From: Candidatus Poribacteria bacterium | GTDB taxonomy: Bacteria; Poribacteria; WGA-4E; WGA-3G | DNA: 64,000 nt | Assembly (NCBI GenBank): GCA_012270795.1 | Contig: JAAXHO010000197.1 | Span: forward strand, 41,813 to 105,812 | Direction: 5' to 3' | Shown here: positions 1 through 64,000 of the stretch, one piece after another | Layout of the letters: each line of letters starts with the position of its first letter | Numbering within the stretch: position 1 is the first letter of the stretch | Program-made: the position numbers and the translations under genes | Notes under the pieces: generated by a model | What the model was told of the DNA's origin: nothing | Database searches by the model: none | Seen by the model: the letters and a program-made list of their open reading frames with translations, nothing else

Positions 1-215
1 AAAGAAGTTATTGCCTTTTCGTGCTCTCCTAACTGATGATAGATTTTTCCTAACTTTACATGTCCTGCTGGATCAATTGGATTGAGGGCTTGACCCATTT
101 CAAGTTTCATAGTCTCTCGTTTGAGTTCTCTTTGTTGCTGTTGTGCTTCATCAGGAGTGGAACAGCCGTATAGAAAACAAGATAAGAGGAGCAGCAAGAT
201 GATACGTTGTCTCAA
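1..215 (-). CDS. Partial CDS, 5' end only, running off the window start: putative lipoprotein with a TPR-like motif
   Basis: The minus-strand frame stays open from about nt 215 to nt 1. The translation LRQRIILLLLLSCFLYGCSTPDEAQQ... has a signal peptide plus a lipobox (LYGC), then a TPR-like LGKIYHQLGEHEKAI. The start codon is uncertain; TTG at 215 is possible. Confidence 0.35.
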   Translation of the reverse strand, partial: MRQRIILLLLLSCFLYGCSTPDEAQQQQRELKRETMKLEMGQALNPIDPAGHVKLGKIYHQLGEHEKAITS

Positions 216-260
216 CTTGTAAACTTCTAAACTATTTTCTAAACTATTTGGGGAGTACTG

Positions 261-1100
261 ATGATTATTGACACACATACGCATTTTTATGACCCGACGC
301 GCCCAAAAGGTGTGCCGTGGCCGAACCCTAATGATGAACTGCTTTACCGAAAAGTAATGCCAGACGACTACAAAAAACTTGCTGTACCTGAAGGTGTAAC
401 AGGAACCGTAGTCGTCGAAGCAAGCAAATGGGTTGAAGATAACCAGTGGATTCTTGACCTCGCTGCAAATGAACCCTTTATTGTCGGATTCGTCGGTAAC
501 TTAGCACCTAACGATGAAGATTTTGAAAAAAACCTAAAGCGGTTTTCTGCCAATCCGCTTTTCCGCGGCATACGTCTCGGTAGTGGCCACCTTCAGCAAA
601 TCGGAAATGTTAATTTCATCAAAAACATTGAGAAGTTAGCAGCAAAGGAACTAACCTTAGACCTACTCATCAATCCGGAAGCACTGAAACACGTGCCTGC
701 TCTGGTTGAACACACACCGACAATACGTGTTGTGATAAACCACGTCGCTGGCGTTCGCGTTGACGGTAAACCACCCGACGAGACGTGGGTTTCACGGATA
801 CAAGAAGCTGCACGTTATCCGAATGTCTATTGCAAGGTATCGGGTTTAGCAGAACACACGGGACAAAAACCCGCACCTGAAGACGTTGCATACTACACAC
901 CAACAATAGATGTTTTATGGAAGGCGTTTGGTGAAGATAGACTCATCTACGGAAGCAACTGGCCCGTATCGGAACGTTTCGCTCAATATAAGGTCGTGCA
1001 AAAGATTGTGAACGACTATTTCAGTGCAAAAGGCGATGATGCTAAGGCAAAGTTCTTCTCAAAAAACGCAACAGCAGCGTATCAGTTAAATGTAGCATAA
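261..1100 (+). CDS. Amidohydrolase-2 family metal-dependent hydrolase (TIM barrel; lactonase/decarboxylase-like)
   Basis: 279-aa ORF. The N-terminal IIDTHTHFYDP metal-binding motif and the overall pattern are typical of the PF04909 amidohydrolase-2 family. GGGGAG RBS sits upstream of the ATG. Confidence 0.75.
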   Translation: MIIDTHTHFYDPTRPKGVPWPNPNDELLYRKVMPDDYKKLAVPEGVTGTVVVEASKWVEDNQWILDLAANEPFIVGFVGNLAPNDEDFEKNLKRFSANPLFRGIRLGSGHLQQIGNVNFIKNIEKLAAKELTLDLLINPEALKHVPALVEHTPTIRVVINHVAGVRVDGKPPDETWVSRIQEAARYPNVYCKVSGLAEHTGQKPAPEDVAYYTPTIDVLWKAFGEDRLIYGSNWPVSERFAQYKVVQKIVNDYFSAKGDDAKAKFFSKNATAAYQLNVA

Positions 1101-1125
1101 ACTTTCCAGTTTGTGCATCTTCGGT

Positions 1126-1695
1126 TTAAGCCACCCATCGCATAAACTCACCTGCAGGTTTCCGTTTCGGTTCCTTAACTTCTGCGGGATAACCCGTATA
1201 GAAAAAACCGATGATGTATTCTTGCGATGAATCTATACCCAGCAACTTATAGGTCGGTTCTTCCATCGTGATTCTGCCAGTGCTCCACTGCATACCGATG
1301 CCTGCATCCCATGCCGCGAGTTGGACGTTCTGCATCGCACAACAGGTGGCTGCGTAATCTTCACGTTGCCGTTGTTCGTCACCATCTTGAATACAGGACA
1401 CAGCGATAATCGTTGGCTTAGACATAAACTTTTCATAAGCCAATTCACCGATTTTAGCAAGATTTCCTGCATCAACGTGGTCGGGTGTGTCCTCCATCTT
1501 GATTTCTCGGTATCGTTGTGCAAGAATCAGTTTTGTCTTTTCACCGATCACAGTAAACCGCCACGGTTCTGTTACATGATGGTTCGGTGCCCATATCCCG
1601 TAACTGAACACCTGTTCAATTACATCGTTCGGCACCGGTTCCTGTTTGAATTTGAAAACAGATCGTCTTGAAAGTATTGCGTCTTTTACGTCCAT
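1126..1695 (-). CDS. Nitroreductase family protein
   Basis: 189-aa ORF with the nitroreductase N-terminal signature (DAILSRRSVFKF...) and AAGGAGG RBS 7 nt upstream of the ATG. Its first ~70 nt plus upstream region are duplicated at 2854-2955. Confidence 0.8.
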   Translation of the reverse strand: MDVKDAILSRRSVFKFKQEPVPNDVIEQVFSYGIWAPNHHVTEPWRFTVIGEKTKLILAQRYREIKMEDTPDHVDAGNLAKIGELAYEKFMSKPTIIAVSCIQDGDEQRQREDYAATCCAMQNVQLAAWDAGIGMQWSTGRITMEEPTYKLLGIDSSQEYIIGFFYTGYPAEVKEPKRKPAGEFMRWVA

Positions 1696-1744
1696 AAAAT
1701 TCCTCCTTTTGAATTATAATTTATTAGGGCATTGGTTGCAAGGT

Positions 1745-1820
1745 ATTCAATCGCTCCAGCGGAGCAAGATGTTTATAGAAAAATGTCGTGGGCACTCTTC
1801 CGCTCCAGCGGAGCGAGATG
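1745..1820. repeat. REP doublet (two CGCTCCAGCGGAGCG hairpins ~35 nt apart), forward orientation
   Basis: cgctccagcggagc at ~1752 and ~1801. The same ~75-bp unit recurs at 2599-2664. Confidence 0.8.
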
Positions 1821-1856
1821 TTGATTGCTACTTGCTGCCTTCATAATAGCCGAACA

Positions 1857-2336
1857 TTATGTTTCTGAAACATTCTCATCAACACTCTCAAAAACGTATT
1901 TCTCATCGTAAGCAATATCAAAACGTTTCAATAACTCAAGATACTCCTCTCTAAATGTTCTATGAGAATGATGTTTTTCTTGGTTTCGGATGTATCTTGC
2001 AACATCTCCCAACTGAGAATGTGAATAGGTAAATGCACTAAATCCTTCTTGCCATTTAAACTGACCTACTACCCAACGTTTCTTGCTGATAAATTTTGTT
2101 GAACCCACCTTAATATCTCTTACTAAATCAGAAAGATTACAATCTGGTGTCATACCTATAAGGATATGAATGTGGTCGGACATAGAATTGATTTGTATGA
2201 TCTTCTGCTTTCTATTGGTAACAATGCCGGTAATATATTGGTGAAGTTCCTCTTTATGATGTTTTGGAATGAGGGACTGTCTACCCCTAACAGCGAATAC
2301 AATATGGATGTAGAGTTGGGTATATGTATTTGCCAT
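1857..2336 (-). CDS. REP-associated tyrosine transposase (RAYT), IS200/IS605 TnpA (Y1/HUH) family
   Basis: 159-aa ORF with HUH-type motifs (DHIHILI ... tyrosine region ARYIRNQEKHH). It is flanked by the REP palindromes that RAYTs typically accompany. Confidence 0.85.
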   Translation of the reverse strand: MANTYTQLYIHIVFAVRGRQSLIPKHHKEELHQYITGIVTNRKQKIIQINSMSDHIHILIGMTPDCNLSDLVRDIKVGSTKFISKKRWVVGQFKWQEGFSAFTYSHSQLGDVARYIRNQEKHHSHRTFREEYLELLKRFDIAYDEKYVFESVDENVSET

Positions 2337-2404
2337 AAGATTTCTCTTTCTTTAAAGTGCTAAAATCTCTTACATTTGAAGATCTTAATATCAACGTAGG
2401 TGTA

Positions 2405-2485
2405 AATTCACATACCGCTCCGCTGGAGCGGATGTCAACATCTTACCGTGTACTATAAACATACCGCTCCGCTGGAGCGGGGAAA
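2405..2485. repeat. REP doublet, inverted orientation
   Basis: ccgctccgctggagcgg at ~2415 and ~2464. The ~85-bp unit is repeated almost identically at 2765-2845. Confidence 0.8.
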
Positions 2486-2589
2486 CAGATGAATGTTTTC
2501 CTAATCTTCACTAAGTGCTTGATCTAAATTGAAGATTTTTCAATCACATCATATTGTTATTGAAAATCAATTCCCTTATAGTCAGTGTA

Positions 2590-2670
2590 TTCAATCTTTC
2601 GCTCCAGCGGAGCGAAATGTTTATAGAAAAATGTCGTGGGCACTCTTCCGCTCCAGCGGAGCGGTATGTG
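2590..2670. repeat. REP doublet, forward orientation (second copy of the 1745-1820 unit)
   Basis: tcgctccagcggagcgaaatgtttatagaaaaatgtcgtgggcactcttccgctccagcggagcgg. Confidence 0.8.
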
Positions 2671-2730
2671 CAAGAATTCTGAACGTGCTGTGCGGAGACA
2701 TCATATTGTTAGATAGCAACTTGCACCACA

Positions 2731-2985
2731 TTAGAAAATTGCAGATACCAACTTATGTGTGCAATTCACATACCGCTCCGCTGGAGCGGATGTCAACATC
2801 ATACCATGTGCTATAAACATACCGCTCCGCTGGAGCGGGAAAACAGATACATCCTTCGACACCGGTTCCTGTTTGAATTTGAAAACAGACCGTCTTGAAA
2901 GTATTGCGTCTTTTACGTCCATAAAATTCCTCCTTTTTGGATTATAATCTATTGAGTAGTTGGTTGTCGAATATCGTGTTTTCAC
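2731..2985 (-). pseudogene. Duplicated 5' fragment of the nitroreductase gene, fused to REP-derived sequence
   Basis: The ORF translation contains MDVKDAILSRRSVFKFKQEPV, identical to the N-terminus of the 1126-1695 nitroreductase, followed by unrelated read-through. The DNA at 2854-2955 duplicates 1627-1727. Confidence 0.6.
2765..2845. repeat. REP doublet, inverted orientation (second copy of the 2405-2485 unit)
   Basis: cataccgctccgctggagcggatgtcaacatc...ataccgctccgctggagcggg. Confidence 0.8.
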
Positions 2986-2991
2986 TATCCC

Positions 2992-3904
2992 TCAATTACA
3001 AGATTTAGACAAAAACTTATTAGGCATTTGCGAATCCTTTAAAATCACACCAGAGTTCTTTTGCGAAGCTGTTCTACACAAAACATGCCTCCTTAGACTC
3101 TTCTCTAATGCCGTTTTGTAAGGATTGGATAAATTCAATGCTATCTCTCTCGGTCTTCCAGAGAGAATTTCTTCACGCGTGAATTGTAAACGATTAGAGT
3201 ACGCAAGTTGTAAAAATAGCAATCCAAGATGATAAATGTCGGATCGATGATCAATTGGACCAAACTCATTAGGATCTAAAACTTCAGGTGGCAATAACCA
3301 CTGCGGTCTAGTGTTCGTAGCATCTACATCAGGAAGCAATTTTGAAACACCGAGGTCTCCCAATTTAAATTGAATGACATGAGCTTTTTGTGGAACCATT
3401 TCATCTTTTATAAAAGTGGAAAAAACATTTCCCTCATGAATGTCCTGATGCACGTAATTATTCAAATGGAGATAATGGACTGCTTGCAGAAGTTGTCTAG
3501 CTATCGGCATAAACCAACCCATACCATGAAAATCTGGTAAATCGAAAAGTACTGATATTGGCGCAGAACATCTTTCTGTTACAATGTAACAAGGTATATC
3601 GATATTCAAATGCATCATACACAAATGTAATATTAGGGTGTCTTAATTCCATCAGTCTATGAAATTCACCCTCTGCATTTTCCTTCAATTTATCGTAAGG
3701 ATAGACCGGTTTTAAAACTTTTACAGCAAGATCATTACCCCAATCATCTGAACAATTGTACACAACGCCAAAGTTTCCTTCATCTATCCGGGGACCAATT
3801 GTGTAAGTGTTACCTCCTGTAGCTAAACTTGTAATAGCCTCACCTGGAACAGGTTGTATACCACGTATCGTTGGTAAATTAACAATCTGATTGATGTTGT
3901 TCAT
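2992..3904 (-). pseudogene. Eukaryotic-type protein kinase-like gene, split by a frameshift near 3610-3625; the catalytic-loop motif is non-canonical
   Basis: The upstream ORF (3497-3904) has a Gly-rich loop (GNFGVVY), the LAVKVLK lysine motif, and HPNITFVYDAFEY. The downstream ORF (2992-3624) continues with IPCYIVTERCSAPISVLFD, HQDIHEGN (in place of HRDLKxxN), and DLGVSK (in place of DFG). The junction is explained by one extra base (gaatat[c]gatatacc). Confidence 0.55.
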
Positions 3905-3936
3905 AGGTTTCTAGGTTTTGCAATGTTTAATCTGTA

Positions 3937-4866
3937 CTACTTTGAACGAACTACAGCAATACTCCCATATCCGAATACTCCATTGATAACGTCTTGAACA
4001 CCTATACCGTGTAAGTTAGCACTCTGGATCTTATTTGACCGAGTGTCTATCCAGTACATCTTATCACTTTCCATATCCAGAGCAATATCATTTGGGTTAT
4101 TCAATCCATCGACTAGGTCTTGAACATTTGTACCGTCCAAATTCGCGCAACGGATTCTACCACTATCAAAGTTATATTCTGTCCAATAGATTTTACCATT
4201 TATCAGATCTAATGCTATACCATATGGGTAATCTCCAGTGGTGATAACATCTTGAATTTCTGTGCCATCCAAGTTGGCACGACGAATTTTTGCTGTATGT
4301 GGAGTTCCTTCTATCCATATCTCACCGAAACGTCTTCCTTTTGTTTCTGAGGTGCCCTCTGTCCAGTACATTTTACCTTCTTGCATATTCAAAGCAATAC
4401 TTCGTGGGGAGTTTAATCCGCTGATAAGGTCTTGAACATCTGTGCCATCCAAGTTGGCACAACAGATTTTATGTTTAAACAGTCCTCGCAGTCCTGGCGT
4501 CGTCCCTTGTATCCAGTACACTTTACTTGCTATTACATCTAAGGCAATATAGCGAGGGTAGTATAATCCGGTGATAACATTCCGGGCGTTTGGACCGTCT
4601 AAGTTAGCTCTTTGAATTTTACCAGTTACCGTCCAATAGATTTTATCGCGTTGCGTATCTAAGGCAATATCATACGGCCCATTCAATCCCATGTTTACGA
4701 TGGATTGAATGTTTAAATTTCGCAAGTTTGTGAGTTGAGCAGTATCTATTCTGCGAGGGGCCGTCCAATAGATGGTAGGCTGCGAGCCAACTTCGGACAC
4801 AACCTCAGAGGGACTCCATACGACAACTAATAAAAATAAAAACATGAAGGTTCTTCGTTTTTTCAT
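3937..4866 (-). CDS. Secreted YWTD (LDL-receptor class B) six-bladed beta-propeller protein
   Basis: N-terminal signal peptide. Six repeats of the type DKIYWTD/GKMYWTE/DKMYWID, spaced ~45 aa apart. Confidence 0.75.
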   Translation of the reverse strand: MKKRRTFMFLFLLVVVWSPSEVVSEVGSQPTIYWTAPRRIDTAQLTNLRNLNIQSIVNMGLNGPYDIALDTQRDKIYWTVTGKIQRANLDGPNARNVITGLYYPRYIALDVIASKVYWIQGTTPGLRGLFKHKICCANLDGTDVQDLISGLNSPRSIALNMQEGKMYWTEGTSETKGRRFGEIWIEGTPHTAKIRRANLDGTEIQDVITTGDYPYGIALDLINGKIYWTEYNFDSGRIRCANLDGTNVQDLVDGLNNPNDIALDMESDKMYWIDTRSNKIQSANLHGIGVQDVINGVFGYGSIAVVRSK

Positions 4867-5015
4867 AAATGAAAATTCCTTTAATTGAATCGTAGATGAT
4901 TAACTCTGAAAACAGAAATTCGCTGAGGGAACCAGTTATTTTGCATAAATTCTGTCATATTATAGTGTTGGGTCAGCAAGCCACCACAACAAAACGTGGG
5001 TATCCAATAACAGAT

Positions 5016-5195
5016 TCATTCGTTTTTCCCACGAAAAGCAGCCATAAACGATTCAGGCAATTCATCAAAATCTTCTGCAATCTTCACTTTACCTTTCCAC
5101 TGTCCACCACGGCGAGGTTTCTTGTCACCATTCTTTAAAGGTGTGGGCTTGGCAATAGGCATGCCCTTGCTATCAAATTTAATCTTTTTTTCCAT
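5016..5195 (-). CDS. Small DUF2281-like protein (antitoxin-like C-terminal motif)
   Basis: 59-aa internal-start ORF. Its C-terminal WKGKVKIAEDFDELPESF resembles the DUF2281 signature. It lies 50 nt downstream of the prepilin peptidase, and no partner toxin gene is evident. Confidence 0.4.
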   Translation of the reverse strand: MEKKIKFDSKGMPIAKPTPLKNGDKKPRRGGQWKGKVKIAEDFDELPESFMAAFRGKNE

Positions 5196-5247
5196 GACTT
5201 TCGTTTTTATAGAATTGTACAACATAAACATCAGAAATACAACACAT

Positions 5248-6054
5248 TTACCAACCAGCCAACTGCAAGTATTTCTCCCAGAGCGGGTCACCCCACAACA
5301 ACACAACCACTGCAGCACCAGCAAGAAAAGGTCCGTAAGGTATCGGACTTTGACGGTTTTTCCTACCCGTTGCGATAAGCAGCGTTCCGATAACAGCACC
5401 ACTGAAGGCAGATAACGCTATCACCATAGGCAGCGCGGGAAACGCACCGAGAAACAATCCGATGATCGCCATCAGTTTGACATCACCCATTCCCATTGCT
5501 TTTTTCCGCATAATCGCACTACCAATAGTCGCAATCAACCATAACCCCAATCCACCTGCTAAAAAACCGATGAGTCGCATCTTTAGATAATCTATACCTT
5601 TCTCCTGTTCGAGATAGGCGATTGCACATGTTATGCCCAACCCAAGTGCCAAACCAGTAAGACTGATAGAATTTGGAATAATAAGGTGTTGTGCGTCAAT
5701 AACAAAAATCGGTATCAGGACAGATACAAAGATGAGTGCATGCAGATATTCAAGTGTCCTTCCAAACTGCCAATACATCACGATGAACAGCAATGCTGTA
5801 ACCAATTCAACTATTGGATAGATGATAGATATTTTCGCATTGCAATACCGACACTTTCCACATAAGAGTAGAAAGCTCAAAAGTGGGATATTGTCATAAA
5901 ACTTTATAGATTGATGACATTCGGGGCAAAAGGAGCGGCGCGGGGAATAAATAGATAAATCTGAACGGGGGATGCGGTAGATACAGACATTGAGGAAGCT
6001 GCCGATTGCTAAACCTAACAGGAAAATGAGTACTTGTATCCAAATTTCGTCCAC
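5248..6054 (-). CDS. Prepilin leader peptidase (A24 family, PilD/GspO-like)
   Basis: The N-terminal Cys-rich Zn-binding region (CPECHQSIKFYDNIPLLSFLLLCGKCRYC) and a multi-TM body are characteristic of type IV prepilin peptidases. Confidence 0.85.
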   Translation of the reverse strand: MDEIWIQVLIFLLGLAIGSFLNVCIYRIPRSDLSIYSPRRSFCPECHQSIKFYDNIPLLSFLLLCGKCRYCNAKISIIYPIVELVTALLFIVMYWQFGRTLEYLHALIFVSVLIPIFVIDAQHLIIPNSISLTGLALGLGITCAIAYLEQEKGIDYLKMRLIGFLAGGLGLWLIATIGSAIMRKKAMGMGDVKLMAIIGLFLGAFPALPMVIALSAFSGAVIGTLLIATGRKNRQSPIPYGPFLAGAAVVVLLWGDPLWEKYLQLAGW

Positions 6055-6057
6055 AGA

Positions 6058-6465
6058 CTACCACCAATACTGTTCACTTTGCGTTGCATCTACATGGTAG
6101 ACTTTGCTAATTTCAGCGATTCCACCCAAAAGGTATTTTGCGGGTACGCGGGGATTATTCTTGGCAATTGCGACCTTATAGTTTTCTTGCATCAGAATAT
6201 AGTTTCCTCCCCAAGGCGTTTTTGGCACAGATTCCAGATAGGGACCACGCCACCCATCAACGCCAGGATCGTTGACAAGTTGATCAAAACTGGTGGGATA
6301 CGTTTGGGTGTTTCTGTGGTATTTCTTAATTGCTGTTGCTAAGATTTCAACGTCAACGTCTGCTTGGTTAACCTTACGATATTCAGACCAAGGCGGATAA
6401 GACAACACACCAATAGCGACCACCAGCACAACCAAAATGATAAGTTTAATTAATGTTTTTCCCAT
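6058..6465 (-). CDS. GspG-domain (T2SS pseudopilin-like) protein with a non-canonical N-terminus
   Basis: The C-terminal region DQLVNDPGVDGWRGPYL...PWGGNYILMQ matches the T2SS_G/GspG domain pattern (DPWGNPY). The N-terminus MGKTLIKLIILVV is hydrophobic but lacks the canonical G-F-T-L-I-E pattern. The start is chosen at an internal Met. Confidence 0.5.
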   Translation of the reverse strand: MGKTLIKLIILVVLVVAIGVLSYPPWSEYRKVNQADVDVEILATAIKKYHRNTQTYPTSFDQLVNDPGVDGWRGPYLESVPKTPWGGNYILMQENYKVAIAKNNPRVPAKYLLGGIAEISKVYHVDATQSEQYWW

Positions 6466-6546
6466 GTTGAAATTCAAATCAATATAATGTTTTAGGTTGG
6501 GTTGAGGGGACAAAACTCATAAATCAACGGCATCCAATACCCGACC

Positions 6547-7014
6547 TCACGGCGGAGTCAACCCTAAAAACTGGTACGGATCAAGACCTGCTTCCTTCAT
6601 TTCAACGATCTTTATATCTCTCGGAACATCAAACATAAACAATTCTCTATCTACCCCGCGTTCAAATCTTGCTTTTTTCTTAGTTCTGACTCGCATACAA
6701 TCATCCGGATGCCCCAACATACCAGATATCCGTATTCTACCGAACACATAGAATACCCGTTCAATAATTTCCGGTTCGTCATCCCATTCAATATAAATCA
6801 TACCTTTGATGATCGGATACATCTTGCCATCATCGCCTCCCCACGTCCAACCTTTGACTTCATACCCTTTTTTGAATAGTTCAATCTCAAGGCGTAGTAG
6901 GAGTTCTCTGTCTAACTTGAGCGGCCACACTTCAACTGCCCGGAAACCTTCCGGGATTTCAGGATAGGGACCGAAACCGTGTGGCGAAACAGGCACATTT
7001 GCATCCTTTTTCAC
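6547..7014 (-). CDS. Hypothetical protein, member of an uncharacterised 'GFGPYPEIPE' family (paralog at 38470-39237)
   Basis: It shares SPHGFGPYPEIPEGF, YPIIKGMIYIEWDD and GLDPYQFLGL blocks with the 38470-39237 product. The GTG start overlaps (GTGA) the stop of an upstream 43-aa TM peptide ORF (7012-7143). Confidence 0.6.
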   Translation of the reverse strand: MKKDANVPVSPHGFGPYPEIPEGFRAVEVWPLKLDRELLLRLEIELFKKGYEVKGWTWGGDDGKMYPIIKGMIYIEWDDEPEIIERVFYVFGRIRISGMLGHPDDCMRVRTKKKARFERGVDRELFMFDVPRDIKIVEMKEAGLDPYQFLGLTPP

Positions 7015-7267
7015 GGTAACTTTTTGCGGTGTGTGATTTTAAGGATAGGATTGCTGACATCGCGGAAACCACAACCGATACAAAACGCCAACATCCACCC
7101 TATTCCGAAATATACCCATTTATGTGTTTTGATAAACATACAACACTCCTGCTTTTGTTTAGTGCATTTTTTACCAATAGTTGTGTGTAATAAATGCTTA
7201 TACCAATTCTAAAAATATTGTCTTATTAAGGAATTCCATTGTTTTGCTGGTTGGGGTGCATCTCTTC

Positions 7268-7311
7268 GGTAGGAGCGACCTCCTGGTCGCGACCGGGAGG
7301 TCGCTCCTACC
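7268..7311. repeat. Palindromic repeat, 'GTAGGAGCGACC...GGTCGCTCCTAC' family
   Basis: ggtaggagcgacctcctggtcgcgaccgggaggtcgctcctacc. Related copies lie at 22463-22508 and 22806-22848, and a half-site at ~40198. Confidence 0.75.
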
Positions 7312-7369
7312 AGATCTCCGCAGCCAATAAGAAATTATATCTTAGAAATGGTATTATTTCATAAAGGTA

Positions 7370-8746
7370 TTATGCATCTGGACGAGAAATATCATATTTG
7401 TTCATTTTTTTATAGAGGTTGCTTCTCTCAACTTCCAACACTTCTGCAGTTCTTCGGATATTCCAATCATTCTCTTTCAAAGCAGCAAGAATACACTCCG
7501 CTTCAGCAGAATCAACCATAGTGCTCAACGGTGTGTTAGACTGATATGTGGGTGCAGCATCCGCTATTTGTGCTGCATCTTTGTCAAGTGGTAAAACTTC
7601 AGCAACGTCGGTTGGTAAGATGATCTCTCTATTTACCATAATCAGCAGGCGTTCAACAATGTTTTTTAGTTCTCGGATGTTGCCAGGCCATTGGTAAGAT
7701 TGGAAAGTGGGGTATGCTTCTGAGGCAAAAGTTTTCGGTGCAGAAGCCATATTCATTTGCAGCTGCTCTGCAAAGCATTTTACCAATATTGGGATATCCT
7801 CTATACGTTCACGCAGAGGTGGCACGTCAATAGGTACAATTTTGAGGCGATAATATAGGTCGTTTCGGAACTGTCCCCGCTCAATTTCTGCTGGTAGGTT
7901 TTTATTTGTTGCTGCGATTATGCGGACATCAACATTGCGTATCTGCTGACTTCCGAGTCTCTCTACCTCGCCATATTCCAGCACGCGCAAAACTTTTGCC
8001 TGTGCCTTTAGGCTCATATCCCCAATTTCATCAAGGAAGAGCGTGCCACCGTCTGCCAGTTCAAACCGTCCCTGCCGCATAGAATCTGCCCCTGTAAATG
8101 CGCCGCGTTCATGTCCAAAAAGTTCGCTTTCGACGAGTTCTTCAGGTAATGCTGCACAGTTCAACGGGATAAAGGGTTTATCTGCCCGTTTGCTATACTG
8201 ATGAATTGCATTTGCTACCAGTTGCTTTCCAGTGCCGTTCTCACCAGAAATCAACACACCGAGATTGCTTGTTGCGACCTGACGGATTTCTGCTCGGAGT
8301 TTGTTCACAACGGGGCTCTTACCGATCATTTCATCTTCAATGCCAATTTGTGATTTCAGGATCTCATTTTCTTTGGCTAACCGCGAGAGTTCCAAAAACG
8401 GTTCTATATTGGATAGGATTTTGTCCATACTCACCGGTTTCGTTACATATCGCTTCGCGCCGAGTTCCATCGTTTTTGCGGCGATTTCGATATCCTGTTG
8501 TGCGGACATCATCACCACATGCAGCATGGGATGTCGTACCAGCATTTTCTGCAACGTCTCAACCCCATCCATACCATTCTCCATCATAATATCCAACAGC
8601 ACGAGGTCAATGTCACGAGATGCACAAAGTTGCAACGCCTTTTCTCCACTCGCTGCAGTCAAGGTTTCATAACCTTTGAGACTTAATCCTTGGGAAAGCA
8701 TTTTTAGTATATTTTTTTCGTCATCTACAATGAGGATCGTATTCAT
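7370..8746 (-). CDS. Sigma-54-dependent response regulator (NtrC family: receiver + AAA+ + Fis-type HTH)
   Basis: Receiver-domain start MNTILIVDDE, Walker A GENGTGKQLVA, GAFTGA motif (ERGAFTGA), and a C-terminal HTH. Confidence 0.9.
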   Translation of the reverse strand: MNTILIVDDEKNILKMLSQGLSLKGYETLTAASGEKALQLCASRDIDLVLLDIMMENGMDGVETLQKMLVRHPMLHVVMMSAQQDIEIAAKTMELGAKRYVTKPVSMDKILSNIEPFLELSRLAKENEILKSQIGIEDEMIGKSPVVNKLRAEIRQVATSNLGVLISGENGTGKQLVANAIHQYSKRADKPFIPLNCAALPEELVESELFGHERGAFTGADSMRQGRFELADGGTLFLDEIGDMSLKAQAKVLRVLEYGEVERLGSQQIRNVDVRIIAATNKNLPAEIERGQFRNDLYYRLKIVPIDVPPLRERIEDIPILVKCFAEQLQMNMASAPKTFASEAYPTFQSYQWPGNIRELKNIVERLLIMVNREIILPTDVAEVLPLDKDAAQIADAAPTYQSNTPLSTMVDSAEAECILAALKENDWNIRRTAEVLEVERSNLYKKMNKYDISRPDA

Positions 8747-8803
8747 ATTTTTTGCCTCTATATTGGAAAAGTCATTTTTTATTTACTCACGCCGCTCAAG
8801 TTT

Positions 8804-10759
8804 CTATTCCTGCGGTGTTGATTTTGTCACCAGTGGTATCAGCGCAGGTTGTGTATCATTAAGGTATGAAATTTCATCAAAAGTAATACATATTTTTGTT
8901 CCAACTTTCAGTTCCGATTCTACCACTATTTCTCCGCCGTGAACGGTAATAATTCGACGGACAATTGCCATGCCGAGTCCAGTACCATAAGGCTTTGTAG
9001 TGTAGTCCGGGGTAAAAAGGTTCTTCTGTGTCTCTTCAGACATGCCGTGTCCAGTATCTTGAACTTCCAAAGAGATATACCTACCCTTATTAGATATGGT
9101 GTTGCTCTGATTTTGTTCGTCAGTATTGCTACTCACGTTTTTGTCAGATATTGGTGTCGCATAAGTCCGCAAGGTAAGTGTCCCTCCATCTGGCATAGCC
9201 TCAATTGCGTTCTTCACAATGTTGCCGACTGAGCGTTCCATCTGTTCACGATCTAAAGAAAGATGTGGCAAGTCACCTAACTGTTTTTCAACAGTTATCT
9301 TTTGCGTCTGCGATAATTTTATGTATAACTTTAAAACGACTTCTACGATATCATTCAGATTCACTGGCTGTCGGTCAGGAACGGGTAATCTTGCATATTG
9401 ATGGAACTCATCTATTAGTCCACGTATACGGTCGACTTCTTCAATAATTGTATCCGTGCATTCTTGAAATATACTATCAAAGACTTCGGTTTTATCTTTT
9501 GCAGCTTGCAAATTCTCAACAGACAGTCGTATCGGAAAGAGTGGGTTTTTGACTTCATGCGCGAGTTGCCGTGCGACATCCCGCCACACAGCGATCCTTT
9601 CCGCTGTTCTATGTTCCTCCAAACTTCGCATTAATGCCTGCGCCATTTTATTAAATCCCTCTGCAAGTTCACCGACCTCTCCCTTAGATCGAACGTCAAG
9701 TTGATACGTAAGATTACCTGCACCGATCTCACTCACACCTTTCTGAAGTTGTGCGATTGGTCGTGTGATGCGTCTACTGACAAGGTAACTGCTGATGTAT
9801 ACAAGGAAAGCACCAGCACCGACACTCAACAGAATAATCATCCGCATGCGATCTTGCCAGAGAATGCGATCATCATGAGAATAGGCAATAATCAACTCTA
9901 CAAAAGGTAGTTGTTTTCTTTCAAAAAAAGGAGTGCTCAGAATGTCTGTGCGAACAACTGTGTAAGTGGGACTGTGGCGGTCCTTCTCTGGTACTTCTGT
10001 AGATGGTTGTTGTGGAATATCCTCTAAAGAGACGACCAAATCCTCAACGGGTTTTCCAGCTGCCGTATAAACTGTCATCTGCTGTTCCCATTTATCTTTT
10101 AACTCTAATCTATTCCCGGCGATATTGTTCAAGGGTATCCATTCCTCCTGTTCGTCCTTTTTTCGCACGAGAAAAATTGGATGTTCCGCGGGTTGGCTCA
10201 GCGATTCGCCTTCTAACCATTTTTGTAACGATCTTCCCCCTGTAACAAAACCCCAATCCCACCACTGTGTCACTTCAACGACCAACTGTGGTTCCTCACC
10301 TAAATTGATTACCCGTTCGCGAATAGTGCCTTTTCCCTGCTTGAACGTTTCATCTGTTTCGGCATGTGCGATCTCATGAATTTTGTACCCGATGTGTTTT
10401 TCATCAATCCGATTGCTGAGTACCAAAATTCCCTCATCATTACCGCATTCAAAGACATCAAAATCTGTTGTGGGAATATCCCGGATCCCCCCTCGTTCAG
10501 CTGTTCGCATCGCATTGAATACACCACGGTCTTCACCTGTTGTTTGTACCTGGTTGCGAATAGATTCTACGAAGAGCCTGTACAAATTGGAAATTGTTGT
10601 TTTTCTTTCTTCGACATCTTTGTCCAATTGCTCACTAAAAGTACGGTCTATGAGAAGACTCGCAATCCCAAAGATAATTGCAAACATGATCAGGAACACA
10701 AAACCGTAGGTAAAGAAAATCTTGTTTTGGAGCCGAAGCGAGGATAACCAGTAGAACAT
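8804..10759 (-). CDS. Sensor histidine kinase (two TM segments with a periplasmic domain, HisKA, HATPase_c)
   Basis: H-box HEVKNPLFPI and G-boxes DTGHGMS...GTGLGMAIV. It lies immediately upstream of the NtrC-type regulator on the same strand. Confidence 0.85.
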   Translation of the reverse strand: MFYWLSSLRLQNKIFFTYGFVFLIMFAIIFGIASLLIDRTFSEQLDKDVEERKTTISNLYRLFVESIRNQVQTTGEDRGVFNAMRTAERGGIRDIPTTDFDVFECGNDEGILVLSNRIDEKHIGYKIHEIAHAETDETFKQGKGTIRERVINLGEEPQLVVEVTQWWDWGFVTGGRSLQKWLEGESLSQPAEHPIFLVRKKDEQEEWIPLNNIAGNRLELKDKWEQQMTVYTAAGKPVEDLVVSLEDIPQQPSTEVPEKDRHSPTYTVVRTDILSTPFFERKQLPFVELIIAYSHDDRILWQDRMRMIILLSVGAGAFLVYISSYLVSRRITRPIAQLQKGVSEIGAGNLTYQLDVRSKGEVGELAEGFNKMAQALMRSLEEHRTAERIAVWRDVARQLAHEVKNPLFPIRLSVENLQAAKDKTEVFDSIFQECTDTIIEEVDRIRGLIDEFHQYARLPVPDRQPVNLNDIVEVVLKLYIKLSQTQKITVEKQLGDLPHLSLDREQMERSVGNIVKNAIEAMPDGGTLTLRTYATPISDKNVSSNTDEQNQSNTISNKGRYISLEVQDTGHGMSEETQKNLFTPDYTTKPYGTGLGMAIVRRIITVHGGEIVVESELKVGTKICITFDEISYLNDTQPALIPLVTKSTPQE

Positions 10760-10792
10760 AATTTAAGCATATCTCATTTATTCAATTAGCAC

Positions 10793-12226
10793 TTAACGCC
10801 TTTGCATGCTGCGTGCAATTTCTTCAGTGCGTTTTTTATATCCTTCAACTGCTGATTGATGGTAGGTCAACTCTTCCGCAAGCGTCGGAACGCCGTCGGT
10901 AAGGTGTAGTTCCTGCAATCGACCTTTCACTGCAACCGTATCCATGAGAGTTCGCATCAATTGGCATACATTTCGAATATCACGTCGAGGTAGGGTTAGC
11001 GTCACATTCGGAATGCCATTTTCGGTAAAGTCTGCCTCAGTGCCACGATAAGATGCCGTTTGGCAATCGTTCAATGAGAGGCCTTCAAACGCTTCTAATT
11101 CATTACCTTCATTTGTCTTTGGAATTGTTAGGTCTGCCCCGAGGTCTTCCCAATGGATAAAGACAATTGCCTTTTCCTTTGGTCCAGCGAGAATTCCGTT
11201 GAGGATGGAGTGGCTACTTGTCGGACCTTTCGCAGCAATCACATTGGAACCGATGTTGCGATCCTGAATAGATTCGATATAAAGTTGCACAAACCACTCT
11301 CCAAGTCTGATGTTGTCTGCATAGTTATAGAAAACGATGCTACCGGCCCCGTAGTATTTCTCAACAGAGTCAAGCCATAATGCCAGATGGTATGCAGTGT
11401 TGTGGGGGTGTGCATAAGGCAGCTGAAAATTCTTATCTGCATGTTGGGCACCCTCAACCGCTGCGTTTACCCTATCTTTCGGTGTCTCTCCTGCACCTGC
11501 TGTCATCGCCAAAAAGAACAAACCGACAGGTGAAAAGGCAGAGAAGCGACCACCGACTCCTTCTGGGACTGGAAGAACACCATACAATTCAGATTCTTGA
11601 TGTAATTGATAGAGAAGGCTTTTTGATGTCAATCCGGTCGTTGCGATAATCTGTTTTCGCCAGTTTACAACTTCTTTCTGGAGTCTGTCTTTGATAATCA
11701 TTAGCGTTGCGAGCGTTTCACCTGTTTGCCCCGATTTGCTAACCACATTGAGAAGCGTTTTGTGAAGTAAGTTGCGAGACTTTAGCATCTCAAGTAGTGA
11801 TTTAAGCCGAATCGGATCAAAGGTATCCCCTGTAAAATAGACCTCTGGTGAACCACCTCTTTCAGAACTTGACAACAGGTTGTGATACGGATGATTAGCG
11901 ATTTCGTGAAACACGCGCGCGCTCAAATCGGAAGCACCGATGCCAACAGTCACAAGCACAGAGAAATCATCTCTCGCTTTAGTGGATAACTCAAGCACAT
12001 CTTGAATATGTTCTGTTTGGAGATGACTACGTGTCCACACCCGCAAATACTGTTTTAATAGGGACAGTGGAGCACCCTCCTCCTCCCTGAATAGCGTCTG
12101 GATTTCCTCCAAACGCGTATCAACCAAGGATTCTTTATCTTCTGACTCTGTTTCTGCGCAAACAAGCATTCTGAGTCTTATGCCGGAATCGTCTCCAAAC
12201 TCTATCTGTTTTACCGCTGAATTCAT
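10793..12226 (-). CDS. pgi: Glucose-6-phosphate isomerase
   Basis: The PGI signature VGGRFSAFSPVGL and the overall pattern are present. The start is moved to MNSAVKQ, which has a strong GGAGG RBS. The longer annotated ORF includes an unlikely leader. Confidence 0.8.
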   Translation of the reverse strand: MNSAVKQIEFGDDSGIRLRMLVCAETESEDKESLVDTRLEEIQTLFREEEGAPLSLLKQYLRVWTRSHLQTEHIQDVLELSTKARDDFSVLVTVGIGASDLSARVFHEIANHPYHNLLSSSERGGSPEVYFTGDTFDPIRLKSLLEMLKSRNLLHKTLLNVVSKSGQTGETLATLMIIKDRLQKEVVNWRKQIIATTGLTSKSLLYQLHQESELYGVLPVPEGVGGRFSAFSPVGLFFLAMTAGAGETPKDRVNAAVEGAQHADKNFQLPYAHPHNTAYHLALWLDSVEKYYGAGSIVFYNYADNIRLGEWFVQLYIESIQDRNIGSNVIAAKGPTSSHSILNGILAGPKEKAIVFIHWEDLGADLTIPKTNEGNELEAFEGLSLNDCQTASYRGTEADFTENGIPNVTLTLPRRDIRNVCQLMRTLMDTVAVKGRLQELHLTDGVPTLAEELTYHQSAVEGYKKRTEEIARSMQRR

Positions 12227-12245
12227 TATTTCCTCCAAATATTTA

Positions 12246-12623
12246 CTATTTTGTTCTTCCATATTTGTCATCAATACGGACAATGTCTTCCTCGTCAAAG
12301 TTACCAAAAGCGATTTCAAGTATCCTATAGTCTTTGTCTTCGCCAATAAGTTGATGTTTCGCACCTTGAGGAATAAAGACTGGTTCCATCGGATTAGGAT
12401 GTAGTATCTCATCTTCAAGCCGAATACACGCACCTTCGTCAAGAGGTATCCATAATTCACTACGATGATGATGGTATTGATAACTCAACTGTTCACCTGC
12501 GTGTACCTCCAATATCTTGACGGTTACTGGTTGGTTATGGACGTACTGCGTAAAACGCCCCCAAGGCTTTTCGGTTGTCAATATTTCTGCTAACACTTTG
12601 TTCGTGTCTTTTATAGAAGGCAT
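12246..12623 (-). CDS. Cupin-domain protein, mannose-6-phosphate isomerase type II-like
   Basis: EKPWGRF...VKILEVHAGEQLSYQYHHHRSELW matches the conserved cupin core of phosphomannose isomerase type II C-terminal domains. Confidence 0.65.
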   Translation of the reverse strand: MPSIKDTNKVLAEILTTEKPWGRFTQYVHNQPVTVKILEVHAGEQLSYQYHHHRSELWIPLDEGACIRLEDEILHPNPMEPVFIPQGAKHQLIGEDKDYRILEIAFGNFDEEDIVRIDDKYGRTK

Positions 12624-12713
12624 CTGTTCTCTGTGCGGGTCATCAACACCAGCGTTTTTTGCAATAGTTTAGCACACTTCAAGAGGTAAGACAAGCACAA
12701 AAACTACAACCTA

Positions 12714-12796
12714 TCTCATAAATCGTAGGAGGGGTTTCTAACCCCGATTTACCGGACATGAAACCCGTGAATTTGGACAAAATTACATTTATGAGA
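12714..12796. repeat. MITE-like 83-bp element with 10-bp terminal inverted repeats (TCTCATAAAT...ATTTATGAGA) and a GGAGGGGTTTCTAACCCCGATTT core
   Basis: Near-identical copy at 44078-44161. Confidence 0.8.
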
Positions 12797-12881
12797 TACG
12801 CTGTAAAAAAGAAGTGTAAGTTTTCGGCATGTGTGTTGTCTGAATAATGTCTCGTCGCAGGTTTTTGTTGCTTAATTTGAC

Positions 12882-13115
12882 TTGAAAAATATTAACGAAG
12901 GAGATACAATTATGGAAACGAACATCTTACGTCCTATTCTTGAATTAGTTCTCATTTTGATGTGTGCAACGCTTCTGATCGGTTTTTTCATTATGATTGA
13001 TTCAATACCGACAGGACAATCCCAACCAGACGACTCTATATCGGAAAAACAGGAACCCCCTTACTGTCCAAAATCAAATCTACCACCCCGTTGCCCGCGC
13101 GAGGCAGGAAACTGA
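12882..13115 (+). CDS. Small hypothetical membrane protein
   Basis: 77-aa ORF with one hydrophobic segment and a weak RBS (GAAGGAG). Low confidence. Confidence 0.25.
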   Translation: MKNINEGDTIMETNILRPILELVLILMCATLLIGFFIMIDSIPTGQSQPDDSISEKQEPPYCPKSNLPPRCPREAGN

Positions 13116-13129
13116 AGGAAGAATTTGAG

Positions 13130-13705
13130 ATGTTATTCTTGAGAAAACACACTTATTTGATACTCGGTTTGCTTGTTGGGTTGGTACTATCATTGGTAAT
13201 TCTTACACAACGCAAACAACCGCAGCAGGAAAGGAGGAACCAACACGTGGAACGGAAAAAACCTGCTCAGACTCCACATTCATCGCAAAATCAACGTGGG
13301 AAGACACGCGGAAACGTAGGGCACTCCCATTCACATAGTCACGAACGGAGAGAATGGCAACCTCTTCCACAAGAAGTCAGGAATCAACTTAAAGCGTTAC
13401 GACTTCAGTATAAAGATAAGGTGCTCAGAACAATTACATTTGAATCCAGGGACTTTGGGACATTTGACTATACGATGTATCCAGATGAGTTTAATGAAAA
13501 AGAATTGGAAATCTTATGTGGTGATATGGACCCTGAACAAGCAACTGACTATCTATTGTCAGTTGGTGTCTGTAGTCCTGCACTTCTTAAACGTTTGGAC
13601 TCCGTATCTGCCTTTCAATACTTAAAAGCGTTAGGTCATAGTCCTGAATCACGTGAATATACGGAACGTGTCATTGCAGAAAATCCTGGCACCGATTGCA
13701 CTTGA
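13130..13705 (+). CDS. Membrane-anchored protein, probably the N-terminal part of the following TPR protein (frameshift near 13695)
   Basis: TM anchor MLFLRKHTYLILGLLVGLVL, then a basic/His-rich linker. The 3' end reads ...RVIAENPG, and the overlapping +1 frame continues PIALEAKYYLADAL as in the next ORF. Confidence 0.45.
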   Translation: MLFLRKHTYLILGLLVGLVLSLVILTQRKQPQQERRNQHVERKKPAQTPHSSQNQRGKTRGNVGHSHSHSHERREWQPLPQEVRNQLKALRLQYKDKVLRTITFESRDFGTFDYTMYPDEFNEKELEILCGDMDPEQATDYLLSVGVCSPALLKRLDSVSAFQYLKALGHSPESREYTERVIAENPGTDCT

Positions 13706-14627
13706 AGCCAAGTATTACCTTGCTGACGCTCTGATTCCTTGGAGCAAAGAATCTTATTCTGAAAAAGCACAAGCGTATCGAGAGATACTTGAAATTGAAC
13801 CGAATTCAATAAACGCCTTATTATTATTATTATTAGGGTGTGTTTTGGTAAAAGATGACAAACCTGCTGAAGCAATTCCTTACTTAAAACGGGTAAATCG
13901 GCTGAATCCTGAGGCAGGATTTCTTACGTTAGGGGAGGCTTATGAAAAGTTAGGAGATGTAAAGACTGCATGGACATACTACAAAAAAGCACTATCATAT
14001 CAGTTTCCACCACAGACAAGATTTCTCAAGTTACATATTGAGCGTATTGAAGCGGGTAATCCGATTTATAAGCCAGTGGTATCTGCGCGTGGACCCGTTT
14101 TAATAGATATGCATGTGCATGAACACGGCAAGGAATCTCTTATGCCAAAGGAACATATACATCATACCGAAACGTTACCTGATGATCGTCCCTTATCAGA
14201 ACCTGATTCCATCAACCCATCGAATATCCGTGCTGAAAACAACGAAAAGCGTCGTGCTGCGGCGAAAGCAGCGCAACAAGATTACGATGATTTGCAAAAA
14301 CATCAAGAACGCACACAACAGGAACTTCAAAAGGAACTTAGCGATTTTCGGCAATGGACCGCAACGATTATGAATGCTGACTTTCCCATGAATACTAACA
14401 ACTTCCTCATGAAAGAGATGGAAGCACATCTTAAGGGGGGACAAGCACAGTTTGAACCAGAACGTATTATCCGTGCTTTTGAAACGATGGAACGTTACGG
14501 ACCGGCAGATGGGATCAAACATATCCAAAAAGTCGATCCAGAACTTGCAAGGCAAATACAAGGTCTTCTTTCAGAAAAACGCAATAATCACCAGAACCAA
14601 CCAAACCGGCACATTAACATCAAATAG
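13653..14627 (+). CDS. TPR-repeat protein
   Basis: TPR-like repeats (AQAYREILEIEPNS..., LGEAYEKLGDVKTAWTYYKKAL). It overlaps the previous ORF in another frame and is possibly one gene. Confidence 0.55.
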   Translation: MNIRNVSLQKILAPIALEAKYYLADALIPWSKESYSEKAQAYREILEIEPNSINALLLLLLGCVLVKDDKPAEAIPYLKRVNRLNPEAGFLTLGEAYEKLGDVKTAWTYYKKALSYQFPPQTRFLKLHIERIEAGNPIYKPVVSARGPVLIDMHVHEHGKESLMPKEHIHHTETLPDDRPLSEPDSINPSNIRAENNEKRRAAAKAAQQDYDDLQKHQERTQQELQKELSDFRQWTATIMNADFPMNTNNFLMKEMEAHLKGGQAQFEPERIIRAFETMERYGPADGIKHIQKVDPELARQIQGLLSEKRNNHQNQPNRHINIK

Positions 14628-15072
14628 CGGTTCTACCGCATCCCCAGGAGACACACATACCTTTACTTTTGAATCGAGCGAACCATATCAATCTGTGACT
14701 TGGCAGGTGAACAATCCATCAGATACAAGTGAGTATGGTACGACTGAGGAAATAGATCCTGGAGATGGAACTATGACAACGGCAACGTTTAGTTTTACGT
14801 ACCCGAGTGGTGTTTCTGGCAATTATATAATAACCGCGCGTGCACATCCAAGTTCGGGAAATGTTGTAGTTGAGCGTATGACGATCTCGGTCAGGGCACC
14901 GACACCAACATTGGTGGCGTGTGGTGGTGCGCCTTGGACCGGCTGTACAACCCGTGTGTCATCAAGCACTGCCCATCGCGCTACCTGTCCATCAGGACAT
15001 ACATATTGGACGTGTGGAAGTGCGGTGGATTGGCATACGGCGCAAAAGACACATGTTCTAAATGTGGGATAA
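14452..15072 (+). CDS. Hypothetical Cys-rich, Thr/Ser-rich secreted-type region; it may be a frameshifted C-terminal extension of the TPR gene
   Basis: The ORF overlaps the TPR gene's 3' end in another frame. Its C-terminal part has 6 Cys (VACGGAPWTGCTT...CPSGHTYWTCGS). No clear start codon or RBS. Confidence 0.3.
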   Translation: MNQNVLSVLLKRWNVTDRQMGSNISKKSIQNLQGKYKVFFQKNAIITRTNQTGTLTSNSGSTASPGDTHTFTFESSEPYQSVTWQVNNPSDTSEYGTTEEIDPGDGTMTTATFSFTYPSGVSGNYIITARAHPSSGNVVVERMTISVRAPTPTLVACGGAPWTGCTTRVSSSTAHRATCPSGHTYWTCGSAVDWHTAQKTHVLNVG

Positions 15073-15227
15073 GTTTCTATTGGTGCAATAATGGCAATGG
15101 TGGGTGTTTCCACAGCGGTCGTGAAGATACTTGGCATGCAGAGTAGAGGCATTTTGTAACAAATAACTCGTGAAAGGCAGGTATCTTTTTCCAGTACCTG
15201 TCTATTCTCAATTAGGAGAGATTCATC

Positions 15228-15707
15228 ATGAAAATAAAAACCTTCCTAATGGGTTTGCTGATCCCGTTACTCCTTACTGTACTGGTGCTGATATACATGC
15301 AGATCACACAGAAACCCGCACCTGCAACCGTCTTTCAGCACCAATCTGATGCATTAGAAAACATGAAGTCCTCAGAAATAGACACCGACCTTGTCAATAC
15401 AGGTGCAGAAAGTCTTGATGCATATTATCAGTTCGTTATTGACAACAACATCTTCCGTCCGCTCGGATGGAAACCTACCAAAAAACCACCGAATTATTCC
15501 CTCATCGGTACTGCTGTTTCTGAAAATACAGAAGAATCACAAGCGTTTATTGTGAATCGGCAGACAACCACATGCATACTGTCAAAGTTGGTGACACCAT
15601 CGGAGAAGCGTTAGTAAAAGTCATTGAAGCAAAACGTGTCCTATTGAATGCAGCAGGAAAAGAAATTGTCCTGCATGGTGGAAATATGCAGTTCTTGACG
15701 CGCTTTC
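15228..15707 (+). pseudogene. PilP/GspC-like pilus or secretion assembly protein, frameshifted near 15590
   Basis: N-terminal TM anchor. After the annotated stop, the adjacent frame continues HMHTVKVGDTIGEALVKVIEAKRVLLNAAGKEIVL, matching the conserved C-terminal motif of PilP/GspC-type proteins. Confidence 0.45.
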
Positions 15708-15861
15708 GTTAATGGTAAAACCTTCCATAGATGTATTCAGCATTGATTCACAGGAAACGATACAGCGAAAATAAAGAGATAACTCAGAAATTGAATGTTT
15801 CTGGACAATGCCAAAAAAAGTTTTGACAAAAATATTTTAATCTGATATTATAATTTTTTAA

Positions 15862-16290
15862 GTGTATTGTTACGATTATCCGCGCCCCTCAGTTACTGTT
15901 GATATTGTGCTGCTGTTGGATGTGTCTCAGAATCCGCAGGTTTTATTAATTCGTAGGAAGAATCCGCCTTTCAAAGACTGTTGGGCACTCCCGGGTGGAT
16001 TTTTGGATATGTCCGAAACGCTTGAGGAGAGCGCACGTCGCGAATTGCTTGAGGAAACGGGTATATCAGACGTACAGTTGACGCAGGTAGGCACATTTGG
16101 ACATCCCGACCGTGATCCACGCGGGCGTGTAATAACTATCGCTTTTGTCGGGATTGTGAGTTCTAAACAACAAAAAGCCGTAGCCGGTTCCGATGCCGCA
16201 GCCGTTGCATGGTTTTCAATATCAGATTTACCACAACTCGCCTTTGACCATGAACATATTATTCAAAACACATTAGCAGGATTAAAATGA
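15862..16290 (+). CDS. NUDIX hydrolase
   Basis: Nudix box GGFLDMSETLEESARRELLEETGI. Confidence 0.8.
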   Translation: MYCYDYPRPSVTVDIVLLLDVSQNPQVLLIRRKNPPFKDCWALPGGFLDMSETLEESARRELLEETGISDVQLTQVGTFGHPDRDPRGRVITIAFVGIVSSKQQKAVAGSDAAAVAWFSISDLPQLAFDHEHIIQNTLAGLK

Positions 16291-16619
16291 AACATTACAG
16301 GTTAACATTGAACCTAAAAGACGACCCAGAGTTAATTGAAAAATATAAAGCGTATCACAGGAACGCGTGGCAAGAAACATTGACTGGTCTGAAAGCTGTC
16401 GGTATTACGAAAATGAACATTTACCTTTTAGGCAGGCGTTTATTTATGGCGATGGAGACTGTTGACACATTTGATATAAAACGCGACTTTCCCCGCTATC
16501 TTGAACACCATCCGAAGTGCAAAGAATGGGACGAGTTAATGCGAACTTTTCAGGAACCTGTAGAAGACGCACAAACGGATGAATGGTGGGCATTGATGGA
16601 ACCAGTATTTGAATTATAA
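16287..16619 (+). CDS. L-rhamnose mutarotase-like (RhaM/DUF718 family) protein
   Basis: 110 aa with YKAYHRNAWQE...NIYLLGRRLFMAME...EWW, typical of rhamnose mutarotase. Its start overlaps the NUDIX stop by 4 nt. Confidence 0.7.
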   Translation: MKHYRLTLNLKDDPELIEKYKAYHRNAWQETLTGLKAVGITKMNIYLLGRRLFMAMETVDTFDIKRDFPRYLEHHPKCKEWDELMRTFQEPVEDAQTDEWWALMEPVFEL

Positions 16620-16657
16620 ATCTACAATTGAAACATTCCTGTATGTAATATAAAAAG

Positions 16658-17590
16658 TTGGATCGTATATTGGATAAAACAATGACTATTAGTTACGACT
16701 ACATCGCATTCAGTGGTAGACTTTCAGATAGTAAATGGACTCTTGGAATGAAAGCGATTCAAGGCGAAGTGCCTTTGGACATCGTCTTTCCGAGTTTGCA
16801 GTCCTCCACCGATCCTGATGATCAGGACATTATAGGGGTTTTAACGAAAGAAGGCACATCAAGAGAAAGTACGGATGTGATGGAGCTCTACCGTTATCTT
16901 CGCCAGTTAAACCCGAAATCCAATCAAGCATTTGGTTATAATGAAATCGCGATACGGAATATCCATTCCCGTCTTAACACACTGAAAGTTGATGAAGAAC
17001 TCCGTGTCCAAATCAGTTTTTCCGAGCGTAAAGAGAACTATATCCCATCTTCATATAACATCAAATTATTAGGTATTTTCCCGCTATCTCCTCCCGATAC
17101 ATCTGAACCGGTACCTGATACTCCCGAAGAAACCGAAATAGAGGTTGTTGAACCTGATGAGAATACACAAGATATGGCTGAGACTGAAGATGCCTCTGTT
17201 ATTCCTACAAGTTTCCCACCTACAGATCCAGAGGTGCCTGTCTATAAAACCACAAATACGTTGGAAAAACTTATCGTTTTTACACGTACACTGCAAACTG
17301 AGTTAGATGAGACGAAGCGGACGATTTCATCCATGGCAGAAAAAATTCATTTTTTGGAGAATGACAAAGTTCGCCACCAAGAACTTGAAAGTTTAGTCCA
17401 GTCTATCTATGATCGTCTCAACCATTTAGAGAATTTTGATAGGCGTATTGGTTCGCTTGAAAATGACCGCCTTCAACTCAGTCAATTAAAACAGACCTTA
17501 GCAAAATACTTCAAGACCTCCAATCGGCAAACCCAGGCATTGCTCAACGAGGTTAGTGTTGAAACAGAAGATTTCAACACAGATAGTTAA
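16658..17590 (+). CDS. Hypothetical protein with an acidic Pro-rich linker and a C-terminal coiled coil
   Basis: 310-aa ORF with no recognisable domain. The C-terminal heptad-like region is ELDETKRTISSMAEKIHFLENDK... Confidence 0.5.
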   Translation: MDRILDKTMTISYDYIAFSGRLSDSKWTLGMKAIQGEVPLDIVFPSLQSSTDPDDQDIIGVLTKEGTSRESTDVMELYRYLRQLNPKSNQAFGYNEIAIRNIHSRLNTLKVDEELRVQISFSERKENYIPSSYNIKLLGIFPLSPPDTSEPVPDTPEETEIEVVEPDENTQDMAETEDASVIPTSFPPTDPEVPVYKTTNTLEKLIVFTRTLQTELDETKRTISSMAEKIHFLENDKVRHQELESLVQSIYDRLNHLENFDRRIGSLENDRLQLSQLKQTLAKYFKTSNRQTQALLNEVSVETEDFNTDS

Positions 17591-17637
17591 ACCTTGATTA
17601 AATAAAACAAAAACCCTTTGGAAAGGATTGTCCCTTC

Positions 17638-18439
17638 ATGATGAAAATTGGTACGATGTCCTTGAATGTAAGAGGTACAACTGCAACCCAATTTGCACAG
17701 ATCGTGTATGACCTTGGCTTTGATGTTATTGAACTACATTATAGAGCGTTTGAATCTACTGATGTTAACTATTTGCGTGATTTGAAGAAGGATCTCATGC
17801 GGAAAGGGCTGCCTCTTAGGTTACATCGGTATCAGTAATAACTTCGGCAAACCTGTGGCAGAACATCCTGAACAGGTTGCCCTTACCAAAAAATGGATTG
17901 ACGTTGCTGCTTTTATGAGTTGTCCCATTGTCCGTGTTTTTGCAGCGAAGGTGCCTGCGGATTGTCAAGATGAGGAAACATTGTGGCAGCCGATGATTGA
18001 AGGTTTCAAGGAGGTCGCTGAATACGGTTATGAATCAGGTATTCTTGTCGGTCTGCAAAACCACAATCACGATAATATCACACGCGATGGCGATGCAGTT
18101 TTGCGCGCCTTGAATGAAACCGACCACCCCTATTTTACACACATTTTAGATACAGGACAATACGCTGGTTCACCCGGTGCAAGTGGCCAACAAAACGTAT
18201 CACATCCCGATTACGACTGCTACGCAAGTATTGAAAAGACTGCCCCTTATGCTGTATATGTTAGAACAAAGTTTTATGAGATTGATAGCGGGGTAGAAAA
18301 ATGGTTAGACTATCCAAGGGTTTTGGATATTTTGCGTGGCGTTGGTTACAATGGTTGCCTATCTGTGGTCTATGAAGGGAAATCCGACCCGATTGAATCC
18401 ATGCGTAAAGCGAGAAGTTATCTGGAAGCCTTACTGTAG
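17638..18439 (+). pseudogene. Sugar phosphate isomerase/epimerase (xylose-isomerase-like TIM barrel), frameshifted at ~17815
   Basis: ORF 17638-17838 ends ...KGLPLRLHRYQ*. Shifting one base gives GLPLGYIGISNNFGKPVAEHPEQVALTKKW, which is continuous with ORF 17855-18439. One extra base explains the split (ctctt[a]ggttac). Confidence 0.65.
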
Positions 18440-18568
18440 AAACAGCATAACGAAAACACCGTAGTGAATAATTATCATAATATATTGACACTTGCGCCAC
18501 ACGGTAAGTAGGTATCCTGACCTCACCGATGCTACGTGTCCAAATAATTCCAAATTCTACAATAAACC

Positions 18569-19345
18569 ATGAAATCTGTACACACATCTGTCCGCGATCA
18601 ATTTAGCCAACATGCGGATTATTATGCCCAGAGCAGCGTGCATGCAAAAGGACAAACCCTTCAAGTTATCCTTGACTTTGCAGCCCCAAAAGGCACGGAG
18701 AAGACTTTAGATATTGCCACAGGGACAGGTTTTACAGCGTTTGCACTCGCCCCCAAAGTTTCCGATGTCGTTGCCACAGACCTTACACCAGAGATGGTCG
18801 CGAAAGCATCTGAGTTAGCACGTGAACAAGGGCTAAATAACATCACATTTTCTGTTGCTGCTGCAGAGGCCTTACCGTTTTCAACTTCCTCGTTTGATTT
18901 AGTTACCTGCCGTCTGGCACCTCACCACTTTCAAGATGTCCCTGAGTTTTTAAGGGAGGTGTATCGTGTTTTACGCACAGATGGTAGTTTTTGTCTTGTA
19001 GATTCGGTCTCTCCAGAATCGGAGAAGTTAATTGCGTGGCAAAATCGTGTAGAAAAACTACGCGATGATTCGCATGTATTTGGGTATCCTCCCTCACAGT
19101 GGGATAAAATGATTGTGGATGCTGGATTTGAGATTGATGAGTCAGCACACACTCGGAATGCCCAGATGTCGTTTTTGTGGTGGGTGCGTCCACATAAGAA
19201 TCCACCGGAAGTGGTGCAGGAAATCCGAGATGCGTTCTCGGAGCTCTTACCTGATGACGCGAAAAAACATTATACAGTTGAACACAAGGGTAATGACTTC
19301 TATTTTTCTTGGCCGATGTATGCTGTCAAAGCAAAACGGTGTTAG
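18569..19345 (+). CDS. Class I SAM-dependent methyltransferase (Methyltransf_11-like)
   Basis: Motif I LDIATGTGFTAFALA, acidic motif II VVATDLTPEM, and motif IV region FDLVTC. Confidence 0.8.
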   Translation: MKSVHTSVRDQFSQHADYYAQSSVHAKGQTLQVILDFAAPKGTEKTLDIATGTGFTAFALAPKVSDVVATDLTPEMVAKASELAREQGLNNITFSVAAAEALPFSTSSFDLVTCRLAPHHFQDVPEFLREVYRVLRTDGSFCLVDSVSPESEKLIAWQNRVEKLRDDSHVFGYPPSQWDKMIVDAGFEIDESAHTRNAQMSFLWWVRPHKNPPEVVQEIRDAFSELLPDDAKKHYTVEHKGNDFYFSWPMYAVKAKRC

Positions 19346-19348
19346 GAG

Positions 19349-19392
19349 CGCGATGAATAACACCAAAATGTTATTCATCGCGCATTTTATTA
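19349..19392. terminator. Bidirectional Rho-independent terminator between convergent genes
   Basis: Stem gcgcgatgaataaca / tgttattcatcgcgc with loop ccaaaa, followed by ATTTTATT. Confidence 0.6.
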
Positions 19393-19403
19393 TGCAACGA
19401 ACC

Positions 19404-22364
19404 TTAGAAGGTTTGCGTCAAGCGGGCCATTGCTAATCTTCCGATTTCTGGTGTGCCGACAAATTGCTGATGTTTGTGATTCAGCAGGTTTTGTACTGTC
19501 AAAGAAAAACGCGGTTTTGGACCGAGCGGAATATCATATCCAGCACTTAAATCAATCGTGTAGTACGATTCGACTTCCCCGACATAAACGCCAGATTGGA
19601 CAGGGAATCCTTGCACAAAACGTGCCCGCAGACCAACACCTAATCCAAGATCGATGTTCGTATATTGAATGCTTGTCCCGAATTTATTCTTTGGTGCGTT
19701 GAGTGGAATGTCCGCCAGACCGTCTACATTTTCAAATAGGTCTTTGCTGACAAACGAATAATTTGCGCCGAGGCTCCAACTCGGTGTGAGGAAAAACGTG
19801 AAGTTCAGGTCTAATCCATTGAGTGAAATATCCCCGTAGTTTTGATAAGTAAGTAGAACTGCATTTGGATCCGAAGCTTGTTCTGGTGTTACCGTGCCAA
19901 GTGGTATATATGCTAAAGTTGTAATCAACTCATCGGCGGGTGTGCCGTTTCCATTTCCACCTTCTGCGGGGTTTTCGGGATTGGGAGTGTCAAATGTCAT
20001 GAGTGCCTGCTTAACACTTGCGTTCTGCGGTTCCTCTAATGCCGCTTCCAGCTGGTTTCCGATGTTTTCTTGTAATGAGTCTCTATCAAGAAACACATTA
20101 GGGGTTTTAACGAACAGTGGACCGAGGCAATCGTTGATTCTTGTGTGATAAACATCCGCCGAAAAAGCGAGTCTATTCAGAAGAATCCCTTTGTATCCGA
20201 TCTCATAAGTTTGGGTGATCGTGGGTTTAAGTGGATCTATATTATTCACAACTTCAACATCATCAAATCCCCCTGTCTTTAAATTAAGTGAACGTAGTAC
20301 GTTTTTTAGCCCAACAATTTGCTCTGGTAGGAGATTCGCGAAACCTGATGAGATATCTGCCGCCATAGATGCTGCCAATCCTGCTAGGACAGGTTCAGGT
20401 ATGCTCCCAAGGACTTGTGGAATCAAAACTTGAAGTTGTTCCGGTGGAATTGCTGCAATCGCTCCAGGGGTTTGAAGTTGGGGTGGTAATAACTGGGCGG
20501 TTTCCTCAGGTAGTCCTGCCACTATTGCTTGAATTTCCTCTGGTGACAATCCTGCGACGATTGACGGCAAGTTCTCAGCGGTAAATGTTTCATTGAGTCC
20601 ATCATCAAAGCTGCTTAGAATAACACTGCGTCCGACCCCCCACATGACATTGGTAAAAACTGGGTCATTGAGATGAATGAACGCGTCTGGTTCACGATTG
20701 TCCAAGTGGGCAAAAGGTGAACGGAACAGAGGTATTCCATTTTCCTTCTTGAAGGTGAAACCAGTTTCTGGCGAAACACCTTGTGCACGTAAATCAATGC
20801 CGACCGTAAATGGGTCAGGTCTGGACAGAATATCAAGGAATAGGTTTGATGTGCCTGGAGTATTGAAAGCACGGTTATAGGTGAGTCTGATGTTATGATC
20901 GTCGTTTGGTTGGAATGCAAGCGCGACTCTGGGGGACAGGTTCAGGTCTTCTAAACGATCATGATAATCTATTCGCCCTGCAGCAAGGAACTTCAACTGT
21001 GGAAGGATTTTGGTTTCAGACTGTAAATACGCACCTATTTCGTTAATGGTATCATTTTCTTCATTGATTCCATTTATCGTCTCTTTCGTATCCGGTCGCG
21101 TGAGCAATACATCTAAACCGTAAGTAAACCTTTGTATATCTCCAATTGCGTAGCTATGTTGTATTTGTCCTACGTATAGTTTGGAATTGTCAAAGGTTGG
21201 CATCCCGCTTCGCAAAACATACGTATCTCCAGCATCGCTGAGATTCAAGAATGCTTGTGCAAATAGGTCTTTATATATGAAACGTGCTTGTGCGTAGCCG
21301 TAATTCCAATTTTTTGCTTGCCCTGCACCGATTCCGGTCAATTCAATACCGGAGGCTTGTGTTAAACCACTAGCGAGTATCATGGTTATATCATCACTAG
21401 GACTATAGTCAACACGGAATTCGCCTCGTGCATGTGAGGTATCAAACAACGGTTCCAGTTCCCCTTCGATGTCCTCTGCTAAGCGTCCTTCTTCCCAATC
21501 ATTTCCTCGTGTATAATTGGCAGTGAGTTTATAGCCGATGGTATCATTGATAACACCTGCATGGCGAAGTGAACCTGTGAGTATGCTTCGTTCACCACCG
21601 CCAACACTGATAGTGGTGCCTTGCGAAGTAAACGGAGAACGGGTGAGAATGTGCATCACTCCGTTGGCACTGTTCGGACCGTATAACGCTGCACCAGGAC
21701 CTGAGACGACTTCAATTTGTTCAATATCTTCGCTGATGGTAGGAATAAGTGTATAAGCGTTTACACGCAGCGAAGGGACACTTGCAATGCGATTGTCTAC
21801 CAGTGACAGCAGGTTCCCCGAAAATACGTTGTTAAAACCTCTGACAACGACATACGATGTGCCGATTCCTGATGTCACAACATCTACAGCACGTAAAGAT
21901 TTTAGGTGTTCTGTAACACTCATCGCGACACGGTCTTGGATTTGTGAGTCATCAACGAGTGCCACGGATGCGGGGGCTTCAAGTACTTTCTCTTTCCGAC
22001 GCGATGCCGTGATGGAAACTTGGTCAAGTTCAATAATCTCTGTGGATAGTGAAATTGCTACAGACTTTGTTTCATCTGCAGTAAGTTGAATGTTTGTCAT
22101 CTGCTTTTCAGCATACCCTTGTGCAGATGCGGTAATTGTGTAACTTCCTGCGGCTAAATCAGCCAATTTGAGTATGCCGTTTGCGTCGCTAACCCCCCGT
22201 GTGGTATCCCCTGTTTGGGGTTTGACGATAACGATAACATTGTTGAGTTTATCTCCAGTTTGAGCGTCTGTAACTGTGATGTCTAACGTAGCGGCGATTG
22301 CTATATTCGAAACAGCGAATAAAAGAGCCAACAACGTTATACTAATTGGTCTCAATCGTTTCAT
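19404..22364 (-). CDS. TonB-dependent outer-membrane receptor with an N-terminal carboxypeptidase-regulatory-like domain
   Basis: Signal peptide, CarbopepD_reg-like N-domain, plug and barrel regions, and a C-terminal aromatic terminus (...LTQTF). Confidence 0.85.
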   Translation of the reverse strand: MKRLRPISITLLALLFAVSNIAIAATLDITVTDAQTGDKLNNVIVIVKPQTGDTTRGVSDANGILKLADLAAGSYTITASAQGYAEKQMTNIQLTADETKSVAISLSTEIIELDQVSITASRRKEKVLEAPASVALVDDSQIQDRVAMSVTEHLKSLRAVDVVTSGIGTSYVVVRGFNNVFSGNLLSLVDNRIASVPSLRVNAYTLIPTISEDIEQIEVVSGPGAALYGPNSANGVMHILTRSPFTSQGTTISVGGGERSILTGSLRHAGVINDTIGYKLTANYTRGNDWEEGRLAEDIEGELEPLFDTSHARGEFRVDYSPSDDITMILASGLTQASGIELTGIGAGQAKNWNYGYAQARFIYKDLFAQAFLNLSDAGDTYVLRSGMPTFDNSKLYVGQIQHSYAIGDIQRFTYGLDVLLTRPDTKETINGINEENDTINEIGAYLQSETKILPQLKFLAAGRIDYHDRLEDLNLSPRVALAFQPNDDHNIRLTYNRAFNTPGTSNLFLDILSRPDPFTVGIDLRAQGVSPETGFTFKKENGIPLFRSPFAHLDNREPDAFIHLNDPVFTNVMWGVGRSVILSSFDDGLNETFTAENLPSIVAGLSPEEIQAIVAGLPEETAQLLPPQLQTPGAIAAIPPEQLQVLIPQVLGSIPEPVLAGLAASMAADISSGFANLLPEQIVGLKNVLRSLNLKTGGFDDVEVVNNIDPLKPTITQTYEIGYKGILLNRLAFSADVYHTRINDCLGPLFVKTPNVFLDRDSLQENIGNQLEAALEEPQNASVKQALMTFDTPNPENPAEGGNGNGTPADELITTLAYIPLGTVTPEQASDPNAVLLTYQNYGDISLNGLDLNFTFFLTPSWSLGANYSFVSKDLFENVDGLADIPLNAPKNKFGTSIQYTNIDLGLGVGLRARFVQGFPVQSGVYVGEVESYYTIDLSAGYDIPLGPKPRFSLTVQNLLNHKHQQFVGTPEIGRLAMARLTQTF

Positions 22365-22462
22365 TATAGTATCTCCTTTATGTGATTATGCGGTTTAGCA
22401 TTTATGACATTAGGTAGCATTTGATGAATTATGGTGAATTATTGAAATAATTATACACCCTT

Positions 22463-22508
22463 CTGTAGGATCGATCTCCTGGTCGTGACAAGGAGATCGA
22501 TCCTACAA
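22463..22508. repeat. Palindromic repeat (GTAGGAtCGAtC variant of the 7268 family)
   Basis: ctgtaggatcgatctcctggtcgtgacaaggagatcgatcctacaa. Confidence 0.7.
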
Positions 22509-22694
22509 CTCAGTCAGTATGTTTGAAACACATAAATTAAGCGTTAGTATCACAAATTATGCAAAAAATGTCAAATATATTTTGATATTGTGTTTTCGTT
22601 GTCTGAATCATGATTTTCAGGATTTTTCAGAGCGGTAACATGTTCTAATTATTATTTCACTATATTAACCTAAGTTGCTACCTACTTTAGAATA

Positions 22695-22797
22695 CTCTTG
22701 TTGGAGGGGTTTCTAACCCCGATTTATGACAAAACGCATCAAAATTCGTTGTTTTTATGTTTTCTGTTATCAATCGGGGTTAGAAACCCCGATTTTC
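22695..22797. repeat. Inverted-repeat element with GGAGGGGTTTCTAACCCCGATTT core
   Basis: cttgttggaggggtttctaaccccgattt ... caatcggggttagaaaccccgatttt. Related elements lie at 26366-26438 and 33731-33808. Confidence 0.75.
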
Positions 22798-22805
22798 CCT
22801 ATCTT

Positions 22806-22848
22806 CTGTAGGAGCGACCTTTGGTCGCGACCAGAGGTCGCTCCTACC
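22806..22848. repeat. Palindromic repeat (GTAGGAGCGACC family)
   Basis: ctgtaggagcgacctttggtcgcgaccagaggtcgctcctacc. Confidence 0.75.
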
Positions 22849-22994
22849 TTAAGAAACCTATGTTAGATTATACGCTATATCGACAATTGAATGCCTCTGC
22901 CTCCATATCCGATTTTAGTTGCAATTCCTGTTCAGATGTGGTAAAATAATATGTGAATATACTCTGAACGCCTTGCTTGTAGGAGGAGAGGCGA

Positions 22995-23507
22995 GTGGAA
23001 GTCACCGTTCTGGTACTAAATGCAAGTTACGAAGCAATCAATGTTTGCAACCTTAGACGTGCCTTGAAGATGGTGTTCAAAGGCACTGCTCAGACAGAGG
23101 AAGTGTCTGATACGGAGATACAGTCACCATCAACTGCGGTCAAAGTTCCGCACGTGATCCGTTTGGTAAACTACGTTCATGTACCGCGTAGTGTTGTCAA
23201 GTTCTCACGTAAGAATGTCTTAGCGCGCGACAACCATACTTGTCAGTACTGTCATCGTGAACTCTCTGCATCCCTACTCACACTTGACCATGTTGTTCCC
23301 ATCTCAAAGGGAGGGAAAACGACATGGGATAATGTGGTAACCGCATGCAAACGATGCAATAACAAAAAGGGCAGTAGGATGCTTGATGAGACGCAGTTTA
23401 AGTTGAAACGTGTACCGAAAACGCCTTCAATTCTGACGTATTTGCAACTCAACCGTCATTTTAGAGGTTACCATCCGTCTTGGAAAAAATATCTTTATAT
23501 AAACTGA
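22995..23507 (+). CDS. HNH endonuclease family protein
   Basis: HNH motif CQYCHRELSASLLTLDHVVPISKGGKTTWDNVVTACKRCNNKKG. Confidence 0.8.
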   Translation: MEVTVLVLNASYEAINVCNLRRALKMVFKGTAQTEEVSDTEIQSPSTAVKVPHVIRLVNYVHVPRSVVKFSRKNVLARDNHTCQYCHRELSASLLTLDHVVPISKGGKTTWDNVVTACKRCNNKKGSRMLDETQFKLKRVPKTPSILTYLQLNRHFRGYHPSWKKYLYIN

Positions 23508-23621
23508 AACGGTAGCGTAACCGCTTTGTTCAATACACAACTAATGGCGGAAAGAGATGTCGTACCTTACGCTGCATTCGCAGCGAAGAAGGTAGCAACA
23601 ATATGAGTGTGTCTTGACGTT

Positions 23622-23984
23622 ATGTCCTATCAACCACATCCGGAAAGACTGAAAAAGTCATGGGAATTTCAAAGAACGTATAAAAAGGGGAAGAAGTACT
23701 GGGATGCCTACTTCGTAATCTATGTCTACAAAACACAACTGCGGCATACGCGTTTAGGAATTACAGTGAGTAAAAAAGTAGGTAATAGTGTTCAGAGAAA
23801 TCGTGTCAAGCGGCTCATACGTGAAGCGTTTCGCTCGCTCAAGTCAAACCTTTTACCCCACCGCGATATTGTAGTGGTAGGGAGACCTGCTGCCTGTGAT
23901 ATTTCAGGGCAGCAAGCGCAAGAAAGTTTTCAAAGATTGTTCCGTCGCGCATCAATCTTTGAAATCAGTAATACAAATAAATAA
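23622..23984 (+). CDS. rnpA: Ribonuclease P protein component
   Basis: RLGITVSKKVGNSVQRNRVKRLIREAFR matches the RnpA RNR motif. It lies in the conserved rnpA-yidD-yidC-jag-mnmE order. The start is chosen at an internal Met. Confidence 0.85.
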   Translation: MSYQPHPERLKKSWEFQRTYKKGKKYWDAYFVIYVYKTQLRHTRLGITVSKKVGNSVQRNRVKRLIREAFRSLKSNLLPHRDIVVVGRPAACDISGQQAQESFQRLFRRASIFEISNTNK

Positions 23985-24104
23985 TATAGTGGTCGGTTTG
24001 GATATCTGCCCTGTGAATGAAAAACTTTCAGCGTGGATTGTACCTTATAGGTTGATTGGAGCTGATAAAAACATCATCAAGTGCGCGACAACAATAAATA
24101 AAAA

Positions 24105-24314
24105 ATGAACCGCCTTATTCTTTACACAATCCGCGGCTATAGACGCTTTATCTCTCCACTTTTTCCACCAACTTGTCGCTTCTATCCGACCTGTTCACAA
24201 TATGCACAACAAGCTTTCGAAAAGTATGGTGTCTTCAAAGGTATCTGGTTGACTATAAAACGTTTGGTAAAATGCCATCCGTATCACCCCGGAGGGTTCG
24301 ATCCGCTTCAATAA
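24105..24314 (+). CDS. yidD: Membrane protein insertion efficiency factor YidD
   Basis: 69 aa with the YidD signature ([20 protein letters not shown]...[12 protein letters not shown]). Confidence 0.9.
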
Positions 24315-24402
24315 CAAACACAGAGTTGGTTTTTTACATTCGCTGTATAAAATAAATAGTAAATTTGAGCCAAAAATAGTAAAGAGGAGTACTTAAATTT
24401 AA

Positions 24403-26280
24403 ATGGGAGCACGTTATATTCTTGCACTCGTCCTGATGATTGCTGTAATGATCACATGGACCTTATTAGTCGGTGATCGTTTCGCACCAGAACAGGATGA
24501 ACCTCCGACATCTCAACAAACACCACAAGATGGAACACCAGATGAAAACATTGGTGATCAGGAAGAAGATCTCGATATCACCGAACCACCAAAAAATCCG
24601 CAGGACATTCCAGACGATACTGAGGATACTGACGAGGATATGGTGCATGTCAAAACGGACACCTACAACATCACTTTTAACGCAAAATTAGCCATCGCAA
24701 AAAAATGGGAATTGGTGGAAAAACGAAAAAATGATAATTTACGATTTCCAGACAGGTCTATCACTGCTAAAGACATCCCTTTTAACTTGATCCCTGAAAC
24801 AGCACTTAGGTGTCTCGCGCTAAGACTGGGAAATCAGAATTTACAAAACGAGTTAAAGCATCGCCGTGCTACCTGGGAAGCTGATAAAGAAAGCATAGAA
24901 CTTTCTGACACTAAACAGCAGGATACAATTACTTTCACGACAATAATTGATGAGAAATTGAAAGTTCAAAAAAGGTTGACTTTCTATAACAACAAGAGTT
25001 ACACAGTTGATCTGGACATGACTTTTGAAAACCTCACTGATGATTCTGAACCGATAAGTATCGGAGGAAATGATACCACCGCTGGTTACGAACTGCTGTG
25101 GGGACAGGGGATAAATGCTGACCTGCTTATACACGAAAAAGAATCCGGAAAACGCGGACGTTTCGATCCTAAAAAAGTAGGTGCCAAAACATACGTCGGC
25201 ACAGGAAAACCTAAAAAAGAGTTGAAAGACGATTTCGCAAACGTAACAGTACTCTGGGCAGGGTTAAGTAACCAATACTTCGGAGCATTTATTATTCCAG
25301 ACCCAGACCTTCAAGCAACATATAGACTGGAAAATCCTGAACCCAAAACGCCTCCAGATATATTCGTAACTGCACCTACCGAGACCGCTGTCCTGACAAT
25401 ACCCAATTTTCAACTTCCATCACAGAAAACACAAACGCATTCGTTTCGAATTTACGTTGGTCCTAAGGACGATACACTGCTGAAGAAAATCAACGCACCA
25501 AATAATAATCCTGCAAAACCTATCAATCTTTCCAAAGTCATTGATTTCGGTTTTTTCGGACCGGTGGCATGGGCAATGCTATGGTTAGTTAAAATGCTAC
25601 ACAATGTATTTGGGAACTACGGTATCTCAATCATTATTTTAACTGCGTTAGTAAAGGTAATCTCTTTTCCACTCACACGTAAAGCGCATGTTTCAATGAA
25701 AAAGATGCAGCAACTTCAACCGCAATTGCTTGAACTGAAAGAAAAATACCGAGATGATCCGCAAAAACTGAATAAAGCGACAATGCGGATATATAAAGAA
25801 AATAATGTAAACCCATTGAGCGGATGTATCCCTTGGCTTCCTCAGATACCCATTTTCTGGGCACTCTTTGCGCTGCTTGGAACTGCAGTTGAATTCCGTG
25901 GAGCACCATTCCTCTTTTGGATAAACGACTTGTCGGCACCAGATGTTCTGGTAGAACTTCCATTTACCATACCTTTGATCTTTTTAGAAATAGATGCTAT
26001 ACGGTTCTTACCGTTACTAAATGGTCTGACATCATGGTTACAACAAAAATTTGTGGGTGGCATGTCTGCCACACCACCGACATCTAATATGCAGACAAAA
26101 ATCATGCAGTTTTTGCCACTTATTTTTGTCTTGATGTTTTATAATTGGGCATCCGGTTTTGTGTTATACTGGTTATGTAATAACGTCTTTACTGTGGCTC
26201 AACAATTGATACAAACAAAATATTTTCATGATGGCGAAACCGTTATACAGGAAACTCCATCTAAGCGAAAACCGAAATAA
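24403..26280 (+). CDS. yidC: Membrane protein insertase YidC
   Basis: N-terminal TM segment, a large periplasmic domain, and a conserved C-terminal 5-TM core with a basic C-terminus. Confidence 0.9.
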   Translation: MGARYILALVLMIAVMITWTLLVGDRFAPEQDEPPTSQQTPQDGTPDENIGDQEEDLDITEPPKNPQDIPDDTEDTDEDMVHVKTDTYNITFNAKLAIAKKWELVEKRKNDNLRFPDRSITAKDIPFNLIPETALRCLALRLGNQNLQNELKHRRATWEADKESIELSDTKQQDTITFTTIIDEKLKVQKRLTFYNNKSYTVDLDMTFENLTDDSEPISIGGNDTTAGYELLWGQGINADLLIHEKESGKRGRFDPKKVGAKTYVGTGKPKKELKDDFANVTVLWAGLSNQYFGAFIIPDPDLQATYRLENPEPKTPPDIFVTAPTETAVLTIPNFQLPSQKTQTHSFRIYVGPKDDTLLKKINAPNNNPAKPINLSKVIDFGFFGPVAWAMLWLVKMLHNVFGNYGISIIILTALVKVISFPLTRKAHVSMKKMQQLQPQLLELKEKYRDDPQKLNKATMRIYKENNVNPLSGCIPWLPQIPIFWALFALLGTAVEFRGAPFLFWINDLSAPDVLVELPFTIPLIFLEIDAIRFLPLLNGLTSWLQQKFVGGMSATPPTSNMQTKIMQFLPLIFVLMFYNWASGFVLYWLCNNVFTVAQQLIQTKYFHDGETVIQETPSKRKPK

Positions 26281-26340
26281 GTTAAATACTGTCCTACTAT
26301 CATTTTTTCATTTACAAACATAATTCTTTCTAACAGACAA

Positions 26341-26478
26341 AGGAGCAGAGTCATTCAATTGTCACAAAGCATCATTGTTGGAGGGGTTTCTAACCCCGAT
26401 TTCTGCTGTTGTGTATCTCAAATCGGGGTTAGAAACCCCTCCAACAACAATGAAACCCGACAATTGGATGCCTCTGCA
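26341..26478. repeat. Nested MITE-like element: 19-bp terminal inverted repeats (GCAGAGtCATTCAATTGTC...GACAATTGgATGCCTCTGC) enclosing a 27-bp-armed hairpin with GGGGTTTCTAACCCC core
   Basis: The inner inverted repeat 26366-26438 is perfect (ttgttggaggggtttctaaccccgattt / aaatcggggttagaaacccctccaacaa). The outer inverted repeat recurs at 54552-54760. The element overlaps the annotated 5' end of jag. Confidence 0.75.
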
Positions 26479-27121
26479 AAAGGAGGGATGCCTCTTGCAA
26501 AACTATATTGAATCTGAAGCAGAAACTGTTGAAGAAGCAATCGAAATTGCTCTCACCGAACTTGATACAACCCGAGAACAAGTCAACATCATCATTATAA
26601 ATGAACCGACAAAAGGCATCCTGAGTTTTGGCGCGAAACCCGCAAAAGTACGCGCCACGTTAAAGGAAGATATAACAAATGCACCTGAAACTGTCCTGAA
26701 AGAAATACTCAAGCGAATCGGAATTGATGGTGAGATTGAATCCGACTTTAGTGATGGTAGTTTATACCTCAATATGGTTACCGACTCCCCAGCCCTTCTA
26801 ATCGGAAAACATGGGCAAACACTTGATGCTATTGAACGGATCCTCAATTGTATCATCAATAAAAATGCACTCGCTAAAAGAAAGGTTTTTGTTGATACTG
26901 AAGGTTACCGTGAACGCCGAGAGAATATGCTCGTTGACCTCGCTCATCAGGTAGCAGCAAAGGTTAGACGAACTAAGCAGGATGCTGTCCTTTCACCTAT
27001 GTCTGCTAAGGACCGCCGCATCATTCATATTACTTTACAACCGGACGATTCCGTTTCAACCTTCAGTCAAGGAGAAGGCGATATGCGCCGCGTTGTTGTT
27101 ACCAGACAAGACGATTATTGA
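26450..27121 (+). CDS. jag: Jag/KhpB-like RNA-binding protein (KH + R3H domains)
   Basis: C-terminal R3H (DRRIIHITLQPDDSVSTFSQGEGDMRRVVV) with a KH-like segment upstream. The N-terminus of the annotated ORF is encoded by the repeat element, so the true start is probably MKPDNW or MPLQKEG. Confidence 0.75.
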   Translation: MKPDNWMPLQKEGCLLQNYIESEAETVEEAIEIALTELDTTREQVNIIIINEPTKGILSFGAKPAKVRATLKEDITNAPETVLKEILKRIGIDGEIESDFSDGSLYLNMVTDSPALLIGKHGQTLDAIERILNCIINKNALAKRKVFVDTEGYRERRENMLVDLAHQVAAKVRRTKQDAVLSPMSAKDRRIIHITLQPDDSVSTFSQGEGDMRRVVVTRQDDY

Positions 27122-27218
27122 TCCAGATATTAGCACAACAGAGTCAAGTGTGAACGACATTACCGAATGATAATCCCATTTACCTCGTCCAGGACGTTCG
27201 TAGAACAGGAATTGCGAC

Positions 27219-28607
27219 ATGAAATATGAGGATACCATTGCCGCCATCGCAACACCGCGCGGTGAAGGGGGCATAGGGATCGTGCGTGTCAGCGGTTCGC
27301 TTGCAATTCCAATCGCTTGCCAACTGTTTCGCCCCTCACGCCCAGTTGAAACTGATAAACTCGCTACCCATACACTAACACACGGGCATATTATAGATAT
27401 ATCCGCATCCGATGAAGTCGTAGACGAAGTACTTCTCGGCATTATGCGTGCCCCACATACATACACCACTGAAGATATTGTCGAATTCAACTGCCACGGT
27501 GGTGTCGTTCCACTGACTAATGTACTCGACTTAGTAGTAAAGACAGGGGCAAGACTTGCCGAACCCGGTGAGTTTACCAAACGTGCCTTTCTCAACAGTA
27601 GACTTGACCTTGCACAAGCTGAAGCAGTTGCTGAACTCATCAGTTCCAAAACAGAACTCAGCAGCAAAATCGCAATTGATGCACTATCGGGTAAACTCTC
27701 AGAGACCGTTAATACTCTTAGTGATAGACTTGCAGATCTGCTTGCAGAAATTGAGGCATCCATTGACTTTCCAGACGAAGACCTTGACTTTATGAAGGTT
27801 GAAACACAACTTCACGCTACACGTGCTGTTCAAGCAGAATTAACATGTCTGTTAGAAACTGCAACGGAAGGACGAATTATCAAAGAGGGTGTCAATGTTG
27901 GCATTTTGGGTAAACCAAATGTCGGCAAATCAAGTCTGTTCAATGCACTGGTTACCACAACACGGGCAATTGTAACGGACATCCCAGGCACCACACGCGA
28001 CACAATTGAAGAGACAATAAACATCGGTGGAATCCCGATCAACCTTATTGATACAGCAGGCATCCGAAATACAGACGACATCGTTGAACAAGAGGGTGTT
28101 CAGAGAAGTAAAGATGTTCTCAATAAAGCAGAACTGCTGCTCCTCATGTTCGACGCATCCCAGCCCCTGAATGATTCAGATATTGAATTATTGCAGACTG
28201 CAACTTCTCACCGCGCAATCCTGGTTCTTAATAAGATTGATCTCACTACTATTGTCCAACCGGAGATTTTGTCCAACCACTGTCCTAAAACGTGTGTTGT
28301 TCAGACAGCAATTACAGAAGACATCGGTATTGATACACTGAAAACCACTATCCGTGAGGAGTTACTCGGTGGTGATTTCAGCATGGGGGAATCCCCGATT
28401 GTTACCAACACGCGTCATCAAGATGCCCTACGCCGCGCTCACGAAGCACTTGTGGAGGTGATTGCAAGTTTAGAAAACGAGATGCCACCAGACCTCGTTT
28501 CTGTTGACCTACGCATAAGTCTTGATGCTCTCGGTGACATCGTAGGCAAAACAACCACTGAGGATATACTGGATCGTATTTTCTCACAGTTCTGCATCGG
28601 CAAGTAA
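27219..28607 (+). CDS. mnmE: tRNA modification GTPase MnmE
   Basis: G-domain motifs (GKPNVGKSSL, DTAG) and the invariant C-terminal CIGK. Confidence 0.9.
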   Translation: MKYEDTIAAIATPRGEGGIGIVRVSGSLAIPIACQLFRPSRPVETDKLATHTLTHGHIIDISASDEVVDEVLLGIMRAPHTYTTEDIVEFNCHGGVVPLTNVLDLVVKTGARLAEPGEFTKRAFLNSRLDLAQAEAVAELISSKTELSSKIAIDALSGKLSETVNTLSDRLADLLAEIEASIDFPDEDLDFMKVETQLHATRAVQAELTCLLETATEGRIIKEGVNVGILGKPNVGKSSLFNALVTTTRAIVTDIPGTTRDTIEETINIGGIPINLIDTAGIRNTDDIVEQEGVQRSKDVLNKAELLLLMFDASQPLNDSDIELLQTATSHRAILVLNKIDLTTIVQPEILSNHCPKTCVVQTAITEDIGIDTLKTTIREELLGGDFSMGESPIVTNTRHQDALRRAHEALVEVIASLENEMPPDLVSVDLRISLDALGDIVGKTTTEDILDRIFSQFCIGK

Positions 28608-28974
28608 ACGCAATCTAAACACAATTCGTTCGTCACGTTCACATGTATGTTTTTCGTTAATGCAACCTTTCTTCACGCGCGGTGTAATTCAACATATTAC
28701 CAGATTATTTTGATTTCAATCTAATGATACGCGTGTGGAATTTATCGGGAAACCACATCTACTGACTGGAAAATAGGTTATATACCATATACCTTACTAT
28801 AAGATAAACACGAAAATTCATTTTCTTCTGGACAGACTTTGTTTTATGTGTTATTATGTTAGCAACTATTGAAGCGATATCAATGTTGCGTGGAATTTCT
28901 GCTCAACACCATAATTTAGGTTCGTGCCTAATTGATCGTACAAATACGCACAAATAAATATAAGGAGAGAATTA

Positions 28975-30114
28975 ATGATTAATTCTGTTTTTCACCGATA
29001 CACTCCCTGGCTGGCAGGATTCTGCGTGCTTTTGCTTCTGACAGTATCAATGCCTGTCCTTGCAGAAGGTGAAGGGGAAGCCAAACCAGACGAAAGCGAA
29101 GTCAAACAGGTCGTATGGGGAACGTCTATTGAGGAAGCAACCAAAATGTCCGTTGAAACGGGTAAACCGATTATGATGGACTTCTATACGGAGTGGTGAG
29201 GATGGTGTAAGCGGCTGGATGCCGACACATTCACCGATGAACGTATAGTTACTATTGCTGAGAAGTTCGTTCCAGTAAAGGTTAACCCTGAACTTAAAGA
29301 ACACCCCGAAAATGCTGAAGCGCAGAAAAAATACGGTGTTAGAGGGTTTCCCGCAATCCTATTCATCGCCCCCGATGGTGGTGTTATCAAAAATATCTCT
29401 GGTTACAAACCACCGGATCAATTCTTACCGGAAATGGAAGATGTTCTGAAAAAAGAGAAGGCATACCAAGAAGTATTGACAAAATTAAAGAAAATGCCTG
29501 ACGATCCGAAACTGAACAGTCAGATTGCCATTCTCTATTTGCAACGTCAACTACTTGAGAAAGCGATGCCAATCAGTGAGAAGATGCCTGATGATGTTGA
29601 TCTAAACCGTGCATTTGGTATCTACTATCTCGGCAAAAATCAAATGGAAAAAGCACTCAAAATCAGTGAGAAGATGCCTGATGATGTTGAGTTGAATACA
29701 GAATTTGCATTTGCATACCTGAAAACAGGGAAAATAAAAGAGGCACTCACGTACAGCGAGAAGGTCATGGCAAAAGACCCCGATAACGAATCGGGACAAC
29801 TGCCTAAATTGCACACCCAAATCGGTCTCGCTTATGCAATGCAACTTCAACGTAAACCTGGAGATGCAAATCTTGCCAAGAACGCTGTGAAGCACTTGAA
29901 AAAAGTGATTGACATGTATCCGAAAAGCGACGATTATGAACCTGCTCAATATTATCTGGGTGTTACATACATGCTCAATAAGCAATATGATAAAGCAACA
30001 GAAGTACTTGAGAAGTTAGCCAATCACGCTACTAACGAACAGATGAAACTCAGTGCAAATAATGTTCTGCAACGTCTGCAGCAGTTAACTACAGAAGACG
30101 AAACCGACAACTAA
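28975..30114 (+). CDS. Secreted thioredoxin-fold (Thioredoxin_7-like) + TPR-like repeat fusion with an in-frame TGA at the first CxxC position; candidate selenoprotein (UGWC)
   Basis: ORFs 28975-29199 and 29434-30114 are in the same frame, and the only intervening stop is TGA at 29197-29199. The context ...DFYTEW-TGA-GWCKRLD... matches the WCGWC active site of thioredoxin-like proteins. A hairpin lies 7-38 nt downstream (29204-29235; 4-bp GC upper stem, UGGAU loop). The C-terminal part has SEKMPDD-type repeats. Confidence 0.55.
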
Positions 30115-30857
30115 ACTTTTAAATTAGCAACTTCTGCGGGGGTAAGAAATCTATATTGCCCCTGCGGAAGATTGCCCAACCGCAACGTGCCGATACGTAT
30201 CCGTTTCAAACGGTTCACTCGGTGCCCCATCGCCTTAAACATCAGGCGTACCTGCCGTTTTTTCCCTTCATGTATAATTACCCTATATTTTGCTACTATT
30301 CCATATTTGTTTGTTTTCTTTTTAGTAAACATATTAAGAGCGTTTTTCACATCAAGTAGTTTTATGTTAGCAGGTGCTGTTTTCCCACCTGTTATTTCCA
30401 CACCGTTGCGTAGGCGTTCAAGTGAGCGTTTGTTCAAAACACCATTCACCCATGCAATATAGGTCTTATCTATTTCATGACTGGGATGCATCAACTGGTA
30501 AGCGAACTCTCCATCGTTGGTGAATAGTAAAAGACCTTCTGTCTCCAAATCTAAACGCCCCACTGGATAGATGGATTTAGGTAGGTCTGTTAGTAAGTCC
30601 ATCACGGTTGGTCGTCCGCGTTCATCATGACGGGTAGTTATATAACCTGCTGGCTTATTCAACATGAGATAGATACGTTCAGTAAGGGGTTCAACCTGTC
30701 TCCCTTCAAACCGAATGCAATCCTTTTCTACATCGATCGGGTATCCGGGAATGAGGATTGTTGTGCCGTTAACAGAGGCGTTTCCCTCACGAATGGCTCG
30801 CTTGATTGCGCGCCGCGATGCAATACCTGCGGAAGCGATATATTTTTCAAGACGCAC
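30111..30857 (-). CDS. rRNA pseudouridine synthase (RsuA/RluB family, S4 + PseudoU_synth_2)
   Basis: The N-terminal S4 domain MRLEKYIASAGIASRRAIKRAIREG..V and the catalytic region are present. Confidence 0.8.
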   Translation of the reverse strand: MRLEKYIASAGIASRRAIKRAIREGNASVNGTTILIPGYPIDVEKDCIRFEGRQVEPLTERIYLMLNKPAGYITTRHDERGRPTVMDLLTDLPKSIYPVGRLDLETEGLLLFTNDGEFAYQLMHPSHEIDKTYIAWVNGVLNKRSLERLRNGVEITGGKTAPANIKLLDVKNALNMFTKKKTNKYGIVAKYRVIIHEGKKRQVRLMFKAMGHRVNRLKRIRIGTLRLGNLPQGQYRFLTPAEVANLKV

Positions 30858-30876
30858 GACTGTTCACCATCCATAA

Positions 30877-31518
30877 CTACGATTCTATTTTCCAATTTCT
30901 TTCTATTGCTATTCTGCGGAGTTCACGATCAGGATTTACAGCGACTGGATTTCCGAACAATTCCAGTTTATAGACATCTGAGTGATGATTGCCATACGCA
31001 TAAGAGGCACTGAGATTGAACCCATGCGTTGCTGCGAGTTCTCTTGCCAGTGCTGCTTTGTTCTGTGCGTAAGGTCGCAAACCAACGCGGTTTCCGGTAA
31101 ATCTGCCGTTCGTCACCTCCAGTTCGTCCGCAACCATAATGTCGGTTTCAAAGTGATTATGAAAATGTTCAACAAGGATTGACAACGAACCAGACATCAG
31201 GATCACTGCACGTCCTGCATTGCGATGGGTGTGTATGAGTGTTGATATATGAGGAACAATGCTTGCCCGAAGTGAATTGACAAAGCAATCACGGGCAAGG
31301 TTACTAAGGTGGTTTTCCTCTAAACCGCGTAGGTGGACTTTGTTTGATTTTGCATCGGGAAAAGACCTAACCTTTAGATAATAGGAGGTCCACGCAAGCA
31401 AATTTGATATTGGAATTTCACCCTGTTTCAAAAGATGTTTGAGAAAAACTTTCTCTGAAGAACGACGTATGAGTGTTCCATCAAGATCGAAAATAGCACA
31501 TGTGTTTTTCATATTCAC
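30877..31518 (-). CDS. HAD-IB family hydrolase
   Basis: Motif I FDLDGTL. The HAD-IB-type cap and overall architecture are present. Confidence 0.7.
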   Translation of the reverse strand: MNMKNTCAIFDLDGTLIRRSSEKVFLKHLLKQGEIPISNLLAWTSYYLKVRSFPDAKSNKVHLRGLEENHLSNLARDCFVNSLRASIVPHISTLIHTHRNAGRAVILMSGSLSILVEHFHNHFETDIMVADELEVTNGRFTGNRVGLRPYAQNKAALARELAATHGFNLSASYAYGNHHSDVYKLELFGNPVAVNPDRELRRIAIERNWKIES

Positions 31519-31521
31519 TTC

Positions 31522-32298
31522 TTATCGTATAAACAATTTAAGGTTTGCCCATGTCGTAGCCAGTTTACCATTAGGAGTTACATCAAATAACACTCCTTGA
31601 TTCATATCCTGTTTGATTTCATCAGCGGAGAGGGCACGGTTGTAGATGGCTACCTCGTCTATATAACCTATTGCACCACCAAGGGGTGTTTGCGATTTAC
31701 CAATGCGGAAGACAGCATCAACGCTGGTGATGTTTCCAGCTGGGGCATCAATCTCAACATCTAATTCCCCACCAATATATTGACGAACCTTTTCACCATC
31801 ATAGGTGGAAGCGACATGATGCCATTGTTCCAATTCAGGTTTAATCGTTTGCATTCTGCGTGTTCCCTTATATCCAGCAATATCAATCCATGTTTCAATT
31901 TGCGGTGCATTTGTAAACTCAGCACTCCACTGAAGCACATAACCACCTTTGTTTCCTGGGGTTCTCCGCCCCATCAAGTTAGAATCACCTTGTGATTGTT
32001 TTGGGAAAAACCACGTTTGAATCGTTATTTCGCCAGTGATGTCAAGTTCGTCAACATCTTCAATTTCCACGTAATGTTCAGTACTTTCCAAATGAATGCA
32101 ACTCCCAATTTTTCCATCTTTAGACCATGTTGCCCCATTTAGGGTCGCTTCCAGCTTGCTTCCACTTGCATCTTTAGCAGTATCACCACTTCCTTCATCA
32201 AAAGGGAGATATAGTACAAGTGCTTTGTCATCTTTTATTGCCCAAGCATTGGCACTGAAGATAAGAACAAATATGAGAAAAGCCGTAATAAGTTCCAT
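31522..32298 (-). CDS. Secreted LamG/concanavalin-A-like lectin-fold protein
   Basis: The start is reassigned to MELITAFLIFVLIFSANAWA, a signal peptide with an AAGGAG RBS 7 nt upstream. The annotated TTG start at 32370 is unlikely. LamG-like motifs are LYLPFDEGSGDTAKDASG and DEVAIYNRALSADEI. Confidence 0.7.
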   Translation of the reverse strand: MELITAFLIFVLIFSANAWAIKDDKALVLYLPFDEGSGDTAKDASGSKLEATLNGATWSKDGKIGSCIHLESTEHYVEIEDVDELDITGEITIQTWFFPKQSQGDSNLMGRRTPGNKGGYVLQWSAEFTNAPQIETWIDIAGYKGTRRMQTIKPELEQWHHVASTYDGEKVRQYIGGELDVEIDAPAGNITSVDAVFRIGKSQTPLGGAIGYIDEVAIYNRALSADEIKQDMNQGVLFDVTPNGKLATTWANLKLFIR

Positions 32299-32362
32299 CT
32301 CTAACTCCTTTGTAGTAGTAAAATTATACGGATTGATAATAAACCTTGTATGTTTACATAAG

Positions 32363-32454
32363 ATGCACAAACTGGAAGTTTATGCTACATAAGGCGCACA
32401 ATCTAACAGATCATGCTACATAAGATGCACAAACTGAAAGTTTATGCTACATAA
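32363..32454. promoter_or_regulatory. Two copies of a conserved palindromic upstream element (CACAAACTGRAAGTTTRTGCTACATAAG), 65-155 nt upstream of the LamG gene
   Basis: atgcacaaactggaagtttatgctacataag at 32363-32393, again at 32424-32454, and a partial third copy between them. The same element lies ~85-90 nt upstream of the minus-strand genes starting at 46461 and 54346. Confidence 0.5.
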
Positions 32455-32517
32455 GTTCTGTAGTTGATTTTCCATATTAGAATTTTGAAATCTCAATTTC
32501 TTTCGCAGTAATAAACT

Positions 32518-32778
32518 CTAAAAGTGCAGGGGTACCTTCCTTTGTTTTTTAGATACCGCGCGCTGGATAGCAGGTATAATTTGGTCTGGTGTTTCAACGC
32601 GTTCGCTATAACCCCCGAATGCTTTAGCCATATCTGCGTAATTACCGGAGATGTCTGTACTGCGGTATTTTTCAGTTGATACGGGCATAATCGAAATCTC
32701 AATTGCCATGGAGAAGTTGTTAAAATGCACAGATCCTCCTGTCTTTAGGACCTTGGCGACCGCATCAACAACTTTCAT
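32518..32778 (-). pseudogene. Remnant encoding only the C-terminal ~85 aa of a thiamine-pyrophosphate-dependent enzyme (acetolactate-synthase-like)
   Basis: GGSVHFNNFSMAIEI...YADMAKAFGGYSERVETPDQIIPAIQRA resembles the C-terminal TPP-binding region. There is no upstream remainder, because the PhyH gene ends 10 nt away. Confidence 0.4.
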
Positions 32779-32787
32779 GAGTTTCTC

Positions 32788-33627
32788 CTAAGGATTGGTA
32801 GGACTTCCCGCGTCCATCACAAGCGGAAAATGATCACCCGCCAATTTGTCACCATCATTGACTGTGACAAATTGTTTCATCACATGATTGCCACTTGCAT
32901 CGTAAAGGGTCTCACTTGTCATATAATGGACGGCTATAGCACGACGAGGTTGACCACTGCTGTTAGCGTGTGAGCCGTGCCACGTCAATGAATGATGGAA
33001 ATGCACATAGCCTTTTGGCACTGGACATAACTCAACTTCTAACTCATGTTCTTCAAAGCGATTCGGCATAGAATAGATGTCCTTGACAGAATGGAGAAAG
33101 GCAATTTGATTGCCCCAGTGGTAGGACCCTGGTACCATCCGCATACATCCATTACTTTCGTCGACATCGTCTAATGCGACCCAAGCGGTGACTTGGCTGG
33201 TTTTCGGCGTAAGAATGGGCCAGTAGGGTGAATCTTGATGCCACATGTTCACGCCGCCTACTTCGGGTGGTTTGTATTGTATTTGGTCGTGCCACACACG
33301 CACCTCTGTAGCAGATGTGAGTTGCCCAATTTCCTCAACAATAATAGGGTTATGAACCAGTTTTTGATAGGCGGGACTTGCCTCCCAGATATTCACTATT
33401 TGCCAAACCGGTGTATCTTCTCTACCACCGAGATTTACAATGTGTACCGGTTGCGGAATACCCTCTTTTTTGTAATCATCTATGACACGTGCCAATTCTG
33501 ATCGTAATTCATCTACCTGTTCATCGTTCAAAACACGACTTCCAAGCAGAAAGCCCTTTTCAAGAAACGCCTGGATTTGGGCTTGGTTTAGCATATTTGT
33601 CTCCCATAGATTTTTTGTCTTACGCAT
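32788..33627 (-). CDS. Phytanoyl-CoA dioxygenase (PhyH) family Fe(II)/2-oxoglutarate oxygenase
   Basis: WHQDSPYWPI (HxD), a later His (VPGSYHWG), and PhyH-like overall length. Confidence 0.75.
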   Translation of the reverse strand: MRKTKNLWETNMLNQAQIQAFLEKGFLLGSRVLNDEQVDELRSELARVIDDYKKEGIPQPVHIVNLGGREDTPVWQIVNIWEASPAYQKLVHNPIIVEEIGQLTSATEVRVWHDQIQYKPPEVGGVNMWHQDSPYWPILTPKTSQVTAWVALDDVDESNGCMRMVPGSYHWGNQIAFLHSVKDIYSMPNRFEEHELEVELCPVPKGYVHFHHSLTWHGSHANSSGQPRRAIAVHYMTSETLYDASGNHVMKQFVTVNDGDKLAGDHFPLVMDAGSPTNP

Positions 33628-33730
33628 TATAGCATTTTTATTGGCTTATGTCAACGTATAGATTTGTGGGGGTGTGTAAAGATAAAAACCTTGCCATAGG
33701 TGTCAATTTAGGAGCTACTCTACCCTATTT

Positions 33731-33808
33731 CCCTCTTGTTGGCGGGGTTTCTACCCCGATAGCAGAGGGGAATGGCATAAAATCGGGGTTAGAAACCCCT
33801 CCAACAAG
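33731..33808. repeat. Inverted-repeat element of the GGGGTTTCTAACCCC family (degenerate left arm)
   Basis: cctcttgttggcggggtttctaccccgat...aaaatcggggttagaaacccctccaacaagag. Confidence 0.7.
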
Positions 33809-33886
33809 AGTTTCATTTCTTAAATTGATACCTATGGTAAAGATAAAAACCTTGCAGGTTGGAAAATTCATTGCTATAATATACAC

Positions 33887-34729
33887 ATGTCATTGTTTGA
33901 AGCGATTTTACTTGGTATTTTACAAGGTCTCACTGAATTTCTTCCCATTAGCAGTTCTGGGCACCTCGTCTTAGCGCAACAATTGCTCGGATTGAAAGAA
34001 ACTCTTTTATTTTTTGATGTGATGTTGCACGTTGGCACATTAGCTGCTGTGCTTGTTGCATATCGTCAGGCAATAGGAAGGTTAGTTGTTGGAGGGTTAT
34101 CATCGCTTGGGGAGATACGGTTCTATAAGAATCCGATGAGAGGTATCAACGAGTCGGTTGAACTCAGGTTTATTTGGTTAATACTGCTCGGTTCTATTCC
34201 GACTGGCATCATTGCTGTGCTGTTTAAGGAGCAGTTGGAGTCCTTCTTTGGTGAGGTAAAACTTGTTAGTATCATGCTCATTGTAACTGGTATCATCCTT
34301 CAATTGCCACGACTGAGAAAACAGGATGCCGATAGTCTTGGTACTGACCTAGATAAGATAAAATGGTGGCATGCGTCGCTTGTTGGTATTGCACAAGGTT
34401 GTGCTATTACACCGGGGATCTCGCGTTCTGGATCGACGATTTCCCTCGCGCTTTTTTTGGGTATTCCAGCTAAGACTGCAGCGGAATACTCTTTTCTTCT
34501 TTCAATTCCTGCGATTCTTGGGGCAGTCGTCCTCAAAATTAAAGACATTGGAGACACTGCTATACCTTTGTATATTTTAGCGGTTGGTATGTTTGCATCT
34601 TTTCTGGTTGGCTATATTGCTTTGCGTTTGCTGTTAGTGATGCTAAATCGTGGAAAATTCTCTGTGTTTACGTATTACTGTATTGCCTTAGGACTCGTGG
34701 CATTCCTTGTTTCCCTAAACATCAGATAG
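33887..34729 (+). CDS. uppP: Undecaprenyl-diphosphatase (UppP/BacA)
   Basis: The N-terminal motif ILQGLTEFLPISSSGHL and 8-TM topology are present. Confidence 0.9.
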   Translation: MSLFEAILLGILQGLTEFLPISSSGHLVLAQQLLGLKETLLFFDVMLHVGTLAAVLVAYRQAIGRLVVGGLSSLGEIRFYKNPMRGINESVELRFIWLILLGSIPTGIIAVLFKEQLESFFGEVKLVSIMLIVTGIILQLPRLRKQDADSLGTDLDKIKWWHASLVGIAQGCAITPGISRSGSTISLALFLGIPAKTAAEYSFLLSIPAILGAVVLKIKDIGDTAIPLYILAVGMFASFLVGYIALRLLLVMLNRGKFSVFTYYCIALGLVAFLVSLNIR

Positions 34730-34902
34730 AATGTGTATGGTCTCCAGTCCTGCACTTATTCTAAAACAACTTTATGTTTACTCAACGTGACTTCAGATAT
34801 AAAAATGGAACAGGTGAGCAGTGTTATCCCTAAACACCTTGTTTTTGAATGCTACATGTTCTGCACATTGTGAAAATACACACGTAGACAATATTCATAA
34901 AA

Positions 34903-34945
34903 AATGGCAGGTATCCAAAAAAGGAAACCTGCCTGTAAATAGAAT
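34903..34945 (-). terminator. Rho-independent terminator for the 34959-36033 gene
   Basis: On the minus strand: GGCAGGT-ttcctttttt ggat-ACCTGCC followed by ATTTTTT. Confidence 0.55.
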
Positions 34946-34958
34946 AAGAAAGTAGAGA

Positions 34959-36033
34959 TTATTTCTCGTCGCGTTGCAACTGCTTGATAACCGAGTCAGC
35001 AAAGTCACGATCCCAAAAGCGTGCAATGCTTTCTTTCACGATGGAGATTTCTTCTTGTGATGCTTTTGAGGATAACATCTTACGAACCGTTGAAACGACT
35101 TCGTTTTGCATGCGTTTTTGACGTGATTGTAACCACGCTTTTGACGCATCATCGGGGAAGTATTTATCAAATTCCTCTTGAGACAGCATCGGAACAAATA
35201 CCGTTTCAGGATATTCTTCATAAGTTTTTAGCCATAAGTCTGTCACTTGAGATACTAATAAAGAAGGTTCTTTTTGAACGGGAGACGTGGTTTGTTGTGG
35301 AGCAATAGGGGCTGCCTCCTGTTGCGGGGGAGTAATATCCTGCGATGTATCGGATTCCCGTTTATCCTCGTCTTTAGGGATATAAATAGGATTTCCCGCA
35401 TCGTCCTTTTCAAATCCTATCGGTTTGCCGTTTTCATCATATATCAGAATCGCACCTTTTGCTTCTTCTTCATAGAGACGCGCGGTGGCTTTGTTACGCA
35501 CCCTCTCTATAAAGTTGTTAAATCTTTCATCCATCCTTTTGACCTTCGCTTCATATTGTTGATGTTGTGCGCGCAACTCATCTATGCTCATTAAATCAGC
35601 TTTCGCTATCTCTTCTCTAACGCGCCGTTGCACCTCTGGAGGAAGCGAATTCAAATGATCCTCCATTGCATCAAGTTTTTCTTCAGCAGATAATTTACCA
35701 AATTCTTCTAAATGTTTTTCTAAATTCTTATCAAAATCAGCAATGTGTTTCATACGTTGAGCGTTTATTTTTCGGAATGCCGCAGTTTCTTTATCACTTT
35801 TCGCCTTAATTTCTTCCCAAATACGTTTCTCGCGTGCAGGTCTATCTGCTTCCCAGGCACGTATGTGTTGTTGCCATTCTTCAAATGTCCATTCTTCTAT
35901 CGGTTTCATGGGGCTCTTCGGAACATTCACTGAGACTTGCTTGCTATCACGATAATTTGTAATCAACAGACCTGCAGCAAGGATGCAGATCAATACAGAT
36001 ACGATTATCGCTATTTTGACACCTTTTTTCATG
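34959..36033 (-). CDS. Hypothetical membrane-anchored coiled-coil protein
   Basis: The start is reassigned to MKKGVKIAIIVSVLICILAAGL (signal anchor, AGGAG RBS 8 nt upstream). The body is highly charged and helical with no recognisable domain. Confidence 0.55.
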
Positions 36034-36397
36034 ATCAGTTCTCCTCTAAAATATTGGATACAGCAGGAAGTAAAACCCTGCTGTAAACGTTTGTCGGCTT
36101 CAAGATCTGCTTTATCCTCGTCAAGCGCACTAATATTTTTTAATATTGACTCAACGATTTGATTGGCATCCATTGCATCTGTTAAATCTTCCCACCATGT
36201 TTCCACCCCATCTCTATTCCATTTGCCACGCTTCTTCGCATCAACTTCATCTGGAATACCATTGATTTCTACACAACACTAAGGAATATCTGGAGAAAAT
36301 AAAAAATGTGTGTAAAGCATTCCTTTATGCACTAATTCTAAAACATCCTGATGTTTTACTCAATATGACTTCTTTCATCAAACATCAGTAACAATTG

Positions 36398-37897
36398 CTA
36401 CCAACGGGTATAGAGTAGCACCTCTGAGATGATGAGTTGAAGGACAAGCAAACCTGCAACCCAGAAAAAATCACGTTTGGAACGCGTTGTGAGGTATTTT
36501 GCAACGGGAATGACAAAAAACGGCACCATGAAAATCCAGATACGTTCCACCTCCATCGTGAACCAAGTTGAGAATGTGAAATAGAGTAGCGTTATTAGGA
36601 AACCGATGATAAAAGTATCCGACTTGTCATGACGTAATATCCAAGGTGTGCGGGTTGTTGCCTGTTCTGATGCTGGGACTGTTGTGTTTTGTTTCCATTC
36701 CTTGAATGTTTTTACAAGTTGACGCAGCCAGACAGTTGTTATTGGAATACCTACCCCCATCAAGAATGCAAAGAGATTCGCTATACTCAAATAAAAATAG
36801 AGATCAAGTCTATGGTAACCTGTTCCTCCCATACCCTGTTCATCTCTTTTAATAGATGCCCAAAGTGCTTCAAAGGGTTGGAAACCTGTGAGTATGAACA
36901 ATAGCACGTAGAATCCAACGAATCCGATAGAAGCATATAACAACATCTTTAGGTATTGCTTAAACCGGTATCTCTCTAATAATGCAATAACGCACAGAAA
37001 GACCCCAATTACCACCGTTGAATAGGTCATAAACATCCCGAGTGCAAGCGAAAGGCCTGTTAGGAGACTATAAGGACGAAATTTTGTCAATGCGGTTTCT
37101 GGATCAATTTCCTTGTGTCTTGCTTCGTAAAACAGGTAGAGACTGAGAATTGGAAACACGCTAAAAGGTCCGTCCATAGATGTCGTTGTAAACATGACAA
37201 AGTTTGGTGTGACAAGGAATAGCAGCAATGCGCAAAGCGCGACCTTCTGATCGTATAGACGTTCCGCGAGTTTATAGATAGGGACGATGACGAGTGTGGT
37301 GAAAAGAACTGATGCCAACGATGCGGATATAAGATTGTAACCAAATACTTTGCTGACAATCCATAGGAAGACAACACCTCCTGGCGGATGGGTGCGTGTA
37401 TGTCCAGTTAGCGTATCAAACAGATAAGGTTTGCTAAAATCACGCAAAAATGTACGGAGACCGATTTCCTCTAAACGGGGTACATCCTCGTAGTATTCCA
37501 ATCCTGATCGTGTGTAAGGATAGAAAAGTGTCAAAATCTGTTCATTTTCTATTTCGCGGAAACCATCAATTTGCGCGACGCTGATATTGATAGCAATGAA
37601 GCACACAAACGCAATCAATATCAACTTGCGGTAACTGATGTTGTTTGAATGGATATATCTATAGCAAAGAAAGAGGAAACCTATGCATATAACAAGGGCG
37701 GGAAGAATCCACAAACTCAGATTGACTTCAGGTATGGCATAGTATGGGACGAAGTCTCTGCGGTGCTTTACTGCCCCCAGCGAGAGACTTGCTTCGCGCA
37801 TAATGATTACCATTATCTTGTGGTATAACAAGAAAAACAGCGCGACTATAAAAACTTGCCCAATTATAGATCTGATTGCTTTTTGAAAGTATTGCAT
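36398..37897 (-). CDS. Polytopic membrane protein, putative GT-C family glycosyltransferase (PMT_2/ArnT-like)
   Basis: About 12 predicted TM segments. The first periplasmic loop carries DVPRLEEIGLRTF...THPPGGVVF, resembling the acidic loop and 'EKPPL'-type motif of GT39/GT83 enzymes. Confidence 0.5.
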   Translation of the reverse strand: MQYFQKAIRSIIGQVFIVALFFLLYHKIMVIIMREASLSLGAVKHRRDFVPYYAIPEVNLSLWILPALVICIGFLFLCYRYIHSNNISYRKLILIAFVCFIAINISVAQIDGFREIENEQILTLFYPYTRSGLEYYEDVPRLEEIGLRTFLRDFSKPYLFDTLTGHTRTHPPGGVVFLWIVSKVFGYNLISASLASVLFTTLVIVPIYKLAERLYDQKVALCALLLFLVTPNFVMFTTTSMDGPFSVFPILSLYLFYEARHKEIDPETALTKFRPYSLLTGLSLALGMFMTYSTVVIGVFLCVIALLERYRFKQYLKMLLYASIGFVGFYVLLFILTGFQPFEALWASIKRDEQGMGGTGYHRLDLYFYLSIANLFAFLMGVGIPITTVWLRQLVKTFKEWKQNTTVPASEQATTRTPWILRHDKSDTFIIGFLITLLYFTFSTWFTMEVERIWIFMVPFFVIPVAKYLTTRSKRDFFWVAGLLVLQLIISEVLLYTRW

Positions 37898-38027
37898 TAA
37901 CTTACGTCTATTGTAATTCCGGTCCTATATCCTTGACACAACGAAACCCAAAATCATATTAAGTATACATAGATTAAGTCAAAATCTCAAGGAAATTTTA
38001 GATATCAGACAAATTTTTTGAAAAAAG

Positions 38028-38062
38028 TTTGACACTCATAAAAATTTGTGATATAATACTTC
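38028..38062 (+). promoter_or_regulatory. Near-consensus sigma70 promoter (TTGACA-17 nt-TATAAT)
   Basis: ttgacactcataaaaatttgtgatataat. The nearest downstream plus-strand gene begins ~400 nt away at 38470. Only tiny ORFs (17 and 31 codons) lie in between. Confidence 0.5.
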
Positions 38063-38469
38063 AAGGAATGATGTAGATTGATAATGAAATCTGCGTCACC
38101 GTTTTTATACTGTTTTTCATACTTGGGGAGAAGATGAAATTGCTAACCAAAAAGAAACACACCCGTTATTTATCTGATCCAGAATTTTGTAAGTGCAATA
38201 CAGTCGCTCATTTTATTAACTATAGGTTAGTCCATACCCCCCCCGTTTGTTAATATTTCTAATTTGCTTTTACAGAAATTCGTGTTTGCAATATTTTCGT
38301 ACCCGCACTTTTCGTCGCGGGTTATTGTTGTTGCATTGAATAACATTCATCAATTACCCTACAAGATTTGATGCTGATATTGTGATGCAAGTTACTTCTT
38401 ATTCAATCCACTTATTATGGTCAGGATTGAAGACATGTTTAATTAGCATATTGATATAAGGATAAACAA

Positions 38470-39237
38470 ATGTATTGGGATGTTTTAGTTGATAAGTGGT
38501 TCATCCGGATTTTGATTTTTTGCATAATTTGTTCCATTGGAATTTTACTCTGGCAACAAAATGATATGGCAAAATTCAATAAAAAGATGGAAGCACATGA
38601 CGCATTCATTGCAAAATTAGAAAATGAAAAAAATGATACTAAGCAAATAACAGATCGAACTATCACAACTGGAGAAATAGAACATGACGAATGGAATGAA
38701 AATGAAGAATCAACATTCGTCAATGTGGATGTTGAAAAAGTACCCGACTTTGCGACAAAAATGATACAAGACGATGATACAACAGATACATCTTCGTTTA
38801 AAGTATCGACCCCTCAGGTAAGTGTTTCTCCTTACGGGTTTGGTCCCTATCCTGAGATCCCAGAGGACTATCCCGGATACCCATTTAACAATATGTCTGC
38901 AAACCATGAACTAATTGCACGTGTTAAAATAAAGTTGTGGAAACAAGGTATACGGAGTAGTGGTGGCATAATAAGAAACGGATTGGTCTATCCCATTATT
39001 CCTGGGAAGGTATATGTTGAATGGAAGGAGTTTACAAAACCAGATGGTACGGTGGTCAAAACCCCAACTCGAATTCTTGGGGACCCTGACGATTTACCAC
39101 GTAGTAACGAAAGTCTACTAGAAGAGGTAATACGGGAAATGAAAGGGATACCAAAAGTGATAGATCTTCCTTCTCACTTAGAAATTTTAAGCTTTGATGA
39201 GGGGATTGACCCGTATGACTTTTTAGATTTACAATAA
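38470..39237 (+). CDS. Hypothetical membrane-anchored protein of the 'GFGPYPEIPE' family (paralog of 6547-7014)
   Basis: An N-terminal TM anchor, then SPYGFGPYPEIPEDYPGY, YPIIPGKVYVEWKE and GIDPYDFLDL blocks shared with the 6547-7014 product. Confidence 0.6.
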   Translation: MYWDVLVDKWFIRILIFCIICSIGILLWQQNDMAKFNKKMEAHDAFIAKLENEKNDTKQITDRTITTGEIEHDEWNENEESTFVNVDVEKVPDFATKMIQDDDTTDTSSFKVSTPQVSVSPYGFGPYPEIPEDYPGYPFNNMSANHELIARVKIKLWKQGIRSSGGIIRNGLVYPIIPGKVYVEWKEFTKPDGTVVKTPTRILGDPDDLPRSNESLLEEVIREMKGIPKVIDLPSHLEILSFDEGIDPYDFLDLQ

Positions 39238-39250
39238 AGGAGATATTCAA

Positions 39251-40147
39251 ATGAAAAAATTAACCATTTTTCTAAATATTGCCCTAATCTTTGGTTTTAC
39301 CACAGTTGTATTTTCACTACGAGGACCAGAAAATAATCGGGCAAGCAACCGAGACACACATTCAAAAGCGACATTATTTTTTGCTGATCAAAATGGAAAT
39401 CTGGTTGTTGATCAACAAGGAAACACTATACCGTTTGCTGTCCATTATAATGGTGAGGATAGCGATCAGGTTTTATACTCTGGAAGTACAGTTATATCGC
39501 TTATGAATTTCAATGCCCCGAACTTTCATATTAATCTGGGTGTTATTTTAAAAGCAAGAAGCCAAGTTACTTGTACTACTCGAAACATTAACTGCGAAGG
39601 TAGGTTCGCTACCCAGGCAGGACTTTATCATAGTTGGGTAGACGATGACGATCAAGAAGAGTGGGAAAAAGGGGTAGATTACAATGGTCGTGTTGGGGAG
39701 AATGTAACTGAGGATAATAATGATGAAAATGATGGTTTGGCCTTGGCTAAGGTTGATACTAACAATGTAAAGTTTGATCTGTCAGCAGTAGAGAGTTGTG
39801 ATGCTCACAGTTGGATCTATGGTTGGGAACCTTTTCCTTTACCGGGAGCCGTGATAGCTTCCAATGATCCTCCTTCACCTTCTAATCCTAATGAAGGAAC
39901 CGTTTCTGGCAGTTGTGCTTCTGGCAGTTGTGCTTCTGGGGGAGGCAATATTGCAAACGCAGGAGATGAGCCAAACGGAAACAATGTCCAAAACATTGCC
40001 CAAAATGTCCAAAATGTCAATGAACCATCTCATGCTGCTCGATCATATGCCCCTATTAATAGAGAAAAAAATAAACCTGATGTTGATCTTAACCTGCCGA
40101 TTACTCCAGCTTTGCTGGATATTGTTTTTGAATCTCTTGCTGAATAA
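39251..40147 (+). CDS. Secreted hypothetical protein with low-complexity GSCASGSCASGGG and Asn/Asp-rich regions
   Basis: Signal peptide MKKLTIFLNIALIFGFTTVVFS. No recognisable domain. Confidence 0.5.
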   Translation: MKKLTIFLNIALIFGFTTVVFSLRGPENNRASNRDTHSKATLFFADQNGNLVVDQQGNTIPFAVHYNGEDSDQVLYSGSTVISLMNFNAPNFHINLGVILKARSQVTCTTRNINCEGRFATQAGLYHSWVDDDDQEEWEKGVDYNGRVGENVTEDNNDENDGLALAKVDTNNVKFDLSAVESCDAHSWIYGWEPFPLPGAVIASNDPPSPSNPNEGTVSGSCASGSCASGGGNIANAGDEPNGNNVQNIAQNVQNVNEPSHAARSYAPINREKNKPDVDLNLPITPALLDIVFESLAE

Positions 40148-40381
40148 AGTTGGTTATACCAACTCTAAGATATTATGGTTCATTCTTGAGGGAGAATTTG
40201 TAGGAGCGACTTTGAATCAACACCAAATGCGCTTTTGGTAATTGGCAGTTCGGGACTAAGAAGGTTGTACATACAGTGGTGTCTTCCAATTATATTCGAC
40301 ACAACAAAATTTCAGTAATGGAATTTTGTTTTTTAGAATTGGTATTTCTACAACATTGCTTAAGATTGTGTATAAACCCTA

Positions 40382-41371
40382 ATGAAAAAGAGTTTTACTA
40401 TATATCTTACCATTGGTGCCCTCTTTTACTGCATCATACTACTGACTTTCTGGATACGGATTCAGGGTGTACATAGACTACCCGCAGGGCAGTTTACTGA
40501 AAACGATGCCTATCTTTATCACTGGCACGCAAACATTATAGCGAAACACGGCGTGTTGCCTGCAAAGGATATGCACCGTTGGTTACCTAATGGAAGAGAT
40601 AACGGGTTACTTCTTTCGCTCTATTCCTACGCTATCGCTTACATACATAAAGCGGTGGCGTGGGCATTTCCAAAACTCACAATTAATCACATCCAACTTT
40701 ACCTCCCCGTATTCTGTTTTACCTTAGGACTTGGTGTGCTGTTTGTCTTTCTCACTCGCGTTCACGGACTGCTCTTTGCAACTGTCGTAGGTGTGCTATT
40801 GGCAACGCTACCCGGCAGCATTGAACGCAGTGCTGCAGGTTTTGGCGACAGAGACGCATGGTGCTGGATGTTCGGCATACTTGCTGTTATCAGTTACCTA
40901 TGGAAAGAGGTTATGCAGCCAGGTCGACGCAGGTTTGTTGCAACAATCCTTTCTGGATTCATCGTTTTTTTGGGTGGACTTTCCTGGGAAGCATTCGGAC
41001 TCTTTGTGCTGATAATACTCTGTATTGAGATATGGAAATTCTGTACCAACGAAACTGAACAGCACTTAAAAGAGTATCTAATATGGATACTCATGTTTGT
41101 TCCATTGCTCTACCTTTTAGCTCCCGCTTATCGTCGCGGTTACAGTTACTGGACGCACCTCGCTGTCTTAGTGCTCTTGCCACCCCTTGTGGTTTTCACA
41201 ATACGCGGAGCAAGGTATCTACTGCTTACTTATGTTGAGTTTCTGCAACCACATGCTCGAAAACTTGCATGGGGACTTACACTCGGTGCCATTGTATTAG
41301 GTATCGGTTATTTTTTTCCCAATCCAGCACGTTTGAAACAACCGTCTTCGCGCTTAAAGAGAGTCGACTGA
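40382..41371 (+). CDS. STT3/AglB/PglB-like oligosaccharyltransferase, N-terminal membrane half
   Basis: TM1 is followed by ENDAYLYHWHANII...LPAKDMHRWLPNGRD, which resembles the first external-loop motif of STT3/AglB. A DxD-like GFGDRD follows, with ~8 TM segments. The stop overlaps the next start (TGATG). Confidence 0.5.
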   Translation: MKKSFTIYLTIGALFYCIILLTFWIRIQGVHRLPAGQFTENDAYLYHWHANIIAKHGVLPAKDMHRWLPNGRDNGLLLSLYSYAIAYIHKAVAWAFPKLTINHIQLYLPVFCFTLGLGVLFVFLTRVHGLLFATVVGVLLATLPGSIERSAAGFGDRDAWCWMFGILAVISYLWKEVMQPGRRRFVATILSGFIVFLGGLSWEAFGLFVLIILCIEIWKFCTNETEQHLKEYLIWILMFVPLLYLLAPAYRRGYSYWTHLAVLVLLPPLVVFTIRGARYLLLTYVEFLQPHARKLAWGLTLGAIVLGIGYFFPNPARLKQPSSRLKRVD

Positions 41372-42774
41372 TGAAAGACATGACAGAACTCGTTGATCCA
41401 CATTATGGATATTGGACAGGGAGATATGGAACTGTTTTTATCTTAGGTAGCTTCGGTTTGATAATCACAAGTCTCCATCTTTGGAAACGGAATGGATTAC
41501 CTCTTGCTCTCGCGCTTTCTTTATTTTCCGCAACAACCTTTTTCCGATGGCAAATCAGCGGATGGATAGGAGAAAATACGTGCAACACGCTGTTTTTGAT
41601 TTCATTCGGATTCGCCGTTGGCTGTTTTGCCATTGCATCATTCCGAAAAGATACAGAGAAAAGTGAATTGGTAACGCTTGCTATACTTGCTTGGTTTCTC
41701 TTATGGGTAGCACTCTCGCGGGGAGGAAAACGCTATGACTTTTTTATTGGTCTTCCACTTGCTTACGGCACTGCATGGATCCTCTCTGTTTCACCTGGCT
41801 ACATCTTACAAAAACTTAAAAATGCAAAAATTCTGTATCCCCATGTTAACGAACAATGGGTTACGATTTGCTTTGCAATTATTGTGTTAATTCCAGTTTT
41901 CTTTTGGAATCCTCTCGGTGGTCATGCAAATCGGGCAATTGCAGCTGCAGCAACCTGGCGCAACCCTACCCCTGGTGAAGGAACACCACTTAGCAAAACT
42001 TATGAATGGATGAAAAATACACTACCGCAAGACACTGTGGTCGCTGCAAACTGGAGTTACGGAAGCCAACTTAATGTTTTCGGAGGAGTCAAAACTATTA
42101 CAGATCAGGACACTTTCCTCCCACATTGGATTCATCTCTATTATAGACACGTCTACTGCGCGCAATCTGAGCGCGAAGCATTAGAATTTCTTAAAACTCA
42201 CGGTGTAACACACCTCATGCTCAGAGAATGGGGAATAGTAAATCGTGCATATACCTATTCTTATATCGGCAGTGATGAAAAAGGCGATAAGAGATTCGGG
42301 TTCACACCTCTTGTTAAGGACAGGAACAAACAGCTCACAAGTCCAAAAAATATTCGATTTCGTTTTCAATATATAAGTACAGTGGGAATAGAGGTTAAAA
42401 ACCCGCCTGATCCCTACTTAAATGCGCGTCTAAAAACAGGAGCTGTCGCACGACTTCCTTATGTAATGTTCAAAGGTACTAAACGCCATGTTCCTCAATT
42501 ACCTAGCTATAGAAACCCACACGGTGGTGTAATTCTCTATTACGATCAAAATGGAACTTTGGAAAAAGCATATCATATTTCCAGTCGTGGTTGGAAATGT
42601 CTTGCTGTGCAGCTCTATTTTCTCGGTGAGATGTCTGATACGTTTGTTCCTGTCTACCCCGAAGAAGAAAATAATACAACCTCTGTCAAAGTTTGGAAAA
42701 TTAACTATCCATCTGATATAGAAGCAAATCCTAAATATCTTGTGACAGAACCCGAAACCTCTCATGAAAAATGA
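41371..42774 (+). CDS. STT3/AglB/PglB-like oligosaccharyltransferase, C-terminal half (TM segments + periplasmic domain) with divergent motifs
   Basis: About 6 TM segments, then a soluble domain. SVSP lies in a loop (compare SVSE/TIxE), and ANWSYGSQL lies where WWDYG is expected. The gene is translationally coupled to the previous ORF. Confidence 0.5.
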   Translation: MKDMTELVDPHYGYWTGRYGTVFILGSFGLIITSLHLWKRNGLPLALALSLFSATTFFRWQISGWIGENTCNTLFLISFGFAVGCFAIASFRKDTEKSELVTLAILAWFLLWVALSRGGKRYDFFIGLPLAYGTAWILSVSPGYILQKLKNAKILYPHVNEQWVTICFAIIVLIPVFFWNPLGGHANRAIAAAATWRNPTPGEGTPLSKTYEWMKNTLPQDTVVAANWSYGSQLNVFGGVKTITDQDTFLPHWIHLYYRHVYCAQSEREALEFLKTHGVTHLMLREWGIVNRAYTYSYIGSDEKGDKRFGFTPLVKDRNKQLTSPKNIRFRFQYISTVGIEVKNPPDPYLNARLKTGAVARLPYVMFKGTKRHVPQLPSYRNPHGGVILYYDQNGTLEKAYHISSRGWKCLAVQLYFLGEMSDTFVPVYPEEENNTTSVKVWKINYPSDIEANPKYLVTEPETSHEK

Positions 42775-43525
42775 AACCATTGAAGTCTCTATCGTCATGC
42801 CGTGTCTCAACGAAGAAGAAACACTTGGCATATGTATTGAAAAGGCACAATCCACCCTCAAATCTTTAGGGTATTCAGGTGAAGTTGTCATCGCTGATAA
42901 CGGTTCCATTGATAACTCCGTTGAAATTGCCAAACGTCTCGGTGCACGCGTTGTGCATCAACAGACACGAGGTTACGGTGCAGCTTATCTTGCTGGTTTT
43001 GCTGCTGCACAGGGGCAATACATCATCATGGGAGACTCCGATGATACATACGACTTCACAGATTTAGAACGATTCATAACACCCCTTCAAAATGGATATA
43101 ACCTCGTTATCGGCAATCGGTTTAAAGGTAAGATTTTACCGGGTGCTATGCCGTGGGCAAGACGTTATATCGGCAACCCAATACTTTCTGGAATGCTGCG
43201 CTTGTTATTTGGTACATATATATCAGATTCACACTGCGGGATGCGATCATTTACTACCGATGCATACAAACGGATGGACTTAAAAACAACAGGCATGGAA
43301 TTCGCCTCTGAAATGGTTATCAAAGCAGTCCAGTCTGAGTTGAAAATACTTGAAATTCCAATCACCTATCACCCCCGTGGCGGCGAGTCAAAACTTAATG
43401 CGATTCGGGACGCATGGCGACATATCCTGTTTATGATAAAATATAAACTCTCCAACCAGACAACACATGATAAAAAATCAGCAACTTCCACAGATCCCAA
43501 AAAAAACAATGGATCGCTTCCTTGA
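42764..43525 (+). CDS. Family 2 glycosyltransferase (polyprenyl-phosphate sugar synthase, DPM1/GtrB-like)
   Basis: VSIVMPCLNEE...ADNGSIDNS...GDSDDTY (DxD) and the overall GT2 pattern are present. Its start overlaps the previous stop. Confidence 0.8.
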   Translation: MKNETIEVSIVMPCLNEEETLGICIEKAQSTLKSLGYSGEVVIADNGSIDNSVEIAKRLGARVVHQQTRGYGAAYLAGFAAAQGQYIIMGDSDDTYDFTDLERFITPLQNGYNLVIGNRFKGKILPGAMPWARRYIGNPILSGMLRLLFGTYISDSHCGMRSFTTDAYKRMDLKTTGMEFASEMVIKAVQSELKILEIPITYHPRGGESKLNAIRDAWRHILFMIKYKLSNQTTHDKKSATSTDPKKNNGSLP

Positions 43526-44045
43526 ATACCTACGGTTTACCAAAGCGAAAAAACACATTCCAAAAGGAGCATATCTCTTAGATGTTGGGACAGGAGATGG
43601 ATCGTTTTTACGTTTTCTCAACGGACACATTTTATCAGGGGTTGGTATAGACCCACTTATCACAACTACCATACATTCTAAGGATTGGACGCTTCAACCA
43701 GGCACTTTCCCTCAGGATTTTCACACTGAAGGACGTTTTGATGTCATAACTCTCCTCGCTGTCGTTGAACATATTCCCGATGACGAACTGCATCAGGTAG
43801 TGGACACCTGCTGGAATCACTTAAAACCTGGGGGACGCGTTATTATCACCGTACCCCATCCGTTTGTAGATAAGATCTTAGATGTTTTGAAGTTTTTGAA
43901 AATTATTAAGGGACTTTCTCTTGAGGAACATCACGGATTCAATCCTGAAGTCTTGCCAGATGTCTTTTGTCGGTGGAAATTGATTAAAAAAGAACGTTGG
44001 GAACTCGGATGTAATTACTTATTCATATTTGAAACAGATCTTTAA
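43509..44045 (+). CDS. Class I SAM-dependent methyltransferase
   Basis: Motif I LDVGTGDGSF, motif II region VGIDPL, and VITLLAVVEHIPDDEL. Start chosen at MDRFLEY. Confidence 0.65.
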   Translation: MDRFLEYLRFTKAKKHIPKGAYLLDVGTGDGSFLRFLNGHILSGVGIDPLITTTIHSKDWTLQPGTFPQDFHTEGRFDVITLLAVVEHIPDDELHQVVDTCWNHLKPGGRVIITVPHPFVDKILDVLKFLKIIKGLSLEEHHGFNPEVLPDVFCRWKLIKKERWELGCNYLFIFETDL

Positions 44046-44077
44046 TTTTGACTATAGTTGGATAGTTTTTTTACCTA

Positions 44078-44161
44078 TCTCATAAATGGTAGGAGGGGTT
44101 TGTAACCCCGATTTACCAGACACGCGACACGGTGAATTCGGACAAAATCGTATTTATGAGA
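44078..44161. repeat. MITE-like element, second copy of the 12714-12796 family
   Basis: tctcataaatggtaggaggggtttgtaaccccgatttacc...atttatgaga. Confidence 0.8.
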
Positions 44162-44207
44162 TACCTTGTAACCTAATTTTTGTTGCATAATACATACAAT
44201 CACAGTC

Positions 44208-45320
44208 TCACATTTCAGATGCTTGCAAATCCTGTGCAGCTTCTAATAACGCATTCGCCAAAAACTCTGGATTTACTTCGTCTTTACCCCGGAAGGTGCG
44301 CACCCGTTCACCGTTGACTTTTAGGACAGCCAGTTCTTTGCCGCCGAGATGGATACCGAGTTTTGCGTTGCGTGTTTCACCTGGACCGTTGACTTCACAT
44401 CCCATCACTGCTATATCCATGTTTATACCGTGTTTATCTAAAAGTGTTTCTGCGGCAGCGACGATGTTTTCATAATTTGCCTCAGGGTCACCACGTCCAC
44501 AGAAGGGACAAGAGATGACATTTAATATATTTTCTGCCATACCGAGTGCCCGCAGCAGTTCCTTTGCAGTCAGGACCTCTTCAACGGGGTCGCCTGTGAT
44601 AGAGATGCGGAGGGTGTCTCCGATTCCATCTAACAAGAGTGTGCCGATGCCGAGGGTGGACTTGACATGTGCGCGGCGCGGTGTGCCTGCTTCGGTTACG
44701 CCGAGGTGTAAGGGATAACGCACTTTCTCGGAAAGTAATCTGTTCGCCTTTATCATACGTAGTGGGTCGCTGGATTTGACGGAGATTGCGATGTCGGTAA
44801 AATCGTGTTCTTCACAGATTTTGACATGCCGCATGGCACTTTCTACTAATGCTTCTGCTGTGGGTGAGGGGTATTTATCTAATAGGTCTTTTTCAAGTGA
44901 ACCTTCGTTGACACCAATACGAATGGGGATATTTGCGGCTTTCGCAGCGGACAACACTTGTGCAATCCGTTCTTCGTTGCCGATGTTCCCCGGATTGATG
45001 CGAACCTTTGCGACACCTGCATCTACTGCATCCAGCGCGAATCTGTAGTTGAAGTGGATGTCGGCAACAATTGGGACAGGTGAGCGTTTCACGATTTGAC
45101 TAAGTGCTTTTGCGTCCTTTTCATCTGGTACAGCCACTCGTACGATTTGTGCACCTGCTTCTGTACACCGTTCAACTTGTGCTAATGTAGCGTCAATGTC
45201 GTGCGTTAGAGTAGTAGTCATCGTCTGGATGGAAATAGGATTTCCACCACCAATTGGCACGTTTCCTACATGTATGGTTCGGGTAGGTTTCCGATTATTT
45301 ATTTGAATAAGTTCTTTCAT
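44208..45320 (-). CDS. ispG: 4-hydroxy-3-methylbut-2-en-1-yl diphosphate synthase (flavodoxin)
   Basis: The IspG/GcpE pattern includes the C-terminal Fe-S Cys motif CPFCGR...C. Confidence 0.9.
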   Translation of the reverse strand: MKELIQINNRKPTRTIHVGNVPIGGGNPISIQTMTTTLTHDIDATLAQVERCTEAGAQIVRVAVPDEKDAKALSQIVKRSPVPIVADIHFNYRFALDAVDAGVAKVRINPGNIGNEERIAQVLSAAKAANIPIRIGVNEGSLEKDLLDKYPSPTAEALVESAMRHVKICEEHDFTDIAISVKSSDPLRMIKANRLLSEKVRYPLHLGVTEAGTPRRAHVKSTLGIGTLLLDGIGDTLRISITGDPVEEVLTAKELLRALGMAENILNVISCPFCGRGDPEANYENIVAAAETLLDKHGINMDIAVMGCEVNGPGETRNAKLGIHLGGKELAVLKVNGERVRTFRGKDEVNPEFLANALLEAAQDLQASEM

Positions 45321-45360
45321 GATTAGTATGGCTTTCAGTTTTAGGAGTTAATTTTTCGTT

Positions 45361-46461
45361 TTAAACAAGAGACGTGAGTACCTCAATGAAACGTTCGTTC
45401 TGATTCGGTGTGCCGATGGTAACCCTGATTGCATTTGGGTATCCGTAATCTTTCATTTCTCGAACGATTACACCTTTTTCTATCATAGCTTCAACCAGCT
45501 TTGCACCAGATTGATTTACAAAAAACATAATGAAGTTTCCTTCAGATTTTATATATCGTAACCCTAATTTGTCAAAAGCGTTGTAAAGAAAGGATTTGCC
45601 TATTTCATTGAGTTCTTTACTTTTTTCAACAAAATCAGTATCTTTTAGAGCTGCGCGTGCTGCTGCTTGTGCGACTGCGTTGCAGTTGAATGGTTGCCGA
45701 ACAGCGTCCATTGTAGAGATTATTGAAGTGGGTGCAATGCCATAACCGATACGCAATCCCGCAAGACCGTAGATTTTAGAAAAAGTACGTGTGATAATGA
45801 AGTTGCGTTCTTCCATCACATAAGGCAGTGTCTGCGAATAATCAGGGTGTGTAACATATTCGTAATATGCCTCATCAAAGATGACTAAGACATTTTCTGG
45901 TACCATTGCCATAAATTGTGCAGTTTCAGCTGCAGTCACCATTGTTCCTGTAGGGTTATTTGGATTTGCAATAAAGATAACTTTTGTCTTATCTGTGATG
46001 GCTGTTGCCATTGATGATAGGTGGTGTATGTCGTTTTGCATCGGCACGACAACGGGAGTAGCACCCGCAATTTTTGCAACAAGACCATAGACGACAAATG
46101 CTCCTTCCGAATAAATGACCTCGTCCCCTGGGCCGAGGTAAGTATCACCGACGAGTGTCAACACTTCGTTAGAACCGTTAGTTAAAATCAGATGGTCTTC
46201 GGTTACATCAAGATGTTTTGCTAAATCTGCTTTGAGATAATAGGCACTCCCATCGGGATAAAGATTTACTTTCGTGGCACTCTCTTTTATTGCCAGCAAG
46301 GCTAATGGGGAAGCACCGAGTGGATTTTCGTTTGATGCCAATTTGATTATATTAGAGATGCCGAGTTCGCGTTGGACCTCTTCAATGGGTTTTCCGCCTT
46401 TATATGCCTTAATGGTTTCAATACCGGGTCTGGGGATGAGTCTTTTCTTTGTTGTTTTCAC
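45361..46461 (-). CDS. hisC: Histidinol-phosphate aminotransferase
   Basis: KLASNENPLGASP, the PLP-lysine region (FSKIYGLAGLRIGY), and class II aminotransferase length. Confidence 0.85.
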   Translation of the reverse strand: MKTTKKRLIPRPGIETIKAYKGGKPIEEVQRELGISNIIKLASNENPLGASPLALLAIKESATKVNLYPDGSAYYLKADLAKHLDVTEDHLILTNGSNEVLTLVGDTYLGPGDEVIYSEGAFVVYGLVAKIAGATPVVVPMQNDIHHLSSMATAITDKTKVIFIANPNNPTGTMVTAAETAQFMAMVPENVLVIFDEAYYEYVTHPDYSQTLPYVMEERNFIITRTFSKIYGLAGLRIGYGIAPTSIISTMDAVRQPFNCNAVAQAAARAALKDTDFVEKSKELNEIGKSFLYNAFDKLGLRYIKSEGNFIMFFVNQSGAKLVEAMIEKGVIVREMKDYGYPNAIRVTIGTPNQNERFIEVLTSLV

Positions 46462-46548
46462 TGGTTTCCTAATCTAAATATTTGTATTGTCATACCATTT
46501 CTATAAATTATTGTCTTATTGAATGGTTGTTATCGTAGTCATTCTTTA

Positions 46549-46608
46549 GGACACAAACTGAAAGTTTGTGCTACAAAAAAGAGACATTATCATTTAGAAA
46601 TGGTATCA
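46549..46608. promoter_or_regulatory. Conserved upstream element (perfect palindrome CACAAACTGAAAGTTTGTG + ...CATTTCTAAA box), ~90 nt upstream of hisC
   Basis: ggacacaaactgaaagtttgtgctacaaaaaagagacattatcatttagaaatggtatcag. The same composite recurs at 54431-54492 and in part at 32363-32454. Confidence 0.5.
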
Positions 46609-46711
46609 GTTTTGTCTTTATTTTGGAGTTATCCTATCTCCGTATTATAGTGTAGCATAGATTGTGTTTTGTTTCATTGAAAAATACAAATTTGGGTGTA
46701 AAGTTTTGGTT

Positions 46712-46938
46712 ACTTGTCTGAACCAGGATTTGCCAAATCAACGGTATGAATGCCTTTTGGCATTCCCCGGGATTTACAGATTACCAGGATTGCCGCATCA
46801 ACGTTTTTTTGATAAGCATTTATGTTAACTTTCGAATGGCAATCTAATGCACCATACTCCAATCCCGGGGAATGCCAAAAGGCATTCATACCGTTGATTT
46901 GAAAATCTGGTAATCCTGCAAATCCTGGTTCAGACAAG
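46712..46938. repeat. Large composite palindrome (~227 bp) with perfect 21-bp terminal inverted repeats (CTTGTCTGAACCAGGATTTGC) and nested inner palindromes
   Basis: The inner module caacggtatgaatgccttttggcattccccggg is present in both arms in opposite orientation. The element lies 100-325 nt downstream of the 3' end of the WD40 gene. Confidence 0.75.
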
Positions 46939-47036
46939 TGAAAATACTATAGACATACGAGAAAAAAGATGGCAAACAAAAGTCATATCAATGTTTCTAT
47001 AAAAACTTTACACACCCTACAAATTTGAAACGGCAA

Positions 47037-50000
47037 TTACTTTGTGTCAGATTCAGGGGGCGGCCCATTGAGTGCATTTGAAACCAAGACGAGATCGGCA
47101 AGATCAACAATTCCATCTTTATTTACATCTGCGCTGTTATCTTTACCGACCTGTCCAAGACGGGATGCAACGAATTCAAGGTCTGCAGCATCTAACTGCC
47201 AGTCGCGGTTTGCATCTTCTGGGATACGTGGTGGTTCAACGATCCATGCACGATCAGCAATCGGGCGCGAATTTTTACCGTCTCTGTGTGTAAGAACAGC
47301 ATCTGTTAGTGTCAAAGTTACGTCAGTGCGTATTAGTACTTCAAAAGTGACGGTAGCGATTGTGCCATTGTCTATGGTGGAATTGGCAGTCGCGTTGCCT
47401 GTGAGTGTGATGGAATTTTCTGCTACGACTGGGGGTGGAGTTTTCCAGTTTCTTGATTTTTGGTTGCCTTCGGTGTTAGGAATATATCGGAGTGCTGTTG
47501 CATCATACTTCAACTTGAATTGGTATCCTGTGACATTTTGCCCATCGGTCATGTTAATGTTAAAGGTCAATTGTTTGCCTGTGGGTGGAGATTGGACAGA
47601 GAGAGGGGTGATGTTTAGGCGCGTGTCAGGTTTTGATTTCATTTGCCATAAAAGCACAGTGCCGTCTGTGCTACCACTCACAAGCGTTGTGCCGTCCGGT
47701 GAAAACGCAAGCGAGGTGACCGGAAGTGTATGGTTGGTTGGGATGGTCCGACTTTCTCCCGTTTCTACATCCCAAATTTTAATAATCCAATTGTAATTTG
47801 ATAGAACTATAGCTGCGAGTGTGGTGCCATCCGGTGAAAACATCATAGAGTTTGGTTTTATTGAGCTGACTTTGAAGGTCGATTTAAGTTTACTAGTACT
47901 TGTTTCCCGAAGTTTGATGGAGGCTTCACTGTAGTGGGCGAATGTATTCCCATCAGGTGAGAATGCAACTGAGGGCACTGAATGGGTATTCTCTGTAAAT
48001 GCAGCGAATTGTTCACCAGTTTTTATATGCCATAATCGGATCGTCATATCGGGTTTTTCAACATCCTGATTTGGTCTACTTATACCTGCAAGTGTATTGC
48101 CATCCGGCGAGAATGTGGTGGAAGTAATATACCCTGTGGGGACCCAGAGAGTTGCTTTATGTTCTCCAGTATGCGTCCTTAACAGTGGCATTGAAGGACC
48201 TCTTGAACTGGCAAAAGTTTCACCATCCGGAGCAAACGCTAAAGCATGCACATTTTTTGAACTAAAGATTCGTTTGTGTTGTTGGGTTTGGATATTCCAT
48301 AAGAAAGTCCCCTCACGCCAACTGTTACTTGCCAGTGTTCGGTTGTCTGGTAAAAACAAAACGGACGAAATAGGGGATTCATGACCTTTGAGTATTCCTT
48401 TGTGTTGTCGGTTTTGCAGATCCCATAACTGAATTGTCCTATCGTGGACATATTCATCTTCACTTGCGGTAGCAAGGATGGTATTATCCGGGGAAACAGC
48501 AACAGAAGTGACTGCTGTAGTATGTCCTTTAAGGATAAGGCGTGTTTCTCTGGTTTTCACGTCCCATAAACGTATTTCCCCGCGAATACCTGCACTTGCA
48601 AGGGTTTTTCCATCAGGTGAAAACGCGACCGAATAAAGCATTTCTGTGTGTCCTTCTAATGTCGCTATGATATTGCCCGTATCTGCATCCCAGAGGCGAA
48701 CGGTTTTGTCAAGGCTTACGCTCGCAAGGGTTTGCCCATCATTAGAGAACTCCATACCAACACGGGCACCTCCCTTATAGTATGATGTCGTAGCCCCATT
48801 ATCCGCAAACCTTACGGAAGCAACCGGGGCTGTGTGTCCTATGAGTTTATTTTGTAGTTCTTCAGTGTGTGCGTTCAATATTTGAATTGCCTTTGCGTCC
48901 TCGTTCCGTCCTAACATTACAGTGGCGCGTCGTGTACCATCCGGTGAATTAATGTAGTTGGAACCAGGCATTGAGTATAACCAACGCCATTTCTTATCAA
49001 GTGTTTTGGAATCTCTATCAATGGATTTTAGATATTTGCCAGTGTGCGGATCCCATACCATTATGATTTCGTAAGATGACCCCGAGTTTTCATTCCGACT
49101 CCTCGCAGCAAGCGTTCTGCCGTCTGGTGAAAATGCTATGGCTTTGATTCTTGCCTCGTTATTGAGGATCTTTAGCAATTCGCCTGTATGCGGATTCCAC
49201 AAGCGCATGGTGCGATCATAACTACCACTCGCAAGGAGATCGCCATAAGGAGAAATGGCTATACACGTAACAGGTTTCGTATGTCCTGCTAATAGAGCAA
49301 GTTCCTTACCAGTGGTCGCGTCATAAATCCAAATACCTGCAGAACCGCCTACCATGATCCACTTGTTATCTGGGGAAAACATTATATCATTGACAGTTCC
49401 TTTTCCTAATCGAGCTTTTGCCTCTTTCGGCAGCGAAAATTGGGTGTGATCTGCTGCAGCGTCCGACCATGGCGGTGCAACAACGGAACCCCTCACAACG
49501 ATAGGACTAGCGAGGCTGCCATCCCCCTTTTCAAGCCGTACTCTCGGTAGGTTGAGGGTTGAAGGTTTCGTTGCAATGACTTCAAACGTAACACTTGCAA
49601 GCGTGCCATCGCCATTGCTGGGTTCTGCAGTAGTTTTTGATACAAGTTTCACACGATTTGGATACACGTCTTTGGTGGAAAAAGATGCATCTGTGGAAAG
49701 ATAATCCCCTTTTTCACTTGAAACATAGCGGAGGGCAGTGGTATCAAAATCCATCGTGACCTGATATCCTTTAACGTTCTTTGCACCAACAACATTAACG
49801 TTTAATTTGAGCTTTTCACCTAGGGCAGGGGATTGAATTGGAGAGGGTGATATACGAACAATGGCATTCGTATCAACAAAAGGTGTTGCGTCCCAGAAAA
49901 TGACAGTGCCATCAAGACTGCTGCTAATGAGGGTTTCATCAGTAGTGGAGAATATCAGTGAAATTATTTCGGCTGTGTGCCCAACTAAAGTATCTCTGTG

Positions 50001-50159
50001 ATATCCAGTTGCTGTATTCCACAGTCGAATGGTACGATCCTTACTTCCACTTGCAAGTGTTTTGCCATCAGTAGAAAATGCTAACACACTGATGCTAGCT
50101 GAAACTCTTTGTGTCCGATGCCGAAAATTGATGTGTAAGTGCCCGTTTTTAAATTCCAT
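47037..50159 (-). CDS. Giant WD40-repeat protein with two cohesin-like beta-sandwich modules and a C-terminal dockerin; probably the C-terminal ~1040 aa of a longer frameshifted gene
   Basis: Many WD repeats (GHT..V.S.AFSPDG..LAS.S.D.T..LW). Two ~130-aa modules (…GYQVTMDFDTTALRYVSSEKGDYLS…, …GYQFKLKYDATALRYIP…) are homologous to one in the 51734 gene. The C-terminal DANRDWQLDAADLEFV...DVNKDGIVDLADLVLV is dockerin type I-like. Confidence 0.75.
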   Translation of the reverse strand: MEFKNGHLHINFRHRTQRVSASISVLAFSTDGKTLASGSKDRTIRLWNTATGYHRDTLVGHTAEIISLIFSTTDETLISSSLDGTVIFWDATPFVDTNAIVRISPSPIQSPALGEKLKLNVNVVGAKNVKGYQVTMDFDTTALRYVSSEKGDYLSTDASFSTKDVYPNRVKLVSKTTAEPSNGDGTLASVTFEVIATKPSTLNLPRVRLEKGDGSLASPIVVRGSVVAPPWSDAAADHTQFSLPKEAKARLGKGTVNDIMFSPDNKWIMVGGSAGIWIYDATTGKELALLAGHTKPVTCIAISPYGDLLASGSYDRTMRLWNPHTGELLKILNNEARIKAIAFSPDGRTLAARSRNENSGSSYEIIMVWDPHTGKYLKSIDRDSKTLDKKWRWLYSMPGSNYINSPDGTRRATVMLGRNEDAKAIQILNAHTEELQNKLIGHTAPVASVRFADNGATTSYYKGGARVGMEFSNDGQTLASVSLDKTVRLWDADTGNIIATLEGHTEMLYSVAFSPDGKTLASAGIRGEIRLWDVKTRETRLILKGHTTAVTSVAVSPDNTILATASEDEYVHDRTIQLWDLQNRQHKGILKGHESPISSVLFLPDNRTLASNSWREGTFLWNIQTQQHKRIFSSKNVHALAFAPDGETFASSRGPSMPLLRTHTGEHKATLWVPTGYITSTTFSPDGNTLAGISRPNQDVEKPDMTIRLWHIKTGEQFAAFTENTHSVPSVAFSPDGNTFAHYSEASIKLRETSTSKLKSTFKVSSIKPNSMMFSPDGTTLAAIVLSNYNWIIKIWDVETGESRTIPTNHTLPVTSLAFSPDGTTLVSGSTDGTVLLWQMKSKPDTRLNITPLSVQSPPTGKQLTFNINMTDGQNVTGYQFKLKYDATALRYIPNTEGNQKSRNWKTPPPVVAENSITLTGNATANSTIDNGTIATVTFEVLIRTDVTLTLTDAVLTHRDGKNSRPIADRAWIVEPPRIPEDANRDWQLDAADLEFVASRLGQVGKDNSADVNKDGIVDLADLVLVSNALNGPPPESDTK

Positions 50160-51737
50160 AGGTGGACTTTACCATAGTTGGTTCCGCTTGCAAGCATTGA
50201 GTTGTCTGGTGAGAATGCTAATACTTCTGTGAATCTATCTTTTTTGGAAATGGTTGCTTTATGTTGTGCAGTAACAGTGTCCCACAACTGAATGCTAGAG
50301 TCCCTACCCATCGTAGCAAGCATGCTACCATCTTCAGAGAATACCATCAAGGTAACAGGGTCTGTATGCTTTTTCAGGATTGCTTTTTGTTTACCTGTCT
50401 GTGTATCCCACAATTCCACTGCACCATCCCTTTTGCCCAAGGCAAGTATTGTTTCATCTGGCGACAATGTTCTTGAATAGGCACTCCTTGTTGAAATAAC
50501 TTCATCAACGGTTAGTGTGCCTTCTTTTAGAAGTGTCCCTGTGCGCGCATCCCACAATAGATGTTCTTTCGCACTTTTGCTTGAGAACGTTACTCCATCT
50601 TGTGAAAAGGCAATAGAGGTAATTTCTTCTGTATGTTCAGTAAGACTTGCTTTCTGTTTGAAAGTATCAACATCCCACAACTGTATTTCTCTATTTCCTG
50701 TTGTTGTAAGTGTCTTGTTATCTGGAGACAGTGCTATAAGCGGCATGTATAGTGTATGAAAAAGTGTGCTTTTATATTGGTCTGTTTGTGCATCCCAGAA
50801 CCGAATTGTCCCGTCAGCACTGCCAGATGTAAGTACACCTCTGTCTGGTGAAAATGTTAAAGTGGTAATACTTTCAGTATGTCCAGCAAGTGTTTCCAAT
50901 AGTGTACCTGTTTTTGGGTTCCATAGTCGTATTGTATTGTCCCATCCGCCACTGGCAAGTATTACACCATTTGGAGAGAATGCGACTGCATTGATACTTC
51001 TGGTATGTTCTGTGAGTGTCTCTAATAGTTTACCTGTTTTTGGGTTCCACAGGTGAATTGTATTGTCCCATCCACCACTGGCAAGTATTGCTCCATCTGG
51101 TAAGAATGCGACTGCAGAAATTGGTTTTTTATTCCCAGTGAGGATTCCCTTGCTACTTCCTGACGGAACGTCCCACAATCGAATTGTTCCGTCTGTATTT
51201 CCACGTGCCAGCATCTTTCCATCCGGCGAATACGCAAGAGCATTGCGATTGCCATTGTGTTCTGTAATCTTATTTTTCCGTTTGAGTGTATCCGCATCCC
51301 ACAACTGAATGTGATGACCTACGATTGCTATTGTTTTGCCATCTGGCGAAAACGTTACTGTACTCATATTTCCTGTGAGAGTGGTTTTATGTTTCCCAGT
51401 TTTAGGATTCCATAGTCGGACTGTTCTATCATAACTTGCACTTGCAAGAGTCTCACCATCTGGTGAAAACGCAACTGCCGTTACTGGCTGCGTGTGTCCT
51501 GTTAATGAAGAAAAGTTCTTCCCATGTATGTGCATCATATAACCATGTCCCGATATAAGTTCCTACTGCAAGCAGTTTACCATCAGGCGAATACGCCATA
51601 TCAGTGATCTGTCCTCTACCGATACGCGCGATGGCATTTTCAGGGAGTGCCCATTGAGACGAATCTTCAGCAAAACCATTTGATAAACAGACAAAAGATA
51701 ACAGCAATGTGGCAAATAGAACACTTATAGTTTTCAT
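50081..51737 (-). pseudogene. N-terminal part (signal peptide + WD40 repeats) of the same giant WD40 gene, broken by single-base frameshifts at ~51527 and ~50100-50125
   Basis: ORF 51453-51737 (signal peptide ...LYDAHTWEEL...) and ORF 50081-51538 (MMHIHGKNFSSLTGHTQ...) join as ...LYDAHTGKNFSSLTGHTQPV if one T is removed (aca[t]ggg). ORF 50081-51538 ends ...GIGHKEFQLASVC*, while the overlapping frame gives HRTQRVSASISVLAFSTDGK, which is the start of ORF 47037-50159. Confidence 0.6.
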
Positions 51738-54346
51738 TTTTTCGTCGTTTCACTACTATTGACTGTGGCACGCAAACGTTTTCCCTCTTTGTCTGAGAGA
51801 ATTAAGTTAGCGATATTCAAGGGTAGTGGTTTATCAGTGACAACCTCATACGTTACGGTTGCAAGTGTGCCGTTCCCGTTACCTACTCCTGTGATTGCAG
51901 TAGATACAAGTGTCACCTGATTTTTCTCAACAATAGGTTTCGCAAAGAATGCGTCTTCGGACAAATAGTCGCCCTTGTTGCTGGAAATGTATCGGAGTGC
52001 ACTTGCATCATATTGAACAGTTATATGATAACCAGCAACATTTTCACCACCCTCAATTTCAATATTAAACGTCAAATGTTTTCCAATTGTTGGAGATGCT
52101 ACCGACGAAGGTGTTATTTTTGCGATCACGTTTTCGTCAACAATCGGAATTGGCTTCCATAACACAACTGTTTGATCATAACCTGCACTTGCAAGCATGT
52201 TGCCATCTCCGGTAAACGCTAACGAAGTGATACGCCGACTGTGCCCTTTTAAAGTTGCTTTGTGTTGCCGGAAACCGACATCCCACACCTCAATTTGGTA
52301 CCCACTGGTACTTGCAAGGAGTGTGCCATCTGGCGAAAACGCTAACGCGTTCACATCACCCCACGAACTTTCTTTAGGCATCAAACTATTTTCACCTGTT
52401 GCGGTATCCCACAATTGAACTGTACTATCCCTTTCACCACCCCCACTTGCAAGGAGTGTACCATCTGGCGAAAACGCTAAGGCGGTTACACGCGAAGTAT
52501 GCCCTATATACGTGGTTTTTAGCTTTTTTGTGCGCGTGTCCCACAGATCAATTGTAGCGTTTCCTTTGCTACCACTGGTCGCGAGAGTTTCTCCATCTGG
52601 CGAAAACGCAAAGGCAGAAACACCATACGGGTGATCTTTAAGGATGCTGTCGTATTTTTTTGTCTTTATATTCCACAATTGAATCCCTCGTATGTTCGTA
52701 TAGCGGAAAGAATTTACACTGGCGAGTGTTAAACCGTCATAAGAGAAAACTACTGCATTTACTGGAGAGACTCCATCAGCTGAATCCGGTTGTTCCTTAA
52801 GTGTCTCAAGGTGTAGGTTGGTTTTTGTACTCCATAATCGCACCGTTCCATCCTTGCTGGCACTTGCGATCATTTTTCCATCAGTTGAGAACGCTATGTC
52901 ATTGATGGCGGCTGAATGTCCTTTAAGACTTGCGCGGTATTTGCCTGTGTTTCCATCAAATAACCAGATTCTGGCATCTCCGATTCCGCATGCCAGCATG
53001 CCGTCCCCATTGGAGGCAACAAAGGCGGGTTGATAGGCTTGTCCGAAGTTACTTCTATATGGTATTGTCCCTGTCTCTTTTCCTGTAGAGATATTCCATA
53101 ACAGAATTACTTGTCCATAATCGCGCGGGTCTTTATCAAGTCTACTACTCATCATTGCAAATGTTTGACCATCAGGTGAGAAGCGAAGTGTGTTTACATT
53201 AGCATTGATAGCAAGTGTTGCAACTTTGTTTCCTCTAATTGTTTCCCAGAGTTGAATGCTGCCCTTTTCTTGATTTTCTTGAGCTGCAAGTATTCTGCCA
53301 TCCGCTGACAACGCTGTAGGAAAGAAACGTCCATCGGTATCGGTAAGAATAGTGGTGCGTTGTCGTCCGGTGCGCGTATCCCATATCTGAATTTCTGGGG
53401 AATTCTCTAAACGGCAAATTAGTATTTCGCTATTTTGTGAAAACGATTCATAAGTTGAAGTTTGATTCAGATCGCTTTCAAGAATAGCAAGTTCCTTCCG
53501 GGTGGCTGCATCCCACAAAACTGTTTTGTTTTGATCTTTACTTACGAAACGCGTCCCGTTGGGTGACAAGTGCAAGCTGCGGTAGGTGTCCTTTAAGTCA
53601 ATTCGCTTGCCTTCTCCGGTTTCTGTATTCCAAGAACGGTAAGTTCCATCTGTGCTGCTACTTATGAGTGTGATGTTGTCTGGAGCATAGACGAGTCGGG
53701 TGATCCATCCTGTATCGGTTACAGGAATTGTCTTAATGGATTTTCCAGTGATAACATCCCAAATCTGGACTGTGCCATCTGTAGATATTTTGGGTTGAGA
53801 TTCAACTAAATCTGACCAGCGGGTGGCTAAACCGCCGCTACCACGTCGCTCCGATGGGACCTTCCCACTTGCACCTGTTGCAAGTTTTTTACTGTCTGGT
53901 GAAAATGCTAAGACATTGGTATTACCTAAATGCCCCGTAAGTGTCGCACGATGTTCAAAAGTATGAGCATCCCACAATCGGACTGTCTTATCAAGGCTAC
54001 CGCTTGCGATGGTTTTTCCATCTGGTGAAAACATTACAGAAGTGATTGAGTCCGTATGTCCAGTAAGTAAAGCGAGTTCGTCCCCTGTGTGTGCATCGTG
54101 AATCCAAATTCCGATTATTGGACTAACAACAGCAAGCCGCGTGCCATCCGGTGAAAATACGAAATTAGGTTCTACTTGTCTATCACCGCGATACACTACT
54201 TGTCTATCACCACCATAACTGATACGCATTTTTGCACCTTCAGGCAATGCCCGAAGAGGTGGTGATGGACCGCTACCGAAAACTATCGGTAGCAATGTTA
54301 TTGAGATCATCAATAGAGATAGGGTAAAAAATGTTAACTTTTTCAT
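51734..54346 (-). CDS. Secreted WD40-repeat protein with a C-terminal cohesin-like module
   Basis: Signal peptide, ~14+ WD repeats, and a C-terminal module ...NVAGYHITVQYDASALRYISSNKGDYLS...GNGNGTLATVTYEVV... homologous to those in 47037-50159. Confidence 0.8.
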   Translation of the reverse strand: MKKLTFFTLSLLMISITLLPIVFGSGPSPPLRALPEGAKMRISYGGDRQVVYRGDRQVEPNFVFSPDGTRLAVVSPIIGIWIHDAHTGDELALLTGHTDSITSVMFSPDGKTIASGSLDKTVRLWDAHTFEHRATLTGHLGNTNVLAFSPDSKKLATGASGKVPSERRGSGGLATRWSDLVESQPKISTDGTVQIWDVITGKSIKTIPVTDTGWITRLVYAPDNITLISSSTDGTYRSWNTETGEGKRIDLKDTYRSLHLSPNGTRFVSKDQNKTVLWDAATRKELAILESDLNQTSTYESFSQNSEILICRLENSPEIQIWDTRTGRQRTTILTDTDGRFFPTALSADGRILAAQENQEKGSIQLWETIRGNKVATLAINANVNTLRFSPDGQTFAMMSSRLDKDPRDYGQVILLWNISTGKETGTIPYRSNFGQAYQPAFVASNGDGMLACGIGDARIWLFDGNTGKYRASLKGHSAAINDIAFSTDGKMIASASKDGTVRLWSTKTNLHLETLKEQPDSADGVSPVNAVVFSYDGLTLASVNSFRYTNIRGIQLWNIKTKKYDSILKDHPYGVSAFAFSPDGETLATSGSKGNATIDLWDTRTKKLKTTYIGHTSRVTALAFSPDGTLLASGGGERDSTVQLWDTATGENSLMPKESSWGDVNALAFSPDGTLLASTSGYQIEVWDVGFRQHKATLKGHSRRITSLAFTGDGNMLASAGYDQTVVLWKPIPIVDENVIAKITPSSVASPTIGKHLTFNIEIEGGENVAGYHITVQYDASALRYISSNKGDYLSEDAFFAKPIVEKNQVTLVSTAITGVGNGNGTLATVTYEVVTDKPLPLNIANLILSDKEGKRLRATVNSSETTKK

Positions 54347-54430
54347 TAGAATATCCGAGGGTATTGGTTAAATAATACCATTTCTATTAAATTTTCTCTC
54401 ATTACCGGCTGTTAGAAATGAAACGTAGAA

Positions 54431-54492
54431 CTGCACAAACTGGAAGTTTATGCTACAAAAAAGAGGCATTTTCTATTAGAAATGATATAATG
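54431..54492. promoter_or_regulatory. Conserved upstream element (CACAAACTGGAAGTTTATG palindrome + CATTTCTAAT box), ~85 nt upstream of the WD40 gene at 54346
   Basis: ctgcacaaactggaagtttatgctacaaaaaagaggcattttctattagaaatgatataatg. Compare 46549-46608. Confidence 0.5.
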
Positions 54493-54551
54493 ATGTATGA
54501 ATTAATTGTAGCATAGTTTCAGCATTTTTTCATTGTAAATTATATCGTGAG

Positions 54552-54760
54552 CAGAGGCATTCAATTGTCAGAATGTACTCTTGCGGAATCTCGAATTTCG
54601 CAGAAGACGCAGAAAAGACTGCTGCATCATGATCTTTTGCTAAGAAAAACAATTATCCTTATCAAGACGTTTTCTTGTGGTATCTTTTCCGTGCATTCCG
54701 TGAAATCCGCAATTCTGAACCCAAGTCCGCAAAACCCGACAATTGAATGCCTCTGATCCT
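54552..54760. repeat. MITE-like element with 19-bp terminal inverted repeats (GCAGAGGCATTCAATTGTC), same TIR family as 26341-26478
   Basis: gagcagaggcattcaattgtcag ... cccgacaattgaatgcctctgatcc. The 69-codon ORF 54547-54756 lies wholly inside it and is probably not a gene. Confidence 0.7.
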
Positions 54761-54912
54761 AAAGTTATTTACTGTTGACAGAAAAATGGTTTTTGTGTAT
54801 AATCGTCTATAATACTTAGGGTTTTACAATCATGGGGGTTAAGACATTCCATGCTTGTAGTAATATAATTTTTGGCACGTATATTAAGAAAGTGTGAAAA
54901 GGAGAAAATTAC

Positions 54913-55581
54913 GTGAATAGGATACCTATTATATTTGTTGTTATTATGGTTGTACTTATAGGGTTTAGTGCTTTTGCAGGAACTACACAAGATTTAGGAA
55001 AATGGGAAAAGGGTGAATTGCTCCTTGAAAACTACAGTTTTGAAGATGGTTTAGCAGCGTGGAACTTAGAAGACGGGACGTGTTGTGAGAGAGGGGGACA
55101 GTATACGTGGGAGATTGATGATGACAATTCGCAACATGGAGAACAATGTCTTAAGGTTGTTGGTCTCATAGCGACTGGGACGGCTTGGCATGCGAAGATT
55201 ACACAACAGTCTGTTTCAATGAAAAGCGGGGGGATGTATACCATAATTTTTTGGTCGCGCGCTGAAGAACCGCGCGATGTGAATATAAATATTCAACTAC
55301 AGATGGATCCTTGGACAACCTTTCATGGTCAAGGTAAAACCTTTAATTTAACGACAGACTGGGTAGAATATTCATTCACTTTTACTGCAAACACAGATGT
55401 TGACAAGCAGATGTGGGTCGGTTTAGCGATCGCACAATCGGATGTTGATTTCTGGCTTGATAACTTCCGTTACTTTGAAGGTGAACCGGAAGATGATATG
55501 ACGCTTGAAGAGGTGCTGCCTGTTGATGCCAAAGAAAAGTTAGCAACGCAATGGGCATCTGTGAAGTCGGGTCGTTTCTAA
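54913..55581 (+). CDS. Secreted carbohydrate-binding-module-like protein (CBM4/9-type jelly roll)
   Basis: Signal peptide, then ENYSFEDGLAAWNLEDG...WHAKITQQSVSMKSGGMYTIIFWSRAEEP...FWLDNFRY, resembling CBM_4_9 domains. Confidence 0.55.
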   Translation: MNRIPIIFVVIMVVLIGFSAFAGTTQDLGKWEKGELLLENYSFEDGLAAWNLEDGTCCERGGQYTWEIDDDNSQHGEQCLKVVGLIATGTAWHAKITQQSVSMKSGGMYTIIFWSRAEEPRDVNINIQLQMDPWTTFHGQGKTFNLTTDWVEYSFTFTANTDVDKQMWVGLAIAQSDVDFWLDNFRYFEGEPEDDMTLEEVLPVDAKEKLATQWASVKSGRF

Positions 55582-55648
55582 ACATTTGTGGTAATATACG
55601 GCACGTTGGCTCGACCGTGTCGTATTACCACCTAAAACATTTTCGGCA

Positions 55649-56287
55649 TTACTCAATAATGACTCTTCTAAACGTTAACGATACACGCCGTCCCCGTTGA
55701 TATTTTTTCCCATCCCAAAGATCTGATTTTCTCGGTGCAATACCGTGCAACCACTCATATCTCGCTTCACCACTTAGAACAACAAGACTCCTTGGTGCCA
55801 GCCAGGCTGGTATCTTTTGCGTCTTATCATCTTTGTTTGTGAAATCCATGATACAACCCGAACCTAAACTCAAAGAAACAATCGTGTCCTTGAAACATGG
55901 CTCACAATCAATGTGTCCTGCTATGCCTTGCCCTGGTTTATATTCATTGATGATAACTTGATCCGCTGTTTCAGGCATGTGACCATCTTCGCGTAATTCT
56001 ACGCTTAACTTTTCCAACCAATCTGGTAAATCACCAATAAGCATATCACGGTTCACTTTCCGCGCTTTGTAATCATACTTAAAACCGTAATGCTGAACTC
56101 TACGTTTTAGGTCATCAAGCCACGTTTGTTCGTCAATTTTCGCCATTAACCGATTATGTTGATATTCGGTTATATAGTCTGATATATACTTTAATCCCTT
56201 GATTACATCACGCGCTTTTTGATTCTGTGGAATAAGTTGTGGTTTAGGAGTTTGTTGTTCTATTGTTGAAAATAGTTCTAATTGCAT
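55649..56287 (-). CDS. AlkB-family Fe(II)/2-oxoglutarate dioxygenase (ALKBH-like), copy 1
   Basis: IINEYKPGQGIAGHIDCE (HxD), IVSLSLGSGCIMDF, LVVLSGEARYEWLHGI (His), and RVSLTFRRV (Arg pair) align with the E. coli AlkB core (INRYAPGAKLSLHQDKDE / IVSVSLGLP / ESRLFYHGI / RYNLTFRQ). A 60% identical paralog lies at 57766-58401. Confidence 0.8.
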   Translation of the reverse strand: MQLELFSTIEQQTPKPQLIPQNQKARDVIKGLKYISDYITEYQHNRLMAKIDEQTWLDDLKRRVQHYGFKYDYKARKVNRDMLIGDLPDWLEKLSVELREDGHMPETADQVIINEYKPGQGIAGHIDCEPCFKDTIVSLSLGSGCIMDFTNKDDKTQKIPAWLAPRSLVVLSGEARYEWLHGIAPRKSDLWDGKKYQRGRRVSLTFRRVIIE

Positions 56288-56311
56288 GGTTGATACTCCA
56301 TTGAATACTTA

Positions 56312-57236
56312 TTAATCGGAATTGTTCTTAAAAGAAAAGTTGTTAAAACTGTCGTAGGATACTATGGTAAAATGCATTTCTCCTAATATAGTTTCATACC
56401 TCAAACGTTCCTTTTTAGTAGAATCTTGGTCAGAAAAACCTGATAGAGCAAATATAGAATTAGGTCTAATTACCCAGGACTTGAGATAACACCAGTTTTC
56501 TTGAAATTCTGTACGAACGGGATTTTGATATACGAAACAAATCTTATACTTTTCGTACTCATTTACAACACGATTGATAACTCCGATCAGACTGTCCAAC
56601 TTCTCGTTGTCGTCAAATGTATGACTCGCAAGAATATAGCAAAAGTTCAATATAATTAACGCATTATTAGGATTCCCTATTTCAACACGTTCTAAATAAG
56701 GAGGTAATTGTACAAAGTCCGTTAAGAAGTGTTCTTTCTCAAAGAATGGTCGATGAGTGTCTTGGAACAATCCATTTCGATTGATATCCTTTGCTTTTTT
56801 TAGCATTGCTTCAGACCTATCTATACCTATATAAGTGATGTTCGTGTGACTTGAAGTTGCCCAAAATGCAATGCCTGAAGTCAACGGACCACAACCAAAG
56901 TCAATAAATACAATTTTTTCCTTCATATATGGTAAGAGATGTTTTGTATAAATATGATAACTGCTGTATAGGTGCATAGGCATATAATAAACACAATAGA
57001 GTAGAACCTTATCTTCTGTCTGGAGATAGCCCATTAAATTGTTCATCAAAATCCGTTCTGCCACGGTCCAAAATTGTGTTTCTATGGTAACCCTCGTTTC
57101 TACTCCTAACAACATCTTTCCATGCTTGAGTCGGGGGGTGATTATTAAATGGATTTATAATTAATTCTTCAAACAGATTCTTTAGGTCTTCACTTGGCCG
57201 ATAATGATTAACATTAAAACGTTGTATATAAGACAT
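56312..57236 (-). pseudogene. Class I SAM-dependent methyltransferase of unknown specificity, apparently frameshifted (ORFs 57009-57236 and 56312-57115 overlap in different frames)
   Basis: Motif I IVFIDFGCGPLTSG, with acidic residue YIGIDRSEAM. The N-terminal 75-codon ORF overlaps the body ORF by ~105 nt in another frame, consistent with one indel. Confidence 0.55.
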
Positions 57237-57332
57237 GTTTTGGTATTTATTTTGACTTGCAACCTTATTTTGACTTGCAAAAGGAGATGCTTATAGCACA
57301 GAATTGATGTTACACAGTGATAAATGATCGAA

Positions 57333-57743
57333 TCATAGTTCTGCTGATAACATTTCGGTAACCAGAGTAGTTAAACTTACGCCTTTTTGCTCTGCCCGTT
57401 GCAAAAGCTGGATGTGGATGTGTTCAGGAATTTGTTGAGCCCAGTCTCCATTGAATACATCGGCAGAACCAGGTTGAGGGATTTTGTCACCGAACTCTTT
57501 CGCTGTTTCTATCCAGCAAAACATAGCGTCTTTTCCATTCTCGATCGTTTCTTCAATCGTGTCTCCATCAGACATACACCCTGGTAAATCGGGGAATTCG
57601 ATTAAGTAACCTCCACCTTCCTCTGAGGGCAATACACTCATAAGAAATGGATATCTCGGTAGATCGGGAAATTCGATTAAATAGTCTCTATCTTCCTCTG
57701 AGGGCAATACACTCATAAGAAATGGATATTTTAATTCGTTCAT
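57333..57743 (-). CDS. HicB-family (UPF0150) protein with a C-terminal ribbon-helix-helix domain; carries an in-frame 75-bp tandem duplication at the N-terminus
   Basis: YLIEFPDLPGCMSDGDTIEETIENGKDAMFCWIE...KIPQP matches the HicB N-domain, and ...IHIQLLQRAEQKGVSLTTLVTEMLS is RHH-like. YPFLMSVLPSEE(DRD/GGG)YLIEFPDLP is encoded twice by a 75-bp direct repeat (~57600-57750). No hicA is visible. Confidence 0.65.
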   Translation of the reverse strand: MNELKYPFLMSVLPSEEDRDYLIEFPDLPRYPFLMSVLPSEEGGGYLIEFPDLPGCMSDGDTIEETIENGKDAMFCWIETAKEFGDKIPQPGSADVFNGDWAQQIPEHIHIQLLQRAEQKGVSLTTLVTEMLSAEL

Positions 57744-57765
57744 GATTCATTTCCTGATTATCTAT

Positions 57766-58401
57766 TTATACCAACCTTCTGAAGCTGAGGGATATGCGTC
57801 GTTGGCGTGGATATTTGCGTCCTTCCCACATATCCGATTTTCTGGAGGGTATCCCGTGCATCCATCTGTTTTTTGCGTCTGCAGTTAAGACAGTCAAACT
57901 TCTTGGTGCTAACCAGATTGGGACTTTCCTTGTTTTATCTTTTACACTTGTCAAATCCATCACACAACTTGAGTTTAAACTCAAAATAGCAATGGTGTCC
58001 ATGAAACATGCTTCTTTATCGGTATGGTCTCCGATGCCTTGTCCGGGTTCATATTCACTCACAAGCACCTGATTTGCGATTTTTGGCATGTGGCCATCTT
58101 TATTCAATTTCATACAAAGCCTGTTCACCCATTCTGGGAATGTAGCAATCGGCTTTTTCTGCTCTGCTTGTTGGTCGTTGAAGTTGTAACTTTGACCGTA
58201 ATGTTGAACACGGCGTTGATAAAAAGTACTCCATTGTTGTTTGTCTATATGATTTATCAACCAATCATGTTGTACTTCAGTGAGATAATCAGCAATGTAT
58301 TTTAGGCCGCGGACGGTCTCAGCAGCCTGTTGATTCGTCGGCAACGGTTGAGGTTGTGCAAATTTATTATCTAAGAGAGGAAACAGGGATATTTGTTCCA
58401 T
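57766..58401 (-). CDS. AlkB-family Fe(II)/2-oxoglutarate dioxygenase (ALKBH-like), copy 2
   Basis: LVSEYEPGQGIGDHTDKE (HxD), ILSLNSSCVMDL, LTVLTADAKNRWMHGI, and RISLSFRRL. Collinear with copy 1. Confidence 0.8.
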   Translation of the reverse strand: MEQISLFPLLDNKFAQPQPLPTNQQAAETVRGLKYIADYLTEVQHDWLINHIDKQQWSTFYQRRVQHYGQSYNFNDQQAEQKKPIATFPEWVNRLCMKLNKDGHMPKIANQVLVSEYEPGQGIGDHTDKEACFMDTIAILSLNSSCVMDLTSVKDKTRKVPIWLAPRSLTVLTADAKNRWMHGIPSRKSDMWEGRKYPRQRRISLSFRRLV

Positions 58402-58409
58402 AGGGCATC

Positions 58410-59657
58410 TTATTCTGTGCTTAACTCTGGCTTCACTTCCAGTTGACTATGATAAACCAATAGAATTGCCACTGCGATGCAAGTGCCAACAATACCTACA
58501 GGGTAAAAGTTTCCGGCTGTATCTACTAACCATCCGAGCAATGGTGCAAGGATGACTGTTGCTAAAGATTTCGATTGTCCTTCTATGGATAAAATTGTCG
58601 CACTCATCTCAGGTGAAGACTGGGCATTGAAACGACTAATCAAACCGGGTCTCCAAAAATTCTGAAGTATTGCTAAAATGACGAAAAGTGCAATTATTGC
58701 AGGATGCCAGTTAAAATAAAAAGCTGGAATCAGCAAGACAAAAAGTAATAAATTTGTCCACCACATCACCTGTGCTGCACCTTCATCACCCCCTCGCCAA
58801 TCAGAAACCCTGTGGGAATTCCGAGATGCAAATGATGATAAAAAATAGAGTGGAAAATAGATAACCAAAACGAGAAACGCAGTGCGTTTTGAATCATCAA
58901 TTGTTAGTAGAATTGGCAAGGCAATTGCAGCTTTTTCAAGTACCGGTTGTAGATAATCCTTACTTGCTTTATACATTCCCTCAAAACCCATTCCCTCAAA
59001 AACTAAACGACGTAAAGCGGGAAATTGCACGGATTGTTTGACTGCATCCCAGAACAAGGTTGCGACGGCTTTGAGTGAAAATTCGCTCTGTCTATCACCA
59101 TCCAGCTCCTGCGGATACCCGAAGAAATTAATGATGTTTATCAGGTATGGAATGATGGAATACCAGAAAATAGCAGTATAATTGCCAAGGAAAAATACTA
59201 ATGCCCCTGCAATGAGGACAGAAACCGCAGACCCCATCTGTGACCATGATCGTGTAAAACCATATATTTTTGTCTTCTCATCTGATCTTCCCTGCAGACG
59301 TAACCAGTCAAAAATCATCGCCTTGTGTGTTCCAGTTCGAAACGCATCGCCTAAACCAAAGAAGAACATAGCACCAAAAAGCATTAGGAGCGAATTGCTG
59401 AGTGCAAATGTCGCGAAAGAGGCAATATAGGCACAAAACGAAAATATCATGGCGCGCCGTCGACCGTAAAGATCTGCTACAGCACCAGAAGGAATTTCAA
59501 AGATATTTGTACATATTTCTCTAAAACCGAAAAGGAGACCGATTTGGAAAAACGATAAACCTTTCCCAAGGAATGCTAATACAATAAACGGGTCGTAGTA
59601 GCGTTGATTTTTTAGGAATCCGTAGAGTGAAAAACGGAAGAGCATTGGAATGCGCAT
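58410..59657 (-). CDS. MFS transporter
   Basis: 12 predicted TM segments and MFS motif A (GAVADLYGRRRAM). Confidence 0.8.
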   Translation of the reverse strand: MRIPMLFRFSLYGFLKNQRYYDPFIVLAFLGKGLSFFQIGLLFGFREICTNIFEIPSGAVADLYGRRRAMIFSFCAYIASFATFALSNSLLMLFGAMFFFGLGDAFRTGTHKAMIFDWLRLQGRSDEKTKIYGFTRSWSQMGSAVSVLIAGALVFFLGNYTAIFWYSIIPYLINIINFFGYPQELDGDRQSEFSLKAVATLFWDAVKQSVQFPALRRLVFEGMGFEGMYKASKDYLQPVLEKAAIALPILLTIDDSKRTAFLVLVIYFPLYFLSSFASRNSHRVSDWRGGDEGAAQVMWWTNLLLFVLLIPAFYFNWHPAIIALFVILAILQNFWRPGLISRFNAQSSPEMSATILSIEGQSKSLATVILAPLLGWLVDTAGNFYPVGIVGTCIAVAILLVYHSQLEVKPELSTE

Positions 59658-59674
59658 GGGTTATATATGTTCCC

Positions 59675-60172
59675 TCACTGTTTCTCCCAGATTTGTACGT
59701 TGTGTCGTGGTAAATCAAAAGGATATTCACCGTATTCAAGCGTAGGTATACCGTTATCATCAACTGTGACAACAACGTGGAGTTGATGTGGTGAAACGCT
59801 TGTATCCACGCGTTCAAGGAATTGCCATTGATCGCCATCAGCAGTTGTGATTCTTATCTTTGTCCAAAGGATACCTTCTCCATCTGTGTATGTGCCATTG
59901 GATATCTGTTCAGTGTGCGGTGGGTCAGCGGGTAAGGTAAAACTTTCGCCGATTGTAGAAGTTGAATTTTCGTGTGTATGTGATACTAATACCCATGTTC
60001 CTGGGACAGGCACCTCAATACCATTCTGATCAACGGGCCATACATGGTCGCGATCCGTCATTGGTGTTGCTGTATGTGTATCTAATACCTGTGGTATTCG
60101 TTCACAACTGAATATACCGAAAGCTAAGACAGCAATAACAAATATAAGATTGAGTTTTGAAATTGTTTTCAT
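59675..60172 (-). CDS. Hypothetical lipoprotein
   Basis: Signal peptide with lipobox (LAFGIFSC). No recognisable domain. Confidence 0.5.
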   Translation of the reverse strand: MKTISKLNLIFVIAVLAFGIFSCERIPQVLDTHTATPMTDRDHVWPVDQNGIEVPVPGTWVLVSHTHENSTSTIGESFTLPADPPHTEQISNGTYTDGEGILWTKIRITTADGDQWQFLERVDTSVSPHQLHVVVTVDDNGIPTLEYGEYPFDLPRHNVQIWEKQ

Positions 60173-60238
60173 AAGTTACGTAAAATTCCTTGTTTTAAAA
60201 TAATTGTAGAGGTTGGTAGGATATGTCCGTTAGAGAAT

Positions 60239-60487
60239 TTATATACTTGCTGGAGAAATTTCATTGGTGTAAACAACCATTTGTGCTTTTTCTCTATCTG
60301 CTGCATACGCAAGACATGCTTGGATGTCAGTTTCGGTTAAATAGGGAAAATCATCAAGAATTTCATCTACTGTCATGCCCGAAGCAAGATAGTCTAAGAC
60401 ATCGTAAACAGTAATTCGCATTCCCCGAATACAAGGTTTTCCCCCTCGTTTCCCGGGTTCAATGGTTATAATGTCTTGGTAATTCAT
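60239..60487 (-). CDS. DUF433-domain protein (antitoxin-like), orphan
   Basis: IEPGKRGGKPCIRGMRITVYDVLDYLASGMTVDEILDDFPYLTETDIQACLAYAA matches the DUF433 signature. No adjacent DUF5615/PIN-like partner is visible. Confidence 0.7.
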   Translation of the reverse strand: MNYQDIITIEPGKRGGKPCIRGMRITVYDVLDYLASGMTVDEILDDFPYLTETDIQACLAYAADREKAQMVVYTNEISPASI

Positions 60488-60655
60488 CTAAAGAACCTCC
60501 CAAGTAGGTTTTGCAATTCAAGGTTTAGTATTGTAGGTTGGGTTGTGCAAGTTCAATCCAAACTTACGTTATATTATACCACAACTATTGTGATATGTAA
60601 AATTTATTTTATCACTCGTTTAGGCAGACTATATCCCCCGATCACAAATTAGTAT

Positions 60656-61021
60656 TTAGCCGACAGTCTTATCCTTTCGTTGATGAATGATAACCCGATT
60701 TCCATCAGGGTCTTCAACAACAGCAAAATAACAGACAGGGGATTCATCCAAAGATGATTGAAGTTTAATTCCTGCTTGTTCTAATTCTTCCACAGCAGCT
60801 TTTGCATCCTCAACAGCAAATGCGACCATTCCACCACCGGGTTGGGTAAAAAAATCGCCTTCACCTAACGCCAACGTTCCTGGACTTATTTGAAATTCTG
60901 CCCATTTTCCTTCATGTGCTAAACCTGCCAGTGGAACACCAAGCACATCACGATAAAAGACAAGGGATTTTTGCATATCACTCACAGCAAAGAAAGTGAA
61001 GTCAATACCTAATACATTCAT
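60656..61021 (-). CDS. VOC-family (glyoxalase/bleomycin-resistance fold) protein
   Basis: 121 aa with the paired beta-alpha-beta-beta-beta pattern (FFAVSDMQKSLVFYRDVLG...). Confidence 0.7.
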   Translation of the reverse strand: MNVLGIDFTFFAVSDMQKSLVFYRDVLGVPLAGLAHEGKWAEFQISPGTLALGEGDFFTQPGGGMVAFAVEDAKAAVEELEQAGIKLQSSLDESPVCYFAVVEDPDGNRVIIHQRKDKTVG

Positions 61022-61057
61022 GGTTACCTCCTCCTCAATACTGACCTAAAAGATAGG

Positions 61058-62032
61058 TTAAGCGGCAAGGGTTCTAATTGGATATTCAGGTAGGTTGGAT
61101 TCTGGTGGTGTCCAGAAAGCATGCCAATCAGTAGCTTGATTTCGACCGATATAAAGCGTCTTTCCGATAACTGCCCAAGCAGTTCCATCGGAAGCAAACG
61201 CAATAAAACCCGTGCTAATCCTGTCTGGGGATTCGGCAAGTTGATCGTTGAGTTGCGTCCATGTTGCACCGCCATTATCGGATCGGCAAAACCAAGCACC
61301 ACCGCCCCTCGGTCCTCTTTGTACTGTGGCGATCATTAGGTCTGGATTTGTAGGGTCTATTGCAATAGCAGTACCGTAGCGAACTGGCAATCCTTCAATC
61401 CGGTTTACCCACGAGTTACCCCGGTCGTTGCTGACATAGACACCGTTAGCAGTATTTGCATAAACCTTATTATCGTCAGCGGGACATGTAGCAACCTGAT
61501 GGACATCTTTATTGAGGTCTGGCGTGACGGGTTCCCACGAAACGCCTTCATCGGGTGAACGCATGATACTCCCAACATGAATATCTGCGTAACAATAACC
61601 GTCTTTAGTTTTAGCTAAAGTCCGTACAGCTGGTGGGCCTCCCCATGGCGTATACCAATCTTTTCGGCATTCAAGATCATCAAAAGTTTGAACACGTTCA
61701 GCGGGGCCTTCCTCTCCAACGAGGCGATAGACATAAGCCCCTTCATCCGTTCCGATCAGTAGTGTCAACGGATCCTCGCGAATAAATAGCAGAGAAGCGA
61801 TTGGGTCCTCAATCCCAGTTGGAATTCGCTTCTCACCGTTCTCCGACAAGATAAGAAGCGTTCCATCTGAAAGCGCAACCGCTACAGACTGCGTTCCTGG
61901 CATTGAAATCAATGTACCGTAGTTATCACTAATTTCATGATTTTGATTGTCAGTTACTTTATACATCTCAATAGGTTCACCATCTCCATTATCTTCAATG
62001 GAATAGATAGCATTGTAAGTGGCAAAAAACAT
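61058..62032 (-). CDS. BNR/Asp-box repeat beta-propeller protein (sialidase/Ycf48-like fold)
   Basis: Multiple S-x-D-x-G-x-T/S-W boxes (SNDRGNSW, SDNGGATW, SPDEGVSW). Confidence 0.65.
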   Translation of the reverse strand: MFFATYNAIYSIEDNGDGEPIEMYKVTDNQNHEISDNYGTLISMPGTQSVAVALSDGTLLILSENGEKRIPTGIEDPIASLLFIREDPLTLLIGTDEGAYVYRLVGEEGPAERVQTFDDLECRKDWYTPWGGPPAVRTLAKTKDGYCYADIHVGSIMRSPDEGVSWEPVTPDLNKDVHQVATCPADDNKVYANTANGVYVSNDRGNSWVNRIEGLPVRYGTAIAIDPTNPDLMIATVQRGPRGGGAWFCRSDNGGATWTQLNDQLAESPDRISTGFIAFASDGTAWAVIGKTLYIGRNQATDWHAFWTPPESNLPEYPIRTLAA

Positions 62033-62071
62033 TATGTAATCTCCTTTGTTGTGTAACAGGTGTACTATTTA

Positions 62072-62530
62072 TTAACCTGATTTGTCTTCATCTGAGTTAA
62101 TCCATTTATCGGCAACGCGGTAGTGTTTCAGCAGGTCACCAGATTTATAAGTTTCTATCTTATCCGGTATAATCTCGTCTTCGGTTACAGCAATCTGCCA
62201 TGGATCAATTTCTATCTTCTTGTCGTCTGCAATTTTTGTTGGGTCTACAAAATAGATATAAATAATCTCGTCTGGTTGAAACAGATCAGGATTTTCAAAG
62301 CAAATGGTTCGGTTTGTGATATCTATATTTGAGACTCCTGGTGGTCTTGCTGCACAAGCCATCGCAAAGAGAAAGTCGGGTGTAAGATAGATCGCTTCCA
62401 AAGCTTCTTCTGGCGGCCTCCCCGGCGGTGCCTGAGCCTTATGTTCCTCAATTTTGAAAAAGATTGCTTGCTTCCGTGATATAGATACATTGTTTGTTTC
62501 TCCAAGACTTTCGTAACAAAAGGTGGGCAC
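62072..62530 (-). CDS. Hypothetical protein
   Basis: 152-aa ORF with no recognisable domain. The start is uncertain. Confidence 0.35.
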   Translation of the reverse strand: MPTFCYESLGETNNVSISRKQAIFFKIEEHKAQAPPGRPPEEALEAIYLTPDFLFAMACAARPPGVSNIDITNRTICFENPDLFQPDEIIYIYFVDPTKIADDKKIEIDPWQIAVTEDEIIPDKIETYKSGDLLKHYRVADKWINSDEDKSG

Positions 62531-62805
62531 GCTTTGACAGCGCGCTAGAAACTCTGAATTCTACTGAAAATTACACTGATTTTTGTCATACCAACTTAAA
62601 AATCGTGAAAATTGTGTAAGTCCTATTAATGATATTGTTTGACAATCAACAGAAACTTTTCCTAATCTTTACCTAATTCAACCTCAACACCGTTCGGATT
62701 CAGAACTGTGATTGTCCTTAGTGACATCATGAAGCGGTAAATCACTCTCTAATAGTATATATTCTATACAAAGGATATGAACACCATTCTTTTCTGCAAT
62801 ATCCT

Positions 62806-63462
62806 TCAATTTATTTTAACAATAATGCATTTATATGAATTAAGGCCTGTTACCTCTGTTATTTTTATTCTTATTTTCCCCTTGAAGTAAGGCGAGATTT
62901 CAACGGGATTCTGAAATGTAATGTCTGTTTTTTCGTCACAAGGATTTACAATTGCTATACCTGTTGTTCGTTGCCCGTTGTTCGTTAAAGATGCCTTTTT
63001 TGGTATTTCAAGCGTTACGGTCTTTCCGGCATTGTAAGAACACGGACCGGTATAGTCAAACATATTATCTACGTTCAATATATGTACAAAAATTGTGGAG
63101 AGAATAGATACCAACAAAAATGTACTGATAAGCCACATAAAAAAACGATCATGGATTTCGAGTCTATAGAGAAAAATAAAATAAAGAACACAAAAAGAAA
63201 GGTTAAAAATCATCAATCTGCAACTATGATACCACTCTAAATACAGATATTTCATCGCGCTAAAAGTAGCGCATTTTTGAAGGTATGTGAGCTCGCCACT
63301 TAGAAATGACACAATCACACTCAATATGCCCCCAACACACGAAATTACAAATATATATTTAATCACTCCAATCCACGCATTCTTTTCCTTTTCCATTATC
63401 TTCACCTTTGCCGCGATATTCACCCCATTTGCCGAGGCAACTGTCCCTCGTTCAAAAATCAA
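62806..63462 (-). CDS. Hypothetical membrane protein in an AT-rich segment
   Basis: 218-aa ORF with 3-4 hydrophobic segments. The local base composition is distinctly AT-richer than the rest of the window. Confidence 0.35.
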   Translation of the reverse strand: MIFERGTVASANGVNIAAKVKIMEKEKNAWIGVIKYIFVISCVGGILSVIVSFLSGELTYLQKCATFSAMKYLYLEWYHSCRLMIFNLSFCVLYFIFLYRLEIHDRFFMWLISTFLLVSILSTIFVHILNVDNMFDYTGPCSYNAGKTVTLEIPKKASLTNNGQRTTGIAIVNPCDEKTDITFQNPVEISPYFKGKIRIKITEVTGLNSYKCIIVKIN

Positions 63463-63691
63463 TTCCTGATTGCTGGCAAGTTTAAGCGGTCGAATGATCC
63501 AATCGTTACCCAGATTCAGGACAATTAACTGTTAACCGTTTTGCATCAGAATTGATAGCGGTTTGTAATGCATCGGTTGCATCTTCTAGATCAAATTTCC
63601 ACAAGGTGGTATTTGCCTTGACCTTTTTCCTGACTGAACGTCTGTCAGGGCTCCAAGATTTTTCATCGTTTCTGCTCAGTAAGGACAGATT

Positions 63692-63919
63692 TTATTTGAA
63701 AACTGCAACTTTAACGAATCGTTTTGTAGCGAGATTTTCCGGTGAACGTTTAATGTATTCAATTTGATCCAATGTCCGTGCAGTCATATATCTCTCACCA
63801 CAATGAGGACAACAGATTACAGGTACATCTTCAATAACCAGTAGCGATTCTCCTTTTCCGTAACTACGAGTAAGGTAGCGTTGACGCGCTCCATCTTTTC
63901 CACACACATCGCAAATCAT
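63692..63919 (-). CDS. YgiT-type zinc-finger protein (MqsA-like N-terminal domain)
   Basis: MICDVCGKDG...VICCPHCGERYMTARTLDQIE shows two CxxC pairs with YgiT-type spacing. The start is chosen at MICDVCG. Confidence 0.55.
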   Translation of the reverse strand: MICDVCGKDGARQRYLTRSYGKGESLLVIEDVPVICCPHCGERYMTARTLDQIEYIKRSPENLATKRFVKVAVFK

Positions 63920-64000
63920 GGTTTGACTCCTTATGTATTTATTTAACATAAAATGTATTATTTAACATAAACGGTAATAATAACCAATTTCCTGCTGAAA

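Follow-up and report, generated by a model that had tools for sequence, protein, structure and literature searches.

A Poribacteria gene split at an in-frame TGA encodes a single thioredoxin-fold enzyme, predicted to be exported, and the TGA almost certainly encodes selenocysteine

The seemingly broken gene that is annotated in two pieces at positions 28975-30114 (forward strand) of the 64-kb stretch of Poribacteria DNA analysed here (the window) is intact and encodes one thioredoxin-fold enzyme with a predicted export signal, and, on the evidence of comparative sequence analysis, its in-frame TGA almost certainly encodes selenocysteine (Sec). We place at about 0.9 the probability that the whole reading is right, namely that a single gene here encodes an exported selenoprotein and that its UGA is decoded as Sec by way of a bacterial SECIS hairpin lying within the coding sequence. 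The family to which the protein belongs, that of the thioredoxin-fold UxxC selenoproteins, is an already well-known bacterial kind.

Gene Structure and Conservation of the TGA

Read in frame 1, the gene runs from an ATG at 28975 to a TAA at 30112-30114, a span of 379 codons including Sec75, and its sole internal stop is the TGA at 29197-29199, in the context DFYTEW-TGA-GWCKRLD. The two open reading frames listed for the region, 28975-29199 and 29434-30114, are in the identical frame, so that the description of them in the first-pass annotation of the window, as lying in one frame and parted only by the TGA, is borne out. The full-length gene is colinear with its orthologues from 23 Poribacteria species, and dN/dS falls between 0.15 and 0.35 in all four segments of the coding sequence. 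A Shine-Dalgarno sequence, AAGGAG, can be read at 28962-28967, 7 nt upstream of the ATG. A consensus scan also returns a candidate sigma-70-like promoter at 28829-28857 on the same strand (TGGACA, a 17-nt spacer, TATTAT and an extended -10 TG), situated in the 367-nt gap downstream of mnmE.

The TGA occupies the first position of a U-G-W-C redox motif, the last position of which, the presumptive resolving residue Cys78 (TGT, 29206-29208), is cysteine in 24/24 orthologues. The homologous codon is TGA in all 35 of the stop-containing homologues, a set made up of the window, 23 Poribacteria species genomes and 11 further contigs, metagenome contigs among them. The orthologues from the 23 species show 49–91% amino acid identity, and the true stops of the TGA-bearing homologues are TAA or TAG. 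Complete Poribacteria chromosomes are among the sequences in which the gene occurs (OZ250160.1, OZ244616.1, OY763324.1, OZ242325.1, OZ244889.1, OZ241980.1 and OZ244563.1). More distant homologues have Cys at this position, as in P0073, with DFYTDWCGWCKRLD, and also in P0075 and P0077; at 73 metagenome loci the codon is TGC or TGT. An alignment of orthologues for TGA as against a Cys codon (TGY) had been proposed at first pass, and it gives a consistent answer on both sides, with TGA in 24/24 species-level Poribacteria sequences as well as in the 11 further contigs, and Cys in the distant relatives. Purifying selection operates on both sides of the TGA, with dN/dS of about 0.2 (0.21 for the 29 codons upstream, as compared with 0.16 and 0.15 downstream). 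A scan of the window and the related loci turned up no further selenoprotein gene, every other conserved in-frame TGA being an off-frame or antisense shadow of a real one.

The Probable SECIS Hairpin

Immediately 3' of the TGA, and wholly inside the coding sequence, lies a hairpin at 29205-29228 (forward strand) that also encodes the peptide C-K-R-L-D-A-D-T. Its upper stem pairs CGGC (29212-29215) with GCCG (29221-29224) around an apical loop, UGGAU (29216-29220), and its lower stem pairs GUGU (29205-29208) with ACAC (29225-29228), the two stems being separated by a 3-nt bulge. A hairpin at 29204-29235, judged compatible with bacterial SECIS geometry, had been described at first pass, and folding confirms both the stems and the loop. 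The criteria for a bacterial SECIS (bSECIS) quoted in PMC13188914 are a loop of 3–9 nt, an upper stem of 4–16 bp, a G at one of loop positions 1 and 2, a distance of 16–37 nt from the UGA and a minimum free energy of -7.5 kcal/mol or lower. The hairpin conforms to this model, having a 5-nt loop, a 4-bp stem, a G at loop position 2 and a UGA-to-loop spacing of 16 nt, while the energy threshold is satisfied by the extended hairpin (-10.1 to -12.2 kcal/mol; the segment 29204-29235 folds at -10.1 kcal/mol and the 4-bp stem alone at -6.8 kcal/mol). This stability is not exceptional when compared with shuffled sequence (z = -0.27), and the case for function accordingly rests on sequence comparison and not on folding energy.

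The comparative evidence is of three sorts. First, the codons that build the upper stem are invariant or nearly so in the 24 Poribacteria sequences, R80 being always CGG, L81 always CTG, and A83 GCC in 23/24, even though each of these codons accounts for only about 13% of its own codon family in the source genome. Among the 60 conserved columns that are four-fold or more degenerate, zero codon entropy is otherwise seen only at codons 4-5, at the start of the gene. Second, in four contigs CGGC/GCCG is replaced by CUGC/GCAG, a compensatory G-C to U-A change that restores the pairing and that, at the protein level, amounts to Arg to Leu plus a synonymous GCC to GCA. These four contigs are closely related and form one clade. 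Within the 24 Poribacteria sequences the stem is invariant and covariation is nil, the informative variation being found only in the more distant contigs. Third, the hairpin is tied to the state of the codon, occurring in 35/35 TGA forms as opposed to 1/73 Cys forms (Fisher p = 1e-27, for sequences that are phylogenetically non-independent). One Cys form (L042) encodes the same peptide, C-D-R-L-D-A-D, with the codons AGG TTA GAT GCT and has no hairpin. Another Cys form (L046), with the motif CPHC, does have the hairpin intact. Conservation of the hairpin in related genomes, a further check suggested at first pass, is thus found together with its linkage to the TGA. The rare invariant codons, the compensatory change and the TGA linkage are evolutionary evidence for selection on the hairpin at the level of RNA. 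In the window as a whole the TGA-plus-hairpin pattern occurs once, against an expectation of 0.01 by chance.

Neither a gathering-threshold Rfam scan of the whole window nor a permissive scan of 29100-29350 returned a SECIS or tRNA-Sec; the only Rfam matches were to C/D-box snoRNAs, which we dismiss as chance.

Domain Organization of the Protein

The first 30 residues (28975-29064) are predicted to form a signal peptide or signal anchor, with H8/R9 preceding a hydrophobic core, W12-A30, that ends in VLA, followed by EGE. Hydropathy peaks at 2.0–2.5 over residues 10–30 and gives way to an acidic linker, and a model of an orthologue has a low-confidence helix at its N-terminus.

Residues 44–165 (29104-29469) constitute a thioredoxin-fold domain of the DsbD-gamma/DsbH type that spans the TGA. 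Three Pfam families match above their gathering score, 27 in each case: Thioredoxin_2 (PF13098) at 58.3 bits, Thioredoxin_7 (PF13899) at 48.1 and Thioredox_DsbH (PF03190) at 42, and all three alignments run across residue 75. At the level of structure, PDB entry 2kuc aligns over residues 51–154, and Foldseek matches the domain to DsbD-gamma with a TM score of about 0.8 and an rmsd of 2.2 Å. The AlphaFold model used is that of the orthologue P0056 (pLDDT 93.3) and not of the window protein itself; in it the Sec site (residue 62) falls between beta1 (E53-57) and alpha1 (H63-72), that is, at the N-terminus of alpha1.

The remainder of the protein, residues 166–379 (29470-30111), is a TPR or helical-repeat domain, recognized by TPR_19 (58.8 bits, cut-off 25), TPR_2 (33.4 bits, cut-off 27) and other Pfam families, and seen as an all-helical, high-confidence domain in the orthologue model. 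It includes three 30-residue KMPDD units, starting at 29491, 29581 and 29671, which appear in the DNA as a direct repeat with 90-nt spacing. The union of thioredoxin and TPR domains was called unusual in the first-pass annotation, a claim that does not hold up: Cys versions with this architecture are found in other phyla (P0073-P0079), and the two-domain plan is also that of E. coli YbbN/CnoX.

Decoding of the UGA

In the mechanism that we favor, the ribosome would insert selenocysteine at the UGA (29197-29199), and the mRNA immediately 3' of this codon would fold as the SECIS at which SelB, bound to Sec-tRNA(Sec), would dock. The best placed of the alternatives, though an improbable one, is that the UGA is decoded independently of selenium, either through near-cognate readthrough, which the hairpin would stimulate and which would insert Trp, Cys or Arg, or because UGA is a sense codon, as in genetic codes 4 or 25. 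Sense decoding might seem to be supported by the database protein for P0056, which prints W at the UGA position, and by one close relative (L033/P0001) that has a real TGG. The P0056 contig, however, has TGA, and translation of the gene under table 11 does not yield the database protein; we accordingly reject it as a Trp variant, the printed W being most likely a gene-caller artefact of translation under a table in which TGA is Trp. The relative with TGG comes from a contig whose name, "5x", apparently denotes 5-fold coverage and on which the neighboring genes are fragmented, and for this reason we treat its TGG as unreliable.

The use of TGA elsewhere in the window argues against a sense UGA. 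Full-length, Pfam-complete genes end in it, among them jag (26375-27121), an HNH gene (22995-23507), a GT2 gene (42764-43525) and ispG (44208-45320), which upholds the first-pass statement that TGA is a normal stop here; the example given for it, at 41369-41371, is a weak one, since the ORF that it closes looks frameshifted. Ten in-frame TGA junctions with open flanks occur in the window, and the context is protein-like solely at 29197-29199. The position of this one UGA, moreover, is that of the catalytic Cys of a CxxC motif at which homologues have Cys, and Trp or Arg there would destroy the active site. Also against selenium-free decoding is the geometry of the hairpin, which is that of a SelB-type SECIS.

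Selenium-free decoding would also be in keeping with the absence of selA, selB, selD and tRNA-Sec from the window and from the 10 kb beyond either end of it, as judged, for the sel genes, by Pfam searches of 40 window ORFs together with precomputed Pfam matches for the genes up to 10 kb past both ends. The only tRNAs that ARAGORN identified were ordinary ones in the related loci, the window having none. On the other hand, published COG tables report SelA, SelB and SelD, all three, in three other Poribacteria genomes (bin70, bin44 and WGA-3G), and Sec-containing hydrogenases have been reported from Poribacteria MAGs.

Very unlikely is the arrangement implied by the annotation, in which a 74-residue secreted peptide ending at the TGA would be followed by a separate cytoplasmic TPR protein initiated at a Met inside the gene (29434). 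Such a division appears in the source record and in almost every public record (the ORFs of scaffold_38 of ENA ERZ23495086 being 74 and 226 aa), and most database homologues are N-terminally truncated. Two separate genes would, however, cut the thioredoxin fold after beta1 and leave residues 76–153 untranslated despite a dN/dS of 0.16; gene callers place the internal start differently from one species to the next, at Met residues that are not conserved; and Pfam, PDB and AlphaFold all place the two halves in one domain. The reading of the TGA as a mutated or misread TGY Cys codon, in a pseudogene or through sequencing error, is effectively refuted already, for while several overlapping frameshift-like ORF pairs do occur in the window (e.g., 40382-41371 with 41269-42774), the identical TGA is found in 35 independent assemblies from differing samples and sequencing technologies, with purifying selection on both of its flanks and a linked hairpin under synonymous-site constraint.

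Proposed Function

As a selenoprotein, the product would have at its N-terminus a signal peptide that is cleaved off, or else a membrane anchor, then a thioredoxin domain of the DsbD-gamma/DsbH type and a C-terminal TPR solenoid, with Sec75 of the U-G-W-C motif as attacking residue and Cys78 resolving. The protein is probably a periplasmic enzyme of thiol-disulfide (selenylsulfide) exchange, which could operate in the direction of either a reductase or an isomerase, and the TPR domain may serve to hold a client or partner protein.

The same hairpin is seen in the Poribacteria forms, in forms with an apparently lipoprotein-type N-terminus and in stand-alone forms, and the peptide that it encodes is K/D-R-L-D-A across them. 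One might speculate that the protein is a periplasmic, selenium-based counterpart of CnoX, in which the TPR domain would capture oxidatively damaged proteins of the envelope, the number of 30-residue KMPDD units, which is variable, would set how long the binding groove is, and the Sec-Cys pair would reduce sulfenic acids or mixed disulfides, as an adaptation to oxidants in sponge tissue, with SECIS and active site moving across phyla as a cassette. Taken as a whole, we consider this extended proposal rather unlikely.

Significance

Public records for Poribacteria, which are sponge symbionts, split or truncate this gene at the TGA; in the source record it appears as ORFs of 74 and 226 aa. In nearly all database entries for the Poribacteria homologues the N-terminal part is missing, and where an entry has a name it is that of a "hypothetical" or "TPR repeat" protein. 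With the UGA read as Sec, a conserved exported redox enzyme would be restored to a major phylum of sponge symbionts. The TGA form is present in 23/23 of the Poribacteria species genomes from which the gene was recovered, in agreement with the enrichment of SelA and SelB observed earlier among sponge symbionts. The Sec and Cys forms, in which the same peptide is encoded with and without the hairpin, amount to a clean natural experiment that could help to refine models of the bacterial SECIS at the small end of its size range. Our understanding of how selenoproteins work is left unchanged by this family.

Comparison With Known Systems

The nearest known family of selenoproteins is the "Thiol:disulfide interchange protein" family (PF13098, UxxC) of Table 1 in PMC13188914, where it is credited to reference 12 of that review. 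The likeness, which is drawn from the listing of the family and not from direct comparison with its reference protein WP_011366075.1, extends to a Thioredoxin_2 match above cut-off, Sec as the first residue of UxxC at the N-terminus of alpha1, the existence of Cys homologues and a coding-region SECIS immediately downstream. The Poribacteria protein differs in adding a predicted signal peptide and a TPR domain of roughly 210 residues. The review makes no mention of "TPR" or "tetratricopeptide", and our literature search found no paper uniting selenocysteine, UGA, thioredoxin, tetratricopeptide and periplasmic. With the bSECISearch model and the E. coli fdhF type of element, the hairpin shares a 5-nt loop in which the G at position 2 is followed by another G, along with the 4-bp upper stem, the 16-nt UGA-to-loop distance and an energy of -7.5 kcal/mol or lower; relative to the bSECIS consensus, its stem length and its spacing are both the smallest allowed, and it matches no Rfam family.

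Fusion of a Thioredoxin_7/DsbD-like selenoprotein to a second domain is also a feature of trx7_PDZ_seleno (NF041199) and TsoB (NF045694). The Poribacteria protein falls outside both families, scoring 24.6 bits against a cut-off of 300 for the former (profile positions 2-60 of 390) and 71.8 bits against 805 for seleno_TsoB, where the match is confined to the DsbD-like portion at the C-terminal end of the profile. The redox motifs are listed as CxxU for Trx7/PDZ and UxxxxU for TsoB, as opposed to UxxC here, and the fusion partner is PDZ or rhodanese in those families and TPR in the Poribacteria protein.

Over the whole chain, the top Foldseek match is E. coli YbbN/CnoX (3qou, E = 1.4e-6, 295 aligned columns), which has the same two-domain plan in a different domain orientation (rmsd of about 20 Å over the whole chain). 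CnoX is a protein of the cytoplasm with the motif SQHC and no catalytic CxxC, in contrast to the predicted signal peptide and intact UxxC of the Poribacteria protein. Despite the matching architecture, the latter does not belong with the CnoX/YbbN chaperedoxins, a class of cytoplasmic thioredoxin-plus-TPR holdases, because its N-terminal hydrophobic signal would put it outside the cytoplasm.

For the catalytic domain, the best matches in both structure and sequence are the periplasmic disulfide reductases DsbD-gamma (2fwf/1vrs, with the TM score and rmsd given above) and DsbH (2ju5), to which are added partial NCBIfam matches to DsbD and DsbH at scores far under the family cut-offs (54.5 vs 330 and 40.7 vs 190). 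Relative to these enzymes, the Poribacteria protein has Sec in place of the attacking Cys and GW as the intervening dipeptide rather than VA or VS, and it is without the membrane domain of DsbD; it shares with them a location, in its own case a predicted one, outside the cytoplasm.

A single reading frame across an internal TGA

The gene at 28975-30114 (+) translates as one frame of 379 codons, whose sole internal stop is the TGA at 29197-29199 (codon 75, in the context DFYTEW-TGA-GWCKRLD) and which terminates with TAA at 30112-30114. A Shine-Dalgarno sequence, AAGGAG (28962-28967, +), lies 7 nt ahead of the ATG. The first-pass annotation had described two ORFs in the same frame parted only by this TGA, and both the translation and the ORF list, in which the two pieces (28975-29199 and 29434-30114) share one frame, bear this out. 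Its proposal that the TGA is decoded as selenocysteine (Sec) in a thioredoxin-TPR gene is likewise upheld, at a probability we would put at about 0.9 from comparative sequence analysis: the TGA is conserved, purifying selection is seen on both sides of it, homologues carry Cys at the site, and a hairpin is linked to the TGA. In ENA ERZ23495086 scaffold_38 (126 kb) the same gene is annotated in two pieces, an ORF of 74 aa and another of 226 aa, and one value of the Sec reading is that it sets right the mis-annotation of a selenoprotein gene in Poribacteria records.

Conservation and selection

The protein database holds 79 relatives, for which the named organisms are all Candidatus Poribacteria bar one Ignavibacteria. 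In nearly all of them the gene call misses the N-terminal 25-45% of the protein, and the internal Met starts picked by gene callers vary between species. When one genome per species was scanned by tblastn, 23 Poribacteria loci matched at full or nearly full length; the homologous codon is TGA in all 23, as in the window, while the true stops are TAA or TAG. TGA also occupies this position in more distant relatives chosen by protein identity (loci L027, L028, L030/L031 and L032), and a scan of metagenome contigs added seven further TGA forms together with 73 Cys forms, so that the question of whether orthologues carry Cys or TGA, raised in the first-pass annotation, is answered by TGA throughout the 23 Poribacteria loci and Cys in 73 of the metagenome forms. 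Two of the metagenome TGA forms have, in our reading, an apparent lipoprotein-type N-terminus and a different helical C-domain, and one is a stand-alone protein of 183 residues.

Across 24 orthologues, dN/dS (Nei-Gojobori) is 0.21 for the 29 thioredoxin codons that precede the TGA, 0.16 for the thioredoxin codons that follow it, and 0.15 for the TPR domain. These values show that translation continues through the TGA and that the whole gene is under purifying selection, which excludes both a pair of separate genes and a pseudogene. Genome-wide recoding of UGA is ruled out by the use of TGA as a normal stop, as previously proposed, in 4 of the 25 Pfam-supported genes of the window (among them ispG and also jag, which lies two genes upstream), and by the fact that 29197 alone, of the ten open-flanked in-frame TGA junctions, has a protein-like context. 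TGA also closes 10 of 45 long open frames, and no further conserved in-frame TGA gene was found across ~700 kb of related sequence.

Tryptophan appears at the Sec position in two entries. In the database protein P0056 (L032 85-981) the contig codon is TGA, and the gene does not yield the database protein under table 11; the printed W is in all likelihood an artefact of translating with a TGA=Trp table, and P0056 was dropped as a true Trp variant. Entries called under such a code can thus disguise selenoproteins as apparent Trp variants. P0001 (L033 3001-4173) has a genuine TGG. Its contig, which is closely related to L003/L004 at 95% nt identity, is named "5x", apparently for 5-fold coverage, and has fragmented mnmE and rluB; W-to-S changes flank the TGG on both sides, alongside other odd substitutions. 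This TGG reflects either sequencing noise or a decaying copy.

The Poribacteria MAG L014 has a second, tandem paralogue (8293-9606, +) that lies shortly before the main copy (10001-11158). It carries the motif DFYTDS-U-DFC-DRLDADTYTN with both the TGA and the same hairpin and, apparently lacking an N-terminal signal sequence, may be a cytoplasmic version.

A putative minimal SECIS element

Counting the U of UGA as nt 1, CGGC (nt 16-19) pairs with GCCG (nt 25-28) around a UGGAU loop, and a lower GUGU/ACAC stem lies beyond a 3-nt bulge. Folding energies are -10.1 kcal/mol for 29204-29235, -12.2 for 29200-29240 and -6.8 for the 4-bp stem alone. The published bacterial SECIS model (PMC13188914) specifies a loop of 3-9 nt with a G within its first two positions, an upper stem of 4-16 bp, an MFE <= -7.5 kcal/mol and a UGA-to-loop distance of 16-37 nt. 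The earlier description of the hairpin as SECIS-compatible holds on every one of these counts, stem length and spacing being at their permitted minimum. The hairpin is no more stable than shuffled sequence (z = -0.27) and matches no Rfam family, and the case for it therefore rests on comparative evidence. That evidence argues strongly for a SECIS function.

Zero codon entropy is seen in only four of 60 conserved columns of four-fold-or-more degenerate codons: codons 4-5, where translation starts, and R80 (CGG, 24/24) and L81 (CTG, 24/24). A83 is GCC in 23 of 24 orthologues, and in this genome each of CGG, CTG and GCC accounts for only ~13% of its codon family. Covariation is nil among the Poribacteria sequences because the stem is invariant there. 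In a deep-sea clade (L030, L031, L036, L038) the stem is CUGC/GCAG, where an Arg to Leu replacement is accompanied by a synonymous GCC to GCA change, the latter restoring pairing. Conservation of the hairpin in related genomes, on which the first-pass claim hung, is found at exact register in 35/35 TGA forms vs 1/73 Cys forms (Fisher p = 1e-27, the sequences being phylogenetically non-independent). The Cys form L042 serves as a natural control, encoding the same C-D-R-L-D-A-D peptide with the codons AGG TTA GAT GCT and no hairpin. The sole hairpin-bearing Cys form, L046 (1588-1635), has a DsbA-like CPHC motif and the identical 13-nt sequence CGGCUGGAUGCCG at the same register, which suggests a recent Sec-to-Cys switch. 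The system offers a minimal SECIS with a clean Sec/Cys natural experiment.

Selenocysteine machinery

No sel genes or tRNA-Sec lie in the window or within 10 kb past either end. Slaby et al. (2017, PMC5649159) report SelA together with SelB in most bins of sponge symbionts, and their Table S4 gives SelA/SelB/SelD counts of 2/1/1 in Poribacteria bin70, 4/1/2 in bin44 and 2/1/1 in Ca. Poribacteria WGA-3G. Group 4 [NiFeSe] hydrogenases that contain Sec are reported from Poribacteria MAGs in a 2026 survey (PMC13582414). These gene tables and hydrogenases lend indirect support to the presence of Sec machinery in the phylum.

Domain organization and predicted export

With Cys put in at codon 75, the protein matches Pfam Thioredoxin_2 (58.3 bits), Thioredoxin_7 (48.1) and Thioredox_DsbH (42) over aa 44-165, so that these matches cross the TGA position; TPR families occupy the C-terminal half. 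Among solved structures the best sequence relative is 2kuc, a Bacteroides Thioredoxin_7 "disulphide isomerase", whose alignment covers aa 51-154 and so likewise crosses the TGA. Structure was modelled on the full-length orthologue P0056 from a 30-sequence alignment (mean pLDDT 93.3, pTM 0.81). In this model the Sec position (residue 62 of P0056) falls between a strand (53-57) and a helix (63-72), which is where a thioredoxin fold classically has its CxxC.

Hydropathy peaks over aa 10-30, and VLA|EGE and an acidic linker come next, a pattern that points to a signal peptide or signal anchor. If the protein is so exported, it would stand as a record of Poribacteria symbionts using selenium outside the cytoplasm.

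The TPR domain contains tandem 30-residue units, (I)SEKMPDDVxLNxxFxxYYLxxxxxxKAL, with KMPDD units at 29491, 29581 and 29671 (within 29491-29760). Copy number ranges across orthologues from 0 (P0056, P0058) to 4 (the 402-aa forms L009 and L018-L020), and a 30-nt core identical in two units (29571-29600 and 29661-29690) suggests recent duplication or gene conversion.

Genomic neighbourhood

Upstream of the gene lie rnpA, yidC, jag and mnmE; on its other side, and convergent with it, are genes for an rluB-like pseudouridine synthase and a HAD hydrolase. This order is kept in distant relatives, and no Pfam domain related to redox chemistry occurs in the neighbouring genes. The gene's TAA and the end of the rluB-like ORF (30111-30857, -) overlap by a few bases, with no convincing intrinsic terminator between the two genes. 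Small HNH endonuclease genes are scattered on the same 126-kb contig (window 22995-23507, +; L115 2384-2659; L116 5059-5478), one of them directly upstream of rnpA.

Elsewhere, adjacent same-strand ORFs overlap by 50-100 nt at 13091-13705/13653-14627, 40382-41371/41269-42774, 42764-43525/43467-44045 and 47037-50159/50081-51538; a fragment of an STT3-like glycosyltransferase and WD40 proteins are among their products. These pairs account for the frame-shifting lesions mentioned in the first-pass annotation; they look like frameshifts, real or assembly errors, and the one pair checked (40382-41371/41269-42774) lies in different frames. Very large WD40 beta-propeller proteins, three in a row (1040, 485 and 870 aa), are encoded at 47037-54346 (-), and Poribacteria bins have high WD40 (COG2319) counts (Slaby et al., Table S4, PMC5649159). 

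Relation to known selenoproteins

The architecture, originally called unusual, proves less so: Cys versions of the thioredoxin-plus-TPR protein occur in other phyla (P0073-P0079). Among bacterial selenoproteins, no class is commoner than the UxxC proteins with a thioredoxin fold. Families named in a recent review (PMC13188914) include a "Thiol:disulfide interchange protein" family (PF13098, UxxC), one of Trx7/PDZ (seleno)proteins and the DsbD-like TsoB family; TPR is nowhere mentioned there, and none of the papers searched brings together selenocysteine, UGA, thioredoxin, tetratricopeptide and periplasmic. Among NCBIfam models, the window protein matches TsoB, DsbD, DsbH and Trx7/PDZ over the thioredoxin domain only, with scores far under every family cut-off. 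Of the curated selenoprotein families tested it fits none; its Pfam memberships are Thioredoxin_2/Thioredoxin_7 and TPR. In Foldseek searches of the PDB, the best whole-chain match of the P0056 model is E. coli YbbN/CnoX, itself a thioredoxin plus TPR, and its catalytic domain matches DsbH and the DsbD gamma domain (TM about 0.8, rmsd 2.2 A). In its mode of working, therefore, the protein conforms to an already known kind.

Follow-up and report, generated by a model that had tools for sequence, protein, structure and literature searches.

The closest described relatives of the enzyme considered here are the catalytic subunits of N-oligosaccharyltransferases, namely archaeal AglB, eukaryotic STT3 (yeast Stt3, human STT3A and STT3B) and Campylobacter PglB. 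In Haloferax volcanii, roles have been assigned to AglJ, which places the first hexose onto dolichol phosphate, to the methyltransferase AglP and to AglB itself (PMC3871713). PglB is the characterised bacterial N-oligosaccharyltransferase, and its homologues in the literature that we found come from Campylobacterota and Desulfobacterota only; Candidatus Poribacteria lies outside both. A different organization is found in three-component systems (GtrA/GtrB/Gtr-GT-C; ArnC/ArnEF/ArnT; Ppm1/PMT), in which the gene for a polyprenyl-phosphate GT2 synthase stands beside a GT-C gene, as it does at the locus described here. This locus (Table 1) lies in a window of 64,000 nucleotides from a Candidatus Poribacteria bacterium (assembly GCA_012270795.1, contig JAAXHO010000197.1, positions 41,813 to 105,812) and had been read in an initial annotation as protein-glycosylation-like, with an STT3/AglB-type oligosaccharyltransferase encoded by two translationally coupled genes.

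Table 1. Features of the STT3-like locus, in coordinates of the window.
Feature	Position	Strand	Evidence or remarks
GT-C glycosyltransferase (PMT_2, ArnT/PMT-like)	36398..37897	-	Pfam PMT_2, E=2e-16
255-aa membrane-anchored GFGPYPEIPE-family protein	38470..39237	+	Relative 8 kb or less from STT3-like genes at 13/80 loci
298-aa secreted low-complexity protein	39251..40147	+	Poorly conserved; relative in 1/80 loci
STT3-like gene, 5' part (residues 1-312)	40382..41317	+	N-terminal TM helices, EL1 with D42, GFGD156RD158; Pfam and homologue alignment
T7 homopolymer, site of one-base loss (-1 frame change) between ORFs	41311..41317	+	tat ttt ttt ccc
ORF1 out-of-frame tail (PNPARLKQPSSRLKRVD, then stop)	41318..41371	+	Absent from all homologues
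STT3-like gene, 3' part (-1 frame)	41317..42774	+	MTE336LVDP in EL5; additional TM helices; ANWSYGSQL and TITDQD in the periplasmic C-terminal domain
GT2, polyprenyl-phosphate sugar synthase type (AglJ/DPM1/ArnC-like)	42764..43525	+	Pfam GT2, E=7e-29
SAM-dependent methyltransferase, class I	43467..44045	+	Pfam Methyltransf_23, E=1e-15

Profile searches and fold comparison agree on the STT3/AglB/PglB-type identity that had been proposed. ORF1 (40382-41371; 329 aa), which carries NDAYLYHWHANII...LPAKDMHRWLPNGRD and GFGDRD, matches Pfam STT3 (PF02516; E=9.7e-9, 35.7 bits, cutoff 24.5), whereas the product of the two joined ORFs matches NCBIfam TIGR04154 (archaeo_STT3; E=3.5e-14) over residues 16-552, in a single match that crosses the junction and scores far below the curated cutoff of this archaeal model. 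The C-terminal domain of ORF2 aligns with that of yeast Stt3 (2LGZ; E=0.004), placing ANWSYGSQL on AWWDYGYQI. The AlphaFold (AF2) model of the joined product has a pLDDT of 77.9 and a pTM of 0.78, with low confidence at residues 314-341 in the flexible EL5 loop. The best 19 PDB fold matches of this model are all N-oligosaccharyltransferase catalytic subunits (AglB, PglB, STT3A/B and yeast Stt3; E 1e-14 to 4e-10) and span its full length, DPY19 being the next-best match. Taken together, profiles and fold show that the joined product is a genuine GT66 protein, and the similarity of the ORFs to STT3 is well beyond chance.

The proposed division into two genes was founded on the sequence TGATG, in which the TGA stop of ORF1 is overlapped by the ATG at 41371 from which gene callers start ORF2 (to 42774; 467 aa, P0020, with SVSP and ANWSYGSQL inside). 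Comparison with the homologues points instead to one gene. The frame of ORF2, which is -1 relative to that of ORF1, is already open from 41239, and joining the frames at the T7 run yields a sequence of 797 aa that aligns over its whole length with single ORFs of ~800 aa in Candidatus Poribacteria. All 100+ homologues have such a single ORF and cover 97-100% of the joined sequence; the closest relatives, at 77-80% identity, are among these fused forms. At 41318-41371, the -1 frame gives SQSSTFETTVFALKESRL, the 18 residues upstream of the ORF2 ATG that are conserved in homologues, whereas the ORF1 frame gives the non-conserved PNPARLKQPSSRLKRVD. The relative L004 reads TAT TTT CTT TCC CAA at the T7 site, DNA comparison with loci L003-L005 places the missing base in the T run, and the alignment to all homologues resumes once Y-F-F is followed by TCC in the -1 frame. 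These comparisons clearly indicate that 40382-42774 originated as a single GT66 gene of ~797 aa, now present as ORFs of 329 and 467 aa, and that the break is a 1-nt indel, T8 to T7 at 41311-41317, which either arose recently by mutation or was introduced during assembly. Of 271 highly conserved columns, the window copy departs from the consensus in 11, against a median of 8 in intact homologues, 34% of which deviate at least as much. The copy in this genome is either newly inactivated or mis-assembled, with no further decay.

Across 118 family sequences, D42, D156/D158 and R389 show little or no variation, and E336 varies only rarely. The predicted metal-binding and catalytic acidic residues (D42 in EL1, D156xD158 and E336 in EL5) are kept, so that the EL1 Asp and the DxD motif earlier recognized in ORF1 are conserved. 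The equivalent of the TIxE/SVSE motif, previously assigned to SVSP, lies in MTELVDP, where E336 aligns with TVAESHQPY of canonical relatives; the DK/MI motif was not located in the STT3-like protein. The reported replacement of the WWDYG Asp by Ser in ANWSYGSQL is borne out by the alignment with yeast Stt3. In the 118 sequences, the Asp position is occupied by D, G, S, N or P and Asn invariably replaces the first Trp, NWDYG being retained in about a quarter of the paralogues, whereas more distant relatives have canonical WWDYG, DxD/DKE and TVAESHQP in the same alignment columns. The putative acceptor motif of the family, NW(D/G/S/N)YG in place of WWDYG, is unlike that of every studied enzyme of this kind, and the lack of constraint at the Asp position argues against canonical sequon recognition.

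As judged from sequence, the gene belongs to an uncharacterised, many-copy family of Candidatus Poribacteria with several paralogues per genome, the window copy falling into the NWSYG subgroup. Neighbourhood conservation was counted over 80 related loci with STT3-like genes. In the NWSYG subgroup, an AglJ/Dol-P-mannose-synthase-like GT2 and/or a methyltransferase usually lies downstream: one or both adjoin 13 of 16 NWSYG-type paralogues versus 1 of 28 of the NWGYG type. Relatives of the GT2 (64-89% identical) occur in about 20 of the 80 loci, mostly directly downstream (15 scored adjacent), and relatives of the methyltransferase in 20, linked mainly to NWSYG-type paralogues. The GT2, which shares its first 11 nt with the end of the STT3-like gene, consists of the soluble catalytic domain only. 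Its best NCBIfam match is AglJ (TIGR04182; E=2e-45, below cutoff), followed by Dol-P hexose transferase, and its PDB matches are headed by the Pyrococcus furiosus Dol-P-Man synthase (5MLZ; E=6e-17), followed by ArnC, in line with the DPM1-like enzyme for a polyprenyl-phosphate sugar donor suggested earlier; the methyltransferase noted after it is likewise confirmed. The GFGPYPEIPE protein has no Pfam or NCBIfam match, but a relative is present at the closest orthologous loci L003-L005, and an association with the module is possible; the 298-aa secreted protein also has no family match in Pfam or NCBIfam. Relatives of the PMT_2 GT-C were found in 0 of the 80 loci, and this gene is a neighbour here, outside the conserved module. 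On the whole, the ORFs, motifs and neighbours of the initial annotation were found where it had placed them, whereas the two-gene split, the SVSP assignment and the GT-C as a conserved neighbour were not upheld.

The intact enzyme is predicted, most likely, to use a polyprenyl-phosphate sugar as donor and to glycosylate periplasmic acceptors with altered specificity. On the cytoplasmic side, the GT2 would transfer a hexose from a nucleotide sugar to polyprenyl phosphate, this sugar may be modified by the methyltransferase (compare AglP in Haloferax), and a flippase encoded elsewhere would turn the lipid-linked sugar over. The STT3-like enzyme could then carry out, with a divalent cation, the inverting transfer of the sugar on the periplasmic side, its acceptor being most likely a protein side chain (Asn), recognized unlike the canonical N-X-S/T sequon. 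No flippase, initiating phosphoglycosyltransferase or further enzymes building a lipid-linked oligosaccharide were found in the locus, so that it can be called only a putative protein N-glycosylation locus. We consider a single GT66 gene, broken by loss of a T and acting through such polyprenyl-linked transfer, to be the best explanation and a probable one.

If the homopolymer was wrongly sequenced or assembled, the organism itself would have an intact 797-aa ORF with T8, a reading that differs from this explanation solely on whether the break is real. The break falls exactly inside the T7 run, neither half shows other damage, conservation in both matches that of functional homologues, all orthologues are intact, and the family seems to have its core paralogue in the NWSYG/GT2-linked copy. 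Nevertheless, such an error seems less likely than not: the ORFs of 329 and 467 aa are recorded on 4-5 NCBI and ENA contigs, possibly from the same reads, a run as short as T7 is an unusual place for a consensus error when short reads are assembled, and disrupted paralogues at 7 other Poribacteria loci among the 80 indicate that real decay occurs in the family. It is highly improbable that separate products of ORF1 and ORF2 assemble in the membrane as a translationally coupled, two-subunit oligosaccharyltransferase, even though the TGATG overlap, the ORF2 start chosen by gene callers and the position of the break at the start of the low-confidence EL5 loop, where a split might be tolerated, would suit it. 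No homologue is divided at this point, the 17-residue tail of ORF1 is unconserved, and 18 residues, including the family-invariant or near-invariant F318, T321 and E327, would be lost from both products; moreover, the ATG and the overlapping TGA derive from conserved Leu-Met codons (CTG ATG), so that the overlap is a by-product rather than an adaptation. Equally small is the chance that the two frames are rejoined during expression, by programmed -1 ribosomal frameshifting or transcriptional slippage at U UUU UUU, to give the full-length protein. Read in the frame of ORF1, the run formally fits the slippery heptamer pattern X XXY YYZ without mismatch, and a -1 slip would yield exactly the conserved protein; however, there is no downstream stimulatory RNA structure (the fold energy is weaker than in shuffled controls, z=+1.7), T7 is shorter than the runs known for efficient transcriptional slippage, and the relatives are in frame without a slippery run, so that nothing is conserved.

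The function assigned to the GT66 scaffold is open to a different reading, whereby it would have been re-purposed, in a Gtr/Arn-like manner, to transfer a single sugar from polyprenyl monophosphate to another side chain, an envelope glycan or a lipid. In solved oligosaccharyltransferases, the WWDYG Asp binds the +2 Ser/Thr, and the variability of this position together with the invariant Asn for the first Trp would fit such a change, as would the only conserved partner glycosyltransferase being of the polyprenyl-monophosphate sugar synthase type, the locus devoid of oligosaccharide-assembly genes and the next-best fold match, DPY19, a GT-C with Dol-P-Man as donor and an acceptor other than Asn. 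Against it, the amide-activating and metal-binding catalytic residues of oligosaccharyltransferases are all conserved, their typical C-terminal domain is retained, NWDYG persists in about a quarter of the paralogues, and euryarchaeal AglB likewise works on monophosphate carriers (PMC3871713). We regard re-purposing as a possibility of some weight, albeit not the probable one.

Read as a single GT66 gene with a broken frame, the STT3-like gene is comparable to each of the described systems in part. Archaeal AglB (for example Archaeoglobus fulgidus AglB-L, PDB 7E9S/3WAJ) matches the joined model over the full GT66 fold (TM 0.52-0.60, E 1e-12 to 2e-14), provides its best NCBIfam match and shares the EL1 Asp, the DxD-type motif and the TIxE-type Glu; the neighbouring GT2 is matched best by AglJ, and a methyltransferase accompanies the module as AglP does the Haloferax pathway. 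Here, however, the host is bacterial with several paralogues per genome, the window copy is frameshifted, NWSYG replaces WWDYG, scores against the archaeal models lie far below curated cutoffs (52 vs 450; 155 vs 325), and the locus has neither a flippase nor other Agl-type glycosyltransferases in a cluster. Campylobacter PglB (PDB 3RCE, 5OGL, 6GXC) has the same fold (E=3e-14) and is likewise a single-subunit bacterial GT66 enzyme with a DxD motif, its EL1 motif NDGY being presumably the counterpart of NDAY here, but identity is about 13%, WWDYG is not kept, no MI motif was identified and equivalents of PglC/A/J/H/I/K are absent from the locus. Eukaryotic STT3 provides the Pfam match, the top fold match (human STT3) and, in yeast, the C-domain alignment of WWDYG...DNNTWN with ANWSYGSQL...TDQDTF, whereas the protein described here is without accessory subunits, has a divergent motif and probably uses a polyprenyl monophosphate as donor carrier. 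Compared with the three-component systems, whose ArnC is, with DPMS, the closest solved relative of the GT2, the GT-C is of the GT66 (oligosaccharyltransferase) type rather than GT83 or GT39, the GT2 has no C-terminal TM segment and no flippase gene is present at the locus; STT3, GT2_TM_C and a putative flippase do occur in the same arrangement on other bacterial contigs.

The two reading frames described in the initial annotation as a split, translationally coupled oligosaccharyltransferase (OST) are, on comparison with their homologues, a single STT3-like gene interrupted by a frameshift. The first frame (ORF1) carries TENDAYLYHWHANII...LPAKDMHRWLPNGRD and GFGDRD, and the second (ORF2) carries SVSP and ANWSYGSQL; both frames and these motifs lie where the initial annotation had placed them. 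The ATG at 41371, which overlaps the TGA stop of ORF1 as TGATG, opens the 467-aa frame of ORF2 that extends to 42774, and this frame, −1 relative to ORF1, is open already from 41239. At positions 41311–41317 lies a run of seven T residues (T7; local sequence tat ttt ttt ccc), and reading frame 0 through ...GIGYFF and then the −1 frame (SQSSTFETTVFALKESRLMKDMTELVDP...) yields a full-length joined protein of 797 aa, with the junction-spanning sequence ...GIGYFFSQSSTFETT.... The 17-residue out-of-frame tail of ORF1 (PNPARLKQPSSR) is without counterpart in the homologue alignment, and the 18 residues encoded 5′ of the ORF2 ATG in the −1 frame are kept in homologues, including F318, T321 and E327. 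A search of 5.8 billion proteins recovered more than 100 homologues of 784–830 aa covering 97%–100% of the joined protein, the named ones all from Candidatus Poribacteria; among the matches listed, the closest (77%–80% identity, 794–800 aa) are single ORFs, as are all full-length homologues (~800 aa), so that a conserved two-ORF layout has to be abandoned. The apparent translational coupling is incidental, because the ATG is the conserved Met codon of ...RLMKD... and the overlapping TGA is the +1 reading of CTG ATG.

Opposite TAT TTT TTT CC CAA in the window, the DNA of a relative (locus L004) has TAT TTT CTT TCC CAA; a C-to-T substitution would produce a run of eight T residues, from which the loss of one T would give the observed T7. 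Alternatively, the slippery run could support programmed frameshifting, but this is unlikely, given that no RNA structure able to stimulate frameshifting was found 3′ of the run (z = +1.7) and that the run is absent from the relatives. The break may also reflect an assembly error common to all contigs on which it is seen. The window is identical to ENA scaffold L001, and both ORFs (329 and 467 aa) are recorded on 4–5 contigs in NCBI and ENA, a recurrence that favours a real mutation. The joined protein differs at 11 of the 271 highly conserved columns (median of 8 for intact homologues); as the window copy is otherwise undecayed, the break would be either recent or artefactual. Frame-shifted or interrupted STT3-like paralogues occur in seven other Poribacteria loci among the 80 best related loci compared, bringing the disrupted share of Poribacteria STT3-like copies to about one tenth. 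Some of these seven disruptions may be long-read assembly errors, and birth-and-death turnover seems to be normal for the family. In genome annotation, the two ORFs ought to appear as a single frameshifted gene of the STT3 family rather than as two hypothetical proteins.

The assignment to the STT3 type made in the initial annotation was borne out by profile and fold searches. Pfam STT3 (PF02516) matched ORF1 with 35.7 bits (E = 1e-8) and the joined protein with 30.6 bits, both above the gathering cutoff of 24.5, and many homologues carry a precomputed PF02516 match. The NCBIfam model archaeo_STT3 (TIGR04154) aligned in one stretch with residues 16–552 of the joined protein (52.1 bits, E = 3.5e-14) and its curated cutoff of 450 bits was not reached, which makes the protein a homologue of this archaeosortase-A-associated OST lying outside the curated family. 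The C-terminal part of ORF2 matched the C-terminal domain of yeast Stt3 (2LGZ; E = 0.004 with the single sequence and 0.002 with a profile), with ANWSYGSQL...TITDQDTF aligned on AWWDYGYQI...TLVDNNTW. An AlphaFold (AF2) model of the joined protein built from a 118-homologue alignment (pLDDT 77.9, pTM 0.78), used instead of one from a 20-sequence alignment with a pLDDT of only 51, contains a multi-TM GT-C fold followed by a C-terminal periplasmic/luminal mixed alpha/beta domain. The 19 best matches of this model in the PDB were all catalytic subunits of N-oligosaccharyltransferases, aligned over the full length (E 1e-14 to 4e-10, TM 0.47–0.66), including human STT3A/B, Archaeoglobus fulgidus AglB, Campylobacter lari PglB and yeast Stt3; next came the C-mannosyltransferase DPY19. 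PDB sequence searches, whether run with the single sequence or a profile, matched 2LGZ alone and found no full-length OST, and the residue correspondences consequently rest on bridging relatives and the fold search. The profile and the predicted fold, together with all but one of the four tested sequence motifs, place the joined protein in GT66.

The motif correspondences are fixed by more distant full-length relatives, whose canonical WWDYG, GFADRDAL or GFSDKEAL, and TVAESHQPY fall into matching columns of the alignment. The catalytic Asp of external loop 1, D42 (TENDAYLY; numbering of the joined protein), is invariant in the 118 sequences and shares its column with the Asp of LGTDAYRF and ALDPFVF in canonical relatives. 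Equally invariant is GFGD156RD158AW, which lies after TM3-4 and aligns with GFADRDAL/GFSDKEAL as the metal-binding DxD/DxE/DxH motif. In external loop 5, E336 and P340 of MTE336LVDP are kept in at least 90% of the sequences and align with TVAESHQPY, displacing SVSP, which had been proposed as the TIxE/SVSE equivalent. The OST-defining residues that are invariant or nearly so in the 118 sequences comprise D42, R149, D156-R-D158 (GFGDRDAW), E336 and P340 (TELxDP), and R389. A further conserved segment, GSDExxD(R/K)xF (residues 630–639), is, from the alignment, a candidate for the DK or MI motif of the C-terminal domain. The exception is the WWDYG motif, to which the sequon's +2 Ser/Thr binds: at the position aligned with WWDYG of yeast Stt3 the window copy reads NWSYG. 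Across the family the site follows the pattern AANW-x-(Y/H)-G (x = D in 28, G in 26, S in 26, N in 7 and P in 2), with the first Trp replaced by Asn, rarely His, and only the second Trp and the Gly invariant. The kept catalytic machinery suggests that the enzyme is active and that its acceptor is an amide or a comparable nucleophile. The unconstrained Asp position of WWDYG speaks against a canonical reading of the +2 Ser/Thr; compared with canonical OSTs, the family probably follows another acceptor rule or even uses another class of acceptor.

Coordinates of the STT3-like gene, its neighbours and related loci (window positions unless another locus is named)
Feature	Position	Strand	Remarks
Second copy of the GFGPYPEIPE-family C-terminal domain	6559-6996	-	36% identical
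UppP/BacA undecaprenyl-diphosphatase	33887-34729	+	Pfam, E=3e-78
415-aa membrane-anchored, charged coiled-coil/Pro-rich protein	34959-36206	-	family match absent
PMT_2 GT-C	36398-37897	-	Pfam
GFGPYPEIPE protein, 255 aa	38470-39237	+	
Secreted low-complexity protein, 298 aa	39251-40147	+	
ORF1, 329 aa	40382-41371	+	
ORF2, 467 aa	41371-42774	+	
GT2	42764-43525	+	Pfam; AglJ-like; overlaps STT3-like stop by 11 nt
Class-I methyltransferase	43467-44045	+	Pfam
IspG/GcpE	44208-45320	-	
WD40-repeat protein, 1040 aa	47037-50159	-	cohesin/dockerin-like segments
Disrupted STT3-like paralogues in L036, L046, L047, L054, L073, L074, L081	~8001-10400 in each		frame changes; L054, ~1.7-kb insertion
L084, three STT3-Pfam paralogues	4139-20260		ENA ctg853937_32x_l, 3.0-Mb contig
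L082, 903-aa STT3 homologue and following genes	8001-14790		ENA ctg246115_111x_l, 6.96-Mb contig

Pfam upheld the identities proposed earlier for the neighbouring GT-C, GT2 and methyltransferase genes, but the PMT_2 GT-C was rejected as a module member, being found in none of the 80 related loci; a PDB sequence search with it matched nothing. The 298-aa secreted protein was likewise discarded, as it adjoins the STT3-like gene in one of the 80. The GFGPYPEIPE protein lies near it in 13 of the 80, a suggestive figure that is a raw count in a multi-copy family; neither of these two proteins had a family match in Pfam or NCBIfam. The GT2 is of the polyprenyl-phosphate sugar synthase type, judging from its best matches, namely AglJ (TIGR04182, E = 2e-45), a haloarchaeal Dol-P hexose transferase, Pyrococcus furiosus Dol-P-mannose synthase (5MLZ, E = 6e-17) and ArnC. 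It is not an AglJ equivalog: its 155.4 bits are below the cutoff of 325 and span profile positions 1–216 of 293, the C-terminal part being absent. Close relatives of the GT2 (64%–89% identical) occur near an STT3-like gene in ~20 of the 80 loci and those of the methyltransferase in 20; one or both adjoin 13 of the 16 NWSYG-type paralogues, the subgroup of the window copy, compared with 1 of the 28 NWGYG-type ones, a pattern indicative of specific linkage to the NWSYG subgroup. Neither a flippase, an initiating phosphoglycosyltransferase nor a further glycan-building transferase was found in the cluster. As regards a three-component layout (GtrB-type synthase, flippase and GT-C), the GT2 and the GT-C, here the GT66 enzyme, are adjacent and no flippase gene was found at 36–46 kb of the window, where intergenic gaps are just 162–572 nt.

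Several other genes in the surroundings deserve mention. The cluster is flanked by the housekeeping polyprenol-supply genes for UppP and IspG, a linkage that is probably coincidental because neither lies near paralogues in other loci. WD40 proteins, one of which is encoded in the window, often adjoin STT3-like paralogues elsewhere in Poribacteria (24 loci), and a ~459-aa protein similar in composition to the 415-aa coiled-coil protein recurs upstream of such paralogues in 12 loci (e.g. L060-L066). A ~199-aa secreted protein is encoded near the paralogues in 21 loci (L032 at 10369, L055 at 10352, L035 at 6842 and 18 further loci), directly 3′ in several, and a Cys-rich secreted protein of ~146 aa in 15; either of them could be a dedicated acceptor.

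Scanning GTDB with each species represented by one genome yielded 183 relatives of the STT3-like protein. The best 80 of these all come from Candidatus Poribacteria, where a genome holds as many as four or five copies; no second copy was found within the 64-kb window. When 1.84 billion cluster representatives were searched exhaustively with a profile, 955 relatives were returned at E ≤ 0.001. Two relatives with canonical WWDYG reside on bacterial-type contigs (3.0 and 6.96 Mb), adjoining GtrB-like GT2s and putative flippases. On the smaller contig (locus L084), which is bacterial-type with a sigma-54 activator nearby, three paralogues of 923, 846 and 903 aa lie within 16 kb, interleaved with GT2+GT2_TM_C and LPG_synthase_TM genes; the one examined has canonical WWDYG. 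On the larger (L082), which also bears ccm genes, the canonical-WWDYG STT3 homologue has two GT2 genes downstream, one of them GtrB-like (GT2_TM_C), together with a gene for a Wzx-type flippase; by its gene content, this locus resembles a full bacterial OST cluster that lies beyond the groups known so far.

Bacterial three-component systems operate much like the Agl pathway of Haloferax. In the latter, AglJ loads dolichol phosphate with the first hexose, AglB attaches the glycan to Asn and AglP acts as the pathway methyltransferase (PMC3871713). By analogy with both, we propose a scheme in which the GT2 would make a polyprenyl-P-hexose, the methyltransferase may modify the sugar, a flippase encoded elsewhere would flip the lipid-linked sugar, and the GT66 enzyme would carry out the transfer on the periplasmic side.

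Literature searches turned up no relevant paper linking Poribacteria to oligosaccharyltransferase, N-glycosylation or STT3 homologues, and none on bacterial WWDYG variants; many family members are already tagged PF02516 or 'Stt3' in databases. If active, the family would show how OST acceptor specificity can evolve and could also supply glycoengineering enzymes with new site preferences; it may, in addition, bear on sponge-symbiont surface biology. We suggest tentatively, and with considerable doubt, that Poribacteria, a sponge-symbiont phylum, built a new bacterial protein-glycosylation system from an archaeal-type module: a radiation of AglB-like GT66 enzymes, peculiar to this lineage and rich in paralogues, in which the sequon-reading WWDYG has been released from constraint (NW[D/G/S/N]YG) and one core copy works with a methyltransferase and an AglJ-like polyprenyl-phosphate hexose synthase. 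Such a system would use a monosaccharide or short glycan on a monophosphate carrier, non-canonical acceptor rules and paralogue-specific targets. The characterised bacterial N-oligosaccharyltransferases in the literature found are only PglB of Campylobacterota and Desulfobacterota; beside these, the Poribacteria family presents itself, as judged from its alignment, as a bacterial GT66 radiation in which the catalytic residues are intact and the Asp of WWDYG is unconstrained.

Follow-up and report, generated by a model that had tools for sequence, protein, structure and literature searches.

The genomes of sponge symbionts are characterized by eukaryote-like repeat proteins, and Poribacteria are a candidate phylum known mostly from sponges. 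An initial annotation of the Poribacteria DNA analyzed here (64 kb in full; "the window") drew attention to positions 47037-54346 of the minus strand, where two adjacent genes, A and B, seemed to encode secreted WD40 proteins carrying cohesin-like modules and a terminal dockerin. The locus raises the question of what such proteins assemble into, and where. The reading we favor, and consider rather likely, is that A and B are components of a non-cellulosomal cohesin–dockerin network assembling eukaryote-like repeat proteins, with B a probable pseudogene in this genome. The domain identities, operon structure, conservation, and family context are observed directly; from them we infer cohesin–dockerin binding, which partner binds which, where the proteins reside, and any role toward the host.

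An Intact Gene A and a Fragmented Gene B

Gene A (51734-54346) is intact and encodes an 870-aa protein with a signal peptide, a WD40 tandem propeller of ~15 blades, and a C-terminal cohesin (ORF list, Pfam, and AF2 model with pLDDT 81.5 and pTM 0.82). The signal peptide (aa 1-25, MKKLTFFTLSLLMISITLLPIVFGS; 54272-54346) was recognized by eye and forms a low-confidence helix in the AF2 model; on the same by-eye reading, the N termini of A and B both resemble Sec signal peptides, as had been proposed. WD40 unit 1 (aa ~33-732; 52151-54250) starts with a head motif, LPEGAKMRISYG (54212-54247), that is kept in an alignment of 43 A-type proteins, and it comprises two propellers with ~60 strands in the AF2 model and 15 xWD motifs by sequence count. 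In Foldseek it comes closest to 2ymu, a tandem propeller of 14 blades (E 3e-42). This fold match, PF00400 (WD40) scores of 238-303 bits in A and B, and strong Pfam matches to many WD40 families bear out the long WD40 series of the initial annotation. The three WD40 units of the pair have about 15, 14, and 13-14 blades, respectively (AF2 for A; motif counts). The cohesin of A (aa 733-870; 51737-52150) is modeled by AF2 as a beta-sandwich at residues 736-862. The stop codon of A and the start codon of B share an ATGA (51734-51737), a 4-nt overlap that may indicate translational coupling.

Gene B is distributed over three ORFs. Fragment 1 (94 aa; 51453-51737) carries the signal peptide, a head motif, LPENAIARIGRG (51612-51647), and the first blade; fragment 2 (485 aa; 50081-51538) carries most of WD40 unit 2 (14 blades); and fragment 3 (a 1040-aa ORF; 47037-50159) carries the end of unit 2, cohesin 1, WD40 unit 3, cohesin 2, and the dockerin (ORF list and alignment for all three, with Pfam for the last two). 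Because the orthologue is a single intact ORF, with which rebuilt B aligns end to end, we treat the three ORFs as one gene, in keeping with the earlier count of two minus-strand genes, one of them fragmented. The rebuilt protein has ~1566 aa (signal peptide, 14 blades, cohesin, ~14 blades, cohesin, dockerin), and the intact orthologues have 1599-1627 aa. Each WD40 unit of B is, like that of A, a pair of propellers. WD40 unit 3 (47637-49433; ~13-14 blades by alignment and motif count), which starts with the second head motif of B, LPKEAKARLGKG (49398-49433), is the most divergent part of the protein, with 37-46% identity to orthologues and a ~35-aa deletion.

Alignment with the orthologue at locus L005 places the first frameshift at one extra base in CTTTTCTTCATTAAC (51501-51515; DNA and protein) and the second at a 7-nt gap in a variable loop shortly before the stop codon of fragment 2 (50084-50130; DNA). 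Programmed frameshifting is unlikely: the orthologues are single intact ORFs, and neither site has a slippery heptamer. A hairpin near the second site (50099-50080) is weak and within chance expectation. Protein searches found the exact A protein and an identical fragment 1 on 5 contig records each, and fragment 3, in the 1016-aa version that begins at an internal start (P0073), on 4; the records that repeat the B fragments (4-5) differ in length. If all 5 records stem from one read set, both frameshifts could be assembly errors common to them. Since B is intact in the conserved operon of relatives, it is here probably a recent pseudogene, disrupted by two frameshifts beside an intact A, and with B broken this strain may have no working system.

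A–B Is a Conserved Operon in Poribacteria

A followed by an intact B (~1600 aa) recurs at eight further loci (L003 twice, L005, L007, L008, L009, L012, and L013) from at least seven Poribacteria genomes, all with B orthologues in the size range given above. The 4-nt overlap of A and B is found again in L003, L005, L007, L008, L012, and L013, and in L009 A is followed by two B genes. The common architecture is an A protein of ~860-970 aa (WD40–cohesin) and a B protein of ~1600 aa (WD40–cohesin–WD40–cohesin–dockerin) whose start codon overlaps the stop codon of A; the window fits it, with B frameshifted. Judged by this recurring order and overlap at related loci, the A–B pair is a conserved operon of Candidatus Poribacteria. 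All named homologues with this cohesin are from Poribacteria. A scan of a genome collection with a cohesin 2 plus dockerin profile returned 3 loci only; the three species-representative genomes found are all labeled "Candidatus Poribacteria bacterium," and the window's own genome is absent among them. Word-indexed searches with short queries gave mainly short or fragmentary proteins.

Three Cohesins and a Dockerin

Three modules of ~135-145 aa exceed the Pfam gathering cut-off for PF00963 (Cohesin, 24.1 bits): those of A (35.1 bits), cohesin 1 of B (49452-49886; 43.8 bits), and cohesin 2 of B (47229-47636; 43.1 bits). The C-terminal 73 aa of B score 41.5 bits against PF00404 (Dockerin_1; cut-off 22.9 bits). 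The assignments to three homologous cohesins and a terminal, type I-like dockerin thus came through both checks that the initial annotation had named for them, one against the cohesin profile and one against the dockerin threshold, and the fold of cohesin 2 agrees. The dockerin (47064-47219; PF00404 and AF2) contains two calcium-loop segments, DANRDWQLDAAD (47181-47216) and DVNKDGIVDLAD (47094-47129), both of which retain D1, N3, D5, D9, and D12 and are followed by a helix (145-152 and 174-185 of the AF2 model). It is asymmetric, its two segments being only ~43% identical, and the first loop has W at the position where G is usual.

Sequence searches of the PDB gave marginal cohesin and dockerin matches alone (E 1e-4 to 0.7), so a fold search was required. 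With cohesin 2 and the dockerin modeled as a single chain (AF2; pLDDT 87.9, pTM 0.71), nearly all of the best 50 Foldseek matches in the PDB are cohesins (E 6e-9 to 2e-6), including type I, II, III, and non-cellulosomal ones, at sequence identities of 11-20%; the module thus shares the flattened, jelly-roll beta-sandwich of solved cohesins.

Ancient Repeat Units and a Conserved Dockerin

The initial annotation had taken a conserved LP(E/K)xAxARxGxG head as a sign of recent tandem amplification. The head itself is real, with three copies at the starts of the WD40 units as located above, but the age attached to it is not supported. Identity is 30-34% among the three WD40 units and 35-42% among the three cohesins, and each repeat unit has its own orthologue across species, on which grounds we reject recent amplification; with the units only 30-42% identical, the amplification is, on sequence divergence, ancient. 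The DNA has only a ~125-nt blade periodicity, and adjacent blades reach 88-91% identity in two pairs only.

Conservation is uneven along the proteins. Identity across orthologues is 78-93% for the dockerin, 48-83% for the cohesins, and 37-79% for the propellers; the propeller units are mosaic between lineages, and cohesin 2 plus dockerin are homogenized between paralogues of one genome. Cohesin 2 is always joined directly to a B-type dockerin by ~8 residues, and in a class analysis cohesin 2-class modules are confined to B-type proteins, beside that dockerin. A profile derived from the dockerin of B gives 79-158 bits to B-type dockerins vs. 29-56 bits to dockerins of the sorting-domain type. 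The cohesin and dockerin modules appear on such grounds to fall into two matching classes, which we count as support for the favored reading.

The constant fusion of cohesin 2 to the dockerin, its absence elsewhere, their joint homogenization, and the overall confidence of the single-chain model would also suit a reading with no intermolecular complex at all, in which the cohesins are inert Ig-like spacers and the dockerin a calcium-stabilized tail that may fold back in cis on cohesin 2, much as an X-module and a dockerin form a pair. We regard this as improbable. No other part of B is as conserved as the dockerin, and relatives that consist of a single lipoprotein-anchored cohesin or that carry 5 or more cohesins make little sense without dockerin binding. 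Non-cellulosomal pairs from archaea and clostridia are cited in PMC9012536 as having been shown to bind.

A Wider Family with Repeat-Protein Passengers

The cohesin subfamily to which these modules belong numbers 2,272 cluster representatives at E<=1e-3. Among its architectures are single cohesins with a lipoprotein anchor, chains of 3-5 or more cohesins, and many of the form passenger–cohesin–dockerin–T9SS sorting domain; fusion of cohesin and dockerin into one cassette is common. Small cohesin-only proteins begin with a lipobox in 74 of 111 cases, and multi-cohesin proteins of 2,408 and 3,060 aa are encoded side by side in L011. The T9SS type A sorting domain (TIGR04183) was matched in one relative at 36.5 bits (cut-off 23) and is present in 36 of 133 proteins from searches with A and with the B tail. 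The passengers sampled were WD40, LRR, or YWTD repeats, with no enzyme among them: ten sampled non-WD40 relatives have LRR or LDL-receptor-B (YWTD) repeats or no recognizable passenger, with no glycoside hydrolase and one sub-threshold peptidase-like match only, and the dockerin-bearing proteins among WD40 homologues are again WD40 proteins.

These passengers bear on the possibility that carbohydrate-active enzymes with dockerins bind to the cohesins of A and B in a genuine cellulosome-like degradative complex, with the propellers as accessories. Poribacteria have been reported to be enriched in glycoside hydrolases (PMC8163846), a gene for a small secreted CBM_4_9 protein adjoins gene A, and our sample of relatives, drawn by cohesin similarity, covers cohesin-bearing proteins. 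However, the CBM_4_9 gene is separate from A and B, and in other genomes it does not adjoin the operon; catalytic and carbohydrate-binding domains are absent from the best 25 of 55-68 Pfam families matched by A and B; and the passengers of the sampled relatives are those just described. We give an enzyme-recruiting scaffoldin little credence, and the earlier view that this is not a cellulosome stands. The window itself encodes no glycoside hydrolases or similar dockerin-borne catalytic subunits, its six-frame translations contain no further cohesin, dockerin, or sorting domain detectable with custom profiles, and no tRNA genes are found in its 64 kb.

As A and B carry cohesin and dockerin modules and no enzymes, they probably snap into a non-enzymatic protein scaffold. 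In the assembly that we favor, both proteins would be exported by their Sec signal peptides, and the dockerin of B would plug into a cohesin, be it that of A, that of another B molecule, or that of an anchor such as a lipoprotein cohesin. Cohesins left free could accept dockerins of other proteins, so that the propellers would be assembled into a multi-protein scaffold in the envelope or outside the cell, offering many protein-binding surfaces. Such a network would resemble the skeleton of a cellulosome carrying eukaryote-like repeat proteins in place of enzymes, and the A–B operon would be one part of a much larger network with lipoprotein-tethered, multi-cohesin, and sorting-domain members.

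Periplasm or Cell Surface

A TonB-dependent receptor encoded in the window indicates that the organism is diderm, which makes the destination of A and B relevant. Both have only Sec-type signal peptides, with no anchor or outer-membrane sorting signal found; their C termini have no match to TIGR04183 or any other NCBIfam model, and no SLH domain or sortase anchoring was seen among the best 25 of 55-68 Pfam families or in the sampled relatives. We therefore place A and B either in the periplasm or at the surface, with the self-assembling cell-surface scaffold of the initial annotation a candidate only.

One alternative to a host-facing network is that A and B stay in the periplasm, their scaffold tethered through dockerins to cohesin-bearing lipoproteins of either membrane, inner or outer. 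The diderm envelope and the signal peptides unaccompanied by a T9SS sorting domain would fit, as would an Asp directly after the lipidated Cys in many lipoprotein cohesins (e.g., LGGC-DEAQQ). By the established rule for E. coli, such an Asp signals inner-membrane retention, and in Poribacteria it may do the same. In a previous genome study, Por secretion genes were not found in this phylum (Kamke et al. 2014, PMC3909097). On the other side, many relatives with the same cassette bear the T9SS type A sorting domain, as is usual for cargo that is secreted or displayed at the surface, and the fast mosaic evolution of the propellers suits exposed surfaces better than housekeeping parts of the envelope. 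We think a purely periplasmic scaffold unlikely, though less so than either of the alternatives considered above.

The broadest version of the network reading, which we put forward tentatively and would not yet bet on, is a phylum-wide Poribacteria system, for which "ELP-some" might serve as a name. Cohesin–dockerin pairs, falling into two or more specificity classes, would attach WD40, LRR, and YWTD proteins to lipoprotein cohesins, to scaffoldins with many cohesins, and to anchors with T9SS-type sorting, yielding a modular, fast-evolving coat through which the cell contacts its animal host. To this coat the A–B operon would contribute propeller subunits that lack a sorting domain and join by docking alone.

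Comparison with Known Systems

The best fold match for the WD40 part of A, the "highly repetitive propeller" of Nostoc punctiforme (2ymu; 577 residues, two ~7-blade propellers), is 30% identical to it and was aligned by Foldseek to the propeller part of A alone. Adjacent near-identical blades, as in 2ymu, occur in places in A and B too. 2ymu is not known to carry a signal peptide, a cohesin, or a dockerin.

According to the initial annotation, eukaryote-like repeats combined with cohesin/dockerin were already known from some symbiotic lineages; in the literature searched, we found no paper linking cohesin or dockerin with Poribacteria or sponge symbionts. An article by Kamke et al. from 2013 (ISME J) possibly mentions such domains. 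Kamke et al. 2014 (PMC3909097) described Poribacteria as rich in WD40 proteins, many with signal peptides and the TIGR04183 Por-type C-terminal domain, and cohesin and dockerin are nowhere mentioned there. Those proteins share phylum and WD40 repeats with A and B, but the proteins of the window lack the Por-type domain.

Cohesins and dockerins outside cellulose degradation are known from Archaeoglobus fulgidus, Clostridium perfringens toxin complexes, and ANME archaea (Peer et al. 2009; PMC9012536), where a role in organizing extracellular space has been proposed (PMC9012536). Some of these proteins have one dockerin and several cohesins, as B does, and the non-cellulosomal structures 2xdh, 2jh2, and 2vo8 are among the fold matches of the cohesin 2 model. 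Their passengers differ from those of A and B, being substrate-binding proteins, S-layer domains, toxins, and glycosidases; the reports compared describe neither a systematic fusion to WD40 tandem propellers or other eukaryote-like repeats nor an A–B operon.

The clostridial cellulosomes (Acetivibrio cellulolyticus ScaA/ScaB; C. thermocellum CipA) are built from the same two module families. Their solved cohesins 3l8q, 1qzn, and 3fnk are among the best fold matches of the cohesin 2 model, the dockerin of B likewise has two calcium-loop segments, and the relatives of A and B likewise include multi-cohesin and anchor proteins. In contrast to a cellulosome, A and B form a predicted scaffold without enzymes or CBM, with WD40, LRR, and YWTD repeats as the family's passengers. 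B has two cohesins, and its relatives 3-5 or more. Cohesin and dockerin often share one cassette, and where cellulosomes are anchored by SLH domains or sortase, the candidates here are lipoproteins and T9SS-type sorting domains.

If the proposed wiring holds, it would provide a concrete, testable physical model for the presentation and organization of eukaryote-like repeat proteins. Being small, the modules lend themselves to recombinant expression, and arrays of the kind used for cellulosomes can show which of them pair; new orthogonal cohesin–dockerin pairs for protein engineering could follow. The cohesin–dockerin principle, familiar from enzyme complexes in Gram-positive anaerobes, would then also serve to display non-enzymatic proteins in a candidate phylum with a diderm envelope.

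Two adjacent WD40 genes carry cohesins and a dockerin

The region 47037-54346 holds four minus-strand ORFs, as the initial annotation had laid out: gene A (870 aa; 54346..51734) and three pieces of an adjacent gene B, of 94 aa (51737..51453), 485 aa (51538..50081), and 1040 aa (50159..47037), which overlap one another in differing frames. All long ORFs give very high scores with WD40 propeller families and, because these matches masked everything else, we ran the ~140-aa inserts and the C-terminal tail as separate queries. The three inserts score 35.1, 43.8, and 43.1 bits with Pfam PF00963 (Cohesin; gathering score 24.1) and the tail 41.5 bits with PF00404 (Dockerin_1; gathering score 22.9). 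Either check could have gone against the initial annotation, and both bear it out: the ~130-aa modules are cohesin-like as claimed, and the C-terminal segment passes as a dockerin. Gene A encodes a signal peptide, about 15 WD40 blades, and one cohesin, and gene B a signal peptide, 14 blades, cohesin 1, a head motif, 13-14 further blades, cohesin 2, a ~8-residue linker, and the dockerin. The head motif, LP(E/K)xAxARxGxG, occurs in three copies, each opening one WD40 series (unit 1 in A, units 2 and 3 in B), and both N termini, inspected by eye, have the basic n-region, hydrophobic core, and small-residue cleavage site of a signal peptide.

In the AlphaFold2 model of A (pLDDT 81.5, pTM 0.82; 43-sequence alignment), about 60 strands occupy the chain as far as residue 730, and residues 736-862 form a beta-sandwich; Foldseek ranks tandem propellers highest among PDB structures for this model, with 2ymu from Nostoc (30% identity) first. 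The model of cohesin 2 plus dockerin (pLDDT 87.9) is a beta-sandwich followed by two helices, each preceded by a calcium loop; the 50 PDB structures that match it best are almost all cohesins, of every type, among them non-cellulosomal cohesins from C. perfringens and Archaeoglobus. Every calcium-ligand position is kept in the dockerin loops DANRDWQLDAAD and DVNKDGIVDLAD. In contrast to the near-symmetric dockerins in other members of the cohesin family, the B dockerin is asymmetric: identity between its two halves is only about 43%, and in the first half Trp replaces the usual Gly.

A and B form a conserved operon in Poribacteria

Rebuilt by joining its three ORFs, B comes to about 1566 aa and aligns end to end with intact ~1600-aa proteins at the same position in related contigs; on this alignment the 94-, 485-, and 1040-aa ORFs are a single gene, interrupted twice. 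Relative to the orthologue at locus L005, the first frameshift is one extra base within CTTTTCTTCATTAAC (51515-51501); the second, near 50127, is a gap of 7 nt that falls in a variable loop. The 94-aa fragment and a 1016-aa version of the last fragment each recur in 4-5 contig records of differing lengths, so the frameshifts are reproducible across records, which possibly derive from shared reads. Programmed frameshifting is unlikely, since each orthologue is one uninterrupted ORF and the B frameshifts lack a slippery site; B in the window is most likely a recent pseudogene. At locus L012 the A–B pair has a further A-like copy downstream of it (15609-18232), split into 628-aa and 232-aa ORFs, and such broken family copies elsewhere fit birth-and-death turnover or long-read assembly errors.

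At six comparison loci from other contigs (L003, with two copies, L005, L007, L008, L012, and L013), an intact B-type gene (1599-1614 aa) comes after an A-type gene, and A stop and B start overlap by 4 nt in every pair; at L009, A is followed by two B genes. This recurrent arrangement makes A–B a conserved, translationally coupled operon, often in tandem copies. The pair precedes an aminotransferase gene and ispG both in the window and in the closer relatives. The window itself comes from the 126-kb ENA scaffold ROBB19-1_SAMN11878272_METAG-scaffold_38. When species-representative genomes were searched with a profile of cohesin 2 plus dockerin, three loci emerged, each in a 'Candidatus Poribacteria bacterium' MAG, and source-named homologues with this cohesin are all from Poribacteria. 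A TonB-dependent receptor encoded in the window implies that the organism is diderm.

Several neighbouring genes were also recorded. A gene oriented divergently to A (54913-55581, plus strand) codes for a small secreted CBM_4_9 protein and is not conserved at this position in related genomes. Two paralogous 2OG-Fe(II) oxygenase genes (PF13532, AlkB-like; 55649-56287 and 57766-58401, both minus) flank a methyltransferase gene and a HicB-like antitoxin ORF (57333-57743, minus) with an internal ~24-aa tandem duplication (YPFLMSVLPSEE...YLIEFPDLP, twice). Near the operon lies a glycosylation-type cluster (36398-37897, minus; 40382-43525, plus) comprising PMT_2, an STT3-like gene, a 501-aa ORF with no Pfam match, GT2, and a methyltransferase; L003 and L005 likewise have a PMT_2 gene downstream of ispG.

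The units are old and the connectors appear to evolve in concert

The recent tandem amplification suggested initially does not hold: WD40 units 1-3 are 30-34% identical to one another and the three window cohesins 35-42%, and every unit has higher identity to its own orthologue in other species, so the triplication is old. The only DNA repeats in the A–B region follow the ~125-nt blade period. In two cases neighbouring blades (50902-50989 with 51028-51115, and 52310-52355 with 52445-52490) share 88-91% DNA identity, against 60-72% between the reference and the other copies in these two families, suggesting local conversion or duplication within otherwise old repeats.

Identity to orthologues is graded, from 78-93% for the dockerin through 48-83% for cohesins to 37-79% for propellers. 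Window unit 2 shares 67% identity with that of L005 and 49% with that of L003_B2, and for unit 3, L003_B2 and L005 share 74%, the window only 44-46% with either; judged by these values, the propeller units are mosaic. Between paralogous B genes of one genome, cohesin 2 and dockerin are 92% and 96% identical at L003 and the dockerins 95% identical at L009, with propellers only 42-46% identical, indicating concerted evolution of the connector modules (cohesin 2 and dockerin). Conserved connectors attached to fast-changing binding domains are the pattern expected of a modular display system.

A large family of cohesin–dockerin proteins

A profile built from the three window cohesins, searched among 1.84 billion proteins, retrieved 2272 cluster representatives at E<=1e-3, 257 of them at E<=1e-30. 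Passenger–cohesin–dockerin–C-terminal domain is the commonest architecture among the best 146 of the 2272; eight B-type proteins and others bearing 3-5 cohesins are also among these 146. The C-terminal domain belongs to the T9SS type A sorting domains (TIGR04183; 36.5 bits in one relative, cut-off 23). In Pfam scans of ten non-WD40 members, LRR and/or LDL-receptor class B (YWTD propeller) repeats were found in nine and no recognisable passenger in one; glycoside hydrolases were found in none (0/10), and a sub-threshold peptidase-like match in one. Locus L011 (1-13227, on a 4.7-Mb contig) encodes adjoining multi-cohesin proteins of 3060 and 2408 aa, which carry Big_1 and a FlgD_ig/sorting-type C terminus, with a phage-type integrase gene a few kb away.

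A lipoprotein signal peptide (lipobox) followed by a Pro/Thr/Glu-rich linker is present in 74 of 111 cohesin-only proteins of 150-260 aa, several of which are annotated Candidatus Poribacteria. These predicted lipoproteins (P0133, P0294-P0351, and others), encoded outside the window, have a single cohesin after the linker and are candidate membrane anchors for dockerin-bearing proteins. These searches establish a large cohesin–dockerin family that lacks enzymes in the members sampled and includes plausible anchors and scaffoldins. With class-specific profiles, cohesin 2-type modules occur in B-type proteins only, and the cohesins of lipoproteins and sorting-domain proteins resemble that of A. 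A B-derived dockerin profile scores B-type dockerins at 79-158 bits versus 29-56 bits for others, marking the B-type dockerin as a distinct class.

Possible wirings and comparison with known systems

We infer that the B dockerin binds a cohesin in a calcium-dependent manner, which would join propellers into complexes. Its target may be the A cohesin, since A and B are translationally coupled operon partners and A lacks any other way of being attached. Alternatively, the B-specific dockerin could bind cohesin 2 or cohesin 1 in trans, yielding B chains, and the generic-type A cohesin would take the generic dockerins of sorting-domain proteins. The data are equally compatible with both wirings. 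Cohesin 2 might also clasp the dockerin in cis, as X-module–dockerin pairs do. The proteins could lie in the periplasm or at the cell surface, might self-assemble as initially suggested, and may have a part in host contact.

WD40 proteins with a Por-type C-terminal domain are abundant in Poribacteria (Kamke et al. 2014, PMC3909097), a paper in which cohesins and dockerins are not described; our literature search found no paper describing their combination with Poribacterial WD40 proteins, and some members already carry the NCBI pipeline label 'cohesin domain-containing protein'. The cohesin–dockerin finding supplies a testable physical model of how sponge-symbiont repeat proteins might be organised.

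In its mode of working the A–B system resembles the skeleton of a cellulosome. Cellulosomes differ in having dockerin-borne enzymes, a scaffold CBM, and SLH or sortase anchoring; none of these was found here, so the system lacks the cellulosome-defining features tested. The original view of cohesins and a dockerin on secreted WD40 proteins outside a cellulosome is supported. We group the system with other non-cellulosomal uses of cohesin and dockerin (Peer et al. 2009, cited in PMC9012536), among them those of ANME archaea (PMC9012536); what sets it apart is the kind of passenger and the single cassette in which cohesin and dockerin are fused.
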